Below, piece by piece: positions 1-64,000 of a stretch of 64,000 bases of DNA. A model generated the notes under the pieces. The model saw nothing but the letters and a program-made list of their open reading frames with translations, was not told the DNA's origin and did no database searches. The translations under genes were made by a program, and so were the position numbers. This DNA comes from an uncultured virus (IMG/VR IMGVR_UViG_3300006916_000047). Its lineage: Duplodnaviria; Heunggongvirae; Uroviricota; Caudoviricetes. Where the stretch lies: IMG/VR virus record IMGVR_UViG_3300006916_000047; one strand, written 5' to 3'. The stretch's first letter is position 1; the number at the start of each line of letters is the position of its first letter.

Positions 1-183
1 AGGTCAAGAGGGGCCTCCTTAGAAAAAGACAATAAATTCGTAGTGTTGGCAAAGGACTTTCCGACCTCCAATACTTCTACTGGACTTACAGGTTTTATTC
101 AAAGTTTCAGTTTTGAACTAAATGCTGAAACAGTAGAAGTTGCTTTTAATATGGAATTTGTCGTAGCCAATGTTCTTCCTTGA
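1..183 (+). CDS. 3' end of a virion/tail-module protein (truncated by window start)
   Basis: Frame 1 is open from base 1 to TGA at 181-183 (...GLTGFIQSFSFELNAETVEVAFNMEFVVANVLP*); sits directly upstream of tail genes. Confidence 0.6.
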   Translation, partial: RSRGASLEKDNKFVVLAKDFPTSNTSTGLTGFIQSFSFELNAETVEVAFNMEFVVANVLP

Positions 184-192
184 GGTTTTATT

Positions 193-1380
193 ATGTCGTA
201 TTCCATTTTCACAGGAAAGCAACGCTCGCTTGTTTTTCCAATTATGTGTAATGGTTTTTTAACGATAGATTATACCGATAATGTGGCCTCAACAGGAACA
301 GGGATTACCTATGGTCTTTGGGATTTAGACGACAACTTTACCTTTGAGTGTGTCTTAACTCCCTATGAAATCAACGGTTATGGGACTCATAGCAGTACGG
401 GCGACACTTACATACCCACCACTGGGAACCTTTCAAAGGTGAGCCATAGCGATGGTTTAGGCATAGTTTCCAGTAGCAAAAAAATCATGTCTGCGTTAGA
501 AGAATCCATCTACACCGCAGGGACACAGAACAATCATCAAAGCGAAGTTTATCTGCCAAGAGCAAATCGCAAAAATCACGAAATGAGAATCTTTCATAGC
601 ACCAACTTTCAAGTGAGTTTGGTAAATGATACTCTACACAATGAGAATAACCCTGCAAGATACAAAATTAAGGTAGGCATAAAATTAGGCACTGCTTCTA
701 TGGAGTATTTCACAAGCGATGCAGTTATTTTGCCAAACGAAGGGGGGCAATATGATTACTCTTCCGTACCTGACTTACAGGGTTTTGATACCGATGGCAA
801 GTTAAAATACAGAAGAATAAGTTTTGCTCTCGCCGGTTCATCGGGAACGACTCTTAAAATGACAACAGGCGCAGGAATTGATGATAAGTTATTTGAAAAT
901 GTTGAATTATTCACTAGAAGCGGAACAGATTTAGTATCTATTGGCCTATTTGATAGTAAGCCTTCTGCTAGCACTATTACTTTAAAGTCTGCATTAACAA
1001 CAACTATTTCATCGGGCGACCCAATTTTTATCAAACATATTCAAGAACCAAGTTATATTAACAACACATATCATATTGCTTGTTCTTGGGATAATCAAAA
1101 CAAAGTTGCTAATGTGTTCTTCAATGGTCGCTTGGTCAAGACTGGAACGCATACGCAGACAACTTCTTTTGCTATGGCCGCAGAAGATTTTTACATTGGG
1201 GCTAACGGTGGAGGCGCAACGGGGGCAAATTCGGCAACTACTAATAATCAATTCATGGGGGAACTCCATGAGTTGAGCATTATGAATATCAATAAAAGAG
1301 AGTTTAATGCCGTGAATAACTTAATGCCTAATTTAAATGATACTGTTTTGTATTTGAGATTTGAGGAGGTGGATGATTAA
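193..1380 (+). CDS. Virion protein with C-terminal LamG/concanavalin-A-like domain
   Basis: YHIACSWD...VFFNGRLV...FYIGA...FMGELHELSI is the LamG-like pattern; located in the tail module. Confidence 0.7.
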   Translation: MSYSIFTGKQRSLVFPIMCNGFLTIDYTDNVASTGTGITYGLWDLDDNFTFECVLTPYEINGYGTHSSTGDTYIPTTGNLSKVSHSDGLGIVSSSKKIMSALEESIYTAGTQNNHQSEVYLPRANRKNHEMRIFHSTNFQVSLVNDTLHNENNPARYKIKVGIKLGTASMEYFTSDAVILPNEGGQYDYSSVPDLQGFDTDGKLKYRRISFALAGSSGTTLKMTTGAGIDDKLFENVELFTRSGTDLVSIGLFDSKPSASTITLKSALTTTISSGDPIFIKHIQEPSYINNTYHIACSWDNQNKVANVFFNGRLVKTGTHTQTTSFAMAAEDFYIGANGGGATGANSATTNNQFMGELHELSIMNINKREFNAVNNLMPNLNDTVLYLRFEEVDD

Positions 1381-4300
1381 TGGCACTAGATATAAAAGAT
1401 AGTAATATCTTCAATGCACCCACTAACCCATATTTAATTGACACCAGCCCAACTGACGGGCATAGAATATATACTGCAATTACGACAGAAGACACTTCTG
1501 TTGCGATTACTGGTTGGGGCGGAACTATTACAGAAAATTCTAATCTAAATACAACGAAGGGATTTAGAATCAAATGCTATGATTCATTGACCACGACAGG
1601 GATTAGGTTTAACCCTACTGCTACAAACTTAACAGATAATGACTTTTTTGTTCTGATTTATTCTGATAAGCCTTATCAACATCACTTTGCTAAAATTACT
1701 GAAGTTTTAACAGAAGACGAATATGGTGATGCCTTTGAATTTGAACCAAAGTTAGGAAATGAAATCCCAAAAGATACCAAGTTCATTATTTTCCAAATGA
1801 CCAAGAATGGGAGCGTTGTTGCCGTCTCAATGGGCATGCTCCAAGATGATAGTTTGGGTTCTGCATCAAATGATTTTGAAGGGGAGTTATGGAGAAGAAT
1901 GGCAGTGGCAAGGCCACTATTTTATTTCCCCGCAAGAGAAAGTAATCTTGATGGCATGGATAAATCTAATGAGTTGAACCATAATCGCAAGTTTTATGCT
2001 ATGAGGGAAAGCGGTACAGCCAACAGTTATACGCTATCAAATGCAGATAACTGCCAAGTTTTTACAACCATGCAAGACTTTGGTAAGTCTGTTGTAGATT
2101 ACAGCAGGTTCTCATACAAGATAAAATTGACTGATAAATTAAGAGACTTGGATGCGGCACAAGTAGCAAGTCCAAGCACTTCTGCAACTAACGAAGGGAC
2201 GATTGTTTCAGCAGATGATACTGACTATAACGACAGCCATTTTAATGCAAGAAGAATTGCCGATGATGTAATCACTTCTCCTGTTTTTACCGGCCCTCTA
2301 AGATACCTAAGTTATGATTTTTCTCCGACAAAATCAAATCTACTTTACAATGTTTATGACCACAACAATACAGAATCCATTGACGGGAAAGGTGGTTTTG
2401 CAGAAACATCAGTTATTGATAACGGAAGAATTATGCCAAGAAAGGTAAAAGAGTTTGACGCATACCGTGTAAGACATACCATCCATACTGGGGATATGAA
2501 TGAGTTCTTTGCTTTAAAGACAACATACAATTCTTCTACTTCTGCCACAGTATTTTCATTCAATACTGAGTATGATTTGGGAACCGTATTGAACACAGGT
2601 GATGAAGTCAAAATTGATGATGAGATTTTGATTGTGAAGACTATCGGTTCGCTATCGGGAACAACTCAAGCCCTCACCTTTGAGAATGACACTTCAAACC
2701 CCTATGCAAGAACCGAGAGCGAAGGGGAATTTACCGCACAATCAATCACCCCCTCAAGTGGTGCAACGCTCCACAGGCGAGCATATAACGCCAAAGACGG
2801 GACACTTATGCTTGACACCACACTACTTAACGGCAGGTTCAGTAAAATGTATCTGTCGTTCACTTCTTTAAATCACAATGAAAGATTTGCCACTATTACT
2901 GCTTGCGATGCCACTAAGGGAATGATTACTCTTTTGTTTAGTGATGCTTCTTATAACACCAATCCGTTGAGTTTTGCTCAAGGAGAATACAGATTACACA
3001 TTGAAAGGTTCAATGGAGAAATTGAAAATATTCAAAGTAAAAAGGAAGATGGTCAGACCATTATGGAAATTCAGGGGAGAGACAAGTTTAATAAGTTGCT
3101 TTCTCCAGTTGTGAATTTAAACAGTTTGTTTAGTGAAGATATTATTTATTCTACAAATAGCCCGTATAATAAATTGGGAAATGTTAGAAGTGCTTCAACA
3201 TTTACCATAACACTAGGACAGGAAACTTGGCAAACAACAATTCCTTGTGATTCTAGCAATACTGGGCCTAACTTTGATAATTTTCCGATAGTGGGAACAA
3301 AACTATTTACTGCTAATGGGTATGTTGGAGAGGTTCTCACTTCCAGTCTTTATTCTCATGGAGGTGGGGCAGCAAGACAATATACCATTACTCCTGCTTT
3401 AACTGAAGCAAACTCAGAAGCAATCTATATGGACATTGAGAAAAATTATGTTCTCTCAAAAGCACTAGGTTCTTCTCACCTTGCTACGAATAAACCCTCT
3501 TCTCTTACAGGAGCCGCTAATAAGGGATTAATTTTTACATCAGGAAACAAAATCACAATGTCAAGCGGTGCTGAAAGTGATTCTTTAGTTTCAAGTAGTG
3601 CAAATGCAAGTGCTGGTGCAATTGGATATGCAATTAATAAACCATCATCTATTTCAAATGACTTTGCTTTCCAAGCGTTATTAAAAGACGAACATGGAAG
3701 CGCAGGGTCATCCTCCTTTGATACGGTAAATACTTTGATTGATTTTGAGGTGGTTTCTACTTCAAAGAAAGATAATATAACTCAAATAGAACTTGCACCA
3801 TATATTCCCATTACTTTAGGAAGAAAAACAAACTATTTCACAGATACTAGTGAAATGACATTTACAGAAGTTGGGACTATTACTGCCTTTAGCAACATTA
3901 ATGATAGGTACTTTGAAACTACAAATACTAATGCTTATTCACTTTTATTGGGAGAGCCTCTCTTTGTAGGAACTTCCAAGACATTTGTAGGTTTAGTTTT
4001 TGATATTGTTCATTTAACCACAACAGCGGCGGCAAATACTAGAATAGCATTAGATAGAACAATCGTAGATTTATCTACTGGAAATACGATTTACAAAGCA
4101 GCAAAGCCGACAAATGACCTTGTTTTAGTGAATGGTTCTCATTTATGGGGAGGCAAAATATTAACTTCGCCGCATCTTAAATTCTTAAATTCTCAAATTG
4201 TTCCCTTAAATATTGAAAGCACAACTATTGCAGGAGACAACAGTAGTAGATTCGGCCAAGCATACTATAAAACCCACGGTGTTTCATTTGGAAATTTTGG

Positions 4301-5921
4301 TTTAAATAAGCCGCTTGTTTTTGACTTAGGAAAGAAAATACCCAACTTATACGCAAATAAATCTAATTTTAATTATTATGCTAGCGCATATAATTTTAAA
4401 CCCAATACAGGGTCAAGCAATATAAACAACACAGATAAGACTGACTCTTCTTATAGGGTTTTGCCACCGCATCAAAGAGGCTTAACTAGCCCCTACGGTT
4501 CTAATTTAAACAATGTAAGAATACACACCGATGGAATTGAAACAAAAATGCAGAACCAATTTACTAACGAAATGCAAATACAAGCAAGATACACAGACAT
4601 AGATGAATCTAATGCAAGGCTATTTTTGTATATCAATAGCGATATTTTGCCTTATACTGCTTTACGAGAAGATAGTCTTTTACATGAAACATCTAATGCT
4701 ATAACTAAAAATATTCTAAATTACAATCTATTTCTTTTGGAAAATAATAAAACAAAGGACTCTTCTATTGAGTCGGGTAATAGACTGCTTTTAAATGACA
4801 ATTCCTTTCAAACCATCGGGTTTAGCACAGAAGAAGATATTTCTCAACTAAAAAGGTTTGGCTTAATGCGACTAACAGAATTATGTGTAGACTTCATGTT
4901 TAATCCTGTTAATCCAGAAAAAAGAATTAAGAAAAAATATGAAAATATTTTTAGTAGGGAATTTAAAACTTATGCAATCACAAGCGTTGGGACAATTAAT
5001 ACAATTAGTGGGGCTGCTATGGCTTTTACAGGAAGTGTTTCTTTAACAGATGGCGACTATTTGGTTGATGAAAATGGACTATTTCTTGGAATTGTAGATA
5101 CAACACAAACTGCTGCATCCCACGCATTTAAATCAAATGTTATATTAACCAATAATGGGTCTAAAGCGACTTCTGCCTTTAAAGTGGTATCTACTGACAA
5201 CAATATAAAAGGCAGAGGTAATAAAGACTCTTTTAGCGAATTAGCGTCAAATGAATTACATCCACTTAAATGTTGTATTATCCCAGAAGGTAGCACTTAT
5301 GGGGGAGATTCTGGCGATAAAGCAAATGGAATATCGTTAGTATCAAATCAAGAAATTACTTTGCCCCTTGCTTTTACCTCAGACTTAATGGGCCTTTCAG
5401 CAGATGTGTCTAGTGATTTTAGACCCTTTACTCATTTAATAACACATGATTATGGAAAAGCGCATAGTGGACTTATAGGGGTTGTTTTAGATAGATTTGA
5501 TATTGAGGATGGTGGGGAAAGCAAAGCAGAAAGCGGGAATACTACACAAGTCTTGAAAGGTGTCGCTGGAGGAATAAACTTCAACTCTATGTTCCATGCC
5601 GCTTTATCCTCTGATAAGCATTTCAAATCATTTGATTATCCTTCAGACACTTCCGAAGGATTCACAACAGCAAGACCATATGAAGTGGACGGTGCTTATA
5701 TGGCATTTAAGCCTAGACTTTGGGTTGATTCTGGTAATTATTCTACTGCTACAATTACTTCGTCTTCTGGTAATTTGCATAAAAATGTTATTGATGTGGA
5801 AACTAGCAGTTTAGATAACAACTTTTTAAAATTCATTGATTTAACTGGTTGCTATTTAGTGCCAGAAGAGGGAGTAGATATTGATGGAACCAGTATTACA
5901 AAAGGCACAGAATTTTTATGA
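1380..5921 (+). CDS. Large tail/baseplate-type structural protein, N-terminal part
   Basis: 1513 aa, S/T/N/G-rich; ends at one TGA that is in frame with the next ORF. Confidence 0.6.
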   Translation: MALDIKDSNIFNAPTNPYLIDTSPTDGHRIYTAITTEDTSVAITGWGGTITENSNLNTTKGFRIKCYDSLTTTGIRFNPTATNLTDNDFFVLIYSDKPYQHHFAKITEVLTEDEYGDAFEFEPKLGNEIPKDTKFIIFQMTKNGSVVAVSMGMLQDDSLGSASNDFEGELWRRMAVARPLFYFPARESNLDGMDKSNELNHNRKFYAMRESGTANSYTLSNADNCQVFTTMQDFGKSVVDYSRFSYKIKLTDKLRDLDAAQVASPSTSATNEGTIVSADDTDYNDSHFNARRIADDVITSPVFTGPLRYLSYDFSPTKSNLLYNVYDHNNTESIDGKGGFAETSVIDNGRIMPRKVKEFDAYRVRHTIHTGDMNEFFALKTTYNSSTSATVFSFNTEYDLGTVLNTGDEVKIDDEILIVKTIGSLSGTTQALTFENDTSNPYARTESEGEFTAQSITPSSGATLHRRAYNAKDGTLMLDTTLLNGRFSKMYLSFTSLNHNERFATITACDATKGMITLLFSDASYNTNPLSFAQGEYRLHIERFNGEIENIQSKKEDGQTIMEIQGRDKFNKLLSPVVNLNSLFSEDIIYSTNSPYNKLGNVRSASTFTITLGQETWQTTIPCDSSNTGPNFDNFPIVGTKLFTANGYVGEVLTSSLYSHGGGAARQYTITPALTEANSEAIYMDIEKNYVLSKALGSSHLATNKPSSLTGAANKGLIFTSGNKITMSSGAESDSLVSSSANASAGAIGYAINKPSSISNDFAFQALLKDEHGSAGSSSFDTVNTLIDFEVVSTSKKDNITQIELAPYIPITLGRKTNYFTDTSEMTFTEVGTITAFSNINDRYFETTNTNAYSLLLGEPLFVGTSKTFVGLVFDIVHLTTTAAANTRIALDRTIVDLSTGNTIYKAAKPTNDLVLVNGSHLWGGKILTSPHLKFLNSQIVPLNIESTTIAGDNSSRFGQAYYKTHGVSFGNFGLNKPLVFDLGKKIPNLYANKSNFNYYASAYNFKPNTGSSNINNTDKTDSSYRVLPPHQRGLTSPYGSNLNNVRIHTDGIETKMQNQFTNEMQIQARYTDIDESNARLFLYINSDILPYTALREDSLLHETSNAITKNILNYNLFLLENNKTKDSSIESGNRLLLNDNSFQTIGFSTEEDISQLKRFGLMRLTELCVDFMFNPVNPEKRIKKKYENIFSREFKTYAITSVGTINTISGAAMAFTGSVSLTDGDYLVDENGLFLGIVDTTQTAASHAFKSNVILTNNGSKATSAFKVVSTDNNIKGRGNKDSFSELASNELHPLKCCIIPEGSTYGGDSGDKANGISLVSNQEITLPLAFTSDLMGLSADVSSDFRPFTHLITHDYGKAHSGLIGVVLDRFDIEDGGESKAESGNTTQVLKGVAGGINFNSMFHAALSSDKHFKSFDYPSDTSEGFTTARPYEVDGAYMAFKPRLWVDSGNYSTATITSSSGNLHKNVIDVETSSLDNNFLKFIDLTGCYLVPEEGVDIDGTSITKGTEFL

Positions 5922-5927
5922 AAGAGT

Positions 5928-7472
5928 ATGAATGGCGCAACTCCCTCTACTTCAGGCACTCCTAAGTTAATACACATTTATTCTCATGAAATTTCTAATT
6001 CAAATGATAAAGACCATCATTTAATTTGTGATGAGGCTTTAGTTAATGACACCCCTTACAGAATATTGCAGCCTAACCAAACTTGCTTATATGATTTTAT
6101 GCCAGAAAAAATATTTTTGAATACTTTGTCTTCGGAATATACTAAAATGGCGAATGAGAATAAAGTGTATGATATGGAAAATCACTATCACTATAAGGAA
6201 TCAAAAGACATATCAGGAAACACTAATTATAGGGACGATGCTGTATTATCCATGTTTGTTGCCATTGACCTAAACAATAAAAGCAGTGATGGAAATGTTA
6301 TTATCAAATCACCTAATAATTTCGTCAATAATCTTCTTCCTGCTGGAGACTACAATATGTTGTTTAGTGATGGAGAAAACTCCGAAAAAATTTCAATACG
6401 AGCAGATAAAGATGACCAAACATCAGGAATTAACTTAGGTTCTCTTACCTTGTCCAAAGGATTTAATGGACAAGGTATTGTTTCTATTTCGGAAACTTTT
6501 ACCCTTTTATCAAATGAAGAATTAAAAATTAACCCAACAAGAGCCTGTATTGGTTCTACTGTTAGCGTTGGTCTTGAAGGTGAAGACCTTATCAATGAAT
6601 TACTTGAGCAAGAAGGAATTGAATTCACAACTACTTCGACGGACACACCGATGTATTTAGCACCCAACTATCAAGGCGTAGATTTGTATTCTGCAATCCG
6701 ATATATTCTTGATAGAAAGGATATGAAACTTGTTGAGGAAAATGATGTGTTCAAGATTATTCCCGAAGATGAAGACTCCCTAAGAACAAATATTACTATT
6801 GACGACAGCGACGAATTCCTTATCATTGACTTTGATAAAGTATCTACCCTCTTTGATTTCTTCAATGAAATTAATGTTTATGGGAATGCTCACAAAGCAG
6901 TTCGTAAAGACATTCGCTCAATTCAAAAGAGGGGAAGAAAGACCTTAGAAGTTGTAGATAATACTCTACTAACTCAAGAAGAAGTGGATAAGCGAGCCAC
7001 TAAACTCTTAAGGATTCATTCTCGCCTCAATCAAAAGTTATCTTTTACTTTACACAGTAGGGGTATTGCTCAAGTAAGAGTCGGAGATATTGTAAATGTC
7101 TCTATCCCAAGAGAAAACATTGAGATGAACGAATACATTGTTTTGGAAATGGAACATCAATTGACTGGCTTTATCAAACTACAACTTGGCCGATACAGCA
7201 AGGACTTGTCTGATGTCTTCTCCGAATTGTTGATTTCCAGTAAGGAAACGAAGGCGGCATTGAGAAGCAACGACTTAAGCACACAGGAAGTCTCCTTTAA
7301 TTTCCTTGACACAGTGGACACCAAAGAGATTAAATTGTTGGTTCGGAAGAGAAGTGCGGGAGGCGCAGGTCGGACTCTCGGCTTTGGGACAGCGTTAGGA
7401 TTTACTACTCCTTTAGGATTTACAGGTGGGGCAATCACAATTACTGATTTAGTGGAGGAAGATTTAGCATGA
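5928..7472 (+). CDS. Tail hub/baseplate-like protein; probably the C-terminal part of the preceding ORF
   Basis: Same frame as 1380..5921; C-terminal NEINVYG...SIQKRGRKTLEVVD...VGDIVNV...YIVLEMEH resembles tail hub proteins. Confidence 0.55.
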   Translation: MNGATPSTSGTPKLIHIYSHEISNSNDKDHHLICDEALVNDTPYRILQPNQTCLYDFMPEKIFLNTLSSEYTKMANENKVYDMENHYHYKESKDISGNTNYRDDAVLSMFVAIDLNNKSSDGNVIIKSPNNFVNNLLPAGDYNMLFSDGENSEKISIRADKDDQTSGINLGSLTLSKGFNGQGIVSISETFTLLSNEELKINPTRACIGSTVSVGLEGEDLINELLEQEGIEFTTTSTDTPMYLAPNYQGVDLYSAIRYILDRKDMKLVEENDVFKIIPEDEDSLRTNITIDDSDEFLIIDFDKVSTLFDFFNEINVYGNAHKAVRKDIRSIQKRGRKTLEVVDNTLLTQEEVDKRATKLLRIHSRLNQKLSFTLHSRGIAQVRVGDIVNVSIPRENIEMNEYIVLEMEHQLTGFIKLQLGRYSKDLSDVFSELLISSKETKAALRSNDLSTQEVSFNFLDTVDTKEIKLLVRKRSAGGAGRTLGFGTALGFTTPLGFTGGAITITDLVEEDLA

Positions 7473-7807
7473 TTACAGATGAATTAAAAACATTGATTGC
7501 CACACATATCAAAGATAACCTCTTTGATACCGCAGAAGTCGGTCTTGGAGGAAATGCCACAAGCCCAACCGCTACCGATTTAGATGTTCCTTTATCCGCC
7601 GCTACCACATTAACAATTACAAACTCCACATTAAATGTTATTGAGGTAAAAGTATCAGTAGCGGGTAGCGCAATTCAAGGTCAAGTTATTCGTGAGGTTG
7701 GTTTATTTAATGCTGGCAGATTAGTATATAGAGCCAACTTTCAAGGAGTTGGCCCATTTTCCACAACAGAAACACTAGAACTGTTTATATTGTTGGAGGT
7801 TGAGTAA
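7469..7807 (+). CDS. Small tail/baseplate structural protein
   Basis: 112 aa; VGLGG...IREVGLF pattern seen in tail-fibre attachment/baseplate proteins; overlaps both neighbours. Confidence 0.5.
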   Translation: MITDELKTLIATHIKDNLFDTAEVGLGGNATSPTATDLDVPLSAATTLTITNSTLNVIEVKVSVAGSAIQGQVIREVGLFNAGRLVYRANFQGVGPFSTTETLELFILLEVE

Positions 7808-7808
7808 T

Positions 7809-9536
7809 ATGGTAAGTAATCCGAACTTTTACGGGCAAAGCACACACGGAACGCCTAATCAAATTGAAGATGGTGTAGATTTTCCTCATACAGGGATTAT
7901 TAAAGCCCTTTCAGATGGTTTAGGTCAAAACTATGCAATTAGTGGTTTTGACATTACTATTGATAGCGCAACACAAATTGATGTTGGTGCAGGAGTTATT
8001 TTCCGTGATGGTAAAAGAGTCGCAGTTTCAGCAGTTTCTAATTTAACATTGAGTTCAACATATACGAATGGTTATCATTTACTAATTGCTAGTAGTGCTT
8101 CTTCTCCTGTTTTAACGATAAGAAACCCTACTGCGGCGGATAAGGTCGCTCAATATACGGCAGGAGATACTATTATTGCAGTTATTACCCATAACGGAAC
8201 TGCAAATGTAGGTATTCAATATCTTACTGTTAATAAAACTGAAAATTCTTTAAGCCTTGGCTATAATAATTCAGGATATACTGAAACAGGAACCTTAACT
8301 GCTGATGCCAATGGAATTACAATGACAGGATTACATAAACTAGATACTTTAACAACGGCAACTGCACATGGAACGAATAGTAAAGTTTTAATTCAAGATG
8401 GTGCTAACGGTGAGGAAATTAGAACCATTACTGCTCAATCTATTGCTGACCTTGCACCACAGGGAGATATTACTGGCATAACTGCTGGAGCGGGCTTAAC
8501 TGGAACTGATTTGACCGGCCCTGTTCCTACATTAAATGTAGAGGTAGATGATTCCACCATTGAAATTAATTCGGACGCATTGAGGGTAAAAGATGATGGA
8601 ATAACTTATGCTAAAATTCAAAATGTTTCTCAAACAAATGTTGTTCTTGGAAGAGATACTGCGGGCGCGGGCGTTATTGAAGAAATAGGTGCTACTGCTT
8701 TAGGCACAATGATTGGAGATACATTACAAACTATAACTACTCGTGGTGCTACTACTGCTATTGGTATCACCAATAATGGATATAGACACTACCAAATTCC
8801 ATTACCAGCCGCAGGTTTAACCGATTTAACGGTTGGTGCGCCCCCTGTGTTTAGTCATTATTACATTAACGCTAATGCTGCGTTAGTGGTGGGAACAAAC
8901 GGACAAGTTATTACAATCAAAAATATAGACACCAACCCTATTTTAATTACACATGCAACAGCGTTTGAAGGAGGTATTGCTTTTGCTAAAGACCAAAGAC
9001 ATACGGCTCCCGACACCATTACTTTAGAAAGTCTTGAAACAATAAGGCTTCAATATTTGTTAGATTCAGCAGGTGTTCCTACCGCTACTTGGTATATTAC
9101 TGAAACTGATACTGGGGGAACTGCTGGAATTGCTAATGTTGTAGATGATACAAGTCCTCAATTGGGCGGTAATTTAGATGTTAATAGTAATAAAATTACT
9201 GGAACTATTGTTTTTGATGGTGATGTTAATATTGAAGCAGGACATACATTAAGAACAACCACTTTACCCGTTGTAGATATTAACTCCGACCCTAACCCGT
9301 TAGTCTTAGATACTCACGCAGGGAGATATTTATTGTGTAGTTCAAATATTACCTTACCTGCTACTTCAACACAAGGCGACCAATACTTTTTGCTTAACGA
9401 TTCAGGAAGCAGTATTAGCATTTTAAGAAACGGAAATAACATAAATGGGGCGGCTAGCGATGCAACTTTAACCGCATATAAGGGTGCTACATGTATTGCT
9501 ATTGGCTCAAATAATTGGATTGTATTAGGTGTTTGA
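7809..9536 (+). CDS. Tail fibre-like protein
   Basis: T/G/A-rich; GDITGITAGAGLTG and DTSPQLGGNLDVN motifs are common in marine phage fibres; ATG at 7809 follows GGAGG. Confidence 0.65.
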   Translation: MVSNPNFYGQSTHGTPNQIEDGVDFPHTGIIKALSDGLGQNYAISGFDITIDSATQIDVGAGVIFRDGKRVAVSAVSNLTLSSTYTNGYHLLIASSASSPVLTIRNPTAADKVAQYTAGDTIIAVITHNGTANVGIQYLTVNKTENSLSLGYNNSGYTETGTLTADANGITMTGLHKLDTLTTATAHGTNSKVLIQDGANGEEIRTITAQSIADLAPQGDITGITAGAGLTGTDLTGPVPTLNVEVDDSTIEINSDALRVKDDGITYAKIQNVSQTNVVLGRDTAGAGVIEEIGATALGTMIGDTLQTITTRGATTAIGITNNGYRHYQIPLPAAGLTDLTVGAPPVFSHYYINANAALVVGTNGQVITIKNIDTNPILITHATAFEGGIAFAKDQRHTAPDTITLESLETIRLQYLLDSAGVPTATWYITETDTGGTAGIANVVDDTSPQLGGNLDVNSNKITGTIVFDGDVNIEAGHTLRTTTLPVVDINSDPNPLVLDTHAGRYLLCSSNITLPATSTQGDQYFLLNDSGSSISILRNGNNINGAASDATLTAYKGATCIAIGSNNWIVLGV

Positions 9537-9538
9537 TT

Positions 9539-10501
9539 ATGTTCGGTGGTTCCTGCGCTCAACAAAAAGTGTTGTCTAACGCTTATTCATTACAAACAAT
9601 TAAGGACAAATATGATACCGGAAGCGAAGTCCCCTATGGGAGAAATTTTAATTTTACAGAACAAAACAATGGTTGGCAGACTGGAATTAGAGTGTTTGGG
9701 CAGGACATGTTTATTTCTAATAGAGGAAATAATAATTCATTTGATAGCGATAGCGTGTTTTTGCATAAACTTAAGATTGTAAATTCAAATGGAACATACG
9801 ACCAGCGTTTAACTATTAGTAGCGGAAATGCAAATTTTACTTCCATTGATGGTTTTGATTTGGCTAATGGAACTAATTTGCTTATTTGTGGTTTTCATAG
9901 TAATAGTATAAAGAGTGCAACTCTCGCTACTCCATATGATTTGTCTTCTACATTTACAATAACTGGGACAAAAACCATAACTACGGGCATGAGAGGTTGT
10001 TCTTGGGGGAATGGTGGAAATAAGTATTTTGTGGTGTATCACGACCAATTGAGGCAATTTACTACTTCAACACCCTATGAAGTAGCAAGCGGAGATACAG
10101 AAGGAACATCAAAAACTCTTTCTTTAACAGCGGCAAGTGATATTTCTTTTAGCGATGATGGTCTTACAGTTTGGATTTCGGAACACGATGGAAACCTGCA
10201 CCAATTTACCCTATCCTCCGCTTGGGACACTACTACAATCGGTTCTCAAATTACTGTTGATACCGCTACCTTTTACGGGAATGAAGGGTCAAGTCCAGCA
10301 AGAAGTTCCTCCGCCACGGGAACAACTCAATGGATATGCGGCATGTATTGGAACGATGATGGAACGAAACTGTATGTTAATTCTCTTTGGGGGATGACTG
10401 ATACGAGCGAAGTAGTGGGAAGTCCAGCCCCTACAAATGTTATAGGAGAGGGTGGAAGTAGAACAAATACATTTGCTGTAATAGAATATTCCGTGGGTTA
10501 A
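9539..10501 (+). CDS. Beta-propeller-like virion/receptor-binding protein
   Basis: Repeated blades (LATPYDLSS, TSTPYEVAS, LSSAWDTTT; FSDDGLTVW, WNDDGTKLY); last gene of the + strand block. Confidence 0.55.
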   Translation: MFGGSCAQQKVLSNAYSLQTIKDKYDTGSEVPYGRNFNFTEQNNGWQTGIRVFGQDMFISNRGNNNSFDSDSVFLHKLKIVNSNGTYDQRLTISSGNANFTSIDGFDLANGTNLLICGFHSNSIKSATLATPYDLSSTFTITGTKTITTGMRGCSWGNGGNKYFVVYHDQLRQFTTSTPYEVASGDTEGTSKTLSLTAASDISFSDDGLTVWISEHDGNLHQFTLSSAWDTTTIGSQITVDTATFYGNEGSSPARSSSATGTTQWICGMYWNDDGTKLYVNSLWGMTDTSEVVGSPAPTNVIGEGGSRTNTFAVIEYSVG

Positions 10502-10661
10502 TTTCATGATATTTTATTTATTTCTATTAAGTTTTGCATTTGGCTTTGTTATAACTTGGTTCGCAATTGAACCAGAAAAAAGCACGACTATTTGGCTCTA
10601 CAAGAAATAAGTTTTTCAAACGAATAGAATTTTGCGTTAGTTTCGGCCTAAAAATTGGCAT

Positions 10662-10710
10662 AAAAAAAAGCGTCGGGAGGGGAATCACTCCCCTCCCTTT
10701 GTTTTCTTTG
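10662..10710. terminator. Hairpin at the convergent junction of the structural and replication blocks; candidate bidirectional terminator
   Basis: GGGAGGGGA-ATCAC-TCCCCTCCC (10675-10697) with an A8 run upstream and TTTGTTTTCTTTG downstream. Confidence 0.55.
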
Positions 10711-10837
10711 ACCAAATGCCAAGGCATAGCCTACATTCCCACAAAAGGGCTTGACTATCCGAGCCTAAATAGAACCCTTTCATTCTTCTTGCGATGGTTT
10801 TTTCACCGCAATATGGGCATTTTTGCTTAAGTCCCAT
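10685..10837 (-). CDS. Small Zn-ribbon protein (50 aa, below ORF-track cutoff)
   Basis: MGLKQKCPYCGEK...WECRLCLGIW; start overlaps the upstream stop. Confidence 0.6.
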   Translation of the reverse strand: MGLKQKCPYCGEKTIARRMKGFYLGSDSQALLWECRLCLGIWSKKTKGGE

Positions 10838-10986
10838 CACTTTCCGCCCTTATCGTCAGACATCAAACGCTTCATGTATTCTTCAACGCTTTCATCGGTG
10901 ATAGAAGTACCACCGAATGCGGCAAAGAATAGAAGCATAAGAACGCCAACGAAAAAGATTAAAGAAAACCAATCCCATGTCGTCAT
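10837..10986 (-). CDS. Small membrane protein (49 aa)
   Basis: MTTWDWFSLIFFVGVLMLLFFAAFGG hydrophobic helix; coupled to the upstream stop. Confidence 0.55.
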   Translation of the reverse strand: MTTWDWFSLIFFVGVLMLLFFAAFGGTSITDESVEEYMKRLMSDDKGGK

Positions 10987-11588
10987 TACCAACTCACCTC
11001 CAAGTCTTTATGTTCTCCCTTTTCAATAGAAAAGGCTTTTACAATTCCATTTTCTTGACCATGTTTCCAAAGGTCATACACCAATTGGGTGTCTTTTAGA
11101 CAATACTCAACTACTTCATCATACTGGCCCATTTTCCAAAGGCGAGGAGCGTCTGCACTCTCCATGAGTTTAGAATCCTGCATTGTGCATTTAACTAAAT
11201 TTTTAAGTTGAAACCTTTCACCATGTTCTTTTAGCAGAATTTTTGAAGTATCAATGTATTGTTTTTCTTTGATGTATTTTGTAATACAAAAGATGTCCAT
11301 TGAGTCTCGCAATACGGGTAAGTCAAATGCGGCTAAGTTATGCCCAAGAAGAAGACCGCCCTTTTGGAAATGGTCATCCAAATCATACTTTAATTGCTTA
11401 AGAGGCTTGACTCCAACATTTGATTTTTGGAAGGTATCAAGGGGAGCATCAACATAAACTGTTCCTTTGTCGCCATCCCAAGTGGCAACAGTTGAGACTT
11501 GAAACATATGCGTGTTAGCAAATCCGCCAATTTCATAAGACATATTCTTTGTCTCAATGTCCAAGGCAAGAACAGACACTCTAATCAC
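10986..11588 (-). CDS. RNase H-fold 3'-5' exonuclease (DEDD/PolB-exo-like)
   Basis: ALDIET, GHNLAAFDLP and YCLKDT correspond to Exo I/II/III motifs. Confidence 0.8.
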   Translation of the reverse strand: MIRVSVLALDIETKNMSYEIGGFANTHMFQVSTVATWDGDKGTVYVDAPLDTFQKSNVGVKPLKQLKYDLDDHFQKGGLLLGHNLAAFDLPVLRDSMDIFCITKYIKEKQYIDTSKILLKEHGERFQLKNLVKCTMQDSKLMESADAPRLWKMGQYDEVVEYCLKDTQLVYDLWKHGQENGIVKAFSIEKGEHKDLEVSW

Positions 11589-11805
11589 CGTTAGACCAGA
11601 GTTTGCTAATCTTCTCTTCTTCCTTGTTCACTGGCTCATCAGTATCGGTTCGTCGCTTAAGGAAGCAAACAATCTGCTTATTGGCTACAATCAATTGAGA
11701 ACAACATTCCCAACCTTCTTCGCCATATGTGTTCAAAGACTCAATAATAGCCTTTGGCCCTTTCTCAACTTGAAATACCAAATAGGTGTTTTCCCACTTC
11801 ATCAT
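11581..11805 (-). CDS. DUF4177-like small protein
   Basis: KWE...LNTYGEEGWE...FLKR pattern. Confidence 0.6.
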   Translation of the reverse strand: MMKWENTYLVFQVEKGPKAIIESLNTYGEEGWECCSQLIVANKQIVCFLKRRTDTDEPVNKEEEKISKLWSNGD

Positions 11806-13301
11806 TCTACACTCTCCAATAATCTAACATACCAACTTCGGCCTTCTTTGATTTCTTCGTATCTGTGTCTAACCACATCATAATGTCGGTAAATTTGCGC
11901 TCTTGAGATTTTTGCTTTTGCTCTCACTTGAGTTAAATACAAGTTTTTATTCACAAATCCTGCTTCATCAGCCTTAATGTTGGTAAATTTTCCAGCCTTG
12001 ATATCTTCATAAACACTGATAAATGTGGTTTCAAAGGACTTTTCGTGCATCTGCTTACGCTTCGCTCGCAGGCTTCGCTCTAACCACCCCACCAGTTGGC
12101 TATAACAGTTTTGTACGATTTTGCCGGATGCTTGCACATGTTCACCCCGAACAATGAAGCGTTCTTCGGGCTTCACAATATCGGCTGATTCTCCAATACA
12201 ACAGAGAGCAGACAACTTAATCATCGTCTGCATTAACCTTGTTGTGAAGTTTGAAGCAATTTCAGCAACATGGGGAGGGCAATTCATCAACTCTTTGTTC
12301 AGTCGGTTGTATTCCAATAACAATGATGGCCTAAATGATTCGTGAAAAGTTAAGGTCTTCATTGGGTCTTGGCCGACATCATTCCAGCGTTCCCTTACCA
12401 TTTGATAGATTTTGTAAAAGCCATCTGCAAATTTATCAATTGGTGCATGGACATCCTCAATTGTTCCTGCTTTTTGTAGTTGCTCTAATCGCATTTGGTG
12501 TTGAGTATGGAAAGGTACTTCCCACACATACAGAAGCATTCTTTGTAGAACACCCTTTTCTGCCATAACATCGTTAAGATTCTTTGGTGGATAGGTCATA
12601 GCAATAACAGAGCGTTCCGAATAGCAGTTCATTTCCATTCCTTCCATAGAATCCAGTGCCTTGGAAATAACCCAAGACTTTCCTGCAAGACTATTCATAA
12701 GAGTATTCAAATAGACGATGCTTTGTTCTTTATGCTGGCTTTGTTTGAAGATACCCGAATACTCAAATTCATCCCAATGGGCTAATCCGCTTCCTTCAAG
12801 AATACCGGCCTGTCTTTTCATTTCATCCTCGCCATCATCGTTCTTAAATTGCTTCCATTTGCCAATAAGAACTGAATCAGTATAGTCGGTCACCCCGAAA
12901 ATATCGTACTTACGAGGCATTTCTACGCCATCCTTTCTTGTTAGAGAAGGGTGGTTTGGCCGGTTTGCATTAATCTTCTCAAAGGTTTTCTCTGCAACTG
13001 GGCCAACAAAATTCCATAGAGTAGATTTACCCGTTCCGCTTGTTTGAACCCAACATAGATGTATTCTTGAATCCTCAACATTTCTTCCGTTGGGGATTCT
13101 TACAAAGTCTTTACATATGCTTCCAAGAAGCACAAAGCCACTGATTGCGGCAGGGATTTCGTTCCGTAGGGAAACTTCGCTTGCTGATTGATAGAATCGC
13201 TCAATAATTGAGGGCAAACCCGATACTGCTTTAGCATCCAGTTCTTCCTTTTGTTGCATGTATTCTTCAATGTTTTCTTCTTCATAAAATTCTTCATTCA
13301 T
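11802..13301 (-). CDS. AAA+ ATPase, putative replicative (MCM-like) helicase
   Basis: Walker A SGTGKS, Walker B HWDEFE, LQRM arginine-finger-like segment, C-terminal wHTH-like tail; near primase. Confidence 0.6.
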   Translation of the reverse strand: MNEEFYEEENIEEYMQQKEELDAKAVSGLPSIIERFYQSASEVSLRNEIPAAISGFVLLGSICKDFVRIPNGRNVEDSRIHLCWVQTSGTGKSTLWNFVGPVAEKTFEKINANRPNHPSLTRKDGVEMPRKYDIFGVTDYTDSVLIGKWKQFKNDDGEDEMKRQAGILEGSGLAHWDEFEYSGIFKQSQHKEQSIVYLNTLMNSLAGKSWVISKALDSMEGMEMNCYSERSVIAMTYPPKNLNDVMAEKGVLQRMLLYVWEVPFHTQHQMRLEQLQKAGTIEDVHAPIDKFADGFYKIYQMVRERWNDVGQDPMKTLTFHESFRPSLLLEYNRLNKELMNCPPHVAEIASNFTTRLMQTMIKLSALCCIGESADIVKPEERFIVRGEHVQASGKIVQNCYSQLVGWLERSLRAKRKQMHEKSFETTFISVYEDIKAGKFTNIKADEAGFVNKNLYLTQVRAKAKISRAQIYRHYDVVRHRYEEIKEGRSWYVRLLESVE

Positions 13302-13990
13302 ATTTTCACCTTCTCTTCTGAGTTTAATGTGGAGATAATTCTTTTGGCTAAGGTTTCTCCAATACCTTCAACGCCTTGAATTTCAAATTCAGTGCATTCA
13401 CCAATTTCCATAATTGAGCCGAACTCTTTTATGAGGGCTTTCGCTTTTTTAATTGAAACTCCCTTTATGCTTGTTAGCAAATCAATCCTCAAATCATCTG
13501 TTGTAATTCTCTTGAATACTTGAGGTTGAATTGTTGTTCTCTTGAACGGTTTGATTTTGGAAACGCCCGTGATGATGAGGGCGGCTTCACTTTCAGTTGA
13601 AACCCAAACGGGCTTCGCATCCATATCAAGAATAATTCTTCCTATTGCCCCCAAGAATTTATTTCTTAACATGATTGCCCTGCCTTTTGGGGGCATTTTT
13701 GATTGAGAGTTTTCAATAATAGTAAGAATTGCATCATCCATACTACCGTAAATAATCACAACATTTGTTTGATAGTGCCTATCCATATTGTCTAACTGAG
13801 TCCAAAGCCTCTTTGAAAGGACTGAACCCAAAAAATCTACTGCTGATTTTGCTTCAAAACAAACATCATCATACACATAGTCGCCTATTTCAATCCACTT
13901 CTTTTCCGTGGCAATGTTTAGGGACTTGGCCTTTCTTTCAACTAATTCCGACAACTTGGAGTTTTCTCTTGAATCAATAATTAGCATCAT
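13298..13990 (-). CDS. ERCC4/XPF (Hef-like) structure-specific nuclease
   Basis: IIDSRE, IGDY, FEAKS and two C-terminal HhH motifs (IKGVS, VEGIGE). Confidence 0.85.
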   Translation of the reverse strand: MMLIIDSRENSKLSELVERKAKSLNIATEKKWIEIGDYVYDDVCFEAKSAVDFLGSVLSKRLWTQLDNMDRHYQTNVVIIYGSMDDAILTIIENSQSKMPPKGRAIMLRNKFLGAIGRIILDMDAKPVWVSTESEAALIITGVSKIKPFKRTTIQPQVFKRITTDDLRIDLLTSIKGVSIKKAKALIKEFGSIMEIGECTEFEIQGVEGIGETLAKRIISTLNSEEKVKI

Positions 13991-15015
13991 GCATACCTCC
14001 AACACTTTCCAATACAGAACCCTTCGCTAATTAATTTTTGACAATGTGGTGTGTTGTAGTTATTATACACTGTGAACTTTGCGTGTTTCTTTGTTGTTCT
14101 TTTATCCCAATCAAGCCATACCGAATCCGATTCTCCAAAGACTCTTTCCAGTTCATCAACTACGAGGTTTAGCACTTCTTCTTTAAGTTGCTGTGTATTT
14201 AGGTCTTGGTAGCCGGACAACAAATCCCGATACCACGAAACCAAATATGCTCTTGCTATGTGGGAAGGATTCTCAGTCATGGTTGCATTGTGGAGACAGG
14301 GGAGGATAGGCAATTTGCCTACCGTTTTAGGCACTGATACTTCGCCTTCTACGGCCTCTATGGGTGGGGCTGATGGGAACACTACCTTAGCATTTCCTTG
14401 CTTGCGAAAGGGAATATAACGAGGCCCCTTAGCAAGACTTAAGATGCTTTCAACATCACCTTCTAAATCCTCTTTTAACAAAGGAATGCAAAAGTAAGGG
14501 TTTCCTGTTTCATCCGAAGAAGACATATTAACTGTGTTTGGGATTCTTCTAAGGCGGGTAATTTGTCCCACCCTGTCATCAAGCGTTATGTTCTTTCCAA
14601 CTTGTTCAATCAAATACTGCTTAACATCACGGAAAAAGAATTGAATGCTTCTCATGCTTTCTGCTATTTCACCAAAAACAAATAGATGAAAACCTCGGCC
14701 AGAGAAAAATAGAGTGTGTTCGTAATCTTTCTCATAGACTAAACCCATGATAGTTTTCAAATCCCTCCATGCATCATGGATTGAATCGTCGTGTGCATCA
14801 AAATCAAGAAAAACCCTGTCAAGAATAACCGAGGAGTCATCCTTTGCAGTTTCATAGAAACGCTCAAAATCATAAACCGTCGTATAGACATTGGTTCTAT
14901 TGTTCTGTGCGTTTATGAAATTGATGTATTCATTCCTTGAGGACACTATTTTTCTTTTCATTTGTGGGGCGTTCCTTATGTGGCTCCCCGCCCAAACTTC
15001 CCGTGGATATTTCAT
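13987..15015 (-). CDS. Archaeo-eukaryotic DNA primase; catalytic domain fused to a PriL-like Cys cluster
   Basis: FLDFD, SGRGFH, RLRRIPNT; C-terminal LPC...PHC...FC..KC. Confidence 0.85.
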   Translation of the reverse strand: MKYPREVWAGSHIRNAPQMKRKIVSSRNEYINFINAQNNRTNVYTTVYDFERFYETAKDDSSVILDRVFLDFDAHDDSIHDAWRDLKTIMGLVYEKDYEHTLFFSGRGFHLFVFGEIAESMRSIQFFFRDVKQYLIEQVGKNITLDDRVGQITRLRRIPNTVNMSSSDETGNPYFCIPLLKEDLEGDVESILSLAKGPRYIPFRKQGNAKVVFPSAPPIEAVEGEVSVPKTVGKLPILPCLHNATMTENPSHIARAYLVSWYRDLLSGYQDLNTQQLKEEVLNLVVDELERVFGESDSVWLDWDKRTTKKHAKFTVYNNYNTPHCQKLISEGFCIGKCWRYA

Positions 15016-15304
15016 TTTTATTACCTCCAAAATTAACTGTGGCTTCACCAAGCATTGAACGAATTGTTTCCGCTATTTCTCCGCTTAGTGTTATTTTTAC
15101 TGCTTCTCTCATACAGTCTTCGTATGTTTGTCCGACAAATACTTCTTGTATTCGTATCTCTCTAATCAATTGAAATCTTTCAGTGAATGTCATTTCCGAA
15201 TACAATTCCGAACATAGTGAATCAATCGTTGCCTTGAGATTTGAGATTTCAGTAAATGTCCATTGTTTTGATAAGACCTTTGCTCTAATCATCTCTTCCA
15301 TCAT
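14930..15304 (-). CDS. Hypothetical protein
   Basis: ORF between Cas4-like nuclease and primase; likely start MMEEMIRAK. Confidence 0.5.
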   Translation of the reverse strand: MMEEMIRAKVLSKQWTFTEISNLKATIDSLCSELYSEMTFTERFQLIREIRIQEVFVGQTYEDCMREAVKITLSGEIAETIRSMLGEATVNFGGNKNEISTGSLGGEPHKERPTNEKKNSVLKE

Positions 15305-16212
15305 AACCACGAATCCTGTTGCGCTCCTTCGCAAATACCAAAGAAAGAACAATGGCTACAAGTTTTGTAATAAAACTTAGGCGCAAAGTGTTTATTTTCA
15401 TAGGCATGAATTAATTCGGCAATATGATTCATAACAGAGGTCATTGTTCTTGTTTTGATAGGCTCAACTGTTATGTGATTTGCCACGGGATAATACCAGC
15501 CCCAATGAGATACTTCCATATCCTTTGATAGGCCATGCATTTGAAGAACTTCTTCTGTTGAGTTTTCAATCATCAATTGGTAGAATGCCATTTCCTTTCT
15601 CATACCCGTTGCTTTGTAGTCTTTCCATCCTCCGGTCTTGTATTCAAAGGGAATCAGTTTTCCGTTTTCAATAAATACTCGGTCAATAATTCCTTGGAGA
15701 CGCACCTTGTAATCTCTTTGCAGAGTGAATTTCTTATGAGTGTCTTTAGGAATCATTACTTCGCAATCAAATTTCTTTTCATTAATGACTGGCAAAAATT
15801 CATCTGTCTTTCCTTCCGCTACTGCTTCAATAAAGCGTTGGGCTTCAAATGCCGCCACCGTTAAAGAAACATCGTAGTATTCATCTACTGGCATCAAAGA
15901 GTTGCAGTATTCCATGATTTCTGTATTGTTCATTTTCTCTGCCTTCTTAATGTCAAAATCATCAAAAAATGCTTCTCTGTGGTTGTGAAGAATTGTTCCT
16001 TTACGCATTGCTTCTGTTTGGTCTTGAGACAAACGCTCAACATAGGAGAACTCATATTTCTTAGGACACCAAACGAATGACATAAGAGAAGACTTAGAAA
16101 TCTTCAAAATCGGTTCCGATGGGTCGGAATAGTTCTCCGGCATCCACTTATATGTGAATTCTTTCATTTCTCCAAGCGATGCTTCGTATGCTTCTTCTTT
16201 ATTCAAAACCAT
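15301..16212 (-). CDS. Solo Cas4-like PD-(D/E)XK exonuclease
   Basis: N-terminal WCPKKY, GIIDR, EYKTG, C-terminal CSHCSFFGIC (Fe-S ligands); no other cas genes. Confidence 0.8.
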   Translation of the reverse strand: MVLNKEEAYEASLGEMKEFTYKWMPENYSDPSEPILKISKSSLMSFVWCPKKYEFSYVERLSQDQTEAMRKGTILHNHREAFFDDFDIKKAEKMNNTEIMEYCNSLMPVDEYYDVSLTVAAFEAQRFIEAVAEGKTDEFLPVINEKKFDCEVMIPKDTHKKFTLQRDYKVRLQGIIDRVFIENGKLIPFEYKTGGWKDYKATGMRKEMAFYQLMIENSTEEVLQMHGLSKDMEVSHWGWYYPVANHITVEPIKTRTMTSVMNHIAELIHAYENKHFAPKFYYKTCSHCSFFGICEGAQQDSWL

Positions 16213-17090
16213 TCCTCCAGTGTTGTTTGTCCTTTTATTGTTCTAATGTTGTTAATTTGCCAACCCATCGCTTCATAGATAGGTTTAGCCTTTCTGATAA
16301 GTTGCTCTGCATAGTGGTGATAGTCGGGCGTATAGGTGTTAAAATCCGAAAGGATTGTCCCCGAAACATACTCAACATCTCGCCTCTCTTTTGTCAAAGG
16401 GTTCGTGTATTTATCATTGACCCCCGACACCTTCAAGAAAATGTAAGAGTCATCAAAGGTAGTGTTCTGCTTTTCCCAAGCATAGAGAACGCCAGCAATA
16501 CCGGAACCAATTGAAGGGCGTTTGTCTTGTTCGGTTGTGAAGTTTTTCGGATTCTCTCCGCATCTTTCACACGCATAGACATTTAACATATCACGCATAT
16601 TGAACTTTGCTCGGCACTTTTTACATTTCAGTTTAAATCTCTCTTCTTTCAACCTACTTCTCTTTGCTAAGTCGCTGATGGGTACTTCTCCATTCACCAC
16701 TTTTTTGTAAGTTTCTGCGAGATAGGTGTTTATCTCAGCAAATGTCTTTTGGTTTGCCCACATCTTTAACAAAGTTGTTTGGAACTCCTTTGCTAATTTT
16801 GTTTCGCTAACTCGCTTTGCAGTGAAGCCAGTCATGGTGAATTTTGGTTCATCCAAATAAGAACCATCTTCCCATGTAATCATTCCTGCGTTTCTGTTTT
16901 TGACCGTACCGACACCCAACGCTGAATAATACTTCTCAAACTCCAAACTAACGGGATGCTGTTCAAGTCCGAGAACATTCGGGAAACTTTTTTTGACTTC
17001 ATCTTCAATCACCTTGATTGCTTTTTGTGCGGCTTCCACGGAATCAATTTGCACATAGATAGAATCGGTATGTCCATAAACCACTTTCAT
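16203..17090 (-). CDS. polB: Family B DNA polymerase, C-terminal half (palm motif C, thumb)
   Basis: MKVVYGHTDSIYV, LEFEK, KNRNAG; Zn-ribbon insert CKKC..CERC; C-terminal PIP box QTTLEEWF. Confidence 0.85.
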   Translation of the reverse strand: MKVVYGHTDSIYVQIDSVEAAQKAIKVIEDEVKKSFPNVLGLEQHPVSLEFEKYYSALGVGTVKNRNAGMITWEDGSYLDEPKFTMTGFTAKRVSETKLAKEFQTTLLKMWANQKTFAEINTYLAETYKKVVNGEVPISDLAKRSRLKEERFKLKCKKCRAKFNMRDMLNVYACERCGENPKNFTTEQDKRPSIGSGIAGVLYAWEKQNTTFDDSYIFLKVSGVNDKYTNPLTKERRDVEYVSGTILSDFNTYTPDYHHYAEQLIRKAKPIYEAMGWQINNIRTIKGQTTLEEWF

Positions 17091-17094
17091 GTTA

Positions 17095-17295
17095 TCAGCC
17101 TCGGTAATGCACGAATAGCATTCCAACGGGTTCACCTGCAAGTTTCGCTACCGTTTCTTGTAGTTCCGTAATTTGTGCTTTGATGTTTTGTAGTTTCTGC
17201 ATATCAGCATACAGAGAATCCATTTCATCAGCAATATGTTCCTTCATTTGTTTAATTTCTTTTAGGGTTTCAAAATATAGTTTTTCTTCTTTCAT
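17095..17295 (-). CDS. Small coiled-coil protein between the PolB halves
   Basis: 66 aa with heptad pattern. Confidence 0.55.
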   Translation of the reverse strand: MKEEKLYFETLKEIKQMKEHIADEMDSLYADMQKLQNIKAQITELQETVAKLAGEPVGMLFVHYRG

Positions 17296-17423
17296 AATAC
17301 CACCACCAGTAAGGTAATAATTGTTGCGATATTGACGACATTTACCATCATCAAAATCTTGTTGCTTCTATTTATCATGGCTAGCAACTCTTCCAGTAAT
17401 TCATTCGTTCTGTCCATCATCAT
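17292..17423 (-). CDS. Small membrane protein between the PolB halves
   Basis: MMMDRTNELLEELLAMINRSNKILMMVNVVNIATIITLLVVVL*; overlaps both neighbours. Confidence 0.55.
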   Translation of the reverse strand: MMMDRTNELLEELLAMINRSNKILMMVNVVNIATIITLLVVVL

Positions 17424-17574
17424 TTTTATTCACACCTTGATTAATCTCAACTATTTGAGCGTGTCTTTTGAGATTATTCATCATGCTAAGAATCTCTTGG
17501 ACTTCTTCTAAAGTAATATCCCAAGTTTCCTCAGTATCGTATTCTACTTTAACCAATACAAATTTAGTTCTCAT
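17401..17574 (-). CDS. Small hypothetical protein between the PolB halves
   Basis: MRTKFVLVKVEYDTEETW...; likely start at 17574. Confidence 0.55.
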   Translation of the reverse strand: MRTKFVLVKVEYDTEETWDITLEEVQEILSMMNNLKRHAQIVEINQGVNKNDDGQNE

Positions 17575-17665
17575 TTGCCCATCTCCATTCTTTGTAGCAT
17601 TTCCAGCAAAGTCCATGATTTGGATGAATAGCCGTTCTTTTTCTGCATCGTTTGCATATTTTCAT
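17564..17665 (-). CDS. Micro Zn-finger protein (33 aa) between the PolB halves
   Basis: MKICKRCRKRTAIHPNHGLCWKCYKEWRWANEN*; ATGA overlap with the PolB-N stop. Confidence 0.5.
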   Translation of the reverse strand: MKICKRCRKRTAIHPNHGLCWKCYKEWRWANEN

Positions 17666-19299
17666 ACTTTCATCTCCTTAGCCTTAAATGCCGCTAAACG
17701 AATTGCTTCTCTTGCACTTGCAGTAATAGATGCGGCTAAATCTACATCAGCCCAACCAAAACCTTGGAAGGCAACGATACCATAGAAAGAAGCCATGAGT
17801 CTTTTAACCGCCATTTGATTGTTATACCACTTTTGATATTCTCCATTGTTCGTCTCTCTTGCTTCTTTCATCAGTCGCTTGTAATCGTTCCGCAACTCTT
17901 TCAACTCAAGGACGGCTCTCGGAAGAAGCCCCAGTTTATCAGTCTTATAGTAGAGCATATCCCGGTGTTTTACATCGCTGAAATCTCTTGGCGTTGAGAT
18001 GTTCACGGCAAACTCTGTTGGTTCTTCCGACTTGGTTTCCCAAGAAATGTTTCGTGCAATCATCATTGAAGGGTAAAGTCCTGCATAGTCAAATGCGGCC
18101 ACATTCAAATGAAGCCCTTGAGTTTGTTCACTCAATGGGTCGTAAATCATAGCCCCGTCATATTCTCGGCGTTCAATATCTCTGTTTCCTGTTGGTGCTT
18201 TCCAAGTAGCGTTTCGCATAAAATAGATTGAACCCATATGACTTGCATAAAAACAAGCATCAAAGGGTGCTTTCAACAAACGCTGTAATGAAACAATTGC
18301 TTCACTACAAAAGTTTGTTTCGTCAATACGCACTAATAATTCAACATCAACCACAGCATACTCCAAATACACTTCTGTATCTTCTAACCATGCTCTGCGG
18401 AAAAATTCGTTTTTGTCTTCAAATTTACCCTTCTTTACTTTACCTTCACCAAAAAGTGTTTGTGAAACATACTCAAGACTTAGAGAAGGTAATGTTCCTC
18501 TTTGTGAGTCATTCCATTGACGCTCAAAAGCAAGGTCAAGAGAGAGACTTATGCGGCCCCCTACGGGCTGTTCAATGGGTGAGAAACCCTTTTCAGCATA
18601 GGCAAAAGAAAAGCCTCCCTTAGTCGCCTTAACCCCCTTAACGCTGGCAGTTGGAGATATGATGCGGGGGTCAATTCCCAAAGCACAAGCCCTCTTGAGA
18701 AGATGAGGCAAGTCAAACTTATTTCCAAACCAAGCAATTAACATATCGGGGTCTTTCATAATCATTGTATTCAAAAAAGAATCTATCATATCCCTTTCAC
18801 TGCTAAAAACAAAACAGTTTGTCTCAGTATTGGTTTCTTCGGGAAACCAAACCCACTGTAAATACTCTTTATCGTAGTTATCATATGCAACAATCGTTGT
18901 AATGCAATCGTGAAACTCTCCACCCTGTTGCCATTCCATATCCCAATACCACTTACGCATTTCATACTCTGGCATTTTGTTGATTTCATCAACAGCATAC
19001 CTAAAGTGATAAGGAACATCGGCTTCATAGGTTTTAGAAAACTCTTCTTTTGCTTTACGAATATCAAAGGAAGATTCAACATAAACTTTCTTCAACTGTT
19101 GTCCTTCCAAATTAAAGAAGTCGCCTTCTTCATATTCAAATTGACGCTCAATGTATTTTGATGGCTTGTAGTGTCTAGGGGTTTCATTTTCATGAACATA
19201 AAAATATGGACGGAACGGAACGATGTTCCATTTCTTCTCGCCATTTTCTCTCCAAGATGTGTATATATTTTGACCTTTATTCATTTTACTAATTATCAT
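17662..19299 (-). CDS. polB: Family B DNA polymerase, N-terminal half (exonuclease, motifs A and B)
   Basis: WDME, NKFDLP, YAVVD exonuclease motifs; FDYAGLYPSMM (motif A); QMAVKRLMASFYG (motif B). Confidence 0.9.
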   Translation of the reverse strand: MIISKMNKGQNIYTSWRENGEKKWNIVPFRPYFYVHENETPRHYKPSKYIERQFEYEEGDFFNLEGQQLKKVYVESSFDIRKAKEEFSKTYEADVPYHFRYAVDEINKMPEYEMRKWYWDMEWQQGGEFHDCITTIVAYDNYDKEYLQWVWFPEETNTETNCFVFSSERDMIDSFLNTMIMKDPDMLIAWFGNKFDLPHLLKRACALGIDPRIISPTASVKGVKATKGGFSFAYAEKGFSPIEQPVGGRISLSLDLAFERQWNDSQRGTLPSLSLEYVSQTLFGEGKVKKGKFEDKNEFFRRAWLEDTEVYLEYAVVDVELLVRIDETNFCSEAIVSLQRLLKAPFDACFYASHMGSIYFMRNATWKAPTGNRDIERREYDGAMIYDPLSEQTQGLHLNVAAFDYAGLYPSMMIARNISWETKSEEPTEFAVNISTPRDFSDVKHRDMLYYKTDKLGLLPRAVLELKELRNDYKRLMKEARETNNGEYQKWYNNQMAVKRLMASFYGIVAFQGFGWADVDLAASITASAREAIRLAAFKAKEMKV

Positions 19300-20064
19300 T
19301 CAATCACCAATTTGTGGGGCTTTTAGAATCATTCTGTCTTCTGCTACAATAAGCAGGGGAAAGTCATCCTTCACATAGAAGTTTAACAACTGTTCTTTAT
19401 CAAAGAAGTTATGGATGGGGCTAGTATAATCAAGAGAAGCCGCTTCACCAAGAACGCTTACTGGGGTAATTGTTTCCGTGTATCTGTTCTGCACATTCTG
19501 TTGTGAAGAGAGAGTAATTGTTTCCTTGTTAAAGTTAAGGCTATACACTCCACTCTTGACCAATTCGCAATTCTTGATACAAGATTTGAATTGGTCGGAC
19601 ACTAAAGAAAAGGCTCCCTCAAAGGTTGTCTTGCCAAAGGTAGGCAATTTATCCAATACAGCCGACCATACGATTCCTTTCGTTCTTTCCAAAGAGTTTT
19701 CTAAAGCATCCATAGCAGGATGATTTACAACTTTAGGTAGGCTCGCTTGTTTTCCTGTTTGGGTGATTGAAATAAAATCACCACCCGCCACAGTAATATT
19801 GTTCTTGAATGATTTTAAGTACGGTAAAACAACCGTTGCATCAACGACACAGTTTCCATTTTCTTCACCAATAACGGGAAGGGTAATTTTAGCCATGAAG
19901 ATGGCTGAACCATTTACAATAGAAAGGGTGTTTCCTTCAAGAACAACATAGATGTAGTCGCCCATTGAAGCGTTGCCGAAACCCTTTGAGGTTAGGGACT
20001 TTCCTTTGACACGAATACTTTCAATTGCTTGTTCTAGTTCTTTTGCGCTAACTGTAAATTTCAT
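19300..20064 (-). CDS. Putative DNA sliding clamp (PCNA-like)
   Basis: 254 aa with clamp-like two-domain pattern ending PLLI...MILKAP; next to PolB; RFC and PIP boxes are present in the window. Confidence 0.6.
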   Translation of the reverse strand: MKFTVSAKELEQAIESIRVKGKSLTSKGFGNASMGDYIYVVLEGNTLSIVNGSAIFMAKITLPVIGEENGNCVVDATVVLPYLKSFKNNITVAGGDFISITQTGKQASLPKVVNHPAMDALENSLERTKGIVWSAVLDKLPTFGKTTFEGAFSLVSDQFKSCIKNCELVKSGVYSLNFNKETITLSSQQNVQNRYTETITPVSVLGEAASLDYTSPIHNFFDKEQLLNFYVKDDFPLLIVAEDRMILKAPQIGD

Positions 20065-20531
20065 TCTAATTTCTCCTTTAGTTTGTTCAATTCTAATTCT
20101 AGTTCTGCTATCTTTTGCAGGGTTTTCTTATTCTCTTTTCTTTTCTTAGCGAGAGAAACAATATCCGACCAAAGATGATTATACTCTTTATATACGACCA
20201 AACAAATGATTCTTAGTTTTTCAATATCCTTTTCTTTCAAAAGAAAATCTGGAGCATCCAAATTTATAGAACTCCAACGGTTAAATAGATAGTCATAGTT
20301 AGCCTTTCCTTCGTGAAGTGTTGATTTATGTCTCTTTCCCCGATTACTTCGTGTTTCGTAAGTATCTAAACAATATGCACAATCACAGTGCATAAAGCAT
20401 AGGTCTTTGTTGTCGTTTAGGCACTTCTTAAGTCTGGTATTAAAATCCTTTACCATGACTTTACATCTGTCTCCTTTTTTAGAGCCACCACCACTGGCAG
20501 AATTAATACCGCAACATTGTTTCGGTTTCAA
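20061..20531 (-). CDS. Hypothetical Cys/His-rich protein
   Basis: CCGIN...KKGDRCK...LCFMHCDCAYC. Confidence 0.5.
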   Translation of the reverse strand: MKPKQCCGINSASGGGSKKGDRCKVMVKDFNTRLKKCLNDNKDLCFMHCDCAYCLDTYETRSNRGKRHKSTLHEGKANYDYLFNRWSSINLDAPDFLLKEKDIEKLRIICLVVYKEYNHLWSDIVSLAKKRKENKKTLQKIAELELELNKLKEKLE

Positions 20532-21319
20532 ATTTTACCCTCCCGTAATTCGGGAATACCGTTCCAAACAATATTTGGTGGGGTTCCTTCTCGGACTGTC
20601 CAGCGTGTGCCGACCAAGTTTCCGTTTGTTCTTGAACCAATCAATTGTGCGACATAGTGCATTTCACCTTTGACATTCTTTCGGGTGCAGTGAATCTCTT
20701 GCTCAAGTTTTCCGCCCCAATCACGCCATGCTGGTTGAACACCAACAGGAACATTGTCCACATATTTTTCTGCTTCGTGAGTAATGTAAATCACATCACA
20801 CTTCAAACGATAAATAGAAACCATTAATGCTTCAAATGTTTTATTTCTTGCACCGTATTGAAACGGCATAATTTTCGTCACCTTCGTTGGGTCAGGATTA
20901 ACTTTGAGAATACAACTGTTAAACCAAGTGTCCACACCATCAAGAACAAAGATAGGATTCTCCCCTTCTTCAATCTTTGAATGAACATACTTCACAAAGT
21001 CTCTTGAGTTTTGCTCGGACTTGTGAATATCCAATTGTGCTTCTTTGTCTTGAACGATAGGGTCAAACACTTCAATTCTTTCTGTTGCGTCATGGCAAGT
21101 AATCCATGTAGATTCTACGCCACTATCCCAATCAAGAACATAGATTTTCCTATCGGGGAAATCAAGTGCCAGTCCAGTTTTTCCAGTCTTGGGCATGCCC
21201 CAAATACCTAAAACCATTCTTGATTTTTTGTTCTCTCTTTTCTTCTCCATTTGTTTCTTATGCATTTCCAAGAATGTTTCACTTGGTAAAGCATTTCCTT
21301 TACTATTTGTTAGTCCCAT
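20528..21319 (-). CDS. RecA-fold ATPase (Sak4/RadA-like recombination protein)
   Basis: GMPKTGKT, VLDWDSG, FVLDGVD, YITHE. Confidence 0.7.
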   Translation of the reverse strand: MGLTNSKGNALPSETFLEMHKKQMEKKRENKKSRMVLGIWGMPKTGKTGLALDFPDRKIYVLDWDSGVESTWITCHDATERIEVFDPIVQDKEAQLDIHKSEQNSRDFVKYVHSKIEEGENPIFVLDGVDTWFNSCILKVNPDPTKVTKIMPFQYGARNKTFEALMVSIYRLKCDVIYITHEAEKYVDNVPVGVQPAWRDWGGKLEQEIHCTRKNVKGEMHYVAQLIGSRTNGNLVGTRWTVREGTPPNIVWNGIPELREGKI

Positions 21320-21325
21320 TTTTCA

Positions 21326-21574
21326 TCACACCAATTTATTTTCGTCAATTCTAGTTTTTGAATTCTTACTCATTGTCCAATACTGAATAATACTACGAAG
21401 CGATTCAAGGTCATAACAAACATACCTCGCTTCTTTCTGTCCAATATGAAACTTCACCCAGTAAGTTCCAATTTCATTTTCGTTTTCTTTGTAAGTAATA
21501 AAATCTACATTTGCTAAATCAACAACATATGCATTTTTCTTCACTAAAAATCTTTCTCCGATTAAATCTTTCAT
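21326..21574 (-). CDS. Hypothetical protein
   Basis: Likely start MKDLIGE after AGGTGA. Confidence 0.55.
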   Translation of the reverse strand: MKDLIGERFLVKKNAYVVDLANVDFITYKENENEIGTYWVKFHIGQKEARYVCYDLESLRSIIQYWTMSKNSKTRIDENKLV

Positions 21575-21593
21575 TTTTTTCACCTTTTGGTTT

Positions 21594-21644
21594 GATAGGC
21601 TTCGCACCTATCCGAATGTCATTCTACCGCCAACATTTACACGG
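21594..21644 (-). ncRNA. Candidate structured RNA element, copy 1 (T-loop-like hairpin)
   Basis: On - strand: AATGTT/GACATT stem, then GATAGG-TGCGAAG-CCTATC; shares motifs with 40873-40937. Confidence 0.35.
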
Positions 21645-21673
21645 TTCCCAAGGTTTCCAGCGCAAGGGAGGAA

Positions 21674-22885
21674 TCAAAACCAGTCAAAGTCTTTCTCCAC
21701 GGGTTGGGCGGATTCAACGGGTGAACCCACACGCTCAACACAAAGCACACCAGCAACATTGATTGTTGTTGGTTCTGCTTCTCCATCAACCATTCTTTGA
21801 CTTGTTCGGCCAATCACGATAACAGTAGAACCGATACCGAAGTCCAATTCAAGATGTTCGGGAATCCAACAAGTTGTCATGGCATCCGATTCAAAGTCAA
21901 TTTCAGCATTGAGGTCTGTAATGTTGATGATTCGGTTTCCGTTCTTTGTTGGAGTCATGTTCATATTGCACACGGTTCCATCGGTAATCACGAAACGCTC
22001 CTTTGAAGCCTTACTCTGCAATAGAATGTGAGCCTTATCAATTTCAACCAAGGCTGAAATGTGGTCGTTGAAATGTTCCTTCAAACAGTTCTCAAAGGAA
22101 AAGTCGGACATATCTCGGTAGGCGTCGGCTTCGGGGTCAATCTCCGAATTGATGAGAAGACTCTTGAGAGTCGTATCAGTTGCTCCGTAAATGTCAGTCC
22201 CATTAGAACCGGCAACACAAATGAAGTGAACCCATTCAAAGGTACTTGGAGCAAAGTCAATTCCTCCTTGATTCTTGTAGGAGAAGAAATACGGTTGCAT
22301 TTCTCCACCGGCAACGGAACCAAAGAAAATACCAGTGCGGCGGAATTGTTCTTTTGGTAGGGGCTTACCGTAATTGTTGTTTTTGCCACCATTCATGTAG
22401 GTTGCCGTAGCATCAAGGGGAATGTAGATTCTACCATCATCAAGAGTTTCTGCTCCTTTGGGTAAAGTACCTACAACCTTTTCTTCATAGTTTCCGTTGA
22501 AGTAGCGAGACACCGTAAATTTCCCAAGAGCGTTTTCTGTTGCTACTGCAACAATTCCATTCTCAAGAGCATTATCGGAATCACGAAGGTATTCTTCCTT
22601 TGCTTTGTTTCGGTTCCACGACATCATATCCCGTGGTGCATCAAGAGACAAAAAGAATCCAAATGCTGGCTTGAAAAGAGAATCGCTTTGTTGCTGTTGC
22701 TTTCCGCTTGATGCAGAGCGCTTCGCATTTGCGACATAGTTTCTCCATAGTCCAAGACCGATGGGGTTGTTCGTTTCAATGTGGCTTTCGCTACAAATCT
22801 CGGCAAACTTAGTGTTTGCCTCTTCAGTGGTAAGACCAAGAATCTTAGCACCTGCTTCTATTTCTTTCACAGTTTTTTCTTCCAT
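21674..22885 (-). CDS. Putative OB-fold ssDNA-binding protein (RPA-like)
   Basis: C-terminal OB-like segment (ITDGTV...NITD...CWIP...GSTVIVIGR) and acidic/aromatic tail DFDWF; replication context. Confidence 0.55.
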   Translation of the reverse strand: MEEKTVKEIEAGAKILGLTTEEANTKFAEICSESHIETNNPIGLGLWRNYVANAKRSASSGKQQQQSDSLFKPAFGFFLSLDAPRDMMSWNRNKAKEEYLRDSDNALENGIVAVATENALGKFTVSRYFNGNYEEKVVGTLPKGAETLDDGRIYIPLDATATYMNGGKNNNYGKPLPKEQFRRTGIFFGSVAGGEMQPYFFSYKNQGGIDFAPSTFEWVHFICVAGSNGTDIYGATDTTLKSLLINSEIDPEADAYRDMSDFSFENCLKEHFNDHISALVEIDKAHILLQSKASKERFVITDGTVCNMNMTPTKNGNRIINITDLNAEIDFESDAMTTCWIPEHLELDFGIGSTVIVIGRTSQRMVDGEAEPTTINVAGVLCVERVGSPVESAQPVEKDFDWF

Positions 22886-22925
22886 GTTTTTTCACTTCCA
22901 TTTTTTGTTTTGTTTTTTTTTGTTT

Positions 22926-23849
22926 TTACAACAGTTGTCCCACCATCCATGATAAAAGCACTTTTGGGGTCATACTATTGGAACGGTATTCACATTCTCC
23001 GATTGTTCGGAGAAATTTAAATTTCAAGGTGCTATCAAGCCCCTTTGAGTTGATGACTGAATCGTGTAAGCCGACACAAATTTCTTTTGTTGTTCGGCCT
23101 TTGTATAACAAATCATGTAATTCACCTAATACATTTGAATTCTTATTCGTAAGTTTAATGAGTATTTTATGGTATTCTTCCAATGAAACATCAATTTGTT
23201 TTTTGAGGGTTGAATTGCTGGCTTTAGCAGCCTGTATCTCGGTAATCGCCCTCCGCATATCACCGTTCATAGAGTATATAAAAGACCCTAACTCTTCATC
23301 GTTAAAACGACTTATTTCTTCTTTAAGAAGAATATCTTTTACCATATCTAACATATGGTCATTTGAAATCGCTTTGAAATGATAGTTCGCACATCTACTT
23401 TGTAGAGCAAAAATGATTTTGTTTCTATCATTGCAGGTAATAACAAAGCGAATATTACTTGCATAACGCTCCATAATTCTCTTTAAGGCATTTTGAGCAT
23501 CAGTAGTCATTCCATCCATTTCGTCAAGAAGCATCATTCGGAAAGGAACCTCTCCAATAGTTCCGCTTTGGGCTACTTGACGAATAGTTGTCCTAACAGT
23601 CTCAAGCCTTCTATCATCAGAAGCATTTACTTCAAAGAAGTTATCTTTGAAGTTATCTTTCAAAAACTCTTTAGCAACAACAATTGCGGCAGATGTTTTG
23701 CCATTTCCAGGATTTCCGTATAATAGAAGATTAGGCATATCTTCTGTCTCAATCCAAGAACGAGCATCCATTACAAAGTGTTCTTGTCCTTTAATATCGT
23801 TAATTTTATTTGGTCTGTATTTTTCTGTCCATAGCATTTTAATCACCAT
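22926..23849 (-). CDS. rfcS: Replication factor C small subunit (clamp loader)
   Basis: WTEKYRP, GNPGNGKT, NASDDR, LDEMDGMT, QSRC. Confidence 0.92.
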   Translation of the reverse strand: MVIKMLWTEKYRPNKINDIKGQEHFVMDARSWIETEDMPNLLLYGNPGNGKTSAAIVVAKEFLKDNFKDNFFEVNASDDRRLETVRTTIRQVAQSGTIGEVPFRMMLLDEMDGMTTDAQNALKRIMERYASNIRFVITCNDRNKIIFALQSRCANYHFKAISNDHMLDMVKDILLKEEISRFNDEELGSFIYSMNGDMRRAITEIQAAKASNSTLKKQIDVSLEEYHKILIKLTNKNSNVLGELHDLLYKGRTTKEICVGLHDSVINSKGLDSTLKFKFLRTIGECEYRSNSMTPKVLLSWMVGQLL

Positions 23850-23979
23850 ATATAATCTTTCATGTGCATTTTACATTTAAATGCGGGTCTTCGGCATAGA
23901 AGGCAAAAAGCATTTCTAGCCAAAGTAATTCTTGTGTTTCCACAGTTTGGGCATTCTTTTATTTTCCAAACTGGGCGCA

Positions 23980-24243
23980 CTACTCTTCCTCCATAACATA
24001 TGTCCAATATGCAGGAGACTTTCCTTTCTTGCTGACCCTTACAAATTGAGGGTAAAGTCCCGAACTAAGGATAGAAGAGACTTGTTGTTTCGTTGGAACA
24101 TTTCTCCAACGCTTTGTTTTCCCTTTGCGGGTATAGGCTAACAGCCCTAATAATCTATCAAAAATGATATGAGTGGGTAAAGTCTGTCCTTTGAGGACTT
24201 CCGTAATTTTCTCTGGTATTTTCTTTTGTAATTTCAATTTCAT
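23980..24243 (-). CDS. Small basic winged-helix-like protein
   Basis: PTKQQVSSILS...FVRV...YW pattern. Confidence 0.4.
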   Translation of the reverse strand: MKLKLQKKIPEKITEVLKGQTLPTHIIFDRLLGLLAYTRKGKTKRWRNVPTKQQVSSILSSGLYPQFVRVSKKGKSPAYWTYVMEEE

Positions 24244-25091
24244 ATAAAATCCCCCAATGAGGTTTGCTGAACCTTGATAGGGTCAGTCTTCTTTCGCCGT
24301 TTCTTTTCACCAAGTTTAAGCAGACGACATTCTGCATTGTTCAACTTTGTTTTTGCCCAAGTCTTGAAGTCTTCATCCTCAAATAACTGAGAAAGAAGTT
24401 TCGGGTTTCTTACACCGAGCCTTCTTGAAAGACTTGGGATTTTTGAATAGGTGCCTCTTCTTGGCATTTGAATGCGACCAATCATGTTTCCCACATGAGC
24501 ATAGGAAAGCATTTCATAGAAGTATCGCTGGCTCCATCTTCTTCTCACGATACCATCAACGAATACTAAGCGATTTGGATGCATATTTTCCGAGAGCCAA
24601 GTTAGAATTTGGGTGTCGGATGGTTTGTTGAATAGCATTAACTCACAAATCATATCCCTATCCTTTGTTTTAAGATATTCCATCACCAAGGAATAGGTAT
24701 CTCTTTCATATGAAAAGGGGGCCTCGCTCCTTGGAGCAAGAGTTTCTATGCTCTCTCTTAAATGGTTTTTTGAACCGGCCCTTTTTACTTGGCACATTGT
24801 TTTAATTTCCTTTGGAACGCTCTTTTCATTAACAGAAGTCAAAACTACTTGACCTCTATAATTTCTAAGAATGGTTAGGATAGCATCTTTCTCTGGTTTG
24901 TAGTGAACATCTTCAATGATAATTCCATTCTCTACGGGAATAGAGCCAATATCATAATCAATTGAATCAGCATAGAAAACAACTGGGTTTTCCACAAAGG
25001 TTTTTGCCTTTTGTGATTTACCTGTGCCTACCTTTCCTGTGAGAAGTATTGCTCTTTTTTTATTGAGATTCGTCAGTCCCATGTAATACAC
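24240..25091 (-). CDS. Degenerate AAA+ protein, putative RFC large subunit
   Basis: GKVGTGKS, IIIEDV; C-terminal PIP box QQTSLGDFI; close to rfcS. Confidence 0.6.
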   Translation of the reverse strand: MYYMGLTNLNKKRAILLTGKVGTGKSQKAKTFVENPVVFYADSIDYDIGSIPVENGIIIEDVHYKPEKDAILTILRNYRGQVVLTSVNEKSVPKEIKTMCQVKRAGSKNHLRESIETLAPRSEAPFSYERDTYSLVMEYLKTKDRDMICELMLFNKPSDTQILTWLSENMHPNRLVFVDGIVRRRWSQRYFYEMLSYAHVGNMIGRIQMPRRGTYSKIPSLSRRLGVRNPKLLSQLFEDEDFKTWAKTKLNNAECRLLKLGEKKRRKKTDPIKVQQTSLGDFI

Positions 25092-25500
25092 CTTTTAATT
25101 TCAGTATTTGTTCTAGTCCCTTTAGCGTCCGGTGTTGTTTGGTATCAACAATTGAAGCAATTTGCACGAAGGGATTGAGCGTATCATTGTGATTTAAATT
25201 ATTCCAAGTATAGGGGGTTTCGCTAACAATGATATTTAGAACGCTCTGTATGTTTTTAATTCCCCTAACTGAGAGAATCGGACTTTTTCTTCTTACCGAT
25301 TCGTTTCTTCTTACTTTACTTTCAACACCATAAGTAGTCATGGCTCTGGCAACCCCGCATAAAAAATCATATGATGGCATCCTGATGTCTATTGCTAATT
25401 TAATAGCATACCCGATTCTCATTCTTTCATCCGATTGAACACGGCAATGAAACTGCGCCTTGGAAAGTAAAATTCCTGTAAGCATCGCCCGACTAAACAT
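25060..25500 (-). CDS. Degenerate single-motif LAGLIDADG-fold protein
   Basis: LTGILLSKAQF...GYAIKLAIDI...HRTLKGLEQILKLK follows the I-CreI-like pattern but lacks the catalytic acidic residue. Confidence 0.55.
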   Translation of the reverse strand: MFSRAMLTGILLSKAQFHCRVQSDERMRIGYAIKLAIDIRMPSYDFLCGVARAMTTYGVESKVRRNESVRRKSPILSVRGIKNIQSVLNIIVSETPYTWNNLNHNDTLNPFVQIASIVDTKQHRTLKGLEQILKLKGVLHGTDESQ

Positions 25501-25852
25501 TACTCTCAGTCTCCTTCATTCCCAAATAGTCTGCTTTGTATCTTAGATACTGAAAACCGTCCAAAATAGTGTCTTTTATTATTTCTTCATCAAGTTCATT
25601 TTCAGCAACGCCAAAAATTATTCTTGTCCCTTGATAACAGTTAAGGAGATTAGCCTGTTCTTCTTCTATGTTTTCAACAATAACAACAACTCGTTCCTTT
25701 CTTATTTCAGTGGCATGAACAATTCTAAAAAAGAGTCCACGATTAACTATTTCAATCTCTTCTTGGCTTGGATTACCAAATATAAAAAAGGTGAAAGTTC
25801 TCACCTTTTCAAACTTAGCAAGTAGTTCATTTAGTTCTGGATATATAAACAT
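25493..25852 (-). CDS. Hypothetical protein
   Basis: ORF within a tightly packed operon. Confidence 0.55.
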   Translation of the reverse strand: MFIYPELNELLAKFEKVRTFTFFIFGNPSQEEIEIVNRGLFFRIVHATEIRKERVVVIVENIEEEQANLLNCYQGTRIIFGVAENELDEEIIKDTILDGFQYLRYKADYLGMKETESNV

Positions 25853-25856
25853 CTAA

Positions 25857-26309
25857 TCAATCCTTGATGTATTTTTCGTTGGCTTTCCAATAACCAGCAA
25901 CTCTTTCATTTGTTTCAAGCCAGTGAATATGGGCGGCAGTGATTCGGGCATCGCCTCGCTCCAATGCGTTTTGTTCGGCATTTGTTATCACATTTGCGAT
26001 AGCGGTTTCTGCCCATTCATAGAGAAAGTTCTTTGCAGTTCTTGAAATCTGCAAGTCTGTATTTTCTTTCATTATGCTTGTGAGGTTTAATTTGCTTCGT
26101 GTGCGAGGCCTAATGACTACTGGTTTTTCGGGAGTAATTAATTTACCATCTGCCATGTACGGGCATTCCCTTACAGGGATTTTTGTTGGTCGCCCTTGGT
26201 CATGTAAAACATTCTTAAGGTGAGCAATCTCCTGTTCAATTTTGATGCAACGATAGGTATTTCTTTTCCCGTTATTTACGATAATGGTCAATCCACCAAC
26301 TTCAATCAT
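25857..26309 (-). CDS. Protein with C-terminal archaeal histone fold
   Basis: LTSIMKENTDLQISRTAKNFLYEWAETAIANVITNAEQNALERGDARITAAHI aligns by eye with HMf-type histones. Confidence 0.65.
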   Translation of the reverse strand: MIEVGGLTIIVNNGKRNTYRCIKIEQEIAHLKNVLHDQGRPTKIPVRECPYMADGKLITPEKPVVIRPRTRSKLNLTSIMKENTDLQISRTAKNFLYEWAETAIANVITNAEQNALERGDARITAAHIHWLETNERVAGYWKANEKYIKD

Positions 26310-27850
26310 TCCATAGCCTCCAAGTCTTTGAGCGTATTAATGTCCGAAACAAATTTATCATCACGAATACGCTTACATCGTGGGAAGCGCAGACCGATGT
26401 TGTTTGCCGTATCTCTTGAAATCAAGTCTGCTCTTACTTCAAGAACAACAACAGGATTTACATTGTAGGAATTACCTTCATAGGAAACAATATTTCTTCG
26501 TAGGGTGTTGGTCAATGAAATTAAATCCATATCGCTGAATCCTGTTCCGACATATCCGATGCTTTGAAAACCATCATCCGTGGCCACAGCCATTTCAAAT
26601 GTGGCAAAGACATTTGATTTCTTTCCTTCACCGTATTGGGCTGAAAGAACCACCACATCAAGTTCAATCAAAGGTGGCTTGTATTTTGCCCAACCCTTTG
26701 AGCGCTTACCTGCTTCATATGGAAGAGAAGCGTCTTTAACAATAATTCCTTCAAATCCTTCGCTAATTGCGACATTGTAGAAAGCCATCACATCTCCATC
26801 TTCGGGCATTCGTTGTGCTTGGTCAGGGTTGTCCTTAAATCGTTCAAGGCGTTGGTCATAGCGCAAGCCCATAATCGTCTCGCCAGCCCACTTTAAACAA
26901 TCAAAAATGACCCATTTCACCTTAACCCTTTCCATGGCTTCTTCAACATTCTTTGAATGAACACGGGTTCCCATCCGTTTGTGTTCGGCAGGAGAACCGT
27001 CTTCATTGATGGGGTAAATCTCTCCATCAAAAATCACATTATCCACTTCATAATTGCGAACAATTTCTGCAACATCTGGGAATTGCTTTGAAACAATTTT
27101 GCCTTTCCGATTGAAAATAATAACAGATTCACCTTCTTTGTGAATTTGATAACGGTTTCCATCGTATTTGAAATCAACAATTTTATTTGCCGGCCACTTA
27201 TTCATAGGCAAATCTTGTGCAAGCATGGGTTTAACAAAACTACCATGACTTAGAGTAGTCGGGGGCTTCTCTCCCATGTCGTAGTATTGTGAAACAATAT
27301 CAACTGAGTTGAAATTCAAATCTCTTTTGACATCTGTAATTTTCTTGAGATAATACGAAGCCATGATTTTCTCAACGGTTCCCCGATTGATTCCGTTCCG
27401 TGGTTTTCGCAACCAATAGCGAACAAACCAACGGCGTTCATTTGCTGACATATTCAGCATGGCCTGTTGAATCATCCGATATTCCTTTGAATCAAATTTA
27501 CCACAATTCAATTCTAAAAGGCGATGCACATAATTCAGCGTGTATTTCTTTTGTGTCTCTGCGGAAGGGTCTAACTGATAGACGACCTCCCCTAAATCAT
27601 TGTGTAGATACAATTCGTTATCTATCTCATCATCAAACATATTAAAAATGCTTGAAATCCATTTCTTTGCTTTAGCCAATGCGATGCTATTTGCTTTCAA
27701 AGAGTCTTTATTCAAGATAGATAAAGCAGTTCGCCTTGGGCTGGTTTGAGTATTAAAACTCGCCATTCCCTCGGAAAACATTTTTATCGTTTGTGTCGGC
27801 TTCAATCTGTCCGTTGCTTGTAGTAGTCTCGCTAAGTTCGTCCATGTCAT
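26306..27850 (-). CDS. lig: ATP-dependent DNA ligase
   Basis: KYDGNR (motif I), FDGEI, EGIIVK, WAKYK, LRFPR. Confidence 0.93.
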   Translation of the reverse strand: MTWTNLARLLQATDRLKPTQTIKMFSEGMASFNTQTSPRRTALSILNKDSLKANSIALAKAKKWISSIFNMFDDEIDNELYLHNDLGEVVYQLDPSAETQKKYTLNYVHRLLELNCGKFDSKEYRMIQQAMLNMSANERRWFVRYWLRKPRNGINRGTVEKIMASYYLKKITDVKRDLNFNSVDIVSQYYDMGEKPPTTLSHGSFVKPMLAQDLPMNKWPANKIVDFKYDGNRYQIHKEGESVIIFNRKGKIVSKQFPDVAEIVRNYEVDNVIFDGEIYPINEDGSPAEHKRMGTRVHSKNVEEAMERVKVKWVIFDCLKWAGETIMGLRYDQRLERFKDNPDQAQRMPEDGDVMAFYNVAISEGFEGIIVKDASLPYEAGKRSKGWAKYKPPLIELDVVVLSAQYGEGKKSNVFATFEMAVATDDGFQSIGYVGTGFSDMDLISLTNTLRRNIVSYEGNSYNVNPVVVLEVRADLISRDTANNIGLRFPRCKRIRDDKFVSDINTLKDLEAME

Positions 27851-27966
27851 TCGTAATCATCTCCTTGTTATTGTGTATTTCTTTTATCAGTTGTTTTAGA
27901 AGGGTACTGATTCTTCCTTCGTGTTTTTCCGAGTATTGCCACATGGCTCTCGCCAAATAGTTCCAA

Positions 27967-28317
27967 TCACTCTTCTTCATTTGTTTCCACATCCAATGTA
28001 GATAGTAGGCGCACAAAATTAATCATCATATTGTGCGCCAATTGTGCTTCTTGTTCTCTGTTTCTTTCAAGAAGTCTTTGGGCGAGGTGCATCAAAGACG
28101 CTTGAGTGATAGAAGGGGCTACCTTTGCTAAAGAACCGTTTCCATGTATTTCCCAAAAGCAAACGAAAGTCGCTCTTGTGTAAAAACCAGCATTTGCTGA
28201 TTCATTGTAGCCCATGTTAAACATGTCCAAAAAGTGGCCTTCAAGGTTCTTCTTTTGCTTCTTTGCCCACTTCTCAAAGCGTTGGTCATTGGTTGCTATA
28301 CGGTACAAAATTTCCAT
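27967..28317 (-). CDS. Hypothetical protein
   Basis: ORF within operon; likely start MEILYRIA. Confidence 0.5.
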   Translation of the reverse strand: MEILYRIATNDQRFEKWAKKQKKNLEGHFLDMFNMGYNESANAGFYTRATFVCFWEIHGNGSLAKVAPSITQASLMHLAQRLLERNREQEAQLAHNMMINFVRLLSTLDVETNEEE

Positions 28318-28601
28318 TATTCTTCCTCCTCTAAATTCCAACTTGCATTTCTCAATGCTTCAAATAGAGCAACCCTAAATCGGTTGTAGGCATTTTCAAC
28401 ATTCTCCTTTTGGATTCGTGTTCCACGGCCACCAAGAGGCGGCATGGATTGTTCAACGAATAATAAAAACTCATCAAGAATTTGCCCACAATAACGGTTG
28501 GCTCTACCAACTGCTTCATAGGTGATACTTCTTCCTTTACAACCATTTTTGATGGCCGCTTCTCTCATCGCTTGCTCAGTGTGTTTCTTAACTGTCTTCA
28601 T
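28317..28601 (-). CDS. Possible second, divergent histone-fold protein
   Basis: RSITYEAV...ILDEFL...RIQKENVENAY parallels histone RVSxDA...KTIKAEDIELA. Confidence 0.4.
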   Translation of the reverse strand: MKTVKKHTEQAMREAAIKNGCKGRSITYEAVGRANRYCGQILDEFLLFVEQSMPPLGGRGTRIQKENVENAYNRFRVALFEALRNASWNLEEEE

Positions 28602-28803
28602 CTAACTCTCTCCTTAATATTTCATACAGCATTTTCGCTTCTTCAATGTTTAAGCGAATGCCTTTTCTTGTCGGTTTATCGTTTTGAAACCAACGAATGT
28701 CAAGCACTTCAATGTTCCAATACATTCCACGCTTGACAATGATTTCATCCTTTTCGTTTCGGATAATTCTTCCTGTAATTTGTAAATCCGTCAATTCATC
28801 CAC
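28588..28803 (-). CDS. PC4/Sub1 (YdbC-like) ssDNA-binding protein
   Basis: LDIRWF...PTRKGIRLNIEE. Confidence 0.8.
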   Translation of the reverse strand: MDELTDLQITGRIIRNEKDEIIVKRGMYWNIEVLDIRWFQNDKPTRKGIRLNIEEAKMLYEILRRELDEDS

Positions 28804-29186
28804 CCCTGTTTAAATTTGTCAAGTTCTTGTTTTGAGGTAAAGTATCTCGGCGTATCTAAATCATCTAAACGATTTACAATCCAACAGGCCCCACCAAGAG
28901 AAGAAATTTGAACAACTTCATATTGGCCTTGATTTACTTCAAGGACTTCAATGGTGTTCACTTCCGGCGTTAAGCCATACTTCTTGGTTAATTCCGAGGC
29001 AACTGTTCTAATGTTCTCCGCCACATATTTGATGATGTGCGCTCTTTGAATTGGTATTTTGGGAGCAACATCAATCTTTAATGAGCCTGTCATTTTACAG
29101 ACATGGCATTTATTTCCCTCACAAATAGGGCATTTAATTTGAGCCTTATGTGGTGCGGGTAAAACAACTGTTATGGCCTTCTTCAA
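28791..29186 (-). CDS. Zn-finger protein (CxxCxG..CxxCxxxG)
   Basis: CPICEGNKCHVCKMTG. Confidence 0.55.
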   Translation of the reverse strand: MKKAITVVLPAPHKAQIKCPICEGNKCHVCKMTGSLKIDVAPKIPIQRAHIIKYVAENIRTVASELTKKYGLTPEVNTIEVLEVNQGQYEVVQISSLGGACWIVNRLDDLDTPRYFTSKQELDKFKQGWMN

Positions 29187-29304
29187 TCAGTCCACCCCAT
29201 GATTTTATTGACTCTTTCTTGAAGTATCTTGGAAACATCGGGCCTTCCCATCGTTGAAATGATGGCCATAGCATCATTAATTACGGCTATTAGCGTGTCC
29301 ATGT

Positions 29305-30789
29305 TTATTCCTCCACCAATACTGCAACTTCTGTTGAATAGAACAACTGTGCAATTGACATAGCGGCAAGAAGACTATTCTTGGCAACCTTTACTGGGTC
29401 AAAGACTCCTTCTTCTTCCAAGTTAGCCATTTTGCCACTTAATGCATTAAAGCCCATAGGATATTCTTCGGGAGGAACGGGGGATAGATTACTATTCTCA
29501 AAGAGGGCTTCGTAGGGTGCGCTCATAGCGTCCTTGAACCAATTTGGTGCATCAATTCTTTGAGAAACTTCCATCAAAGCACGACCCCCACCAACAACAA
29601 TACCTTCTTCTAAAGCCGCCTTTGTTGCATTCAAAGCATCGTCAAGGCGTTCTTTCTTCTCAAGCATTTCAATTGAAGAAGAAGCACCGACTTTGATTGT
29701 GGCTACCTTTCCACGAAGGCGAACAATACGGGACTTTAGGCGAGCCGCTTCAAAACCTTCCATTGATTTGACTTGTTCTTTCAAGTAGTCAATTCGGTTA
29801 AGTGTGTTGCCTTTGCCACCAATCAAAACGGTTCTTTCCTTTGAAATAATAATGCGCTCGCATTCTGCTAAATCACCCTTGACAAATTGAGAGGCACTAT
29901 CCTTGCTTTCTTCGGTGAAGACTTTACCGCCCATCAAACATTGAATGTCTCCTAATTCATCCAATTGTTGGTCGCCAAAGTTAGGCGCAAGAACAACCGC
30001 ACATTCCACGGTTTTATTGATGATATTTGCCAGTAGATTATTCAATGCTGAACCATCCATCCCTTTACAGAAGATAACCAACGGTCTGCTTTGATTAGCG
30101 GCATATTCCAACAGCCCGATAATGTCCTTGAAGTTTCGGAATTTCATGTTTGACATGAACACCAAAGGATTCTCAAATACGGCTTTACCGTTTGGTTGGT
30201 TTGCCATCAAGTGGCTGATGTAGCCTTCGGGAATCTGCATTCCTTCTCGCACAATTAATTCGGTAATATGGGTTTTTGATTCTTCAACAGTCAAAGCACC
30301 TTCACGCCCTACTTCTTCAATTCCTGCTTGAATCAAAACACCAAGGTTTGGGTCATTGTTTGCCGCAATTGTAGCGACATTGAGAATATCATCATCCTCA
30401 ATTTTGATTGACAATTCATCCAAACCTTGAAGCATTTTTACCTTCAAGTCGTCAAGAGTTTCATAGAACTTGTGAGCGTTCATCTCAGGCAATTGAGAAA
30501 TCTTGGTGCAAAGCATTCTCGCAAGAATACAAGCCGTTGTGGTTCCGTCTCCCGAACCTTCTTGTGCTTTACTTGCTAGATTTTGAACCAATTGCACACC
30601 CATTTGAACATAAGGGTCTTCGTGAGAAATGTATTTGGTAATGGTCACCCCGTCATTAATCACAATTGGAGGGTTGTTTTGTAGAATAACAGTTTTGGCT
30701 TGAGGCCCAAGTGTTGGCTGAACGGTATCAGCCACCAAGTTAATTCCCTGCAATAGTTTCTGCTTTACTTCTTCTCCGTTGATAATCAT
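29305..30789 (-). CDS. groEL: Group I chaperonin (GroEL-like)
   Basis: TLGP, NDGVTI, GDGTTT, APNFGD, DALNATKAALEEGIVVGGG, DPVKV. Confidence 0.92.
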   Translation of the reverse strand: MIINGEEVKQKLLQGINLVADTVQPTLGPQAKTVILQNNPPIVINDGVTITKYISHEDPYVQMGVQLVQNLASKAQEGSGDGTTTACILARMLCTKISQLPEMNAHKFYETLDDLKVKMLQGLDELSIKIEDDDILNVATIAANNDPNLGVLIQAGIEEVGREGALTVEESKTHITELIVREGMQIPEGYISHLMANQPNGKAVFENPLVFMSNMKFRNFKDIIGLLEYAANQSRPLVIFCKGMDGSALNNLLANIINKTVECAVVLAPNFGDQQLDELGDIQCLMGGKVFTEESKDSASQFVKGDLAECERIIISKERTVLIGGKGNTLNRIDYLKEQVKSMEGFEAARLKSRIVRLRGKVATIKVGASSSIEMLEKKERLDDALNATKAALEEGIVVGGGRALMEVSQRIDAPNWFKDAMSAPYEALFENSNLSPVPPEEYPMGFNALSGKMANLEEEGVFDPVKVAKNSLLAAMSIAQLFYSTEVAVLVEE

Positions 30790-31001
30790 TCAACCACCGC
30801 CATAACCATTTCATAGGGTACGAATTTGTAGCCATCATATTCTTGAATTGTTTTTGCCATAGAGAAAATAATAGTTTTCCCAACGAGGTTTTCATCACAA
30901 GCACAGGACAATACTTTGCCCAGATTGTTCTCTTTCATGGTGATAATACCATGACTTTGAACTTCTTGCTCAACAATCACAAAATTATTCATGGCCTTCA
31001 T
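30786..31001 (-). CDS. groES: Co-chaperonin (GroES-like, short)
   Basis: MKAMNNFVIVE...GII...GKVLS...VGKTIIF...VMAVVE; immediately upstream of groEL. Confidence 0.7.
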   Translation of the reverse strand: MKAMNNFVIVEQEVQSHGIITMKENNLGKVLSCACDENLVGKTIIFSMAKTIQEYDGYKFVPYEMVMAVVE

Positions 31002-31315
31002 TCTTCTTCCTCCGAAGGAAGTGCAATCCATCCACGGCGAGTATTTGAAATCCAAGTATAAACATGAGTCTTGTAAAACTCTTTCAATTTCTTATCTCTT
31101 TCAGTCTTCTTTGACTTAGCCCATTGAATGCCCTTTTCTGTTTTTTGTTCATTCTTATCATTCGGGTGGTTCTTCATGTGGCGTTCCTTTCTTTCCGTCA
31201 TAGGCATAGACTCATAGTAATGATTAGGCCTATCAGGGTATTTTGCCGCAGTATCTAATCCACTTTTAATGGACTTGTATGTTTGTTTTGACGATGTAAA
31301 TTCTTTCTTCTTCAT
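30998..31315 (-). CDS. Basic hypothetical protein
   Basis: ORF within operon. Confidence 0.5.
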   Translation of the reverse strand: MKKKEFTSSKQTYKSIKSGLDTAAKYPDRPNHYYESMPMTERKERHMKNHPNDKNEQKTEKGIQWAKSKKTERDKKLKEFYKTHVYTWISNTRRGWIALPSEEEE

Positions 31316-31893
31316 TCTTCTTCACCTCTTGGTCTTTGTTGTGTTTGTTCCGGTTCTCCATTCTCATAGATTTCCAGTTCGTTTTTATTGTGCTTGCTCC
31401 AAAAGCCATAGTGTCCTTTCGTGGACATAAAACTCCCAAGAACATATGCACAATTCATATGTTCTTCCCAAATGTTGATTGTTCTCCAATCCGTTCCGCT
31501 AAAATATGCGGCTCCAAATGGGTGAGTGTGAATCCAGCACTTGATAGGTAATTTCATTCCAATAAGTGTGGATGGGTCAATAGTCAAGTAATCAACATAT
31601 CCTGCTGTTCCCGTAGAAACATAGATGTTATTCTTTGAATCAATAACCGCTTGGACTTCCAAGTGAGGAAGTATGTTTGATGAAGCATACCAAATAGCAT
31701 CATGTAAAGCCAACGAATGTTCAGCATCTTGAACAACAGTAAAGTCTTCCCAACCCACTGTTGATGTTGCTTCCATCAAACATTTATTCCATGTTTCTTC
31801 AACATGACGACACGCTTCAATTCTTGCTTCTTCCAATTCCTTTCTTTTTTGCACGATTATTTTTGCTCTTTCTTCATTATTCATTTGTTTCAC
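31312..31893 (-). CDS. JAB/MPN+ (JAMM) metallopeptidase
   Basis: LEVQ...WIHTHPFGAAYFSGTD matches E...HxH-x7-S-x2-D. Confidence 0.85.
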   Translation of the reverse strand: MKQMNNEERAKIIVQKRKELEEARIEACRHVEETWNKCLMEATSTVGWEDFTVVQDAEHSLALHDAIWYASSNILPHLEVQAVIDSKNNIYVSTGTAGYVDYLTIDPSTLIGMKLPIKCWIHTHPFGAAYFSGTDWRTINIWEEHMNCAYVLGSFMSTKGHYGFWSKHNKNELEIYENGEPEQTQQRPRGEEE

Positions 31894-32371
31894 CTCTTAG
31901 GCGCATCAACTTATCGTTGAGTTTGTTCATTTTAGCGATTATACGCTTCTCCTTACGGCTTGAAGGAATCTTGGGTATGTAAGGTTCCTTTCGTTCTCGG
32001 ACGGTCATAGCGGCCTTCCTAACAAGTTCTATGTGGGTCAGTTCTGTGCTGTCAATCAGTTGCTCAAGACGACCAGCACATTCAGCATAACTACAATTAA
32101 ACCATTGTCGCACTTCATCAATACTCATGTCATAGAAATTAACCAGCAAGAATAAATCTTTCTTCGCATCCCAATCCGATGAAGTTTGAGTTTCTTCAAC
32201 AATAACTTTAGTTTGTTGTAGTTTCTTCCATTTCATTTTTGTTGCGTGTGCTGAACGCTTATTTCCAGAAACGGATTCAACCGCATAAGCGACTGATTCA
32301 AATTCAGTCGCATTGGTAATCTTCAACAATAATTCCTCTTCTTCCTTTGTCCATTTTATTCCTCGGCTCAT
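31877..32371 (-). CDS. Myb/SANT-like HTH protein
   Basis: KWTKEEEELL...RSAHATKMKW and a second repeat starting WDAKKDLFL. Confidence 0.55.
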   Translation of the reverse strand: MSRGIKWTKEEEELLLKITNATEFESVAYAVESVSGNKRSAHATKMKWKKLQQTKVIVEETQTSSDWDAKKDLFLLVNFYDMSIDEVRQWFNCSYAECAGRLEQLIDSTELTHIELVRKAAMTVRERKEPYIPKIPSSRKEKRIIAKMNKLNDKLMRLRGETNE

Positions 32372-32925
32372 ACATTCACCACCATATATTCTCTAACTTC
32401 TTCGCCGTTAAACCAGCGTTGAATCCATTGTGCGCCCAATCCTGCAATTGCGACTTGCATGTAATGAACGCCTTTATTTGTTCCATCCCATGAATCTCCT
32501 TGACAACTAAAAGAACCTTCTTCTCCGGCTAAAAGCATATCATACATCTTCGGGTCTGCTTTATGACTCACAAGTGCGGCGTTCCTACCTTGCGCCCGTA
32601 AGTCAAGCCACTTAACATTTGTGTTGTAAAGGGTTCGTCGCAACCCGATGTTATCAACACAACAAATAACCAAATCAAATCCTTTCATTTGTGATTCTGC
32701 AAGAATAGGATAGGGACTCATATGAACAACAGACCCATACTCGTCTCTCATCACGCTTGCTTTGTTTTGCCCAATGTGTCCTTTCTTGAAATTTTGGTAT
32801 GACATATTCTTTTTCTCTACCTTATCTGGGTCGGAAACTGAAATGTTATACAACCCTGCTCTGTGTAGAATAGGAATTAGAAAACTTCCAATTCCACCTG
32901 CTCCAATTACTAATACCTTTCTCAT
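32368..32925 (-). CDS. ThiF/MoeB/E1-like Ubl-activating enzyme
   Basis: VIGAGGIGS, DPDKVEKKNMSYQNF, GQNKA, CCVDN; candidate catalytic Cys in FSCQG. Confidence 0.88.
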   Translation of the reverse strand: MRKVLVIGAGGIGSFLIPILHRAGLYNISVSDPDKVEKKNMSYQNFKKGHIGQNKASVMRDEYGSVVHMSPYPILAESQMKGFDLVICCVDNIGLRRTLYNTNVKWLDLRAQGRNAALVSHKADPKMYDMLLAGEEGSFSCQGDSWDGTNKGVHYMQVAIAGLGAQWIQRWFNGEEVREYMVVNV

Positions 32926-33104
32926 TATTCCCATCCTCCATTTTCTATTGTGTATTTTATTGTTTCTAAATCCCAAATCTTTTGACATTCAAGACATTCT
33001 GCTGTTTTATCTGTTGGTTTCCATTGAACCACCGTTGGATGGTCGCCAAAATGAACATCAGCGCAAAGGCAACTAAAGCCCAAAATTAATTTATCTTCTC
33101 TCAT
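32925..33104 (-). CDS. Small Cys-rich protein (59 aa)
   Basis: MREDKLILGFSCLC...ECLECQKIW...; GGAGG upstream; stop overlaps the E1 start. Confidence 0.55.
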   Translation of the reverse strand: MREDKLILGFSCLCADVHFGDHPTVVQWKPTDKTAECLECQKIWDLETIKYTIENGGWE

Positions 33105-33116
33105 ATTTATTCCTCC

Positions 33117-33449
33117 TTAAAACGATTTGCCATGCATAAATTCACGGCTTTTATTGTATTCAATCTTAGCGAGAATCGCACCCGCTACATCTAAGTCCAT
33201 ACCAAAAGCATAGTCCATAATCCGAATTATCACATCTGCAAATTCTTCTTCAACACTACTAAACTCCATGATTTTATTTGATGACGGATTTCCATCACGC
33301 ATGGCTTCCAATGCTTCGGATAATTCCGAATGCATAAGAGCAACTGCTTCTCCATCATTTCTATCTACTTGCCAAAAGCCATGATTCACGGCATTGGTGT
33401 AAATTGTTTTTGCTAATTTATTCCATTCTTTTTCAAACATCTGTTTCAC
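33117..33449 (-). CDS. MazG-like NTP pyrophosphohydrolase
   Basis: LMHSELSEALEA, EEFADVIIR, KIEYNKSR. Confidence 0.85.
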   Translation of the reverse strand: MKQMFEKEWNKLAKTIYTNAVNHGFWQVDRNDGEAVALMHSELSEALEAMRDGNPSSNKIMEFSSVEEEFADVIIRIMDYAFGMDLDVAGAILAKIEYNKSREFMHGKSF

Positions 33450-34299
33450 CTATTTTGTTTATATCTTTGCCTCTTAATTGTTTTACCGACTCTTTCCCAA
33501 TCAAGGCTAAAAGGGATTTTGTCTGTTGATATATATTCTTTTCATCAAAAGAACATAACTTGCTAATTTCTTTACGGCTCGGTAGTTTTCTCTCAAAAAT
33601 ATTTGAGGTTATCCAACAAATCGCCGCATAGTAGCATTTGCCTTTTGTGAAATTACTATTGCTCACAATATTCTCAAATCGGGCAAGGACTTCCAAACAT
33701 TGTTGGAGATAAATTCTATCCTTTGTTATCTGCAACACATGGTATTCTAGTTGATATGCAGGATTAACTTCGGTATAATTGATTTGATTACGATAAAGAG
33801 AGTTGAGTCTCCTAATTATCTTACGCACATTTTTTGGCTTGACTTCAAATTCTACCATAATTTTCTTAAGAGGTAGGGGCGTACCTCGCTCTTTCAAAGC
33901 ATAGAAAACAACGGCAGTGGCTCTATCTTCAAAAGGAGTTTTACCGAACACTCCTTTTCTGTATGCCTCCATGTAAATTTTCTCAACTCTTTCTTTCAAA
34001 GACGGAGAAGGGGAAAAGTTCGCCAAAACCATATTGCAGTGTAGTAGAGCCTGTTGGATGTTTGTGGGTACAACGCTTCTTTTAAGGCGGTTAAACTTGT
34101 AAGACCCTTCTCCGGTGATAATGGAACCCAAATATCCCTTATCGGGAGAGCGAGCCACCTCACCTTTACTGTCCAAAATGTGAACAGTTTCTTCAAACAT
34201 CTCAGTTATGAGAACAAGACCGCATGAATCACACACACGCTCTCCCATCTCTTCATCAAAACTACTATCCGTACTACCGCATTCTTCGCATTTGTTCAT
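33433..34299 (-). CDS. tfb: Transcription initiation factor IIB (TFB) homolog
   Basis: Zn ribbon CEECGS...GERVCDSCGLV followed by two cyclin-like repeats. Confidence 0.85.
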   Translation of the reverse strand: MNKCEECGSTDSSFDEEMGERVCDSCGLVLITEMFEETVHILDSKGEVARSPDKGYLGSIITGEGSYKFNRLKRSVVPTNIQQALLHCNMVLANFSPSPSLKERVEKIYMEAYRKGVFGKTPFEDRATAVVFYALKERGTPLPLKKIMVEFEVKPKNVRKIIRRLNSLYRNQINYTEVNPAYQLEYHVLQITKDRIYLQQCLEVLARFENIVSNSNFTKGKCYYAAICWITSNIFERKLPSRKEISKLCSFDEKNIYQQTKSLLALIGKESVKQLRGKDINKIGETDV

Positions 34300-35440
34300 T
34301 TATATCCGCCCTATTTTCATTTGGTTCTCCTGTGATGTAAGAATTAATCGTACTCACAATCTTAATTGTAAAATTATCATTGAGTAATGCCATTGCTCTT
34401 GCGGCAAATTGGTCGCCAACAGATGAATGAACAGTCATATTGTCAATGCAAATTGGCCCATGCCACTTGCTTTTTTCCTCACCTTTTTGCCAAACATAAG
34501 TTGAAACATTTTGAGTTCCACTCGCTTTGTAGTTTTTACAATCAAGTTTCCAATCATAACCTTTACCCCGAACAAAGAGAGTGTTCAAGGTCTTATCGTC
34601 GTTCCAAACAGGGAACAATCTTTCCGGTTGTTTTTCCACCATGTCTGTAATGAGTTGAAAGGCTCTCCTTTCCACAAGGTCTTGCTTTCTGTTTTGTTGT
34701 AGAAAGGCAATCATTAATTTTAATTCAGCCGAAGTGGGTTCTCGCTTTACAAGTTTGGTAAAGAGATTTTTGGGGGAAGTAAAAGGCCAAGAACCTCTTT
34801 TCTTACCATGAACATAAAAATTACAATAACGGTCTAATTCTTTAAAAGATATTTCTCCCCAAACACCATCACTTACTTCTACTGCACAAGTGCTAGTTCC
34901 GGTTCGTTGAACATTTATTCTCACATCATGTTTTTCATAATCTTCGTAAAAAAAGAAAGGAAGACGATTCTCAAGAACATACGATACATTCTCAGGTATT
35001 TGTAAATTATTCCAAAGGACTTTATTCAGTTCTGTTGCCGAATCGGTGAAACAACTTCTGTAAATAACTCTAGCCAGCACATCTGACATGTTCTCAAGAG
35101 AAAGATAAATACCATTTACATGATGTCGCCCCGAATTTTTCTGTATAAATACAGAAAGTTCTTTTATTTGTAATACACCTGTGTAGTTTGCTGGTATGTT
35201 TCTTCTGCCATAATAAGTGCGCCTAGATTTTTGAAAAATGCCCTTGATGAAGTCCTTAATTCCATCGTGAATTGGATTTACCGAGCGACTCCCACCCCTA
35301 CTTACTCTTCGGTGTACGGGTTTTTCTCCGAAAAGCCTTTCATCATTGGTATGATAAAATGCTTCGGAAGAGATAGTTGTTGTGTAGGTTCCGCCGGAAT
35401 CATCGGGTCTATTTATTTCTAATCTGTAAGTTGGTATCAT
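34274..35440 (-). CDS. Hypothetical protein with possible C-terminal E2(UBC)-like motif
   Basis: QNVSTY...HGPICIDNM resembles UBC HPNV...GxICLDxL; lies between E1 and Ubl genes. Confidence 0.35.
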   Translation of the reverse strand: MIPTYRLEINRPDDSGGTYTTTISSEAFYHTNDERLFGEKPVHRRVSRGGSRSVNPIHDGIKDFIKGIFQKSRRTYYGRRNIPANYTGVLQIKELSVFIQKNSGRHHVNGIYLSLENMSDVLARVIYRSCFTDSATELNKVLWNNLQIPENVSYVLENRLPFFFYEDYEKHDVRINVQRTGTSTCAVEVSDGVWGEISFKELDRYCNFYVHGKKRGSWPFTSPKNLFTKLVKREPTSAELKLMIAFLQQNRKQDLVERRAFQLITDMVEKQPERLFPVWNDDKTLNTLFVRGKGYDWKLDCKNYKASGTQNVSTYVWQKGEEKSKWHGPICIDNMTVHSSVGDQFAARAMALLNDNFTIKIVSTINSYITGEPNENRADINEQMRRMR

Positions 35441-35586
35441 TGCATCACATCATATATATTTTGGTATTGTCTTTGTTGCATTTATCATGCATTTCATTTT
35501 TAATTTCGTCTGGTGAGTATAGTTTATTGCCGCATACTCGGCACATCGTGGCAACTCTATTGCCTTTTCTGTTATTTAGAATGTAT

Positions 35587-35934
35587 TCAGGATTCTTTTC
35601 TTTCATAATTAATACCCAACCTTTTTTGGATTACTTGTCTATCTTGACAAATTAAGCATGGTTCTCCTGAACAGTTTTTGGAATGGTAAGCGAACACTTC
35701 CTCGTATTCTTGAATATGTCTTTGTAAGTATTTAGCAAAGCCTTCATCTATGGCTTTAGGAATAGACCATAAACAATCATATATCGTATGAGTTAATGAA
35801 AAAGAATTAAAATAATGGTCATCATGTTTTGCTAATTTGGCCCAACGCTCTATTCTTTTAAATTCTTTTGGAGGAAGGTCGTTGAAAAGTTTAGTGCAAG
35901 AAGATAAAAGAAGTTCCACTTCCAACTTTAACAC
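35587..35934 (-). CDS. Hypothetical protein
   Basis: ORF within operon; C-terminal HSKNC...CLIC. Confidence 0.5.
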   Translation of the reverse strand: MLKLEVELLLSSCTKLFNDLPPKEFKRIERWAKLAKHDDHYFNSFSLTHTIYDCLWSIPKAIDEGFAKYLQRHIQEYEEVFAYHSKNCSGEPCLICQDRQVIQKRLGINYERKES

Positions 35935-36308
35935 CTGTATTTCTTTCGCATAGGTATTTTTTGTAGGGTATCAAAGAAGTAAAGAGACTCTTTACCATCT
36001 TTTGTTAAAACCCATTCTTTTTCTGCTAAGAAAGTCCAGTTGTTAAAATCATTGAGAGCGTATTTCCATTTGCCAAGTAGTTCTTGCACAGAATTAAATT
36101 CTTGGTCTTTGTATTGGATAACTGTATAACCTTTCGCCCAAATATATCCACGCTTTGCTAAAGCAATAACATGGTTATTGGGATAAAAGTCTGGTTTGAA
36201 TACTGCTACATCCTCATGAATGTAGGGATTCATTAATTTCCAACCCAACACATCAAGTTGGATTTGGAGGGCTTTGGGCGATATAAAAAACTTGTAATCG
36301 GTTTGCAT
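35928..36308 (-). CDS. Hypothetical protein
   Basis: Likely start MQTDYKFF. Confidence 0.5.
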   Translation of the reverse strand: MQTDYKFFISPKALQIQLDVLGWKLMNPYIHEDVAVFKPDFYPNNHVIALAKRGYIWAKGYTVIQYKDQEFNSVQELLGKWKYALNDFNNWTFLAEKEWVLTKDGKESLYFFDTLQKIPMRKKYRC

Positions 36309-36319
36309 CACCCAAAAAT

Positions 36320-36357
36320 GGGGATGCCTCCATGTGGTCGGACATGGCGACACCCCC
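36320..36357 (-). terminator. Long GC-rich hairpin downstream of the Ubl gene
   Basis: - strand GGGGGTGTC-G-CCATGT-CCGACC-ACATGG-A-GGCATCCCC followed by ATTTTT. Confidence 0.45.
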
Positions 36358-36386
36358 AAGGGTAATAGGAAACATCGTTAGGAGGT

Positions 36387-36596
36387 TCAGTATTGGCCTC
36401 CAACGATGGCGGGGGTTAAGTCCACAGACTGAACCGTTTCCCAGTTGATTTGTTCAATTCCTTCACGGGCAACCATTTCACCGTCAATGAACACCCAATG
36501 CGTTGGGTGGTCGTAGATTTGGTCAATCACTTCGGTTGCCGCAAGGCTAAGTTCCGTATGTCCTGTTTCGTTCAAAATTCGTAGTGTAATCATCAT
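36387..36596 (-). CDS. Ubiquitin-like beta-grasp protein (ThiS/MoaD/SAMP-like) precursor ending GG-QY
   Basis: About 69 aa; VFIDGE...VDLTPAIVGG is the typical C-terminal signature, followed by two extra residues. Confidence 0.75.
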   Translation of the reverse strand: MMITLRILNETGHTELSLAATEVIDQIYDHPTHWVFIDGEMVAREGIEQINWETVQSVDLTPAIVGGQY

Positions 36597-36628
36597 TCTC
36601 ACTTCCTGTATTTTCCTATGTTTTGTCT

Positions 36629-36645
36629 CCTATTTAAAGCACCCT
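36629..36645 (-). promoter_or_regulatory. Archaeal TATA-box promoter with AGGGTGC upstream element
   Basis: - strand AGGGTGC-TTTAAATA-GG about 35 nt upstream of the Ubl start; near-identical copy at 43636-43652. Confidence 0.55.
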
Positions 36646-36752
36646 ATACTTCGGGGTCGTCGCCGTCTGCCAAAAGCCCGACCAAGACTATGCCTGCGAC
36701 TGGTACTGTAATTGCTACTGTTGCGTAGATAATATCTTTTAAAAATCCCATT

Positions 36753-38006
36753 TTATTCACCTTTTAGTTCTCCAATTTTTCTGCTTGCGAATTGTTTAGA
36801 AGGTATTCTACCTTCCCAACCTAAGTCTCGCAAATACTTGACCTGTTTATTAGTTGGAGGGTTTTCCAACATGATTTCCTTCAATGAGTTTATTTGAGCA
36901 TTGCTCAGTTCCTTTCTTGCAGAGAGTTTTAATTTCACGCTTTTTAGAAACTTGGCTTCCCAAGCGTTTCCAGCAAAAGATTCATCAAATTCGGGAATGC
37001 CATAAAAGCCACACATATTTTTGAACGATTCGTTCGGGGCCAATGCAAGTTCTAGTGCGGCAACTCTAAGTTCCTCTGCTTCTCGTTGTTGTCGGACTCT
37101 TGCTCGCCTAGCCTGTTCGTCTCTTGCTTTACGCGCTCTTTCGGGTGCGCCCTTTTCCCATTCAATTTGCTGTAATCGTCGGAATTCTACCGCCTCTGCA
37201 TGTCTTCGCTCACGGTCAATTCTTTCCGCTTCCCTTCGGGCTTGTCTGCGGATTCTTTCTTCTTCAAGAGCAACTAGACGCTGTTTTCTTTCCTCTTTCC
37301 ATTCTTCAAATGCAGGTCGCATTTGCACCGATTGAGCAAAGAACAGAGATAAGTCCATCATCAATTTTTCGTTAGGAAAACCACGGGTTTTGATTTGTGC
37401 CTTTGGATTATCGGGGTGATTCCACCGCCAAACAATAGAAGCCATATCATAATCAAGACCAAAGGTTCCTTTACCTTTCTTTCGCAAGACTCTTATTGGT
37501 TCGTAGCGATTATATTTTGAACTATATACTTGATTTTTGATATAAACATTGTGCCAAACATCAATTTCTTTTACAGCATCAAACATCGTTGTGAATGCCG
37601 AACCGTTTTCTTCCCACCATGCTTCTGCTTTCATTGAACCTACTCGTTCCTTGAGCCAAATCTCAACCTGTTCATCCGAAACTTCGGCAAGGTTGATTTG
37701 TTTCTCCTCTGCAATTTGCCGCATAATGAGGTATGAATTGATATGGTCGCTTCCAACAATTTCTTCAACTCCATTCTCAGTATTTTGAATACGGAAATGA
37801 TAGACGATTGGATGCCCACAAAGACAATAGTTCGCATGAGAGGAATTGCTAACCCAATCAGGCATATCGGCGGAACCTGCCCACCAAACATCTCCGGTAG
37901 CAATCCATTCCTCTTTTGCCTCTTCGTAGTTATCAGCAACGGATAGTTCCGTCATCTTTCTAATGAGAATTTTATCCCATCGTCCGTTTCCTAGTTCTCT
38001 TCGCAT
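36753..38006 (-). CDS. Hypothetical protein (CxCG Zn-binding motif, coiled coil)
   Basis: CLCGHPI...N..NG...VGSDHI, R/E-rich coiled coil, C-terminal PTNKQVKYLRDLG. Confidence 0.6.
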   Translation of the reverse strand: MRRELGNGRWDKILIRKMTELSVADNYEEAKEEWIATGDVWWAGSADMPDWVSNSSHANYCLCGHPIVYHFRIQNTENGVEEIVGSDHINSYLIMRQIAEEKQINLAEVSDEQVEIWLKERVGSMKAEAWWEENGSAFTTMFDAVKEIDVWHNVYIKNQVYSSKYNRYEPIRVLRKKGKGTFGLDYDMASIVWRWNHPDNPKAQIKTRGFPNEKLMMDLSLFFAQSVQMRPAFEEWKEERKQRLVALEEERIRRQARREAERIDRERRHAEAVEFRRLQQIEWEKGAPERARKARDEQARRARVRQQREAEELRVAALELALAPNESFKNMCGFYGIPEFDESFAGNAWEAKFLKSVKLKLSARKELSNAQINSLKEIMLENPPTNKQVKYLRDLGWEGRIPSKQFASRKIGELKGE

Positions 38007-38374
38007 TCATCTTCAACTCCAAAGTGTCTTACATATTTATTATTTACTTCAATTATTTGCTTTTGAAGTTTGTTCAATTGTTTATTTGTTTCTGCTTTGA
38101 TTGCAGAAGAAAGCGTTTTTTGGATATAAGTCCCTACTTGGACATTGACCATACTTTCAATGATGACCTCAAGCATTTCGTTCTTCTTCTCAAGTTTTTC
38201 AATGCGTCGTTCAAGGCGCATTGTTTCAGTCTGTGATTTACGATTTGCATGAGCCACGCTTTTTTGTGCCTTTTTTGCATAATGACATTCATCGCACTTT
38301 CTAAAATTAGAATGCGCTTCTCTTTTTAGGCTCTTAGTCTTGTAATCTTTACCACAAACTTCACATTGCATCAT
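37991..38374 (-). CDS. Zn-finger plus coiled-coil protein
   Basis: CEVCG...CDEC. Confidence 0.55.
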   Translation of the reverse strand: MMQCEVCGKDYKTKSLKREAHSNFRKCDECHYAKKAQKSVAHANRKSQTETMRLERRIEKLEKKNEMLEVIIESMVNVQVGTYIQKTLSSAIKAETNKQLNKLQKQIIEVNNKYVRHFGVEDECEEN

Positions 38375-38625
38375 TGTAAAAACTCCCTATCTTCTTTGAT
38401 AAAATTAAACTGTTCTACAAGATAACTCTGCAAAATAGTGTCCATCTTTTCTTGAAGAGCCTCAATAATCCCCGCAATTGTTCTACGGTTCACACTAATC
38501 CAAAGTTTGTGATATGTGTTAATCACAACTTTAGGCTCATCATCTTCATTATAACTAATGACGATTGGTGGCATTTCTTCACTGTTAATCAGTCTAAATT
38601 CTACTTTTGTTTTTTCTGGTATCAT
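38371..38625 (-). CDS. Hypothetical protein
   Basis: ORF with AGGAG upstream. Confidence 0.55.
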   Translation of the reverse strand: MIPEKTKVEFRLINSEEMPPIVISYNEDDEPKVVINTYHKLWISVNRRTIAGIIEALQEKMDTILQSYLVEQFNFIKEDREFLQ

Positions 38626-38651
38626 TTTTATTTCTCCTTTTGTTTTGGAAT

Positions 38652-38728
38652 TGGCGGGCGATACAGGATTTGAACCCGTGTTTTCGGCTTAGAAGGCCGA
38701 AGTGATATCCAAACTACACTAATCACCC
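38652..38728 (-). tRNA. tRNA-Arg(UCU), CCA encoded
   Basis: GGGTGAT/ATCGCCC acceptor stem, TCGGC-CTTCTAA-GCCGA anticodon arm, ACGGG-TTCAAAT-CCTGT T arm, 3' GCCA. Confidence 0.92.
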
Positions 38729-38738
38729 ATTGTTCTAA

Positions 38739-39050
38739 TCAGTCAATATAAGCACTACAAAGTGCCAAGGCATTGGCTAATTCTTTTGATTTTATCATGT
38801 TCTCTATCCTATTTAAGTCGCCCTCTCGCTCACGATAGACCTTCTTCACAACGAAGGAAGAAAGCAATTGAGCCAACTTTTCGGGGCTTGCACCCCGTAG
38901 CAGACGGGATAGATTCTCTGCTACATTGTCTTGATAATTGAGTTCCGACAGACAATCCCAACACTCCACGGAAAGCGGAGCATCGGCATGATGGTCAAAT
39001 ACGGTATAACTAAGTCTTCCATTGCATTTTTCACAGTCCATTATTTTCAC
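38739..39050 (-). CDS. Zn-binding hypothetical protein
   Basis: CEKCNG...CWDC. Confidence 0.5.
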   Translation of the reverse strand: MKIMDCEKCNGRLSYTVFDHHADAPLSVECWDCLSELNYQDNVAENLSRLLRGASPEKLAQLLSSFVVKKVYREREGDLNRIENMIKSKELANALALCSAYID

Positions 39051-39260
39051 CTGCCTTTGCAGTTAATTCCGTTAGGCAACGGAAGCAATAGTGTTTTTTG
39101 TGTCCTATCACCACATTACAAGCAATACATCTTTTTTGCATTCACTCACCCATATATTCTTGGTGATAGTATTCGTATCCACATTTTGGACAGTGGCACT
39201 TGTGTAGGCCAATTTCAACTGTTGCGGCTAGAACTATTGCATTACATTTTGAGCATTCAA

Positions 39261-39899
39261 TCATATTTTCATCTCCTTCAAAGGCATTTTTGGTTTTCGT
39301 GCATTGTAATCTCGCACATATTCATTGTATTTGATAGCGTATTGGTTTGCAGGAAACCATGCAGGTCGGCGGTTGTTTCGCCATTCGGCAAACTTCCACT
39401 TGCCTTCAAGATAATAGTGGCGGTAGGACTGAATGACATATTCCCATTCAGTCAAGAAGGTGTTGGGTATTCTGTATTCATCAAACATCGCAATGAAGAC
39501 GGGAATGGCCTTGCTTGTATCTCCTTCCGAAAAATATTTGTTGGGGGTGTCAAGGATTCGTTTCTCTGCTCCGTGAACCTTACGGTAGCGTAAAGAATAT
39601 TCTTCACAAAGAGCAACGGCATGAGCATAAAGCCATGCGAAAGTGTCTTGATTTTCCCTCGCCCAAATGGTTGAGGGGTGGTTAAGCATGGCTGGCTTCA
39701 TCAGTTTTGACTGAGAGCAGGCATGAAATTGTTTCAAATCACGCAAGGAAGGCTTCGTTCCATACTTCTCAAGATACTGAAAGTAAAGTGTGTTTGTGTG
39801 CAACATTTGACAACTTTCTGTTGGCATTTTGACCACATGTTTGTCCAGCATTTGTTGTGCTGATTCAATCGGGCATTTTGATAGAGCAAAGATATTCAT
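39261..39899 (-). CDS. Pyrimidine-dimer DNA glycosylase-like protein (DenV/Pyr_excise-related)
   Basis: MNIFAL...DKHVVKMPTESCQML, NHPSTIWAR, EYSLRY..H, YRHYY. Confidence 0.75.
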   Translation of the reverse strand: MNIFALSKCPIESAQQMLDKHVVKMPTESCQMLHTNTLYFQYLEKYGTKPSLRDLKQFHACSQSKLMKPAMLNHPSTIWARENQDTFAWLYAHAVALCEEYSLRYRKVHGAEKRILDTPNKYFSEGDTSKAIPVFIAMFDEYRIPNTFLTEWEYVIQSYRHYYLEGKWKFAEWRNNRRPAWFPANQYAIKYNEYVRDYNARKPKMPLKEMKI

Positions 39900-40129
39900 T
39901 CTTCCACCTCATCATAGATTGCTTTCTGCATCCAATACTGGTGCCACATCATCGCAGGAATCATGGTACTCCAATTAGAAGCACTTGGGTTTTCCAAATA
40001 GTTTTCAAAGGCTTGTTCTAAATAGTTGCGGCATTGTAGCCGGTAAATATTCACCGATTCCTTGTCCATGGGTTCGTGAGTCGCACCAAAAGAAGCGACT
40101 TGTGTTTTTCTTATTTCATTCGTATTCAT
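39896..40129 (-). CDS. Hypothetical protein
   Basis: Likely start MNTNEIRK after GGTGA. Confidence 0.5.
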   Translation of the reverse strand: MNTNEIRKTQVASFGATHEPMDKESVNIYRLQCRNYLEQAFENYLENPSASNWSTMIPAMMWHQYWMQKAIYDEVEE

Positions 40130-40228
40130 TTTATCACCATTCTCTTTACGGATAGTTGGTATGCTTTCCAAGAGGGCATACCGAGTCCTCTCAATTCTTT
40201 GTAGATTTCTCTTCTACGCATTTCGTGT

Positions 40229-40471
40229 TTAATCGGTCTGTTCAAATATTCCGACTTGAACAGGCGCAGGGAGTCTTTGCGGATTATATCTTTCATATAC
40301 TTCTTCATAGCAATCATCACATATTGGGATTATTATTTTGTCATTAGTGGGTTCTTCACCAATTGGTTGGAACCTAATTTGCATATGGCGGTTTGCTCGT
40401 AAAAAGCAAACACCACATCTAGTGATGGATTTCTCCACCACCTTGTACTTTCGTAGCCATTTGAATATCAT
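40229..40471 (-). CDS. Small Zn-finger protein
   Basis: CGVC...ICDDC. Confidence 0.5.
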   Translation of the reverse strand: MIFKWLRKYKVVEKSITRCGVCFLRANRHMQIRFQPIGEEPTNDKIIIPICDDCYEEVYERYNPQRLPAPVQVGIFEQTD

Positions 40472-40647
40472 TCAAAGTCCAACTTAGTTTGCTTTCCATT
40501 CCAAGTGATGTCAATTGGAATACGATAAGTCCGTTCACCAAATGAGCCACATTTTAAACAAAGGAAGGTTTGGTGAATAACATTGTATGGTTCTTCAACG
40601 AACAAATCTTCTCCTGCTAATTCATAATCATCGTGTTGGCAACTCAT
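40468..40647 (-). CDS. Small Zn-binding protein (59 aa) with PIP-like tail
   Basis: MSCQH...CLKCG...GKQTKLDFE*. Confidence 0.5.
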   Translation of the reverse strand: MSCQHDDYELAGEDLFVEEPYNVIHQTFLCLKCGSFGERTYRIPIDITWNGKQTKLDFE

Positions 40648-40850
40648 TCTGTTCCCTCCAAATTAGTGTATAGAACAATATCGTTCAATTGGCAGTATTC
40701 AGCGATGTCTCTAATGCTAACAACATCTCTCCAGTTATGCATAACAAAACGAAGTACCATTTCGTTCCACACTGGATATTGCATCAAAAACAATATCATA
40801 TCGTTGTCTGACCATTTATCTGTAATTCTCATAAATTCTTCATATTTCAT
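40644..40850 (-). CDS. Hypothetical protein
   Basis: Likely start MKYEEF after AGGAGA. Confidence 0.5.
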   Translation of the reverse strand: MKYEEFMRITDKWSDNDMILFLMQYPVWNEMVLRFVMHNWRDVVSIRDIAEYCQLNDIVLYTNLEGTE

Positions 40851-40872
40851 TTTTATCTCTCCTTTTTTTGAG

Positions 40873-40937
40873 TAGGGCTTCGCACCCATTTGAGCGTCAA
40901 TTTCTCCATGACTCACGCTTACGCCAACTATACAGGG
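40873..40937 (-). ncRNA. Candidate structured RNA element, copy 2
   Basis: - strand TGTATAGTTGGCG...GGG-TGCGAAG-CCC; shares motifs with 21594-21644. Confidence 0.35.
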
Positions 40938-40956
40938 GAACAACTCCCTCGGAGTA

Positions 40957-42387
40957 TCAGTTAATTCCGGGCCTTGGCCCAACAAAGAACACACTTTCTT
41001 GCGCTCTTGTGATTGCTACATAGCAAATGTTGTTCTCTTCACGGCCACCTTTGGGGTGTGGCATTCGTTCTGTTGCGAGAATATAAACTCGCCTTGCTTC
41101 AAGACCCTTTGACTTGTGAACAGTAGAGAGCATGATTTCTCCCTTATCGTTTCCATCAAACACACGCTTGATTTCTTCAATGATTCCACCAACGGTTTCT
41201 GCTTTGTTGATGAAGATACGAATACAATCACGCTTATCCTCAAGAGCCATCGCTTGATTCTTCTTATCTTGTTGCATCAAGCGATTGTAGTTATACTCAA
41301 AGTCTGCTTGGAACAAGCCACTGAATTCATCAACACCCATGTTGTTGTTCTTGGTAATCTTCTTGACAGCGTTAATCAACCCCTTGGTCATATCTCGTCC
41401 AAGAATGTAGGCGGATTTGCCTTGAGAAATCAAGTCATAAAACGCTGAAACCAAAGGCGCATTGTAGCGACATAGAACCATATCGTTTCTTTGAGGACTG
41501 AAAGGCGCATCAACAACGACCTTTCCTTCAATAGCATTCGGAGCATGATGGAAGTCAGGAACATATCGGTTAGCCTCTTTGACAACATTAGTTGGGCAAC
41601 GCCATGAAATACTCAAAGGTAATTCAACGATTTCACGACTTGATTCTTTCATCAATCGCTGTTTGAACATGTTCATTGAGTTGCTATCAGCACCACGGAA
41701 ACCGTAAATTGCTTGGTTCTTATCACCAACAATCACACATCGTCCACCGTTCACAACACGGGAAATCAATTCTCGCTGTGCTTCATTGAAATCTTGTGCT
41801 TCATCAACAAACAGAATGTCATAGTGAGGCATTGGGTATTCATTTACCAATGGTAGCCAAATCATATCATCAAAGTCAATCTTGTTTGTTTGGGACTTTG
41901 CGAGATTAAGAATTGCTGGAATCGCACCAATGGCTTGATTCTCTTCACGGCTTGATTCAAAGACAATGTTATATTGGTCAATCAATCCACGAATAGATTT
42001 CACATCGGTTGCTTCAACTAAAGAACCCTTGATTAGGGAAATGAGTTTGCACAAAGGAGCAGTATAGTAGTCTTTGCCCAATAATTCTTGAATAATGTAG
42101 TGAGTCTTACGACCATCAACTTTGGTTCGCACTCCGGCATTTCGGATGGCGGCGAAACCAAAAGCGTGGAATGTTTTTGCATCTACGCTATCGGGCAACC
42201 TTTCTTGCAGTTCAGTCTGAATTGATTTGTTGAAGCAAAGGAACGCCGCATTGGTTGAATCAATACGGTTAGCGGCTTCAACAATCGTTGAAGTCTTTCC
42301 TGTTCCTGCACCAGCATTTACAATTACATGGCTCTCAGTTTCCACAATACTGTGGAAAATCTCGTTTTGTTGTTCTGTGTATTTCAT
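40957..42387 (-). CDS. UvrD/Rep-family SF1 helicase
   Basis: AGAGTGKT, VDEAQD, VGDKNQAIYGFRGA, STVHKSKGLE, YVAITRA. Confidence 0.92.
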   Translation of the reverse strand: MKYTEQQNEIFHSIVETESHVIVNAGAGTGKTSTIVEAANRIDSTNAAFLCFNKSIQTELQERLPDSVDAKTFHAFGFAAIRNAGVRTKVDGRKTHYIIQELLGKDYYTAPLCKLISLIKGSLVEATDVKSIRGLIDQYNIVFESSREENQAIGAIPAILNLAKSQTNKIDFDDMIWLPLVNEYPMPHYDILFVDEAQDFNEAQRELISRVVNGGRCVIVGDKNQAIYGFRGADSNSMNMFKQRLMKESSREIVELPLSISWRCPTNVVKEANRYVPDFHHAPNAIEGKVVVDAPFSPQRNDMVLCRYNAPLVSAFYDLISQGKSAYILGRDMTKGLINAVKKITKNNNMGVDEFSGLFQADFEYNYNRLMQQDKKNQAMALEDKRDCIRIFINKAETVGGIIEEIKRVFDGNDKGEIMLSTVHKSKGLEARRVYILATERMPHPKGGREENNICYVAITRAQESVFFVGPRPGIN

Positions 42388-42489
42388 TTATTTTCACCTT
42401 TATTTTATATTTGAATAGGAGGGAAAGGAGAACAAAACCGATTGCTCGGTCATTACTTTTTGGCCCCTGTTCTACAACTTTCCCATGAG

Positions 42490-42573
42490 TGCTAAGGGCA
42501 GGATTTGAACCTGCGAACCATTACGGACAGGAGTTTAAGCCCTGCGCGTTTAACCATGCTCCGCCACCTTAGC
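42490..42573 (-). tRNA. tRNA-Leu(UAA), long variable arm, CCA not encoded
   Basis: GCTAAGG/CCTTAGC acceptor stem, CAGGG-CTTAAAC-TCCTG anticodon arm, GCAGG-TTCAAAT-CCTGC T arm. Confidence 0.9.
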
Positions 42574-42705
42574 AGTTGTTTGATGTAATGCTTACGCATT
42601 TAAGAAACAAATTGTATTCTTTTGGGTTTGCCCCCAACATCAAGAGGGGCGGGGCGGCACCCCTTATAAGCAGCCGACCCCCTTCGGCCCCCTCGGATAT
42701 AGAGC

Positions 42706-42960
42706 CTAACTGAGCAGGTTTAACTCATTAACAGCGATTGCTGCAATTACGATAACAATGCCAAGGCTCCACATTAGCCTTCTTCTAACATTGTTTGGTG
42801 GGTTGCACTTCTTATTCAAGCAATAATGACTTACCAAGATATTGCCTTGATGAACATAAGTCTCTACTAGATGATTGGTGTCTTTTGGAATATCAATTCC
42901 ACAGGTTTGGCAAATAGTGTTTTTATCTGCCTTAATATAGACTTCTTCAATTAATTTCAT
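42706..42960 (-). CDS. Small Zn-finger protein with C-terminal membrane helix
   Basis: CQTC...HYC...C, then LMWSLGIVIVIAAIAV. Confidence 0.55.
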   Translation of the reverse strand: MKLIEEVYIKADKNTICQTCGIDIPKDTNHLVETYVHQGNILVSHYCLNKKCNPPNNVRRRLMWSLGIVIVIAAIAVNELNLLS

Positions 42961-43134
42961 AGTGATACCCCTAAGAGGTGGGGAGAAAACCTTCGGGAAA
43001 GAACCGCAACCAGCGAAGAACCCATAGGTTTTTTTATTCTCGCCAAACTCCCCATGAGAGAAAGGGAGAATAGAGGGCCTTAGCCCCCTATCCCCCGTTG
43101 TTCAAGTCAGAGACTTGGATTTGGCTTTTAGTCT

Positions 43135-43587
43135 TCACTCTTCGGAAAGAAGAGACGAAACGCTACCGTCCCATTCGCCAGCCTTGTATTGCTTAACCAA
43201 TGCGCTACGAGTGCGCTTCACGACGGAAGCGGCGTAGTCATCGGAAGTTTCGTACAAAGCACCGCCTCTAGCAAAAGAGACTTGGGCGATGATTTCGTCA
43301 TGGTCGAAGTAAGCAGAAGCGGCTTCGCTCACAACTCCACAAATCTTGTCAATAGAGACTCGCACAGCAGTTGGAACCGATGGTTTCTTTCCCTTGCGGA
43401 AAGGTGTTCCATCTCGTCCCTTCAAAAGAGCCTTCACTGCATTTCGGCAGTTCTCTCTTTCTCCGGCGTCATTCGTTCCAATCTCAAGGTTGAGGCTGAT
43501 GACTTGGCTAAGTCCAGCCTCAAGGTCTGCGGCCTCAAGGTATTCGTTCACATCAAGCACTAGGCTATCCCATTCGGTGTTTTCCAT
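43135..43587 (-). CDS. Hypothetical protein, distant paralog of 46130..46651 and 47291..47827
   Basis: Shared pattern W...L.IG...R...A...KG...P...GK/R...GG.Y...ALV..YKA..W.G. Confidence 0.6.
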   Translation of the reverse strand: MENTEWDSLVLDVNEYLEAADLEAGLSQVISLNLEIGTNDAGERENCRNAVKALLKGRDGTPFRKGKKPSVPTAVRVSIDKICGVVSEAASAYFDHDEIIAQVSFARGGALYETSDDYAASVVKRTRSALVKQYKAGEWDGSVSSLLSEE

Positions 43588-43635
43588 ATTTTTCAACTCC
43601 ATCCCCATTCGGGGGTAAGTTATCATGTTGTTATC

Positions 43636-43652
43636 CCCATATAAAGCACCCT
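43636..43652 (-). promoter_or_regulatory. Archaeal TATA-box promoter heading the - strand block
   Basis: - strand AGGGTGC-TTTATATG-GG; matches 36629-36645. Confidence 0.55.
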
Positions 43653-43830
43653 AAAATGATTAAAAGTCGCCCTGATAGCAGGACTTGTGAATAATTACTC
43701 AGGTTGCATTGTAGAACAACCATCAGCCACCATCCGAAGACTGTTGATTAAAAACATCAAATGAGCACAATTAGCCCACAAAGCCAATTAATTCTATTTA
43801 GCCCAATTTAAATCGCATCAATAGAAGAAA

Positions 43831-44205
43831 ATGCATCTCACCAACGGATGCATCTCACATCCATCTCAAAAATCGGCAAATCGTGAGACGAACACTTATG
43901 CAACACAACCCTACCTGTTAGACCCCATAACGACACCTTTTCCATAATGCATCTCATCCATCTCATATCTCACGCACCCTCTACTTTCTCTCATACCTTT
44001 TTTTCCCATAAGGACTCTCTCCTAGAAGCACTTATGAAAAGCACTTATGTAAAGGGTTTCATAGAACGCTCTCTCAGAGAGTATGAGATATGAGATATGA
44101 GATATATGAGATGTATTGATTAAGAATATGTAGTTATGATACATAACTACCCCTATCCTCATCCAATACAATCCATCTCATTCCCTGCTTCGGATGAGAC
44201 GGATT
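43831..44205. repeat. Cluster of direct and inverted YATCTCA/TGAGAY repeats in non-coding DNA (origin- or packaging-like)
   Basis: CATCTCA at 43834, 43851, 43862, 43950, 43959, 44174; TATCTCA at 43966; TGAGAT at 44084, 44091, 44098, 44107; TGAGAC at 43884, 44195. Confidence 0.75.
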
Positions 44206-44432
44206 GATTAATCTATATTATATGATATATTGGATATTAGATATGCTATGTTATTCTTATTTGAAATACATCCAATTGAGCACTACCCTTTGTTTGTGTT
44301 ATTGTGGTCGGTATAACTTATTTTGCCGAGTAAAAGGGGTTCTTTAAATATGGAATAAGAAATCCTTGCATTCTTTCCTACCATATGGTCATAACTTTGT
44401 GGCTATTGGCCCGAAGGCCGTTTCCTGCCCCC

Positions 44433-44744
44433 TCAGGGCCTCTCAAAGGGCAGGGGGAGGGTATGGTCTTCTTCCCATTCGCCCTTCTCTTCGTTGTATT
44501 TGGGCTTCACCACGAAGTCTTCACCGAGGTTCCACATCAATTCGCTCATTTTGCCCCAATAAGCACCAATCTCCTTACGGGTCGCTAATCGGCACATTTC
44601 GCAGGCATTGACCTTGTATGGAGCGCACTTTTCACATGGAACAACGGCAACATACCCATAATTAGCAACATCTGGCGTTCTACCGATGGCTCGGAAGCAG
44701 AAACGGACTTTATCGTAGGGTGTTCGGCGCATAACTCGGCTCAT
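44433..44744 (-). CDS. Unit 1 protein (Cys-rich)
   Basis: Fills the interval between sites 1 and 2; CEKC...CEMC. Confidence 0.6.
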   Translation of the reverse strand: MSRVMRRTPYDKVRFCFRAIGRTPDVANYGYVAVVPCEKCAPYKVNACEMCRLATRKEIGAYWGKMSELMWNLGEDFVVKPKYNEEKGEWEEDHTLPLPFERP

Positions 44745-44834
44745 ATTAACACCATAATCGCATTATTCATCGGGTGGGACATACAAAGATGCCCCACCAT
44801 ATGGTCATAACTTTGAGTGATGACCCGAAGGCCG

Positions 44835-45131
44835 TTAGTAGCGGGGGGCTTCCTCAAGCCATCCCTCCAAATCCTCACGAAGCGAGTTGTAGCGAGTAGC
44901 GTCCCGCATCATCTCCACAATGATGATTTTTGCTTCTTGCGAAAGCGTGGCCCATTCCTCGGCAGGGAACTCCCAATCATTGACGACGGTAAATTCTGCC
45001 CGGAGGATTCGGTACTTTTCCTCAATTCGGATGATTTCATGGAAGGCATCTCCAGCATCTTCCTTTAGTGCATAGACTTCTTGGATTTCCTTTCGCTCTG
45101 CATCTCGTAATTCACGGAGTTGGGTGTTCAT
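44835..45131 (-). CDS. Unit 2 protein (acidic, helical)
   Basis: Fills the interval between sites 2 and 3. Confidence 0.65.
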   Translation of the reverse strand: MNTQLRELRDAERKEIQEVYALKEDAGDAFHEIIRIEEKYRILRAEFTVVNDWEFPAEEWATLSQEAKIIIVEMMRDATRYNSLREDLEGWLEEAPRY

Positions 45132-45613
45132 GCCAATGTGAGACTTAGGGGTTTTATGGGGTGTTATTCACAAAGTTATAACACCATATGGTTGGCTTTG
45201 CTTCAACCCCGCATCTTCGGGGGCGTTGCACACCTCACATGATTTTAGAGGGTGCTTATGGTCAAATGCTTCGCACACCAATGTTGATACTTCTTCTATT
45301 GTTTTCATGGTCTTCACCTGTGGATATATTGAATCGGAGACACACCTCGTTCTACCCTTTACTTCTTTCAATCGCTTACCGCTTTCCGTCGCCGTTTCCT
45401 TCGCACTTTTCCTAGGATTGTTGCGCCTTGTTTCTGCTTTCGTGGCGGGCTTCGCCTATTTCTGTCGGTTGATGTGTTCTTTTCGTCAAGGAGGGATGCA
45501 TATCGCTTGACTACACTAAGGGCTGAATAAATCTGTTTTTGGTAAGGTAGAGACAAAGCCCTACCATATGGTATTGCTTTGTTATACCCGAAGGGGCCGA
45601 AGCCCCAACGATT

Positions 45614-45991
45614 CTACTCCTCCTCATCCCCATACTCGGTGTGATACACATAGAGAAGAACACGGACATCCTTCTCCTCACGGGAAACGGCTTCAAATTC
45701 GGCCTGTTCATGCCCTTCGGCATCAAGATTCACTTCGTAGGTAAAACCGTCATAGATGTCATTCCGAGCCATGGCATGAAATTGCATGAGCGTTTTGGCG
45801 GCCTTGCTCCATTCCTCAAGAGTAATGTTTCCTTCATCGGATTGAACCAATTCAATGAATTGCCGGTGATGAGTAGTCAAACCCCATGCAATACCCGAAC
45901 CAACACGGTTTTCAATACCAAGCATCCAGCCGCAAGTGTTGTCAATCAAATGTTGCTTCTTTTTAGTTGTGAACATGGTAATGAGAAACAT
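45614..45991 (-). CDS. Unit 4 protein
   Basis: Fills the interval between sites 4 and 5; start uncertain (MFLITM or MFTTKK); ends YGDEEE. Confidence 0.6.
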   Translation of the reverse strand: MFLITMFTTKKKQHLIDNTCGWMLGIENRVGSGIAWGLTTHHRQFIELVQSDEGNITLEEWSKAAKTLMQFHAMARNDIYDGFTYEVNLDAEGHEQAEFEAVSREEKDVRVLLYVYHTEYGDEEE

Positions 45992-46129
45992 ATGATATTT
46001 AGAATATGGTGCGACAAAGCCACACCATATGGTAATGCTTTGCACTTACCTTATCAAAAACATATCTGTTAGACCACTGTTGCTTTCATAGGAACAGCAA
46101 GCAAAACCCACCAAAAGGAAGTGAAAAAT

Positions 46130-46651
46130 ATGAAATTGAACAACTGGAACCGAAATTCCGCACTCGTCCGTCTTTTCTTGGACGAAGTGGAAGACGAAAA
46201 TCTACACAAGGCCACACTGATTGGAACCCTCAACCTTGGCGACCAAGCAGAAAATGATGAAATGCGAACCGTGTACTGGACAGCCGTCCGAAACATGGGT
46301 AAAGGGATTGAGGGGTTTCCATCTTTCTCTGGTCGCCCTTCAGAGAACTATACCCCCGAACAAGAAGCGAACCTTCTCAGTGTTGTGAATACCCTTCGCT
46401 CTGCTTATGCTTCAGTCCCTACTGAAATGCAAGCCGTTCTTTTGAAGGTCAAAGTACCTCACGGACGAACCGGCGGCGAATTTGCCGACTACGAAGCCAT
46501 GATTGATGATGAATGCCGCAAGGCGCAAAATGTCATGAAGGCGGCCATCAAAGACAAGCGATGGGATGCATTGAGCATGGATGGAAACATTCCTCAAATC
46601 ACCCCAACGGCTGTTAAGGCTGATTCCGAGGAGGTTTCCGAGGAAGAGTGA
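46130..46651 (+). CDS. Unit 5 protein, paralog of unit 7
   Basis: LGDQAENDEMRTVYWTAVRNMGKG and PHGRTGG shared with unit 7. Confidence 0.75.
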   Translation: MKLNNWNRNSALVRLFLDEVEDENLHKATLIGTLNLGDQAENDEMRTVYWTAVRNMGKGIEGFPSFSGRPSENYTPEQEANLLSVVNTLRSAYASVPTEMQAVLLKVKVPHGRTGGEFADYEAMIDDECRKAQNVMKAAIKDKRWDALSMDGNIPQITPTAVKADSEEVSEEE

Positions 46652-46788
46652 GGTATGGTGGTTATATCTCGCTTGCTGTTCCTATGTTGGCCCCATTAGG
46701 GGCCACATGGGGATAAATGCAAAGCATTACCATATGGTAATGCGACTTTGAAGCATTACCTTATTAAATCATTAATTTCTGCCTTATC

Positions 46789-47019
46789 ATGACCGACTAT
46801 AACGGATGGACTAACCGAGAGACATGGCTTGTTGTTCTGTATTTTAGCGATATTGTTGCCCGCCCTAGTGGTTGGGATTTTATCAAGGAATCCATTCAAG
46901 AAGCATGGGACGAAATCCCAAAGGTAGGCTATGGCCTCTTTTTCAACGACTTCATCAACTTTGGTTTGATTGACTGGGAGCAAATCAAGCGTTCAGCGTA
47001 TGGAGATGAGGAAGAATGA
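46789..47019 (+). CDS. Unit 6 protein (YNGWTNxETW family of small phage proteins)
   Basis: MTDYNGWTNRETWLV...IDWEQI; ends YGDEEE. Confidence 0.7.
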   Translation: MTDYNGWTNRETWLVVLYFSDIVARPSGWDFIKESIQEAWDEIPKVGYGLFFNDFINFGLIDWEQIKRSAYGDEEE

Positions 47020-47132
47020 CCGTTTATTGTCCTGAAATGTGCGGGCCTATGGAGTTTGACCCTGAATACGAATGTTATGAATGTAAGCGGTGCGGGTGCT
47101 TTGCTTACCTTGACTCTGCTCATGAGAGGTGA
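47016..47132 (+). CDS. Unit 6 second gene, micro Zn ribbon (38 aa)
   Basis: MTVYCPEMCG...YECKRCG; ATGA overlap with the preceding stop. Confidence 0.55.
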   Translation: MTVYCPEMCGPMEFDPEYECYECKRCGCFAYLDSAHER

Positions 47133-47290
47133 GAAAAGCGGCGGCCTTCGGGTCGCCTGCGTTATCCTCAAAGATACGACCATATGGTAGGAATGCTTTG
47201 CATTCAAATGAAATGATACCCTATCGTGCTATTTTCCACACCTCTACTGCTTCGGGGGAATGAAGCAACTTACTGTAAGGATGTGAAATC

Positions 47291-47827
47291 ATGACAGGAA
47301 TGAAACAAGAAAACTGGATTCGTAATACCAACCCCATTCGGGATTGGTTGAACAATCAAGAAGAAACGATGAAGACCATCACTATTGCCAACACCATTCA
47401 ATTGGGCGATAGTGCTGAGAATGATGAAATGCGTAGCGTCTATTGGACGGCTATTCGGAACATGGGAAAAGGCTGCGACACCTTCCCACAATCCACTATT
47501 GGCAAACCATCTACGCTCCCACAAGGGGTTCAAGATGCTGTGCGTTCTGTGAAGAACCGTTTGGTTCGTGCATTTGTGGAGGTTGGTGAAGCCGATTTGA
47601 TTTTGGCCACCATTTTCCCCCACGGGCGTACTGGCGGCTCCTACGAGGATATTGAAGCGTTTGCTGAGGCTATGGCCGACAAAGCAGAAAGCGCACTCGT
47701 TAGCGCCTACAAAGCCAAGCCCGAACAACGCTGGAATGGCGAAATGGTGGACGATTTGCCCACTATGACCCCGCCCCCAGTTAAGGCGAAGAAGGCCGAA
47801 GTCTCCGAGGTGAGCGAAGAAGAGTGA
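47291..47827 (+). CDS. Unit 7 protein, paralog of unit 5
   Basis: LGDSAENDEMRSVYWTAIRNMGKG, PHGRTGG, ends EVSEEE. Confidence 0.75.
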   Translation: MTGMKQENWIRNTNPIRDWLNNQEETMKTITIANTIQLGDSAENDEMRSVYWTAIRNMGKGCDTFPQSTIGKPSTLPQGVQDAVRSVKNRLVRAFVEVGEADLILATIFPHGRTGGSYEDIEAFAEAMADKAESALVSAYKAKPEQRWNGEMVDDLPTMTPPPVKAKKAEVSEVSEEE

Positions 47828-47961
47828 TTTGCTCTTTCCCCCGTGGCCCCATTGACTTGGGGTTTTCGCTACGCTGGCAAAGCCAAACCATATGGTAGTG
47901 TGAGTCTTTGTATCACACTACCCTAAATTGGTTTGTTTTGCGTCCCTTTGGAGGAAAAAAG

Positions 47962-48315
47962 ATGCAAACTTTTTACGAATGGCTTGAAGAAAAAACAGAC
48001 AGGGAAAACCGATGGGTTAGAAACGAGGAAGGAATTAGGTATTTCTTCTCCGTGGACACCATCTACGAAACCTTTTGGGAAACTGCTGATGTTTCAGCAG
48101 AAATGATGGAAAAGGACGACTTGGACGAGATTCTCCCAATTTGGAAGGAATACGCTAAGGAACACAAACCATTCCACTACACTCAAAAGGACATCAACGA
48201 GCGCATTCGTGAAAACAACGCTGAAATGCGAACCCGTTCTTATGAAATGGGTTGGGGTGGAGGATTTACTTCAGATGAGCGAGGTCGGCACACTTACTTC
48301 CCACCCGACTATTGA
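47962..48315 (+). CDS. Unit 8 protein
   Basis: MQTFYEW after GGAGG; fills the interval between sites 8 and 9. Confidence 0.65.
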   Translation: MQTFYEWLEEKTDRENRWVRNEEGIRYFFSVDTIYETFWETADVSAEMMEKDDLDEILPIWKEYAKEHKPFHYTQKDINERIRENNAEMRTRSYEMGWGGGFTSDERGRHTYFPPDY

Positions 48316-48410
48316 GGCGAAAGCCGCCCTATGAAGCAATCGCTGAGGGTTTTAGCAAAGCACCAACCATATGGTCGTATTCTTTGAATAAAGGCCCGAA
48401 GGCCGCCAAA

Positions 48411-48668
48411 TTAGGCGAAGTCCGCCTCTTCAGCACATTCGTTGCAGTAGTCGGCAATAATCATCAATTTGTCGTGGCTACACGACCAGAGGAAACCTAG
48501 AGCGTCTTCATTCCAAGAATACCATTTGGCATCGTTGTAGGTTTCGTCTGGGCTATTGGGAAATAGAAGTTCAATGAAATCAAATTTGTTTAGGCGGGTG
48601 AGAAATTTCAAGTCATCAAGGTAGTGTCCGAGGGTGTTCCAGTTCATCATAATAGGGGCGTTAATCAT
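48411..48668 (-). CDS. Unit 9 protein
   Basis: Fills the interval between sites 9 and 10. Confidence 0.6.
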   Translation of the reverse strand: MINAPIMMNWNTLGHYLDDLKFLTRLNKFDFIELLFPNSPDETYNDAKWYSWNEDALGFLWSCSHDKLMIIADYCNECAEEADFA

Positions 48669-48880
48669 TCATTCATTTTGGGGTAGCGACAAAGCACAAC
48701 CATATGGCTTTGTTTTCCAAATTTTTTTATTTGCATAACCATTTAATTCTATCGTTTTAATGTATATATTAGCCTATTAAACATATAATTAACACATTAT
48801 AACCTTCTGCGCCGCCCACAATACCTCTAAATGGGCCTCGCCCTGCGACAAGTATATATCCGGCTTCTCGTTAGGGTCAT

Positions 48881-49135
48881 TTGATAGCGGTGTCCTCGGC
48901 AACAGATGATATGGTGCTATCTACTATTCAAGCCATCTCCAAAGAAGCAAAACAACTCCGCCAAAATATGCTAAAAGCGAAGCGCAATACCAAAAAGGCC
49001 ACTACCGAAGAGACTGATAAACTTAAAAGTCTATTAAAACAATTGAATTCTTTTAGCGCAGATATTAAAAGAATATACTTACATTTATATTCTAACCCTC
49101 AAACAAAATTAACTGATTATAGTAATAATGAATAG
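48881..49135 (+). CDS. Hypothetical coiled-coil protein with PIP-like tail
   Basis: ...PQTKLTDY near the C-terminus; start uncertain. Confidence 0.4.
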   Translation: MIAVSSATDDMVLSTIQAISKEAKQLRQNMLKAKRNTKKATTEETDKLKSLLKQLNSFSADIKRIYLHLYSNPQTKLTDYSNNE

Positions 49136-49229
49136 ATTTTTATCCTGTTAATACAATGAAAAACTTTTTAATTTTTGCGCAAGTGCCAAAAAAATTCCGA
49201 GCCAATTTTTGAGAAAAGAGTTGATTAAA

Positions 49230-49499
49230 ATGAAATGGACAGATATTGTTAAACAAGGGCCTGCTTTTTCAAATTTGAGAGAGTTGGTTAAAGAAATGTT
49301 TGATAGCATTAATAAGGGTGAAATTGGAAAATACCTAGATGAAATGGAAGCAAATCTTATGGACGAAAAAGTAGTTGATGAATTAGAATATTTTGAAATT
49401 TATGGTTCTGTGGAAGAGTTATACGAGCATTTAAACAAGGTTGAAGATTCAATTAAAAAGACGCATATGTTATTCAACCAACAGACGGATGAGATTTGA
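49230..49499 (+). CDS. WxxILK-leader protein
   Basis: MKWTDIVK. Confidence 0.65.
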   Translation: MKWTDIVKQGPAFSNLRELVKEMFDSINKGEIGKYLDEMEANLMDEKVVDELEYFEIYGSVEELYEHLNKVEDSIKKTHMLFNQQTDEI

Positions 49500-49541
49500 A
49501 AAAATTCCGCCAAAAATTTTTGAGAAACTTTAGGTGATATT

Positions 49542-49775
49542 ATGTGGAAAGATGATTTAAAGAAATCTAATTATTATAACTACGGTATTCCGAGCGAAAG
49601 GGATAAAGCCGAAATGGAACATTACTCCGAGCAATACTCCGAGGATTTGAAAGGGCTTACGGCAGATTTAGTTTCGGAATTACAAGAAGTTCTTAGAGGA
49701 AAAGTGACCATTGGAAAATTGAGAAGAGTCTTTAAACGGTTCGGAATAGAATTTGATGATTATAACATTGAGTGA
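49542..49775 (+). CDS. WxxILK-leader protein (variant)
   Basis: MWKDDLKK. Confidence 0.65.
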   Translation: MWKDDLKKSNYYNYGIPSERDKAEMEHYSEQYSEDLKGLTADLVSELQEVLRGKVTIGKLRRVFKRFGIEFDDYNIE

Positions 49776-49801
49776 AAATTCCGCTAACAGGGTGTGATAT
49801 T

Positions 49802-50158
49802 ATGTGGAAAGGCATTTTGAAAAGCGGATTTGTCATTTGGGCTAAAGTGGATGATGGTGGTTCTTGGGTTGAATTAGCGAGGGAAGGCGGCTCAAGGGAG
49901 AATGCCTTTCAAGTTGTTAAAAGAGAGGCCAAAAAGATGAAGAGGGTTGCAGTAGGTAGTGCTTCGGAAGGAAAGGTTGTATCTATGGATGATGGTATTT
50001 TTGAGAATATCACGGAACAAGTCATCTATTATGTCATTAAGCCTTTGGGAGATTCTGCTCCCGACCCTTCATACATTCCCGATACGAGTGAAACTACAAC
50101 TTCTTCGGGGACTGAACGCAGATTGCGTGGCGATTTTGGAACGAGTGAAAGATACTAG
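49802..50158 (+). CDS. WxxILK-leader protein
   Basis: MWKGILKS. Confidence 0.65.
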   Translation: MWKGILKSGFVIWAKVDDGGSWVELAREGGSRENAFQVVKREAKKMKRVAVGSASEGKVVSMDDGIFENITEQVIYYVIKPLGDSAPDPSYIPDTSETTTSSGTERRLRGDFGTSERY

Positions 50159-50166
50159 GTGAGATT

Positions 50167-50469
50167 ATGTGGAAAAGCATTCTTAAGGACGATTTGCCAG
50201 ATTATCTCAAAAAGCCCGATTTGGGTTTTATGGGCCGTTCTCCCGATAGGGGTGTGCCGGATATGGATGATGTCGTTAGACGCTACAATGAATTGAGCGA
50301 AATGGCTTTAGAAATTAGGGATATGGTGCGAACCATTCGTTCAAGTGGATTTGAGCGTGATATGCGGGGCGGAAATAGGTACAAATATGCAGAGGCCTTT
50401 GCTAAAGAAATTGAGGATGCTTTGGGCCAATTAGAACAATTGGATATTGAAACTCATGGTGGTAATTAA
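50167..50469 (+). CDS. WxxILK-leader protein
   Basis: MWKSILKD. Confidence 0.65.
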   Translation: MWKSILKDDLPDYLKKPDLGFMGRSPDRGVPDMDDVVRRYNELSEMALEIRDMVRTIRSSGFERDMRGGNRYKYAEAFAKEIEDALGQLEQLDIETHGGN

Positions 50470-50470
50470 G

Positions 50471-50734
50471 ATGGCAGATTGGAGAGAGCAACTTAGGGCT
50501 AATATGGGCCTAAGCAATAAAACAATAGAAACGCTCTATGAAGTGCTGAGGTATAATCCTAACCTCCCCCTACAATCCATTTATTCGGCTCTGCAACAAA
50601 GAGGCCTTAAGAAAATCACCACCAAGCGGCTTAGAAAATATATGGCTAATGACCCCAAAATTGGTAGAAAGCAGGATTTGAGTAGGTTTAGTCATAGACC
50701 TATGGTGTATTATTTGAAGGAGGAAGCAAAATGA
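50471..50734 (+). CDS. Winged-helix-like basic protein with weak leader variant
   Basis: MADWREQLR; helix pattern ending YYLK. Confidence 0.55.
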   Translation: MADWREQLRANMGLSNKTIETLYEVLRYNPNLPLQSIYSALQQRGLKKITTKRLRKYMANDPKIGRKQDLSRFSHRPMVYYLKEEAK

Positions 50735-51105
50735 CATGGAAAGAGGTATTGAAGGCAGAGAAGCAACAGTTTGAGAAGAAGGGCGCAAAGCCCGACTACA
50801 TAGACATTGACGGCGATGGAAACAAAACCGAGCCTATGAAGGAAGCGGCGAAGGATGCCAAAATGAAGAAGTCTAAAGCGGCTGACTCACTATACACGGA
50901 AGAGGAGGCACTTCAAGCGGCAAAAATAGAAGCCAAAATGACGGGCAAGGTTCAACTTGTTGGGTATGTAGGTGGAGACAAATATGCCGTGGAAAGCAAC
51001 TACTTGGGTTTTAGTTTTTACAATCCAGATTACTCCCATGCCTATGATACCAAATACACGGTTTCGCCCGATGGTAAGGTTAAGCGGCTAATTCAGGGGA
51101 GATAA
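50731..51105 (+). CDS. WxxILK-leader protein with DxDxDG motif
   Basis: MTWKEVLK; KPDYIDIDGDGNKTEPMK. Confidence 0.65.
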   Translation: MTWKEVLKAEKQQFEKKGAKPDYIDIDGDGNKTEPMKEAAKDAKMKKSKAADSLYTEEEALQAAKIEAKMTGKVQLVGYVGGDKYAVESNYLGFSFYNPDYSHAYDTKYTVSPDGKVKRLIQGR

Positions 51106-51214
51106 ATATGACCCGATGCCGCTACCTTGATGCTTGGTTTGATGAGGAGTCCAAGAAAGTTGATAAGGCAGAGGCCAAGAGCAAGAAGTGTTTCGCTACT
51201 GGGGGGAAGAAGAA

Positions 51215-51391
51215 ATGAGTTGGAAAGACATTCTCAAATATTGCGAATATCATAGAAATCCACCCGAACCTATTCCAGCAAAAGAAGAAGAAAAGATGGT
51301 TGGAGCAATCACAACCGCAACACCAAACATTACAAGAGTTTCATATTCACAAAGGAGGAAGAAGCGTGGTAAAGAAGACGAAGAAGAATGA
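51215..51391 (+). CDS. WxxILK-leader micro-protein
   Basis: MSWKDILK. Confidence 0.6.
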   Translation: MSWKDILKYCEYHRNPPEPIPAKEEEKMVGAITTATPNITRVSYSQRRKKRGKEDEEE

Positions 51392-52901
51392 GATTATTAT
51401 TGATGGCAATACCTATACCCAAGAATTTAGTAATCTTGATTTTGTCAAGGATTACGAAACATGGGAAGACACCTGTAAAGGCGTTAGCGGGGATGCTATG
51501 TTCGTAGAAAATGTCCCAACTCTCTACGATTTTTTAGAGAATCACATTTTTGACAATGTTCGGGATGGCTCAGTTAATGCAGGTAAAGATGATGGAAGCA
51601 TAGGTTCTATCGCTATCTTGAACAGCATTAAGGACATCATGGAAGGGAGAGTAATCACTCAAAAAGACCTTGAGGACATCAAGGAACTTTATTCGGATTT
51701 GCGAGACATGAAAGATAACGGTACAGAGGGGGCAGCCCTAGACCCCAAATTGATTCTTTTTACCGAAAAAATTTACGATAAGGACGGTAAGAAAACTATT
51801 GGTCAAGAAGATAGGTATGGGCATTACAGAACCCCCGAATATGTTAAAAGAAGAAATGCAAAGGATGGGGGCAGTAGAGAACCTGCGCCTTCCGGCTGGT
51901 ATTCAGGAGCAGGAAACCCTCCGAGTTTTGCCCTATTTAGCGAAAGTGCAAATGAATTCGCAAACCCAAAGGGACTTGTCTATATTTTGGAGGACGCCAT
52001 AGAAGAACTAGAAAAGGGCCAAAAGAACACAATTGATATTGGTCGTCTTTCGGGTAAGGGAGCAGTGGACAAATTAGCGGGTATTGCCTCAGTAGAAAAA
52101 TACTTCAATAAAGCGATAAACAATAAAGTGTTTTGGAGAGGCGGCAAATTGAAAGTTGCAGGGCTTGGGAAAGATGTCAAAACCAAGGACTTTTCCGTAA
52201 GCCCAAAGGAAGTGAAGGCTCTTTTAGCCGCCGTGAATCCTCCCAAGGATAAGGTTCCTGCTGGAAGGATTACTGGTTTTACCATGTCTCTAACCGGAAC
52301 CCCTCTTATTTTATTCATCAAATCTGCTTTAGAAAGTGCTAGTAAGAACAAGGGTGGAGATGGATATAGAGCATGGACGGATAAAGGACAGTTTGATTAT
52401 CGTAAAACTGCAAAAGAAGTTTATGGTGAAGATACTGGGCGATTTAAGCCAGACCAAAAAGTTATTTCAAAAAGTTGGATGGAAATTCTTAAGCAAGGGC
52501 TTAGTGAAAGGGACATAGAAAATTTTGTTTATAGTATTGAGGATTCCATTGAAAATATTGTTGCAAAAATGTTTAAAAAGAAATACGAAGCAGGAAGGCA
52601 TCCCTTTGGAGATTACATAGTTCATATTAGAAAAACTTCTTTGACTGTTCCTGAAATGGCGGCAGTTAGCAACCTTGCTTTCAAATATGAATTTGAATAC
52701 GATGATGGTAAAGACTCGCTTGCTTTTGCTTCTTGTTTTATTGCAGGAACGGATGACAGGCAAATTAACGATTTATTCTTTGATGCTTCGGATTCGGAAT
52801 TTGATATTGAATATAGTGGCGATTTTATGAAACTGCCTAATGTCAAAGAAAGAATGAATGATGTTAGAGACGGGTTGAGAGAACTTATTGATAGGTTGTG
52901 A
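51300..52901 (+). CDS. Hypothetical protein with internal WxxILK motif
   Basis: Internal KSWMEILK near 52473 precedes a distinct acidic C-terminal domain; true start may be GTG near 51366. Confidence 0.65.
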   Translation: MEQSQPQHQTLQEFHIHKGGRSVVKKTKKNEIIIDGNTYTQEFSNLDFVKDYETWEDTCKGVSGDAMFVENVPTLYDFLENHIFDNVRDGSVNAGKDDGSIGSIAILNSIKDIMEGRVITQKDLEDIKELYSDLRDMKDNGTEGAALDPKLILFTEKIYDKDGKKTIGQEDRYGHYRTPEYVKRRNAKDGGSREPAPSGWYSGAGNPPSFALFSESANEFANPKGLVYILEDAIEELEKGQKNTIDIGRLSGKGAVDKLAGIASVEKYFNKAINNKVFWRGGKLKVAGLGKDVKTKDFSVSPKEVKALLAAVNPPKDKVPAGRITGFTMSLTGTPLILFIKSALESASKNKGGDGYRAWTDKGQFDYRKTAKEVYGEDTGRFKPDQKVISKSWMEILKQGLSERDIENFVYSIEDSIENIVAKMFKKKYEAGRHPFGDYIVHIRKTSLTVPEMAAVSNLAFKYEFEYDDGKDSLAFASCFIAGTDDRQINDLFFDASDSEFDIEYSGDFMKLPNVKERMNDVRDGLRELIDRL

Positions 52902-52906
52902 TATTT

Positions 52907-53572
52907 ATGGCCGTTAATCGTAAGCGTTGTGGTTTTTGTCAGCATGAAAATCGTGCTGAATTAGAACAGGCTCTTGAATCAAGGGCCATCACTTGCGATG
53001 AATTAGATATGCAGAATGGATGGAGAAGCGGAACGGCGGCTCAACATCAACGAAACCACATGGGCGATTTTGAAATGTCGTCAAACCCAAAGTGCGCCGT
53101 CTGTATTGACCCTATGAGAAAGCATTATGAAACGGCTCTCCATAGTGGAGATATAACTTCGGAGGCAATCGCTCAAGCACTTGACACCACGAAAGCGCAA
53201 GTGCAACGCCACATGAAGCACCACTTGACACCGATTGTTCAAGAGAATGCGGCCATGATGATTGCGAAAAAGGAAGTTAATGAGGTTGATATGTTGGCTA
53301 ACAATGTTCAGCGTTTAGACCACCGTTTAGACCAAGTGTTCAATGAATTAGGCAATGATTTAGACCCTAAGATGATTGATGCACTTACCAAGTTAGCCAG
53401 AGAAATCCGTGAGTCTTTGAAGTATATGATGGAATTTAAGGGCAAACTTGTTCACAAGAGGCAAGACACTATCGTTATCGCACAGATGCAAATTGTTCAA
53501 GAAGTGCTTGCACAGAACAATCCTGAGATTTGGCTGGATATTAAAAGTAAAATGCAGGAGAGATTACAATGA
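52907..53572 (+). CDS. Tandem Zn-finger/HTH protein, putative terminase small subunit
   Basis: Two CxxC...HxxxH units followed by coiled coil; upstream of terL in the head module. Confidence 0.5.
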   Translation: MAVNRKRCGFCQHENRAELEQALESRAITCDELDMQNGWRSGTAAQHQRNHMGDFEMSSNPKCAVCIDPMRKHYETALHSGDITSEAIAQALDTTKAQVQRHMKHHLTPIVQENAAMMIAKKEVNEVDMLANNVQRLDHRLDQVFNELGNDLDPKMIDALTKLAREIRESLKYMMEFKGKLVHKRQDTIVIAQMQIVQEVLAQNNPEIWLDIKSKMQERLQ

Positions 53573-53778
53573 GTTGGCAAGATATATTGAAAAACAAAAA
53601 TAATATGAATTTTATTACTCAACAAAGAAAGTATTTAGAAAGCACAACTGCATTGACTGAAGAACAAAAAGCAAAGTTAGAAGATGCTCTTGATGCTATG
53701 CAACCTTTTGTCAATAGAGAAAACTTTCATGACAAATACATTAAACCTTATTTGGAAATGCAGGAGAGATTACAATGA
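53569..53778 (+). CDS. WxxILK-leader cassette protein
   Basis: MSWQDILK; ends MQERLQ like the upstream gene. Confidence 0.7.
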   Translation: MSWQDILKNKNNMNFITQQRKYLESTTALTEEQKAKLEDALDAMQPFVNRENFHDKYIKPYLEMQERLQ

Positions 53779-54014
53779 GTTGGCAAAATATAATTAAAGA
53801 AGACAAAACGGAATTAAAACGAAGAAACATTCAACGCGCTAATAGTTTGTTTAACCAAAAAGGCCGACAGTATGCTGATAAATTCGGAGGGCAAACTAAC
53901 GCTAAATACGATGCTATGGCTCGGATGGTTAAAGAATTAGAATTTCCCAGAACTTTTAACGATGACGAGAAATTTTTTAAACTATTTGATAGAATAACTT
54001 TTTTATTAGCGTAA
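53775..54014 (+). CDS. WxxILK-leader cassette protein
   Basis: MSWQNIIK. Confidence 0.7.
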   Translation: MSWQNIIKEDKTELKRRNIQRANSLFNQKGRQYADKFGGQTNAKYDAMARMVKELEFPRTFNDDEKFFKLFDRITFLLA

Positions 54015-54029
54015 GCAGGAGAGATTACA

Positions 54030-54413
54030 ATGAGTTGGGAAGATATATTAAAGAATCAAAGTTTTGCGTCTATTGTGGCCCGCCTTAAAAAACTAGATGG
54101 AGAAAATACAAAAACAGAAGTAAGAATTTCAGAAAACATCCCTAAAGAATTAGAAAATATGGTTATGGATATGATTAGAAAGAAAAAATATACCGATGTA
54201 AAATCTGTAAAATATAAAGATTATATTATTGTCTATAATAAACATACAGATACATCTATTGACTTCGCTGAGCCGTTTCATGGTTTTAATGGAGAAACTT
54301 TGGTAATTTCTAAAAGAACACCGGTATATTCTAATATGGCAGGGTATCCAATAAAAATTATTAAATTGGGAATTTTTGAACAAGATGGGCAACCAAGATT
54401 AATAGAGGAATGA
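54030..54413 (+). CDS. WxxILK-leader cassette protein
   Basis: MSWEDILK. Confidence 0.7.
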   Translation: MSWEDILKNQSFASIVARLKKLDGENTKTEVRISENIPKELENMVMDMIRKKKYTDVKSVKYKDYIIVYNKHTDTSIDFAEPFHGFNGETLVISKRTPVYSNMAGYPIKIIKLGIFEQDGQPRLIEE

Positions 54414-54418
54414 TTACA

Positions 54419-54625
54419 ATGAGTTGGGAAAAAATACTCAAAAAGGATTTCTTGCAGGTTTCGGAGGCACTTAAAGAAGCCCAAAAAAGAGCCAAAGAAA
54501 CAGGCAAAACCCAATATGTTATTGCTGAATCAGATTATGGTGGCTCAGCAGAATATACAATACATACAGAAGATATTTCCTTTAGAAGCCCTAATTTAGT
54601 ATTATATGAAAAGGTAGAACCATAA
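54419..54625 (+). CDS. WxxILK-leader cassette protein
   Basis: MSWEKILK; EALKEAQKRAKETGKTQYV resembles EALQAAKIEAKMTGKVQLV in 50731..51105. Confidence 0.7.
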   Translation: MSWEKILKKDFLQVSEALKEAQKRAKETGKTQYVIAESDYGGSAEYTIHTEDISFRSPNLVLYEKVEP

Positions 54626-54642
54626 ATGCAGGAGAGATTACA

Positions 54643-54918
54643 ATGAATTGGGAAAAGATATTAAAAGCAAATGATGCTGGAGTGAAAAGACTAAAAGGAC
54701 TAGTAGGAAAAGAAGGAAAATTAGAAGATATTATGGAAATGATAAATAAGGAGTTTGGTGTTAAAACTAAAATTATTTATGATTCTTCTTCACAGCCTGT
54801 TCTTGGTTTTGAGTTGCCTTTTTATGTTAGATGTGAAATGGGAACAAGAGATAACCCCAGCACTACTGAAGAATTTACTGTCAAACTTGTAGGAATTAAT
54901 GAAAGTAAAATTAAATAA
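54643..54918 (+). CDS. WxxILK-leader cassette protein
   Basis: MNWEKILK. Confidence 0.7.
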   Translation: MNWEKILKANDAGVKRLKGLVGKEGKLEDIMEMINKEFGVKTKIIYDSSSQPVLGFELPFYVRCEMGTRDNPSTTEEFTVKLVGINESKIK

Positions 54919-54935
54919 ATGCAGGAGAGATTACA

Positions 54936-55217
54936 ATGAGTTGGGAGGATATTCTAAAGGTGGCAGAAAGAACTTTTGTTATAGAATCTTATTCACCAGA
55001 AAATGAGCCATATAAGGACATTGAATTAAACGCTTTTATTACTGCTAAAGAATTAGATATTGATGAAGATGCTACACAAGAAGATATTGAACATGAATTG
55101 CTTGAATGGATGGGTGATAATATTGGGCGGATTCAAGGTTATGTTTGGCATGAAATTACTACTGAAGGGAAGAAGCGAAATTGGTTAAACCCAAAAACTG
55201 ATTACGATATGGTTTAA
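54936..55217 (+). CDS. WxxILK-leader cassette protein
   Basis: MSWEDILK. Confidence 0.7.
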   Translation: MSWEDILKVAERTFVIESYSPENEPYKDIELNAFITAKELDIDEDATQEDIEHELLEWMGDNIGRIQGYVWHEITTEGKKRNWLNPKTDYDMV

Positions 55218-55246
55218 GGAGAGGTAAGAATGCAGGAGAGATTACG

Positions 55247-55501
55247 ATGAGTTGGGAAAACATAATTAAAGGCGAAAGAGAATATTCTTTTTATTTAAAA
55301 CAAATTGAAAAAATACAAGAACTACTGGATAGGTTGTATGAAGATATTGAAAAGGCGGCGGTTAAGATGAATCAAGAAACTGGCTATCCTTTAGAAGATG
55401 CAAGAAAACTTATTGAAGGGATGCAGGACGACACCATTAAACAGGCTGAAGCCACATTAGAAGAATTTAAAAAGAAACTACAAGATTCTATGAGAGATTG
55501 A
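55247..55501 (+). CDS. WxxILK-leader cassette protein
   Basis: MSWENIIK. Confidence 0.7.
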   Translation: MSWENIIKGEREYSFYLKQIEKIQELLDRLYEDIEKAAVKMNQETGYPLEDARKLIEGMQDDTIKQAEATLEEFKKKLQDSMRD

Positions 55502-55502
55502 T

Positions 55503-57548
55503 ATGGTTTGGGAAAGCATTCTCAAAAAGATGCCCAAAGACAGGGCTGATTTTGCTAAAATTATTACTGATGATTTTAGATTCAATAAATTGCTTTCCAC
55601 TCTTGATAGATATGAGGCTGCTAATAGGCAAATTCCTGCAAATGCAACAATTAAAGATATGTTGCGAAGGTATGAAAATAATACCATGACTCCCGAAATA
55701 ATTCTTGCACTAGGAGATGCAGAATACCCAAAAGAAAAGTTGGAAGAGAATATTAAAACCCTACTAGACAGAGTTTCATATAAAGATGCTAATATGAATA
55801 AAAGGATTCTTGAAGAAGGGCTGGAACTTTTAGAGAGAAGAGACTCTGGCGAGATAACAGAAAATGAATTAGACCGGCTTTCTAAAATTTATCAAGAGAT
55901 TTTAGAAATTGACTTCGGGGAACAAGGGCAATCTTCAAGAAGAACAAGCACTAGAAATATGCAAGCACAAAGAAATACTTTTTTGAGCAACTTTTCGGAT
56001 TTTATTTTGACTTTTGCCAACACGGGTGAGAATTTTGAAGAAAAAGTTGGCAAATTTGCCAGAAAAATGCCCCCTATTGGTGAAAATGGCCAAAGGGTGA
56101 GGCTTGGACAAGTCATTGATGGCAAACTCTTCACTAAATTCAAGGATGGAGCCGAATTTTTAGCCTACGCTAGACAAAATAAGGACGCATTCAATGAATT
56201 GGTTCGTCCTTTTGGTCCTAATTTGTCTGCTTTAGGAACAAAAGCACCAGAAAAGGGCGCAAAAGCAAAATTACAGGAACTTCATGCTAAAAAAGTTGTA
56301 TTTGAGCCTGCCAACATCAACTCAATTACCGAAGTTAATGGTTATTTTGATGTTATTGCTCAATTACCTGGAAAAAAGGGCATATTTATGCCAAGAGGTT
56401 CAAAAACAAAGGGCGCAACCGCCTACATTCCACCCTCTGTCTTTCTTTTGAAAGAAGACGGGGCAGACATCAATAGGGCAAGAAGTGGAATATCAACATT
56501 AAGGCTAAACCCATATGCAAATCGTATTCTTTTGAGTGGTTTTACGAAAGACACTTGGTTTGCTGACTTGTTTAGGGGCGTAAAGATGAAATTGACTTCG
56601 GATAGCGAAGCCGAGTCCATTTTATATGAAGATATTAGTAGGGCCTATGAAAAAGAAGAAACAGAATATGTTGATGCGAGTGATTTTGTAGATTTGGAGA
56701 ACTTATCCGACAATAAGCAAACTCGTAAGACCCAAATTGAAAGGTTTATTGAAAGAAATGATTTAAGAACCGAAATGAATGCCCTTCTTGGAAACATTAA
56801 AGAAGAAAGGTTTGGAAAAGATACGAAGAACCTTACAATCAGAGAGGCCAAGAGAATTGAAGACTTTTGGAAAGGATTAACAAAGGACACCATAGAAGAC
56901 TATGATTACATAGATGATTTTAATGTTGCTGATAACGAAGATGGCGGAATTGGTGAACTTGATTTGAAAAGAGTGGGTGATTCTTTTGAAATTAAATATA
57001 GAGGGGCCGGAGAAGAAAAATCCGAAAAAATAGGGGTTGCCGAGTTGATGCAAGTGCTTGAGCCATTCGGCTATGAGCAAGAAAGCAAAATGAAAAGAGT
57101 CCGTGATTATTTGGGTCGTGAAGAACCCTTTGAATCTTACATGATGAGTCTTTCAAGTGAAGAAATTAACGAAGCGGTTGAAGCAGGGTCGGGGTCAAGG
57201 GCGTTTATGGATAGGATAGACCCACTCAACAGCCTGTCCTTTTTGAGCAATCTCAATGAGATGATGTATGGGCGAAAGGATGCAGGGTATGTCAAGAAAA
57301 ACTTATTAGCGATAGCCTCCGAACAGAATCCATCCAAGAAGGGCGAACTTATCAAAGAACTAAATGATAAGATGTTGATTTTGCTTAGAGATATGACTGA
57401 ATTTCTGTTTGAAACAATAGAGGATAGATTAGAAATTATCGGTAAAGACTATCTAAAGCAAAGTTCTGCTTCTCAACATAAGGCAATGTTAATGGCACTT
57501 AAATTATTCAAAGACGCGAATTTATTGACAGGAGGAGTTGAATTATGA
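55503..57548 (+). CDS. Large helical protein with WxxILK leader (candidate internal virion protein)
   Basis: 681 aa, MVWESILK. Confidence 0.65.
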   Translation: MVWESILKKMPKDRADFAKIITDDFRFNKLLSTLDRYEAANRQIPANATIKDMLRRYENNTMTPEIILALGDAEYPKEKLEENIKTLLDRVSYKDANMNKRILEEGLELLERRDSGEITENELDRLSKIYQEILEIDFGEQGQSSRRTSTRNMQAQRNTFLSNFSDFILTFANTGENFEEKVGKFARKMPPIGENGQRVRLGQVIDGKLFTKFKDGAEFLAYARQNKDAFNELVRPFGPNLSALGTKAPEKGAKAKLQELHAKKVVFEPANINSITEVNGYFDVIAQLPGKKGIFMPRGSKTKGATAYIPPSVFLLKEDGADINRARSGISTLRLNPYANRILLSGFTKDTWFADLFRGVKMKLTSDSEAESILYEDISRAYEKEETEYVDASDFVDLENLSDNKQTRKTQIERFIERNDLRTEMNALLGNIKEERFGKDTKNLTIREAKRIEDFWKGLTKDTIEDYDYIDDFNVADNEDGGIGELDLKRVGDSFEIKYRGAGEEKSEKIGVAELMQVLEPFGYEQESKMKRVRDYLGREEPFESYMMSLSSEEINEAVEAGSGSRAFMDRIDPLNSLSFLSNLNEMMYGRKDAGYVKKNLLAIASEQNPSKKGELIKELNDKMLILLRDMTEFLFETIEDRLEIIGKDYLKQSSASQHKAMLMALKLFKDANLLTGGVEL

Positions 57549-60340
57549 AAACGGAAGACTTAACACCGACTGAAATTAAAGAATGGGCAAATTCTCGGTT
57601 AGACCGACCCCTAAGAAGAAAATTACAAGCCAAATACAAGGATAGGCTGCGCCAAACATATTCGGGACTGGATAAGAAAGGGCAAAATGAAAAAATTATT
57701 GATTTCTTTGCTGATTTGAATGCTCTTGCTGGCGAAGGTGGGACGCAAAGGGCCTCCCCATTTGCCCAAACAGGGTCAATTTTTTACGAATTGATGAACA
57801 AGTTAAGCCTCGTTGATGCTAAGGGAAAAGCCCTTACCAAAAATAAATTTGAGCAAGGTTCAGGGATTGGACTGAGGGGAAGAATTAGAGTGAAGAGTCC
57901 CGACCTTTCTATTTTTTCTAACGAAAGAGGGGTTATGTTCACCCGTAAAAATGTAGAACAAAACTACCAAGAATATTTGACGAGCCTTGAAAAGGAAAAG
58001 AGAGAAAATGTCATTTCTACGGTTCAAAAAATTAAAAATGCAATGAAAGATACTGCCGCAGTTGAAAGAGCAAAGAAGCGAAGTAAGTTGATTAGAATAG
58101 ACAAATCTAAATTCTTGGGAGCAACGGACTTTTCAAAAGCCAGCACAAGAGAACGAGTTTATGATTTTTGGGAAAGCGTTGCCCCTAAATATAAAAAGGT
58201 GCAATCTACTCTTAATAAACTACTTACAGAAGCAACAAATACTGATGTTTATGCTTTGATGTTGGAAGATGTTGAAAAAGAAACGGCTAAATTAGAATCA
58301 ATAGAAGACAAAGAAAGCAAAGAATTTCAGGCTCAACAAATTGTTTTACAAGATGTTAAAACCAACATTGAGAGAAAGAAAAGTCAATTTGATAGCGACC
58401 TTAGCGCATTAAAGCAGCAAATAGAAAAGGCCAACCTTGAATATTTGGTGAGAATAGACAAGGTAAAGGTTCCTTTCAAGGTTGGTGCATGGGACAGAAT
58501 GCTTGACGCTATCGCTCGGTATGAAAATGCAGAATCAGTGATTGCATTTGGAAAAGAAAAGGGCAAAGAAACTTCCGAAGAAGGACAAGGCATGAGAACC
58601 ATGGAAGAGGCGGCAATGGCTGGATATTATGCAGGTGAAACGGACGCGGGGGGAAAAATTACAGCACAGCCTTTCTTTAATGCTCCTTCCAAGGATGATG
58701 AGTATTCCGGTGCAACAATGCAAGATGCTTCAATTGGTGAGGAAGGGTTTCAAGCAGACGATAGCATAGTAGAAGATGCTCAAGACAGATTACAAAGAGC
58801 CTCTACTGAGGGTCTTGACCCTCTTCTCGCCATTGAATCTATTGGCAATAAAAAACTAATTTCATTGGATGAAGAAAGCAAGACTATGATGCAGGAATTG
58901 GTTAAAGAATTGCGACAAGGAACAGACTTGGAATTTATCTCTCAAGCGGATAAATGGCTTGATGAACTGGAAGAAAGTTATCTTTTAGACAGGGACACCT
59001 ATGTTTTACCTATGGCTGTTTTTAAATCCGAAAGAGCGCAGGGGCTAAAAATTAAAACTTTGCCAACAGCAACAGAGGGAAAAAATTACAGCACTACCGA
59101 AGACGAAGTAGAAATCGTAGATGAAGTCGTTGCGCAAAGAACAACAGTGGATGGCAAAAAAGAAGATATCACAGAAGCAAAGGCGGTGCTTAAACCGAAA
59201 GGGGAGGTCATAACTGACTTAAATGGTATCTTTGATGCGATACATACTTTGTTTGTTTCCGAAAGATACTCTTTCTTACGATATTCCCGAACAGATGTGG
59301 CTGGAAGAACAACTGTTGAACGCAGAGATGCTCAAAAATTAGCGGGTAAGGCTTCAGTTGCACAGCAAAAAGTTCTTAGGTTATTCACAGAGGGAAGAAG
59401 AAAGTCTCCTACTATTCCCGCAAGAAAGGGAAGATTAATTTCGGGTGTTTCCGATACTGATGTTGGTAAGGCATTGGGTGAATTTATTATTGCCTGCAAC
59501 GAATATTATTTTGAGCCTTTCCTAAAAGGAATAACTCCTTTAGCATATCCTAGATTTATGTCTGGTGCTGGAATTAAAGCCTTAACTGCTCTTGCCGATG
59601 AATTAGGGTATGAAACCATGTCTGGCAATGTGGCAAGGAGACTATCCGGTGTGGCGAATGTTCAATTAACTTCTGGGCAAATGGCTTCATTAACTAAATT
59701 TTTAACTAAAATGGATGAAGTAGTCGTGGTAGAACTTAAAACAATTGATTTAGCAGAAAAGGCAGCAAAGGTTTTAACTAAGATTTTTGGTGAAAAGGAA
59801 AAGAATTTGGATACCGTTTCTGCCATCCTTTATCATTTTATGGAGCAGACGAAAGAGGGAAGAGAACATAATTTAGCATCAAGAAAAATGAAAGGTGATG
59901 ATGAAACAATTAGAAGTAGAGCAAAGAGTTTTGGTAAATCTAAGAACCCAATGAGTTATCCTATCTTCGCACTCTATTTGTTCTTAGAAACTAATCAAGG
60001 TCTTCTCACTAGAAATAAAGCCCTAGATACTCAATATCAAAAACTTATGAAAACTTTGACGGAAGTTGAGGATGAGATGCCTGAGATTCTTAACAAATTG
60101 CTAAAGGCGCACAATGAAATTAGAAAGGCATTGGGCAAAGAAGTCGTGAGGCCAAGGTTTAGATTCAATCACGAGGGCTTTGATAATATTGTGGATTTGA
60201 TGCACAAGCAACAAGGTATTGATTTAAGTCATCTTGAAGTTGAAAATATTGTGAAGACTGTTGATTCTCATGCCAGTATTGGAAAGGAATACGGTATTAC
60301 CGAAGAACAAGTGTACCTAATCAAGGCTCATGTTAGGTGA
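57545..60340 (+). CDS. Large helical hypothetical protein (candidate internal virion protein)
   Basis: 931 aa, K/E-rich, head-module context; no recognisable catalytic motif. Confidence 0.6.
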   Translation: MKTEDLTPTEIKEWANSRLDRPLRRKLQAKYKDRLRQTYSGLDKKGQNEKIIDFFADLNALAGEGGTQRASPFAQTGSIFYELMNKLSLVDAKGKALTKNKFEQGSGIGLRGRIRVKSPDLSIFSNERGVMFTRKNVEQNYQEYLTSLEKEKRENVISTVQKIKNAMKDTAAVERAKKRSKLIRIDKSKFLGATDFSKASTRERVYDFWESVAPKYKKVQSTLNKLLTEATNTDVYALMLEDVEKETAKLESIEDKESKEFQAQQIVLQDVKTNIERKKSQFDSDLSALKQQIEKANLEYLVRIDKVKVPFKVGAWDRMLDAIARYENAESVIAFGKEKGKETSEEGQGMRTMEEAAMAGYYAGETDAGGKITAQPFFNAPSKDDEYSGATMQDASIGEEGFQADDSIVEDAQDRLQRASTEGLDPLLAIESIGNKKLISLDEESKTMMQELVKELRQGTDLEFISQADKWLDELEESYLLDRDTYVLPMAVFKSERAQGLKIKTLPTATEGKNYSTTEDEVEIVDEVVAQRTTVDGKKEDITEAKAVLKPKGEVITDLNGIFDAIHTLFVSERYSFLRYSRTDVAGRTTVERRDAQKLAGKASVAQQKVLRLFTEGRRKSPTIPARKGRLISGVSDTDVGKALGEFIIACNEYYFEPFLKGITPLAYPRFMSGAGIKALTALADELGYETMSGNVARRLSGVANVQLTSGQMASLTKFLTKMDEVVVVELKTIDLAEKAAKVLTKIFGEKEKNLDTVSAILYHFMEQTKEGREHNLASRKMKGDDETIRSRAKSFGKSKNPMSYPIFALYLFLETNQGLLTRNKALDTQYQKLMKTLTEVEDEMPEILNKLLKAHNEIRKALGKEVVRPRFRFNHEGFDNIVDLMHKQQGIDLSHLEVENIVKTVDSHASIGKEYGITEEQVYLIKAHVR

Positions 60341-60344
60341 TGTT

Positions 60345-60857
60345 ATGCCCGAAAACTTCTCTCCATCCGACATTACTTTCAAAGAGATGTCCGAGGAGAA
60401 AGCGGTGAAGGAGTTTCAAAATGATGGCTATTTTGACTATGCAAAGAGGAGGATGCGATATAGAAGCATCCCAAGCGATTCCGTTTGGGCAACATCACCA
60501 GCAAGAATGTTTGTAGCCTATTATGAAAACAAACCAGTGGGAGTTATTGGATTTGCCAAACACAAAAATGTTTTACTTGGTGCGGGTGTCCATGTTCGTA
60601 GTGAATACAGGGGGAGAGGATTAACCACCATTTTGATTGATAAGTTGTTATCGGAGAAAGGCTCAACTACCCTTTACATTAACATAATGAATCCCAATAT
60701 TTCGTCTTCTTACAGAAAAAAGGGGTTTGTTGATATGAACAAAGAAAAATTACCGGAGGACGCAAGAGAAGCCATTGAAGGAATAGGCTTTCAAGACCAA
60801 GTGCAAAAGTGGATGGTTAATTCATCGGGCGGCTGGTTTGGAGAATTAAGGAAGTGA
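60345..60857 (+). CDS. GNAT-family acetyltransferase
   Basis: VHVRSEYRGRGLTT acetyl-CoA motif, YRKKGF; C-terminal WFGELRK. Confidence 0.8.
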   Translation: MPENFSPSDITFKEMSEEKAVKEFQNDGYFDYAKRRMRYRSIPSDSVWATSPARMFVAYYENKPVGVIGFAKHKNVLLGAGVHVRSEYRGRGLTTILIDKLLSEKGSTTLYINIMNPNISSSYRKKGFVDMNKEKLPEDAREAIEGIGFQDQVQKWMVNSSGGWFGELRK

Positions 60858-60861
60858 TAAC

Positions 60862-61065
60862 ATGAGTTGGGAAGAAGTTTTAAAGAAGAAGAAAAAGTCC
60901 ACCGTAAATGCATCGGGTAATTACACTAAGCCAGGTATGCGTAAAAGAATCTTCAATAGAATAAAAGCAGGAACTAAAGGCGGTGCGGCAGGTCAATGGT
61001 CTGCAAGAAAAGCACAAATGGTTGCCGCAGCATACAAAAAGGCAGGTGGTGGCTATAAAAATTAA
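60862..61065 (+). CDS. Basic protein with WxxILK leader (GQWSARKAQ family)
   Basis: MSWEEVLK; NYTKPGMRK...GQWSARKAQ...YKKAGGGYK, a common marine phage motif. Confidence 0.7.
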   Translation: MSWEEVLKKKKKSTVNASGNYTKPGMRKRIFNRIKAGTKGGAAGQWSARKAQMVAAAYKKAGGGYKN

Positions 61066-61330
61066 TTGGCGTAGCATTCTAAAAGCCAAGTCAAAAAGGC
61101 AACGAGATTTATCTACTTGGACTGATGAAGATTGGGGAAGTGCTGAACAGCACAAAGCAAAGGATAAAGGCAAAAAGCCTAAGTCTAAAACCAAGGGACG
61201 CTATATGCCAAAAGCAACCTATCAAAGAACAGATAAGAAAACTCTTCGCTATCAGGATGCAAAGAAAAGAAAGGGCCGAAAGAAAGGACAACAGCATGTC
61301 CCAACAGGAAAGAAGTTTAGTCAAAAGTAA
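61061..61330 (+). CDS. Basic protein with WxxILK leader and probable non-ATG start
   Basis: ATT-AAT-TGG-CGT-AGC-ATT-CTA-AAA (INWRSILK); QRDLSTWTDEDW...GRYMPK. Confidence 0.55.
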   Translation: MNWRSILKAKSKRQRDLSTWTDEDWGSAEQHKAKDKGKKPKSKTKGRYMPKATYQRTDKKTLRYQDAKKRKGRKKGQQHVPTGKKFSQK

Positions 61331-61353
61331 AAGAAAACAAAGGAGATGAGAAC

Positions 61354-61623
61354 ATGACATGGAAAGAGGTATTAAAAAACATATTTGAAGAAGACGCTGA
61401 TGAAATGACGGACTTCATGAACATTAGTCCTAAAATGAAAACAGCAAAATTAGAGCGTCAAATTCTTAGAGAAATAGAAAAAGAAGGTGGGGCGTTAGGT
61501 ATGAAAAACCTAAAACAATTCGGAGAAGAGTCTGAAATTAAAGCCGCACTATCCAAATTAGAAAAAGAAGGAAAGGTCTTTATGCATGAGGATGGAGACA
61601 TTTATACGCATAAGCCGAAGTGA
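61354..61623 (+). CDS. WxxILK-leader protein with winged-helix-like domain
   Basis: MTWKEVLK; ILREIEKEGGALG...LSKLEKEGKV. Confidence 0.65.
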   Translation: MTWKEVLKNIFEEDADEMTDFMNISPKMKTAKLERQILREIEKEGGALGMKNLKQFGEESEIKAALSKLEKEGKVFMHEDGDIYTHKPK

Positions 61624-61627
61624 TTCT

Positions 61628-62203
61628 ATGAATTGGTTTTCTATTCTTAAGAAAGAAAAGTGGCAAGGAACACTTTCTTCAAAGAAAAAGAAGATACTTC
61701 AGCGAAGCCCCAAACTTAAATTAGATATTCCTAAAATGAGTTATCCAAAAGAAGAGACAGAAATTCCTGCTATTCTAAAGGTCATGGAAAAGAAGGAATT
61801 AGACCATAAGCAAATGAAAGATGCTGATTTGAAACCCGATGTTGAAATGTTTAAAATCGCTGGTGTTGATAAAAAAGAATACATGGATTTTATGAAAGAC
61901 ATTAACTATTATGCTCTGTCTCTCAAAATGAAATATCAGCGACCACGCCCATACCAAGTCTCGGACAAAATCTCAACAACAAAGACTAAAACAGACGACA
62001 CACCAGCATTTCCCAGTGGACACTCCATGTTGGCGTATGGATTGGAAAGAGTATTGGGCAAAAGGTTTCCCGAAAAGAAGAAAGAACTCAAAGCGATGGC
62101 TGATAAAATCTCACTATCAAGAATGCAAATGGGAAGCCATTATCCAAGTGATATTCAAGCAGGAAAGAAAATAGGCTATATGTTAGGTGATGCTTATGAA
62201 TGA
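61628..62203 (+). CDS. PAP2/haloperoxidase-superfamily phosphatase with WxxILK leader
   Basis: KMKYQRPRP, PAFPSGHS, SRMQMGSHYPSD; starts MNWFSILK. Confidence 0.85.
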   Translation: MNWFSILKKEKWQGTLSSKKKKILQRSPKLKLDIPKMSYPKEETEIPAILKVMEKKELDHKQMKDADLKPDVEMFKIAGVDKKEYMDFMKDINYYALSLKMKYQRPRPYQVSDKISTTKTKTDDTPAFPSGHSMLAYGLERVLGKRFPEKKKELKAMADKISLSRMQMGSHYPSDIQAGKKIGYMLGDAYE

Positions 62204-62528
62204 TTGGCAAAATGTTCTCAAAAGAAAGAAAGACCCTCGCCTAAAAAGGGCAGGAGTTTCGGGTTTTAACAAACCAAAAAGAACACCAAAGCACCCTAAA
62301 AAATCTCATATTGTTGTAGCAAGAGAAGGAAAGAAAACCAAGACAATTCGCTTTGGGCAACAGGGAGTAAAAACAAATCAAACTGCTGGACAGCGTAGAG
62401 CGTTCAAATCTCGCCATGCTAAGAACATCAAGAGGGGCAAACTTTCTGCGGCATATTGGGCGGATAAAGTAAAATGGAGTCCGAGTAAAACCAAGTCAAA
62501 GAGTAAGAAATGGAAGAAGGGGTCGTAA
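62196..62528 (+). CDS. Highly basic protein with WxxILK-type leader
   Basis: MNDWQNVLK; IRFGQQG...FKSRH...SAAYWA, a common marine phage family. Confidence 0.7.
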   Translation: MNDWQNVLKRKKDPRLKRAGVSGFNKPKRTPKHPKKSHIVVAREGKKTKTIRFGQQGVKTNQTAGQRRAFKSRHAKNIKRGKLSAAYWADKVKWSPSKTKSKSKKWKKGS

Positions 62529-62530
62529 AA

Positions 62531-62764
62531 ATGGTTCGTAAGATGACAGATGATAGGCTAAAACAAGATGGCCGAGAGTTGGTTAAGCAATTAAGCGAAA
62601 TGGCCGACACAATTAACGACATGAAAGAAATCGTGTATGAATTTGTAGGTGGAGAGAATGTTGATTTAGAAGAACTTAAGAGATTACTTTTAGGTTTTGA
62701 TGCAAGAGTTTCTAATATTGAAGGAGCCTTTGCGAATATTTTTAGAAGTGCAAGGGATTCGTGA
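62531..62764 (+). CDS. Hypothetical coiled-coil protein
   Basis: Stop overlaps the terL start. Confidence 0.55.
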   Translation: MVRKMTDDRLKQDGRELVKQLSEMADTINDMKEIVYEFVGGENVDLEELKRLLLGFDARVSNIEGAFANIFRSARDS

Positions 62765-64000
62765 TGGAGTTAGATACATTCAACTTTGAACATGAAATGG
62801 ATATGAAGTTATCCAAAAACTCTTTTCCATACTTCTTTCAAAATGTTCTTGGCTTTGATTTTCCTTCCTACATTCAAGAATGGCACGAATTGATGAACAC
62901 CACGCAAAGAACAGTTATCATTTGTTCACGCGACCACGGTAAATCAGTATTCATGCATTCGTGGGTTGTGTGGAAACTCATTTTTGAAGAGCCTCCTTTT
63001 CAAATGCTTTACATTTCTTCTAACCAAAAGCAGACTCTCGTTCACATGAGGGACATTGATAAAATGTTCACCCATCCGATGCTCAAGAAATTCAAACCTG
63101 CGAGAGGTTGGGCTATCGGAAACATTACCCTCACCAATGGAAACCAAATCCTTGAGCGTTCAGTAGGCTCACAGATTCGTGGTTTGCACCCACAAGAAAT
63201 TGTTATTGACGACCCTTTGAAAGAGTTTAGTATGACTGGTATTCAAAAGGTGACCGATTGGTTTTATGGTGATATGATTCCCACACTTCACCATACCGCT
63301 TCTCTCCGTGTTATTGGAACTCCGTTCTCTTACACGGATATTTATCAGCAACTTGCAGAGAATCCCGCATATACAGTGAGAACATACCCCTGCCTAAATT
63401 CTCTCAATGAACCGTTATGGCCTGACCGTTGGAACTATGAAGCATTGATGGCCCGTAAAGCAGAAGTTGGCTCAATGATGTTCACACGGGAATATATGTG
63501 CGTTCCAATTTCAACAGGAACTTCTCTGTTTAATCCTGAATATTTAGATGCGGCGAAGAACAAGGATTTGGTTCTAAAACCACATCGTAGAGAGGGCATG
63601 AAATACTTTGTAGGTGTAGACCCCGCCATTTCAACAGACGGAGATTACAATGTGATTACTGTTATTGAGATGGACGAAGACGAAAATAAATCTATTATTT
63701 ATGTTGATAGAGCCAAGAATGTTCAGTTCCGAGAAAACATACAGAAGGTCAAAATTATCGGGCAACTATTTCGTCCAGAAGCAATCCTCTTTGAAACAAA
63801 TACTTTTGCCAAATCATTTACTCAAGAATTACGCCAAGTCGCTGATTTAAATATTCACGACTTCAATACCACCAGAAGAAAAAAGCAAGAAATTATTCTT
63901 AATCTTCAAATGACCCTTGAAAATGGTAAAATGAATTTCCCCTACGGCAATGAAGAAAGTCGGCGGGTTTCTTCTACTTTGATTGAGGAGTTATCCATGT
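62764..64000 (+). CDS. terL: Terminase large subunit (truncated by window end; missing from the ORF track)
   Basis: Open from ATG 62764: SRDHGKS (Walker A), IRG, IVIDD (Walker B), VIGTP, LWP..W, FTREY, VGVDPA...DY nuclease motif. Confidence 0.92.
   Translation, partial: MELDTFNFEHEMDMKLSKNSFPYFFQNVLGFDFPSYIQEWHELMNTTQRTVIICSRDHGKSVFMHSWVVWKLIFEEPPFQMLYISSNQKQTLVHMRDIDKMFTHPMLKKFKPARGWAIGNITLTNGNQILERSVGSQIRGLHPQEIVIDDPLKEFSMTGIQKVTDWFYGDMIPTLHHTASLRVIGTPFSYTDIYQQLAENPAYTVRTYPCLNSLNEPLWPDRWNYEALMARKAEVGSMMFTREYMCVPISTGTSLFNPEYLDAAKNKDLVLKPHRREGMKYFVGVDPAISTDGDYNVITVIEMDEDENKSIIYVDRAKNVQFRENIQKVKIIGQLFRPEAILFETNTFAKSFTQELRQVADLNIHDFNTTRRKKQEIILNLQMTLENGKMNFPYGNEESRRVSSTLIEELSM

Follow-up and report, generated by a model that had tools for sequence, protein, structure and literature searches.

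A palindrome-bounded row of small gene cassettes that are gained, lost, moved and inverted in related viruses of marine archaea

Why does one short palindrome recur at every border within a row of small viral genes, and what happens to the genes at these borders? This question is raised by a locus of the uncultured virus IMGVR_UViG_3300006916_000047, of which we analysed a stretch of 64,000 nt (the window) and whose gene content fits a group-B-like magrovirus. A motif scan of the window found nine exact copies of the core ACCATATGGT (44380, 44796, 45183, 45563, 46024, 46729, 47179, 47887 and 48366) and one variant ACCATATGGC at 48699, the core-to-core distances being 416, 387, 380, 461, 705, 450, 708, 479 and 333 bp. 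Thus the ten sites spaced 333–708 bp apart that had been described in an initial annotation of this DNA are real, as is the absence of the core elsewhere, with no exact copy outside 44380–48375 in the whole window. When one mismatch was allowed, 13 matches were obtained compared to 1.62 expected, a number reached in 0 of 100 shuffles, and the three additional ones are not array-type sites (23350 and 55204 are without an arm, 41477 has a chance CTTTG only). The annotated arms were found as well: CAAAG lies 4–7 nt left of sites 2–10 and is absent at site 1, and CTTTG lies 3–9 nt right of sites 1–9, with the last base C of the variant core at site 10 being itself the start of the arm (GGC+TTTG). 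Site 1 (core 44380–44389, exact, right arm only) forms the left array border, and on its left L165 and L167 have the same conserved backbone (L-numbers denote the loci of relatives compared with the window). The right border is site 10 (core 48699–48708), where ACCATATGGC runs directly into TTTG and conserved backbone, and L165 and L188 possess the same right border.

Each arm is the loop of a small hairpin, GGT-stem-CTTTG-stem-ACC, with the core's GGT/ACC serving as its foot, a feature that the initial annotation had missed along with a TATA-like box in each cassette. The stems vary in sequence and keep their pairing, and folding is better on the strand that is read outward from the core. Of 542 armed halves, 79% have a fully paired GGT, with a mean MFE of -5.1 versus -2.8 after shuffling of the 3' part, and a partner-swap control gave -5.17 versus -3.16 (p 1e-38). 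G·T pairs amount to 382 on the outward and 157 on the inward strand, and this bias is symmetric about the core in either gene orientation (114 vs 26 in leaving halves, 94 vs 37 in arriving halves). In the window 7 of 8 halves fold with z <= -2.7. Site 2 (44772–44825) consists of a left hairpin on the minus strand (44772–44798; -7.9 kcal/mol folded as DNA, z -4.2), the core (44796–44805) and a right hairpin (44803–44825). The same order of minus-strand left hairpin, core and right hairpin is present at site 3 (45159–45208; 45159–45185, 45183–45192 and 45190–45208; fold z -3.2), site 4 (45545–45588; 45545–45565, 45563–45572 and 45570–45588; fold z -3.2) and site 5, a divergent junction (46006–46050; 46006–46026, 46024–46033 and 46031–46050; z -2.7 and -3.5). 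At site 6 (46711–46760) the core (46729–46738) is followed by a right hairpin (46736–46760; -6.9 kcal/mol, z -7.3) and an A/T box (46761–46769). Right hairpins also follow the cores of site 7 (47179–47205; core 47179–47188, hairpin 47191–47205) and site 8 (47887–47922; core 47887–47896, hairpin 47894–47922 with a 10-bp stem, -8.9 kcal/mol, z -5.4). Site 9 (48348–48396) is a convergent junction, towards which the genes on either side run, and retains the exact core (48366–48375) and both arms. Both ends of a cassette carry the same inverted terminal element, a half palindrome (ACCAT|ATGGT) plus hairpin, and adjacent cassettes meet at the palindrome centre.

The core varies far less than ordinary operators do. 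Among 130 unique both-armed sites 125 are exact and three deviate by a single mismatch, at position 1 or 10; CCATATGG is unchanged in 128 of these sites, the other two being 3-mismatch matches that are probably spurious. Conversely, 131 of 137 CAAAG-N14-28-CTTTG elements contain CCATATGG. Even junctions classed as convergent show the exact core in 14 of 15 cases, at least two of the 15 being misclassified by the crude ORF rule used.

As had been annotated, the genes of units 1, 2, 4 and 9 are on the minus strand and those of units 5–8 on the plus strand, with two genes in unit 6 and an unclear unit 3. Cassette 1 encodes a Cys-rich protein of 103 aa without family (44433–44744; A/T box ~44761–44771) and contains a GC hairpin with a CTTCGG-type loop at 44408–44419; it is missing from L165 and L167. 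The gene of cassette 2 (44835–45131; 98 aa, no family; A/T box ~45151–45158) starts 56 nt from the core centre. For cassette 3 (45193–45562, minus strand) the coding capacity is unclear, no Rfam family was found and its fold is not unusual (z +1.28); it is inverted in L167, and its stretch 45313–45582 shares 87% identity with L165 compared to 80% for the backbone. Cassette 4 (45614–45976; A/T box ~45994–46007) encodes 120 aa from the ATG at 45976. Cassettes 5 (46130–46651; 173 aa, all-helical with an acidic tail) and 7 (47291–47827; 178 aa) carry paralogs with 42% identity, named family 0, the former with a leader of ~100 nt containing the Shine-Dalgarno-like GGAAGTGA and a 3' hairpin at 46689–46704. 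A divergent third paralog lies just outside the array on the minus strand (43135–43626; hhalign against alignment A1, probability 98.8%, E 8.6e-17), and the family-0 model gave no informative fold match. RNA-library contigs, which cannot reveal transcript starts, cover only these two family-0 genes within the array (46097–46496 in cassette 5; 47295–47540 and 47669–47839 in cassette 7). The two overlapping genes of cassette 6 (46789–47132) encode DUF7249/phrog_871 (46789–47019) and a 38-aa zinc ribbon (47016–47132), followed by a 3' hairpin at 47138–47160. Cassette 8 (47962–48315) encodes 117 aa without family, and cassette 9 (48411–48668) 85 aa with a 3' hairpin at 48393–48404.

In order to see what becomes of these units we compared the window with its relatives. 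Against L165 the flanking backbone is collinear and the array is scrambled, the homology blocks ending at 44389, 45183, 46738, 47896 and 48690. Units 1–2 and 8–9 are missing from L165, and the counterpart of the whole of cassette 4 is inverted and relocated there (17496–17016). The L165 site at 13457 combines the left flank of window site 1 with the right flank of site 3, and that at 17026 the left flank of site 8 with the inverted left flank of site 5; several such junctions between the window and relatives switch within the 10-bp core. One cassette distinguishes L172 from L173, two cassettes stand in swapped order in L169 relative to L171, and one cassette inverted in place separates L171 from L181. 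In total, 214 of 821 HSP ends fall no more than 20 nt from a core centre compared to 6.6% expected from the site spacing, an approximately fourfold enrichment. Breakpoints are not always central in the core: in 27 half-site pairs the non-homologous side remains more similar than baseline as far as ~+35 nt, and in L167 the crossover lies within the common arm-plus-hairpin stretch. Three of 179 cassette HSPs are at least 10 points above the helicase-gene identity (e.g., 92.6% vs 70.6%), these being cassettes with an excess of 12–22 points between distant viruses, such as cassette 8 with L171 (86.2% over 434 nt; helicase gene 71.5%) and the inverted cassette 9 with L174 (83.4%; 71.2%). These comparisons show that cassettes have entered and left arrays, changed position, been inverted in place and passed from one lineage to another, the junctions being in or beside the core. 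They support the earlier proposal that the units are modules, joined at the palindrome and capable of inversion, reshuffling or acquisition. There was no sign of fast switching: seven runs, of which two may be the source, contain 92% or more of the sampled 31-mers of the region in the same arrangement, and no rearrangement joint was seen in the contigs examined for it.

The array is found at the same place in relatives, upstream of a UvrD-like helicase gene, with at least three exact cores in 41 of 43 helicase-anchored loci having at least 4300 nt of upstream DNA. The motif scan yielded 31 array-bearing contigs, with 4 to 12 sites per array among relatives. In three relatives rated 100% by CheckV all 9, 8 and 5 cores lie within one array of 3–4 kb and none outside it (reversed control 0). 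No array was present among the 80 loci listed in a scan of cellular genomes, and the 20 core sites retrieved from three other cellular genomes are all without arms. By these scans the array is a lineage trait; we found no published description of it. On its flanks the DNA is AT-rich and repeat-bearing.

Each cassette seems to bring its own expression signals. In 39 leaving genes located 48–60 nt from the core centre, positions -25 to -22 are 92–95% A/T, a common TTAnC precedes the ATG and 37 of 39 have a pyrimidine at -1. This suggests an archaeal TATA-like box ~24 nt before the ATG, abutting the hairpin on the 5' side, and together with the pyrimidine it would predict that the transcript is leaderless, the core centre lying near -52. 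The message probably ends, on the 3' side, in a GC-rich UUCG-type hairpin or a T-run. In L188, where all cassettes are co-oriented, six of six asymmetric variant cores point to a gene whose ATG is preceded, at ~25 nt, by a TATA-like box, and the variant site retains only the promoter-side half of the element.

We favour, with confidence evenly poised between right and wrong, a hyperplastic accessory-gene region of magroviruses made of self-contained expression cassettes, an archaeal-virus counterpart of the T4 PeSL in which the palindrome makes the cassettes orientation-neutral. The core would be a binding site for a sequence-specific dimeric protein, viral or host, acting on the cassette promoters, and the outward-facing hairpins would insulate a cassette from polymerases crossing over from its neighbour. 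As the same short palindrome recurs at each junction, the general viral recombination or replication machinery might occasionally cross over or switch template there, with a Sak4-like ATPase, a Cas4/RecB-like nuclease and an XPF/Mus81-like nuclease as candidate parts; ERCC4-HhH, PD-(D/E)XK and AAA_24 proteins are present among the window ORFs by Pfam. Any two copies of a palindrome are direct and inverted repeats of one another at the same time, so that excision or insertion and inversion would both result. Against this stand a core less variable than ordinary operators and exact even at convergent junctions, where no promoter needs it, RNA-library contigs on the two family-0 genes only, the family-0 model's lack of an informative fold match, the small number of ten identical bases for homology-driven exchange, the symmetric strand bias of the hairpins, which a role in gene expression predicts only indirectly, and those breakpoints that lie off-centre. 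To our knowledge hairpin-dependent termination is also not established for archaeal RNA polymerase.

A rival reading is dedicated site-specific exchange, which we consider possible though doubtful: an enzyme of no recognised recombinase family, viral or host, would read core and hairpins, the latter perhaps as folded single strands, and cut and rejoin in the central ATAT or CATATG. The site being symmetric, cassettes would be excised, inserted and re-inserted in either orientation. The invariance of CCATATGG in both-armed sites and arm-pair elements, the core kept at convergent junctions and both borders, stems that vary while pairing is retained as in attC sites, the strand bias independent of gene direction, the switches inside the core and the combined inversion and relocation in a single event between window and L165 all speak for it. 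However, Pfam found no tyrosine or serine recombinase in the window (ORF sets of 20, 12 and 62), as previously stated, and neither the window nor any of the three complete relatives has a match to Phage_integrase, Resolvase or Y1_Tnp. The stable arrangement across runs, the lack of joints in the contigs examined, the crossovers outside the core and the promoter-side half-elements of L188, a better fit to a promoter role, argue in the same direction.

That the cassettes are elements of a transposon or MITE type, ending in inverted repeats (TGGT...hairpin), appears unlikely. Insertion at the TA beside an existing element would make adjoining ends read ACCA-TA-TGGT, and by our own reading the junctions can be parsed as end + TA + end; the inverted terminal elements of ~25–35 bp and the occurrence of cassettes in either orientation and in different viruses agree with this, whereas no transposase was found (three families in the whole relatives, Pfam on the window ORFs), no core lies outside the array in the three complete genomes, and the cellular scans gave neither arrays among the listed loci nor arms. 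It is very unlikely that the sites are merely operators or promoter elements and the cassette differences stem from unrelated processes. The constant arrangement of core, A/T box and ATG and the one-sided sites of L188 that all point at genes would suit such a role, already named in the initial annotation; it is countered by breakpoints fourfold enriched at cores, by single events switching within the core and by scrambling next to collinear backbone. Highly improbable, finally, is a role of the sites as iterons of a replication origin, or as points where a genome-organising protein binds, at a strand-switch region. The array does lie where two transcription blocks diverge and the cumulative GC skew reaches its minimum, next to AT-rich repeat-bearing DNA, and forks leaving the core would use the outward-reading strands as lagging-strand templates, but the sites are 333–708 bp apart with genes between them and vary in number from 4 to 12, and GC skew follows gene orientation here, so that its minimum is not independent evidence.

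With regard to known systems, the earlier integron/shufflon-like label failed the membership tests, even if the array resembles an integron (attI/attC/IntI) in its small accessory genes at one fixed locus, in a junction structure conserved above sequence and in cassettes that differ between close relatives and are common to distant ones. In contrast to integrons it has no integrase, its cassettes have predicted promoters of their own and face either way, and each junction has, instead of the single, polar attC, two hairpins set symmetrically about an invariant palindrome. Short intergenic hairpins with conserved feet, paired inverted between genes, are shared with REP/BIME, from which the array differs by the lack of a Y1 or RAYT gene in three of three complete relatives, its single location and another foot sequence. 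PeSL of T4-type phages have been described as 'mobile regulatory cassettes' that combine a promoter with a stem-loop containing G-T pairs; they precede ORFans in hyperplastic regions, and indels occur at them (Arbiol et al. 2010, PMC2839356; Comeau et al. 2014, PMC4122927). The likeness comprises the repeated composite of promoter and stem-loop with G·T pairs, its position ahead of small ORFan genes where a hyperplastic region separates conserved modules, and insertions, deletions and replacements between close relatives that break at the motif, with no dedicated recombinase. PeSL use sigma-70 promoters and occur in several regions, whereas here the predicted promoter is archaeal (TATA-like box, leaderless start), all copies are in one array, single cassettes are inverted and a strictly invariant 10-bp palindrome is shared, which with its two outward-facing hairpins makes an element without polarity; promoter, terminator and mini-circle activities of the array are putative. 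The earlier view that the sites match neither attC nor PeSL exactly is one we share. A conserved TATA plus inverted-repeat motif before many ORFs on one genome side of the haloarchaeal myovirus HGTV-1 has been likened to PeSL, with a proposed role in shuffling (PMC3950731, citing Sencilo et al. 2013). As described there, HGTV-1 shares with our virus the archaeal tailed-virus type and the repeated TATA-like box with inverted repeat; it belongs to another virus group and host, and here shuffling is documented across more than 40 arrays.

A motif scan of the window located nine exact copies of the palindromic core ACCATATGGT at positions 44380, 44796, 45183, 45563, 46024, 46729, 47179, 47887 and 48366 and a single copy of the variant ACCATATGGC at 48699, which are spaced 333–708 bp apart and bound nine cassettes (units 1–9). 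Allowing up to one mismatch, 13 matches were found in the window against 1.62 expected, a number reached by none of 100 shuffled sequences, and no exact core lies outside the array in the rest of the 64 kb. The scan and the shuffles thus confirm the array of ten cores described in the initial annotation, its spacing and its absence elsewhere, and the CAAAG and CTTTG arms left and right of the core, the missing left arm of site 1 and the orientations of the genes all agree with that description. The array is located at the meeting point of a minus-strand replication block and a plus-strand block, and its G+C content is 44–48% compared with about 38% in the surroundings. It is bordered on both sides by AT-rich non-coding DNA (43630–44380 and 48709–48880), and the left flank carries four tandem copies of GAGATAT (44077–44105), a 13-mer repeated 2.2 times (44026–44054) and a short inverted repeat close by. 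For this AT-rich DNA at the strand switch, a role as origin or control region is conceivable.

Pfam searches of the window ORFs revealed a family-B DNA polymerase in two pieces (16203–17141 and 17662–19299, minus strand, with small ORFs between the two), an RFC-like clamp loader (AAA protein), an ATP-dependent ligase, a Cpn60/TCP1 chaperonin, a UvrD-like helicase beside the array, an ERCC4-HhH nuclease, a PD-(D/E)XK Cas4-like nuclease and an AAA_24 ATPase, and tRNA-Arg and tRNA-Leu are also encoded. According to Philosof et al. 2017 (PMC5434244), magroviruses are tailed viruses of ~100 kb attributed to marine group II archaea which possess PolB, RFC, an ATP-dependent ligase, a chaperonin, tRNA-Leu and tRNA-Arg, group B being marked by the two tRNAs and B1 by a split polymerase. 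Judged by the polymerase, the RFC-like protein, the ligase, the chaperonin, the tRNAs and the size of the complete relatives (94–96.5 kb), the window is predicted to belong to a group-B-like magrovirus (Magrovirales). The earlier label of an archaeal virus is reasonable, as the gene and tRNA set agrees with the magrovirus features.

Using a pattern of one arm plus core, a scan of viral contigs returned at least 164 stretches; three or more exact cores were present in at least 62 loci on at least 31 contigs, and the other matches were single and probably due to chance. In a second collection of 80 loci anchored at the helicase, 43 combined 46% or more helicase identity with 4300 nt or more of DNA upstream of the gene, and 41 of these 43 have at least three exact cores at the same relative position. 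The comparison with related genomes proposed in the initial annotation therefore places the array at one conserved locus, with contigs L206 (two cores, flank barely sufficient) and L188 (variant core) as exceptions. The 25 loci with a helicase identity of merely 33–38% yielded neither a core array nor a different palindromic core. All cores (9, 8 and 5) of the three relatives with a CheckV completeness of 100% lie inside one 3–4 kb array and none elsewhere in these genomes, and the reversed control gave 0 matches. The relatives are metagenomic assemblies throughout and many are related, so the counts do not equal independent events. As contigs L211–L213 share an identical site spacing and originate from three metagenomes, the arrangements are reproducible and not assembly noise.

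The closest comparison was that with contig L165, which has a 94% identical helicase protein and a backbone DNA identity of about 80%. L165 is without units 1–2, as homology reaches 44389 and picks up again at 45183, it carries unit 4 inverted and at a different position, it possesses an additional unit past the equivalent of site 6, and it is without units 8–9, homology restarting at site 10. Compared base by base, two of its sites are chimeras of window half-sites (half core plus one hairpin) that switch within the 10-bp core. In L167 unit 1 is missing with a crossover in the arm-plus-hairpin stretch common to sites 1 and 2, L172 and L173 differ by a single cassette gained or lost, the overlap at the core being 32 nt, the order of two cassettes is swapped between L169 and L171, and one cassette is inverted in place between L171 and L181. 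Over all arrays 214 of 821 HSP ends fall no more than 20 nt from a core centre compared with 6.6% expected from the site spacing, and the inverted HSPs number 100 out of 637. Among 179 cassette HSPs with a length of 250 nt or more, three exceed the helicase-gene identity of the same pair by at least 10 points: a cassette common to L168 and L196 (inverted, 92.6% vs 70.6% for the helicase gene) and window units 8 and 9. The latter two are over-similar to distant viruses and missing from the nearest relative, which is a signature of lateral acquisition. Cassettes have thus moved among relatives with their junctions at the palindrome. The earlier proposal that the units are modules joined there and able to invert, reshuffle or be acquired is borne out by gain and loss, swap, inversion and transfer with junctions at the core. 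Seven runs contain at least 92% of the sampled 31-mers of the region (two of them possibly the source) and no joints to alternative arrangements were detected in assembled contigs, which argues against fast switching. In the DNA run X13 contigs end near sites 2, 3, 5, 8 and 10 with loose ends at 48680 and 48715, a weak hint that other neighbours might occur at these sites.

In unique sites with both arms the core is exact in 125 and has one mismatch (position 1 or 10) in three; two further matches with three mismatches are probably spurious. Accordingly spaced CAAAG-N14-28-CTTTG elements of the arrays contain CCATATGG in 131 of 137 cases. Each arm forms the loop of a short hairpin with the GGT of the core as its 5' foot and ACC as its 3' foot, and the stems vary in sequence between sites while complementarity is kept. 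Folding-based tests were needed because an ungapped symmetric pairing test gave a small excess only (e.g. 0.57 vs 0.53). We analyzed 542 armed halves out of the 784 halves of 392 unique sites and found the GGT fully paired in the MFE fold of 79% of them, with a mean MFE of −5.1 kcal/mol for native halves vs −2.8 with a shuffled 3' part. When the 3' arm was exchanged for that of another site with equal spacer length, the mean was −3.16 vs −5.17 for the native partner (p 1e-38). Folded as DNA, 7 of 8 half-sites of the window reached z values of −2.7 to −7.3. The strand whose 5'-to-3' direction leads outward from the core has 382 G·T pairs vs 157 on its complement, and in 54% of the halves this outward strand is the more stable one by over 1 kcal, the reverse holding in 6%. 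Since the bias is seen in promoter-side and 3'-side halves alike, it points to a function of the hairpins in a single strand, RNA or DNA, symmetric about the core.

With a crude ORF rule (first ATG, longest ORF), which misclassed two window sites as convergent, a single ORF dominates 158 of 213 inter-site intervals. Measured from the core centre, start codons show a sharp mode at 50–56 nt and a second class at 90–119 nt, mostly genes of family 0, the commonest cassette protein family, which have a Shine-Dalgarno-like box and a leader; the core itself contains ATG, which produces an artefactual spike at 0. In the 39 genes leaving a site at 48–60 nt, an A/T box some 24 nt ahead of the ATG occupies −27 to −21, with 92–95% A/T at −25 to −22; these genes also have TTA at −5 to −3 and a pyrimidine at −1 in 37 of 39. 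Archaeal promoters have a TATA box at a typical distance from the start of transcription, which for leaderless genes is the start codon. The pattern of the 39 genes is the geometry of such a TATA box with a predicted leaderless start at the ATG, in which case the core would be centred near −52 and the hairpin would occupy the BRE/upstream position. Behind the stop codon comes a GC-rich hairpin, often with a CTTCGG loop and in some relatives with T8 runs, and then arm and core. In the window these hairpins lie at 44408–44419, 46689–46704, 47138–47160 and 48393–48404 (three with a CTTCGG-type loop, one with an ATTA loop) and look like RNA 3'-end structures. We infer promoter, terminator and binding roles of these cassette elements from their sequence. 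Metatranscriptome contigs from three runs covered portions of two family-0 genes and nothing else of the array, and in two runs the RNA contigs begin, as assembly ends and not mapped starts, at 46097 and 46101, downstream of the hairpin and the A/T box. Cassette 3 (45193–45562) shows a promoter-like half-site and no convincing ORF; its segment 45313–45582 is 87% identical in L165 (backbone 80%) and inverted in L167, and its RNA displayed neither unusual structure nor an Rfam family. Rfam gave no meaningful match for the whole of 43600–49200 either.

The exception L188 (helicase 68%) has no exact core. Its array (4682–8966, reverse complement) has six non-palindromic copies with one mismatch that share one orientation, together with the usual site at the right border, and all cassettes and genes are on one strand. 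The arm directly adjoins the core on the promoter side only, and each copy faces a gene with the ATG ~47 nt from the centre and a TATA-like box ~25 nt before it. As these sites are one-sided and gene-facing, the promoter-side half is the retained part, and in this single case an asymmetric core accompanies uniform orientation.

Family 0 is by far the largest cassette family with 83 members in a crude clustering of the 43 arrays, and it is found in most arrays in either orientation. The window encodes three paralogs, 46130–46651 (+), 47291–47827 (+) and a divergent copy just outside the array at 43135–43626 (−; hhalign 98.8%). The proteins of about 170 aa have an acidic tail and a confident all-helical AlphaFold model (pLDDT 86.5), for which VIA-align gave generic three-helix-bundle matches only (Z up to 8.2, residues 2–72). 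No match was obtained in Pfam or PHROGs above cut-off, in a PDB profile search below E 0.09 or with Foldseek at E 0.001 or better, and the ESM Atlas gave no usable one. Another protein, 33433–34299 (−, 288 aa), has a TFIIB-type zinc ribbon just under the Pfam cut-off (E 2e-6) and a weak match of residues 79–165 to the first cyclin fold of the Pyrococcus TFB core (1d3u_B, E 0.03). Speculatively, it could be a virus-encoded TFB-like factor with its own promoter specificity that redirects promoter choice.

We also considered a use of the motif by the host. Among the matches listed for cellular genomes, at least 80 loci, all were single and from assorted organisms, with no core array. In 301 genomes belonging to the same phylum as one Thermoplasmata MAG, the core was counted 0–10 times, similar to the reversed control (0–14), copies were scattered in the five core-richest genomes, and none of 20 fetched core sites was armed. 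With counts at control level and no arms this idea was rejected for the genomes scanned, outside of which the true hosts perhaps lie.

Which known system the array resembles was weighed against the defining features of each. An integron needs an adjacent intI tyrosine recombinase, whereas Phage_integrase (PF00589) was found in none of the three complete relatives (control: 14 of 14 genomes positive). Resolvase and Y1_Tnp (PF01797) were likewise absent from all three with their positive controls detected, and none of the three families occurs among the window ORFs scanned with Pfam. The initial annotation was right that no recombinase is visible in the window, and the tyrosine or serine recombinase it suggested looking for in the rest of the genome did not turn up in the complete relatives. 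Integron cassettes are promoterless, co-oriented and served by a common Pc, whereas orientation is mixed here and every leaving gene comes with an A/T box of its own. The attC consensus is an imperfect inverted repeat with R and L boxes, one polar site per cassette; the junction here is symmetric, with two outward hairpins round an invariant palindrome. The R64 shufflon has an Rci-type tyrosine recombinase and asymmetric sfx repeats and inverts segments within one gene, whereas here no such recombinase was found and independent genes are also gained and lost. We therefore reject integron and shufflon membership on these defining features: no tyrosine recombinase found, symmetric sites, independent genes with their own putative promoters. 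REP/BIME elements are associated with a Y1 (RAYT) transposase, for which the three complete relatives gave no match. Closer are the promoter-early stem-loops (PeSLs) of T4-type phages, reported in PMC2839356 and PMC4122927 as promoter plus stem-loop before ORFans in a hyperplastic region and also as an exchange point. Shared with PeSLs are a promoter of apparent host type (here a putative archaeal A/T box) with a stem-loop, a hyperplastic region of ORFans (a family assignment above cut-off was obtained for one of 12 cassette-region proteins, and gene content differs from array to array among the 43), and indel or replacement breakpoints of close relatives at the motif. Promoter type and motif differ from the sigma-70 PeSL of T4-type phages, making it an analogue and not a homologue, and promoter and terminator activity as well as excised mini-circles are features of PeSLs, for which the cassettes offer putative promoters and terminators and, in assembled contigs, no joints. 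For the haloarchaeal virus HGTV-1 a comparable TATA-plus-inverted-repeat motif is mentioned in a section of PMC3950731.

The best-supported reading, by analogy, is that the array consists of mobile regulatory cassettes in the T4-type PeSL sense. A repeated promoter-plus-stem-loop element in front of each ORFan would double as exchange point, and the strictly invariant palindrome with its two outward hairpins would remove polarity, leaving cassettes free to invert. A dedicated recombination mechanism acting at the sites is the less likely explanation and in our view rather improbable. It keeps some probability because an element with a regulatory role alone would not predict the extreme invariance of the core, its conservation at junctions that require no promoter or the strand bias centred on it. 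In its specific form, an orientation-neutral cassette exchange of magroviruses with CCATATGG as palindromic crossover plus hairpins and an enzyme that belongs to none of the tyrosine, serine and Y1 families, we regard it as doubtful. There, an enzyme would recognise the structure-conserved, sequence-variable hairpins as folded single strands, and a cassette would be lifted from one strand and re-inserted at any site in either orientation, also into another virus during co-infection. Should such an enzyme exist, it would represent a recombination system of a new kind and might serve as a tool to exchange cassettes irrespective of orientation.

Under the preferred PeSL-like reading the novelty lies in the virus group, the archaeal form of the promoter, the combination of a strictly invariant palindrome and two outward hairpins, and the depth of comparison. 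T4-type modular shuffling would have emerged independently with archaeal signals, the palindrome adding inversion, and the array pinpoints accessory-gene exchange of magroviruses to the base pair. Magroviruses have been described as abundant and their hosts are uncultured marine group II archaea, with virus and host both ungrowable. For this system the array offers a first sequence-level view of promoters, with a TATA-like box, a putative leaderless start and an upstream palindrome. The 10-bp palindrome could be used as bait for its putative binding protein, and the motif, with arrays on at least 31 contigs in one scan, is a metagenome marker for the virus group and its hypervariable locus. 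No description of the array was found in the main texts of the magrovirus papers searched by term (among them PMC5434244 and PMC11706807). The papers other than PMC5434244 mention no palindrome, promoter, hypervariable region or inverted repeat, and a recombinase is mentioned in none; in PMC11706807 ‘motif’ occurs only in the sense of ‘HTH motif’. Literature searches for the core sequence gave cloning primers only, and those for a magrovirus palindrome or promoter nothing relevant.

Two minor observations concern small ORFs. At 49542–51105 (+) four of five successive small ORFs resemble each other at the N-terminus (three with MWK..LK, one with MTWKEVLK), which may be a targeting or processing signal. 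On two array-bearing contigs (L124, 300–619, and L015, 4000–4100) cores are merely about 90–100 bp apart, and these mini-cassettes without CAAAG/CTTTG arms contain a GGAGG-like box and an ORF of 6–7 codons with an acidic end (MFDDDE-like).
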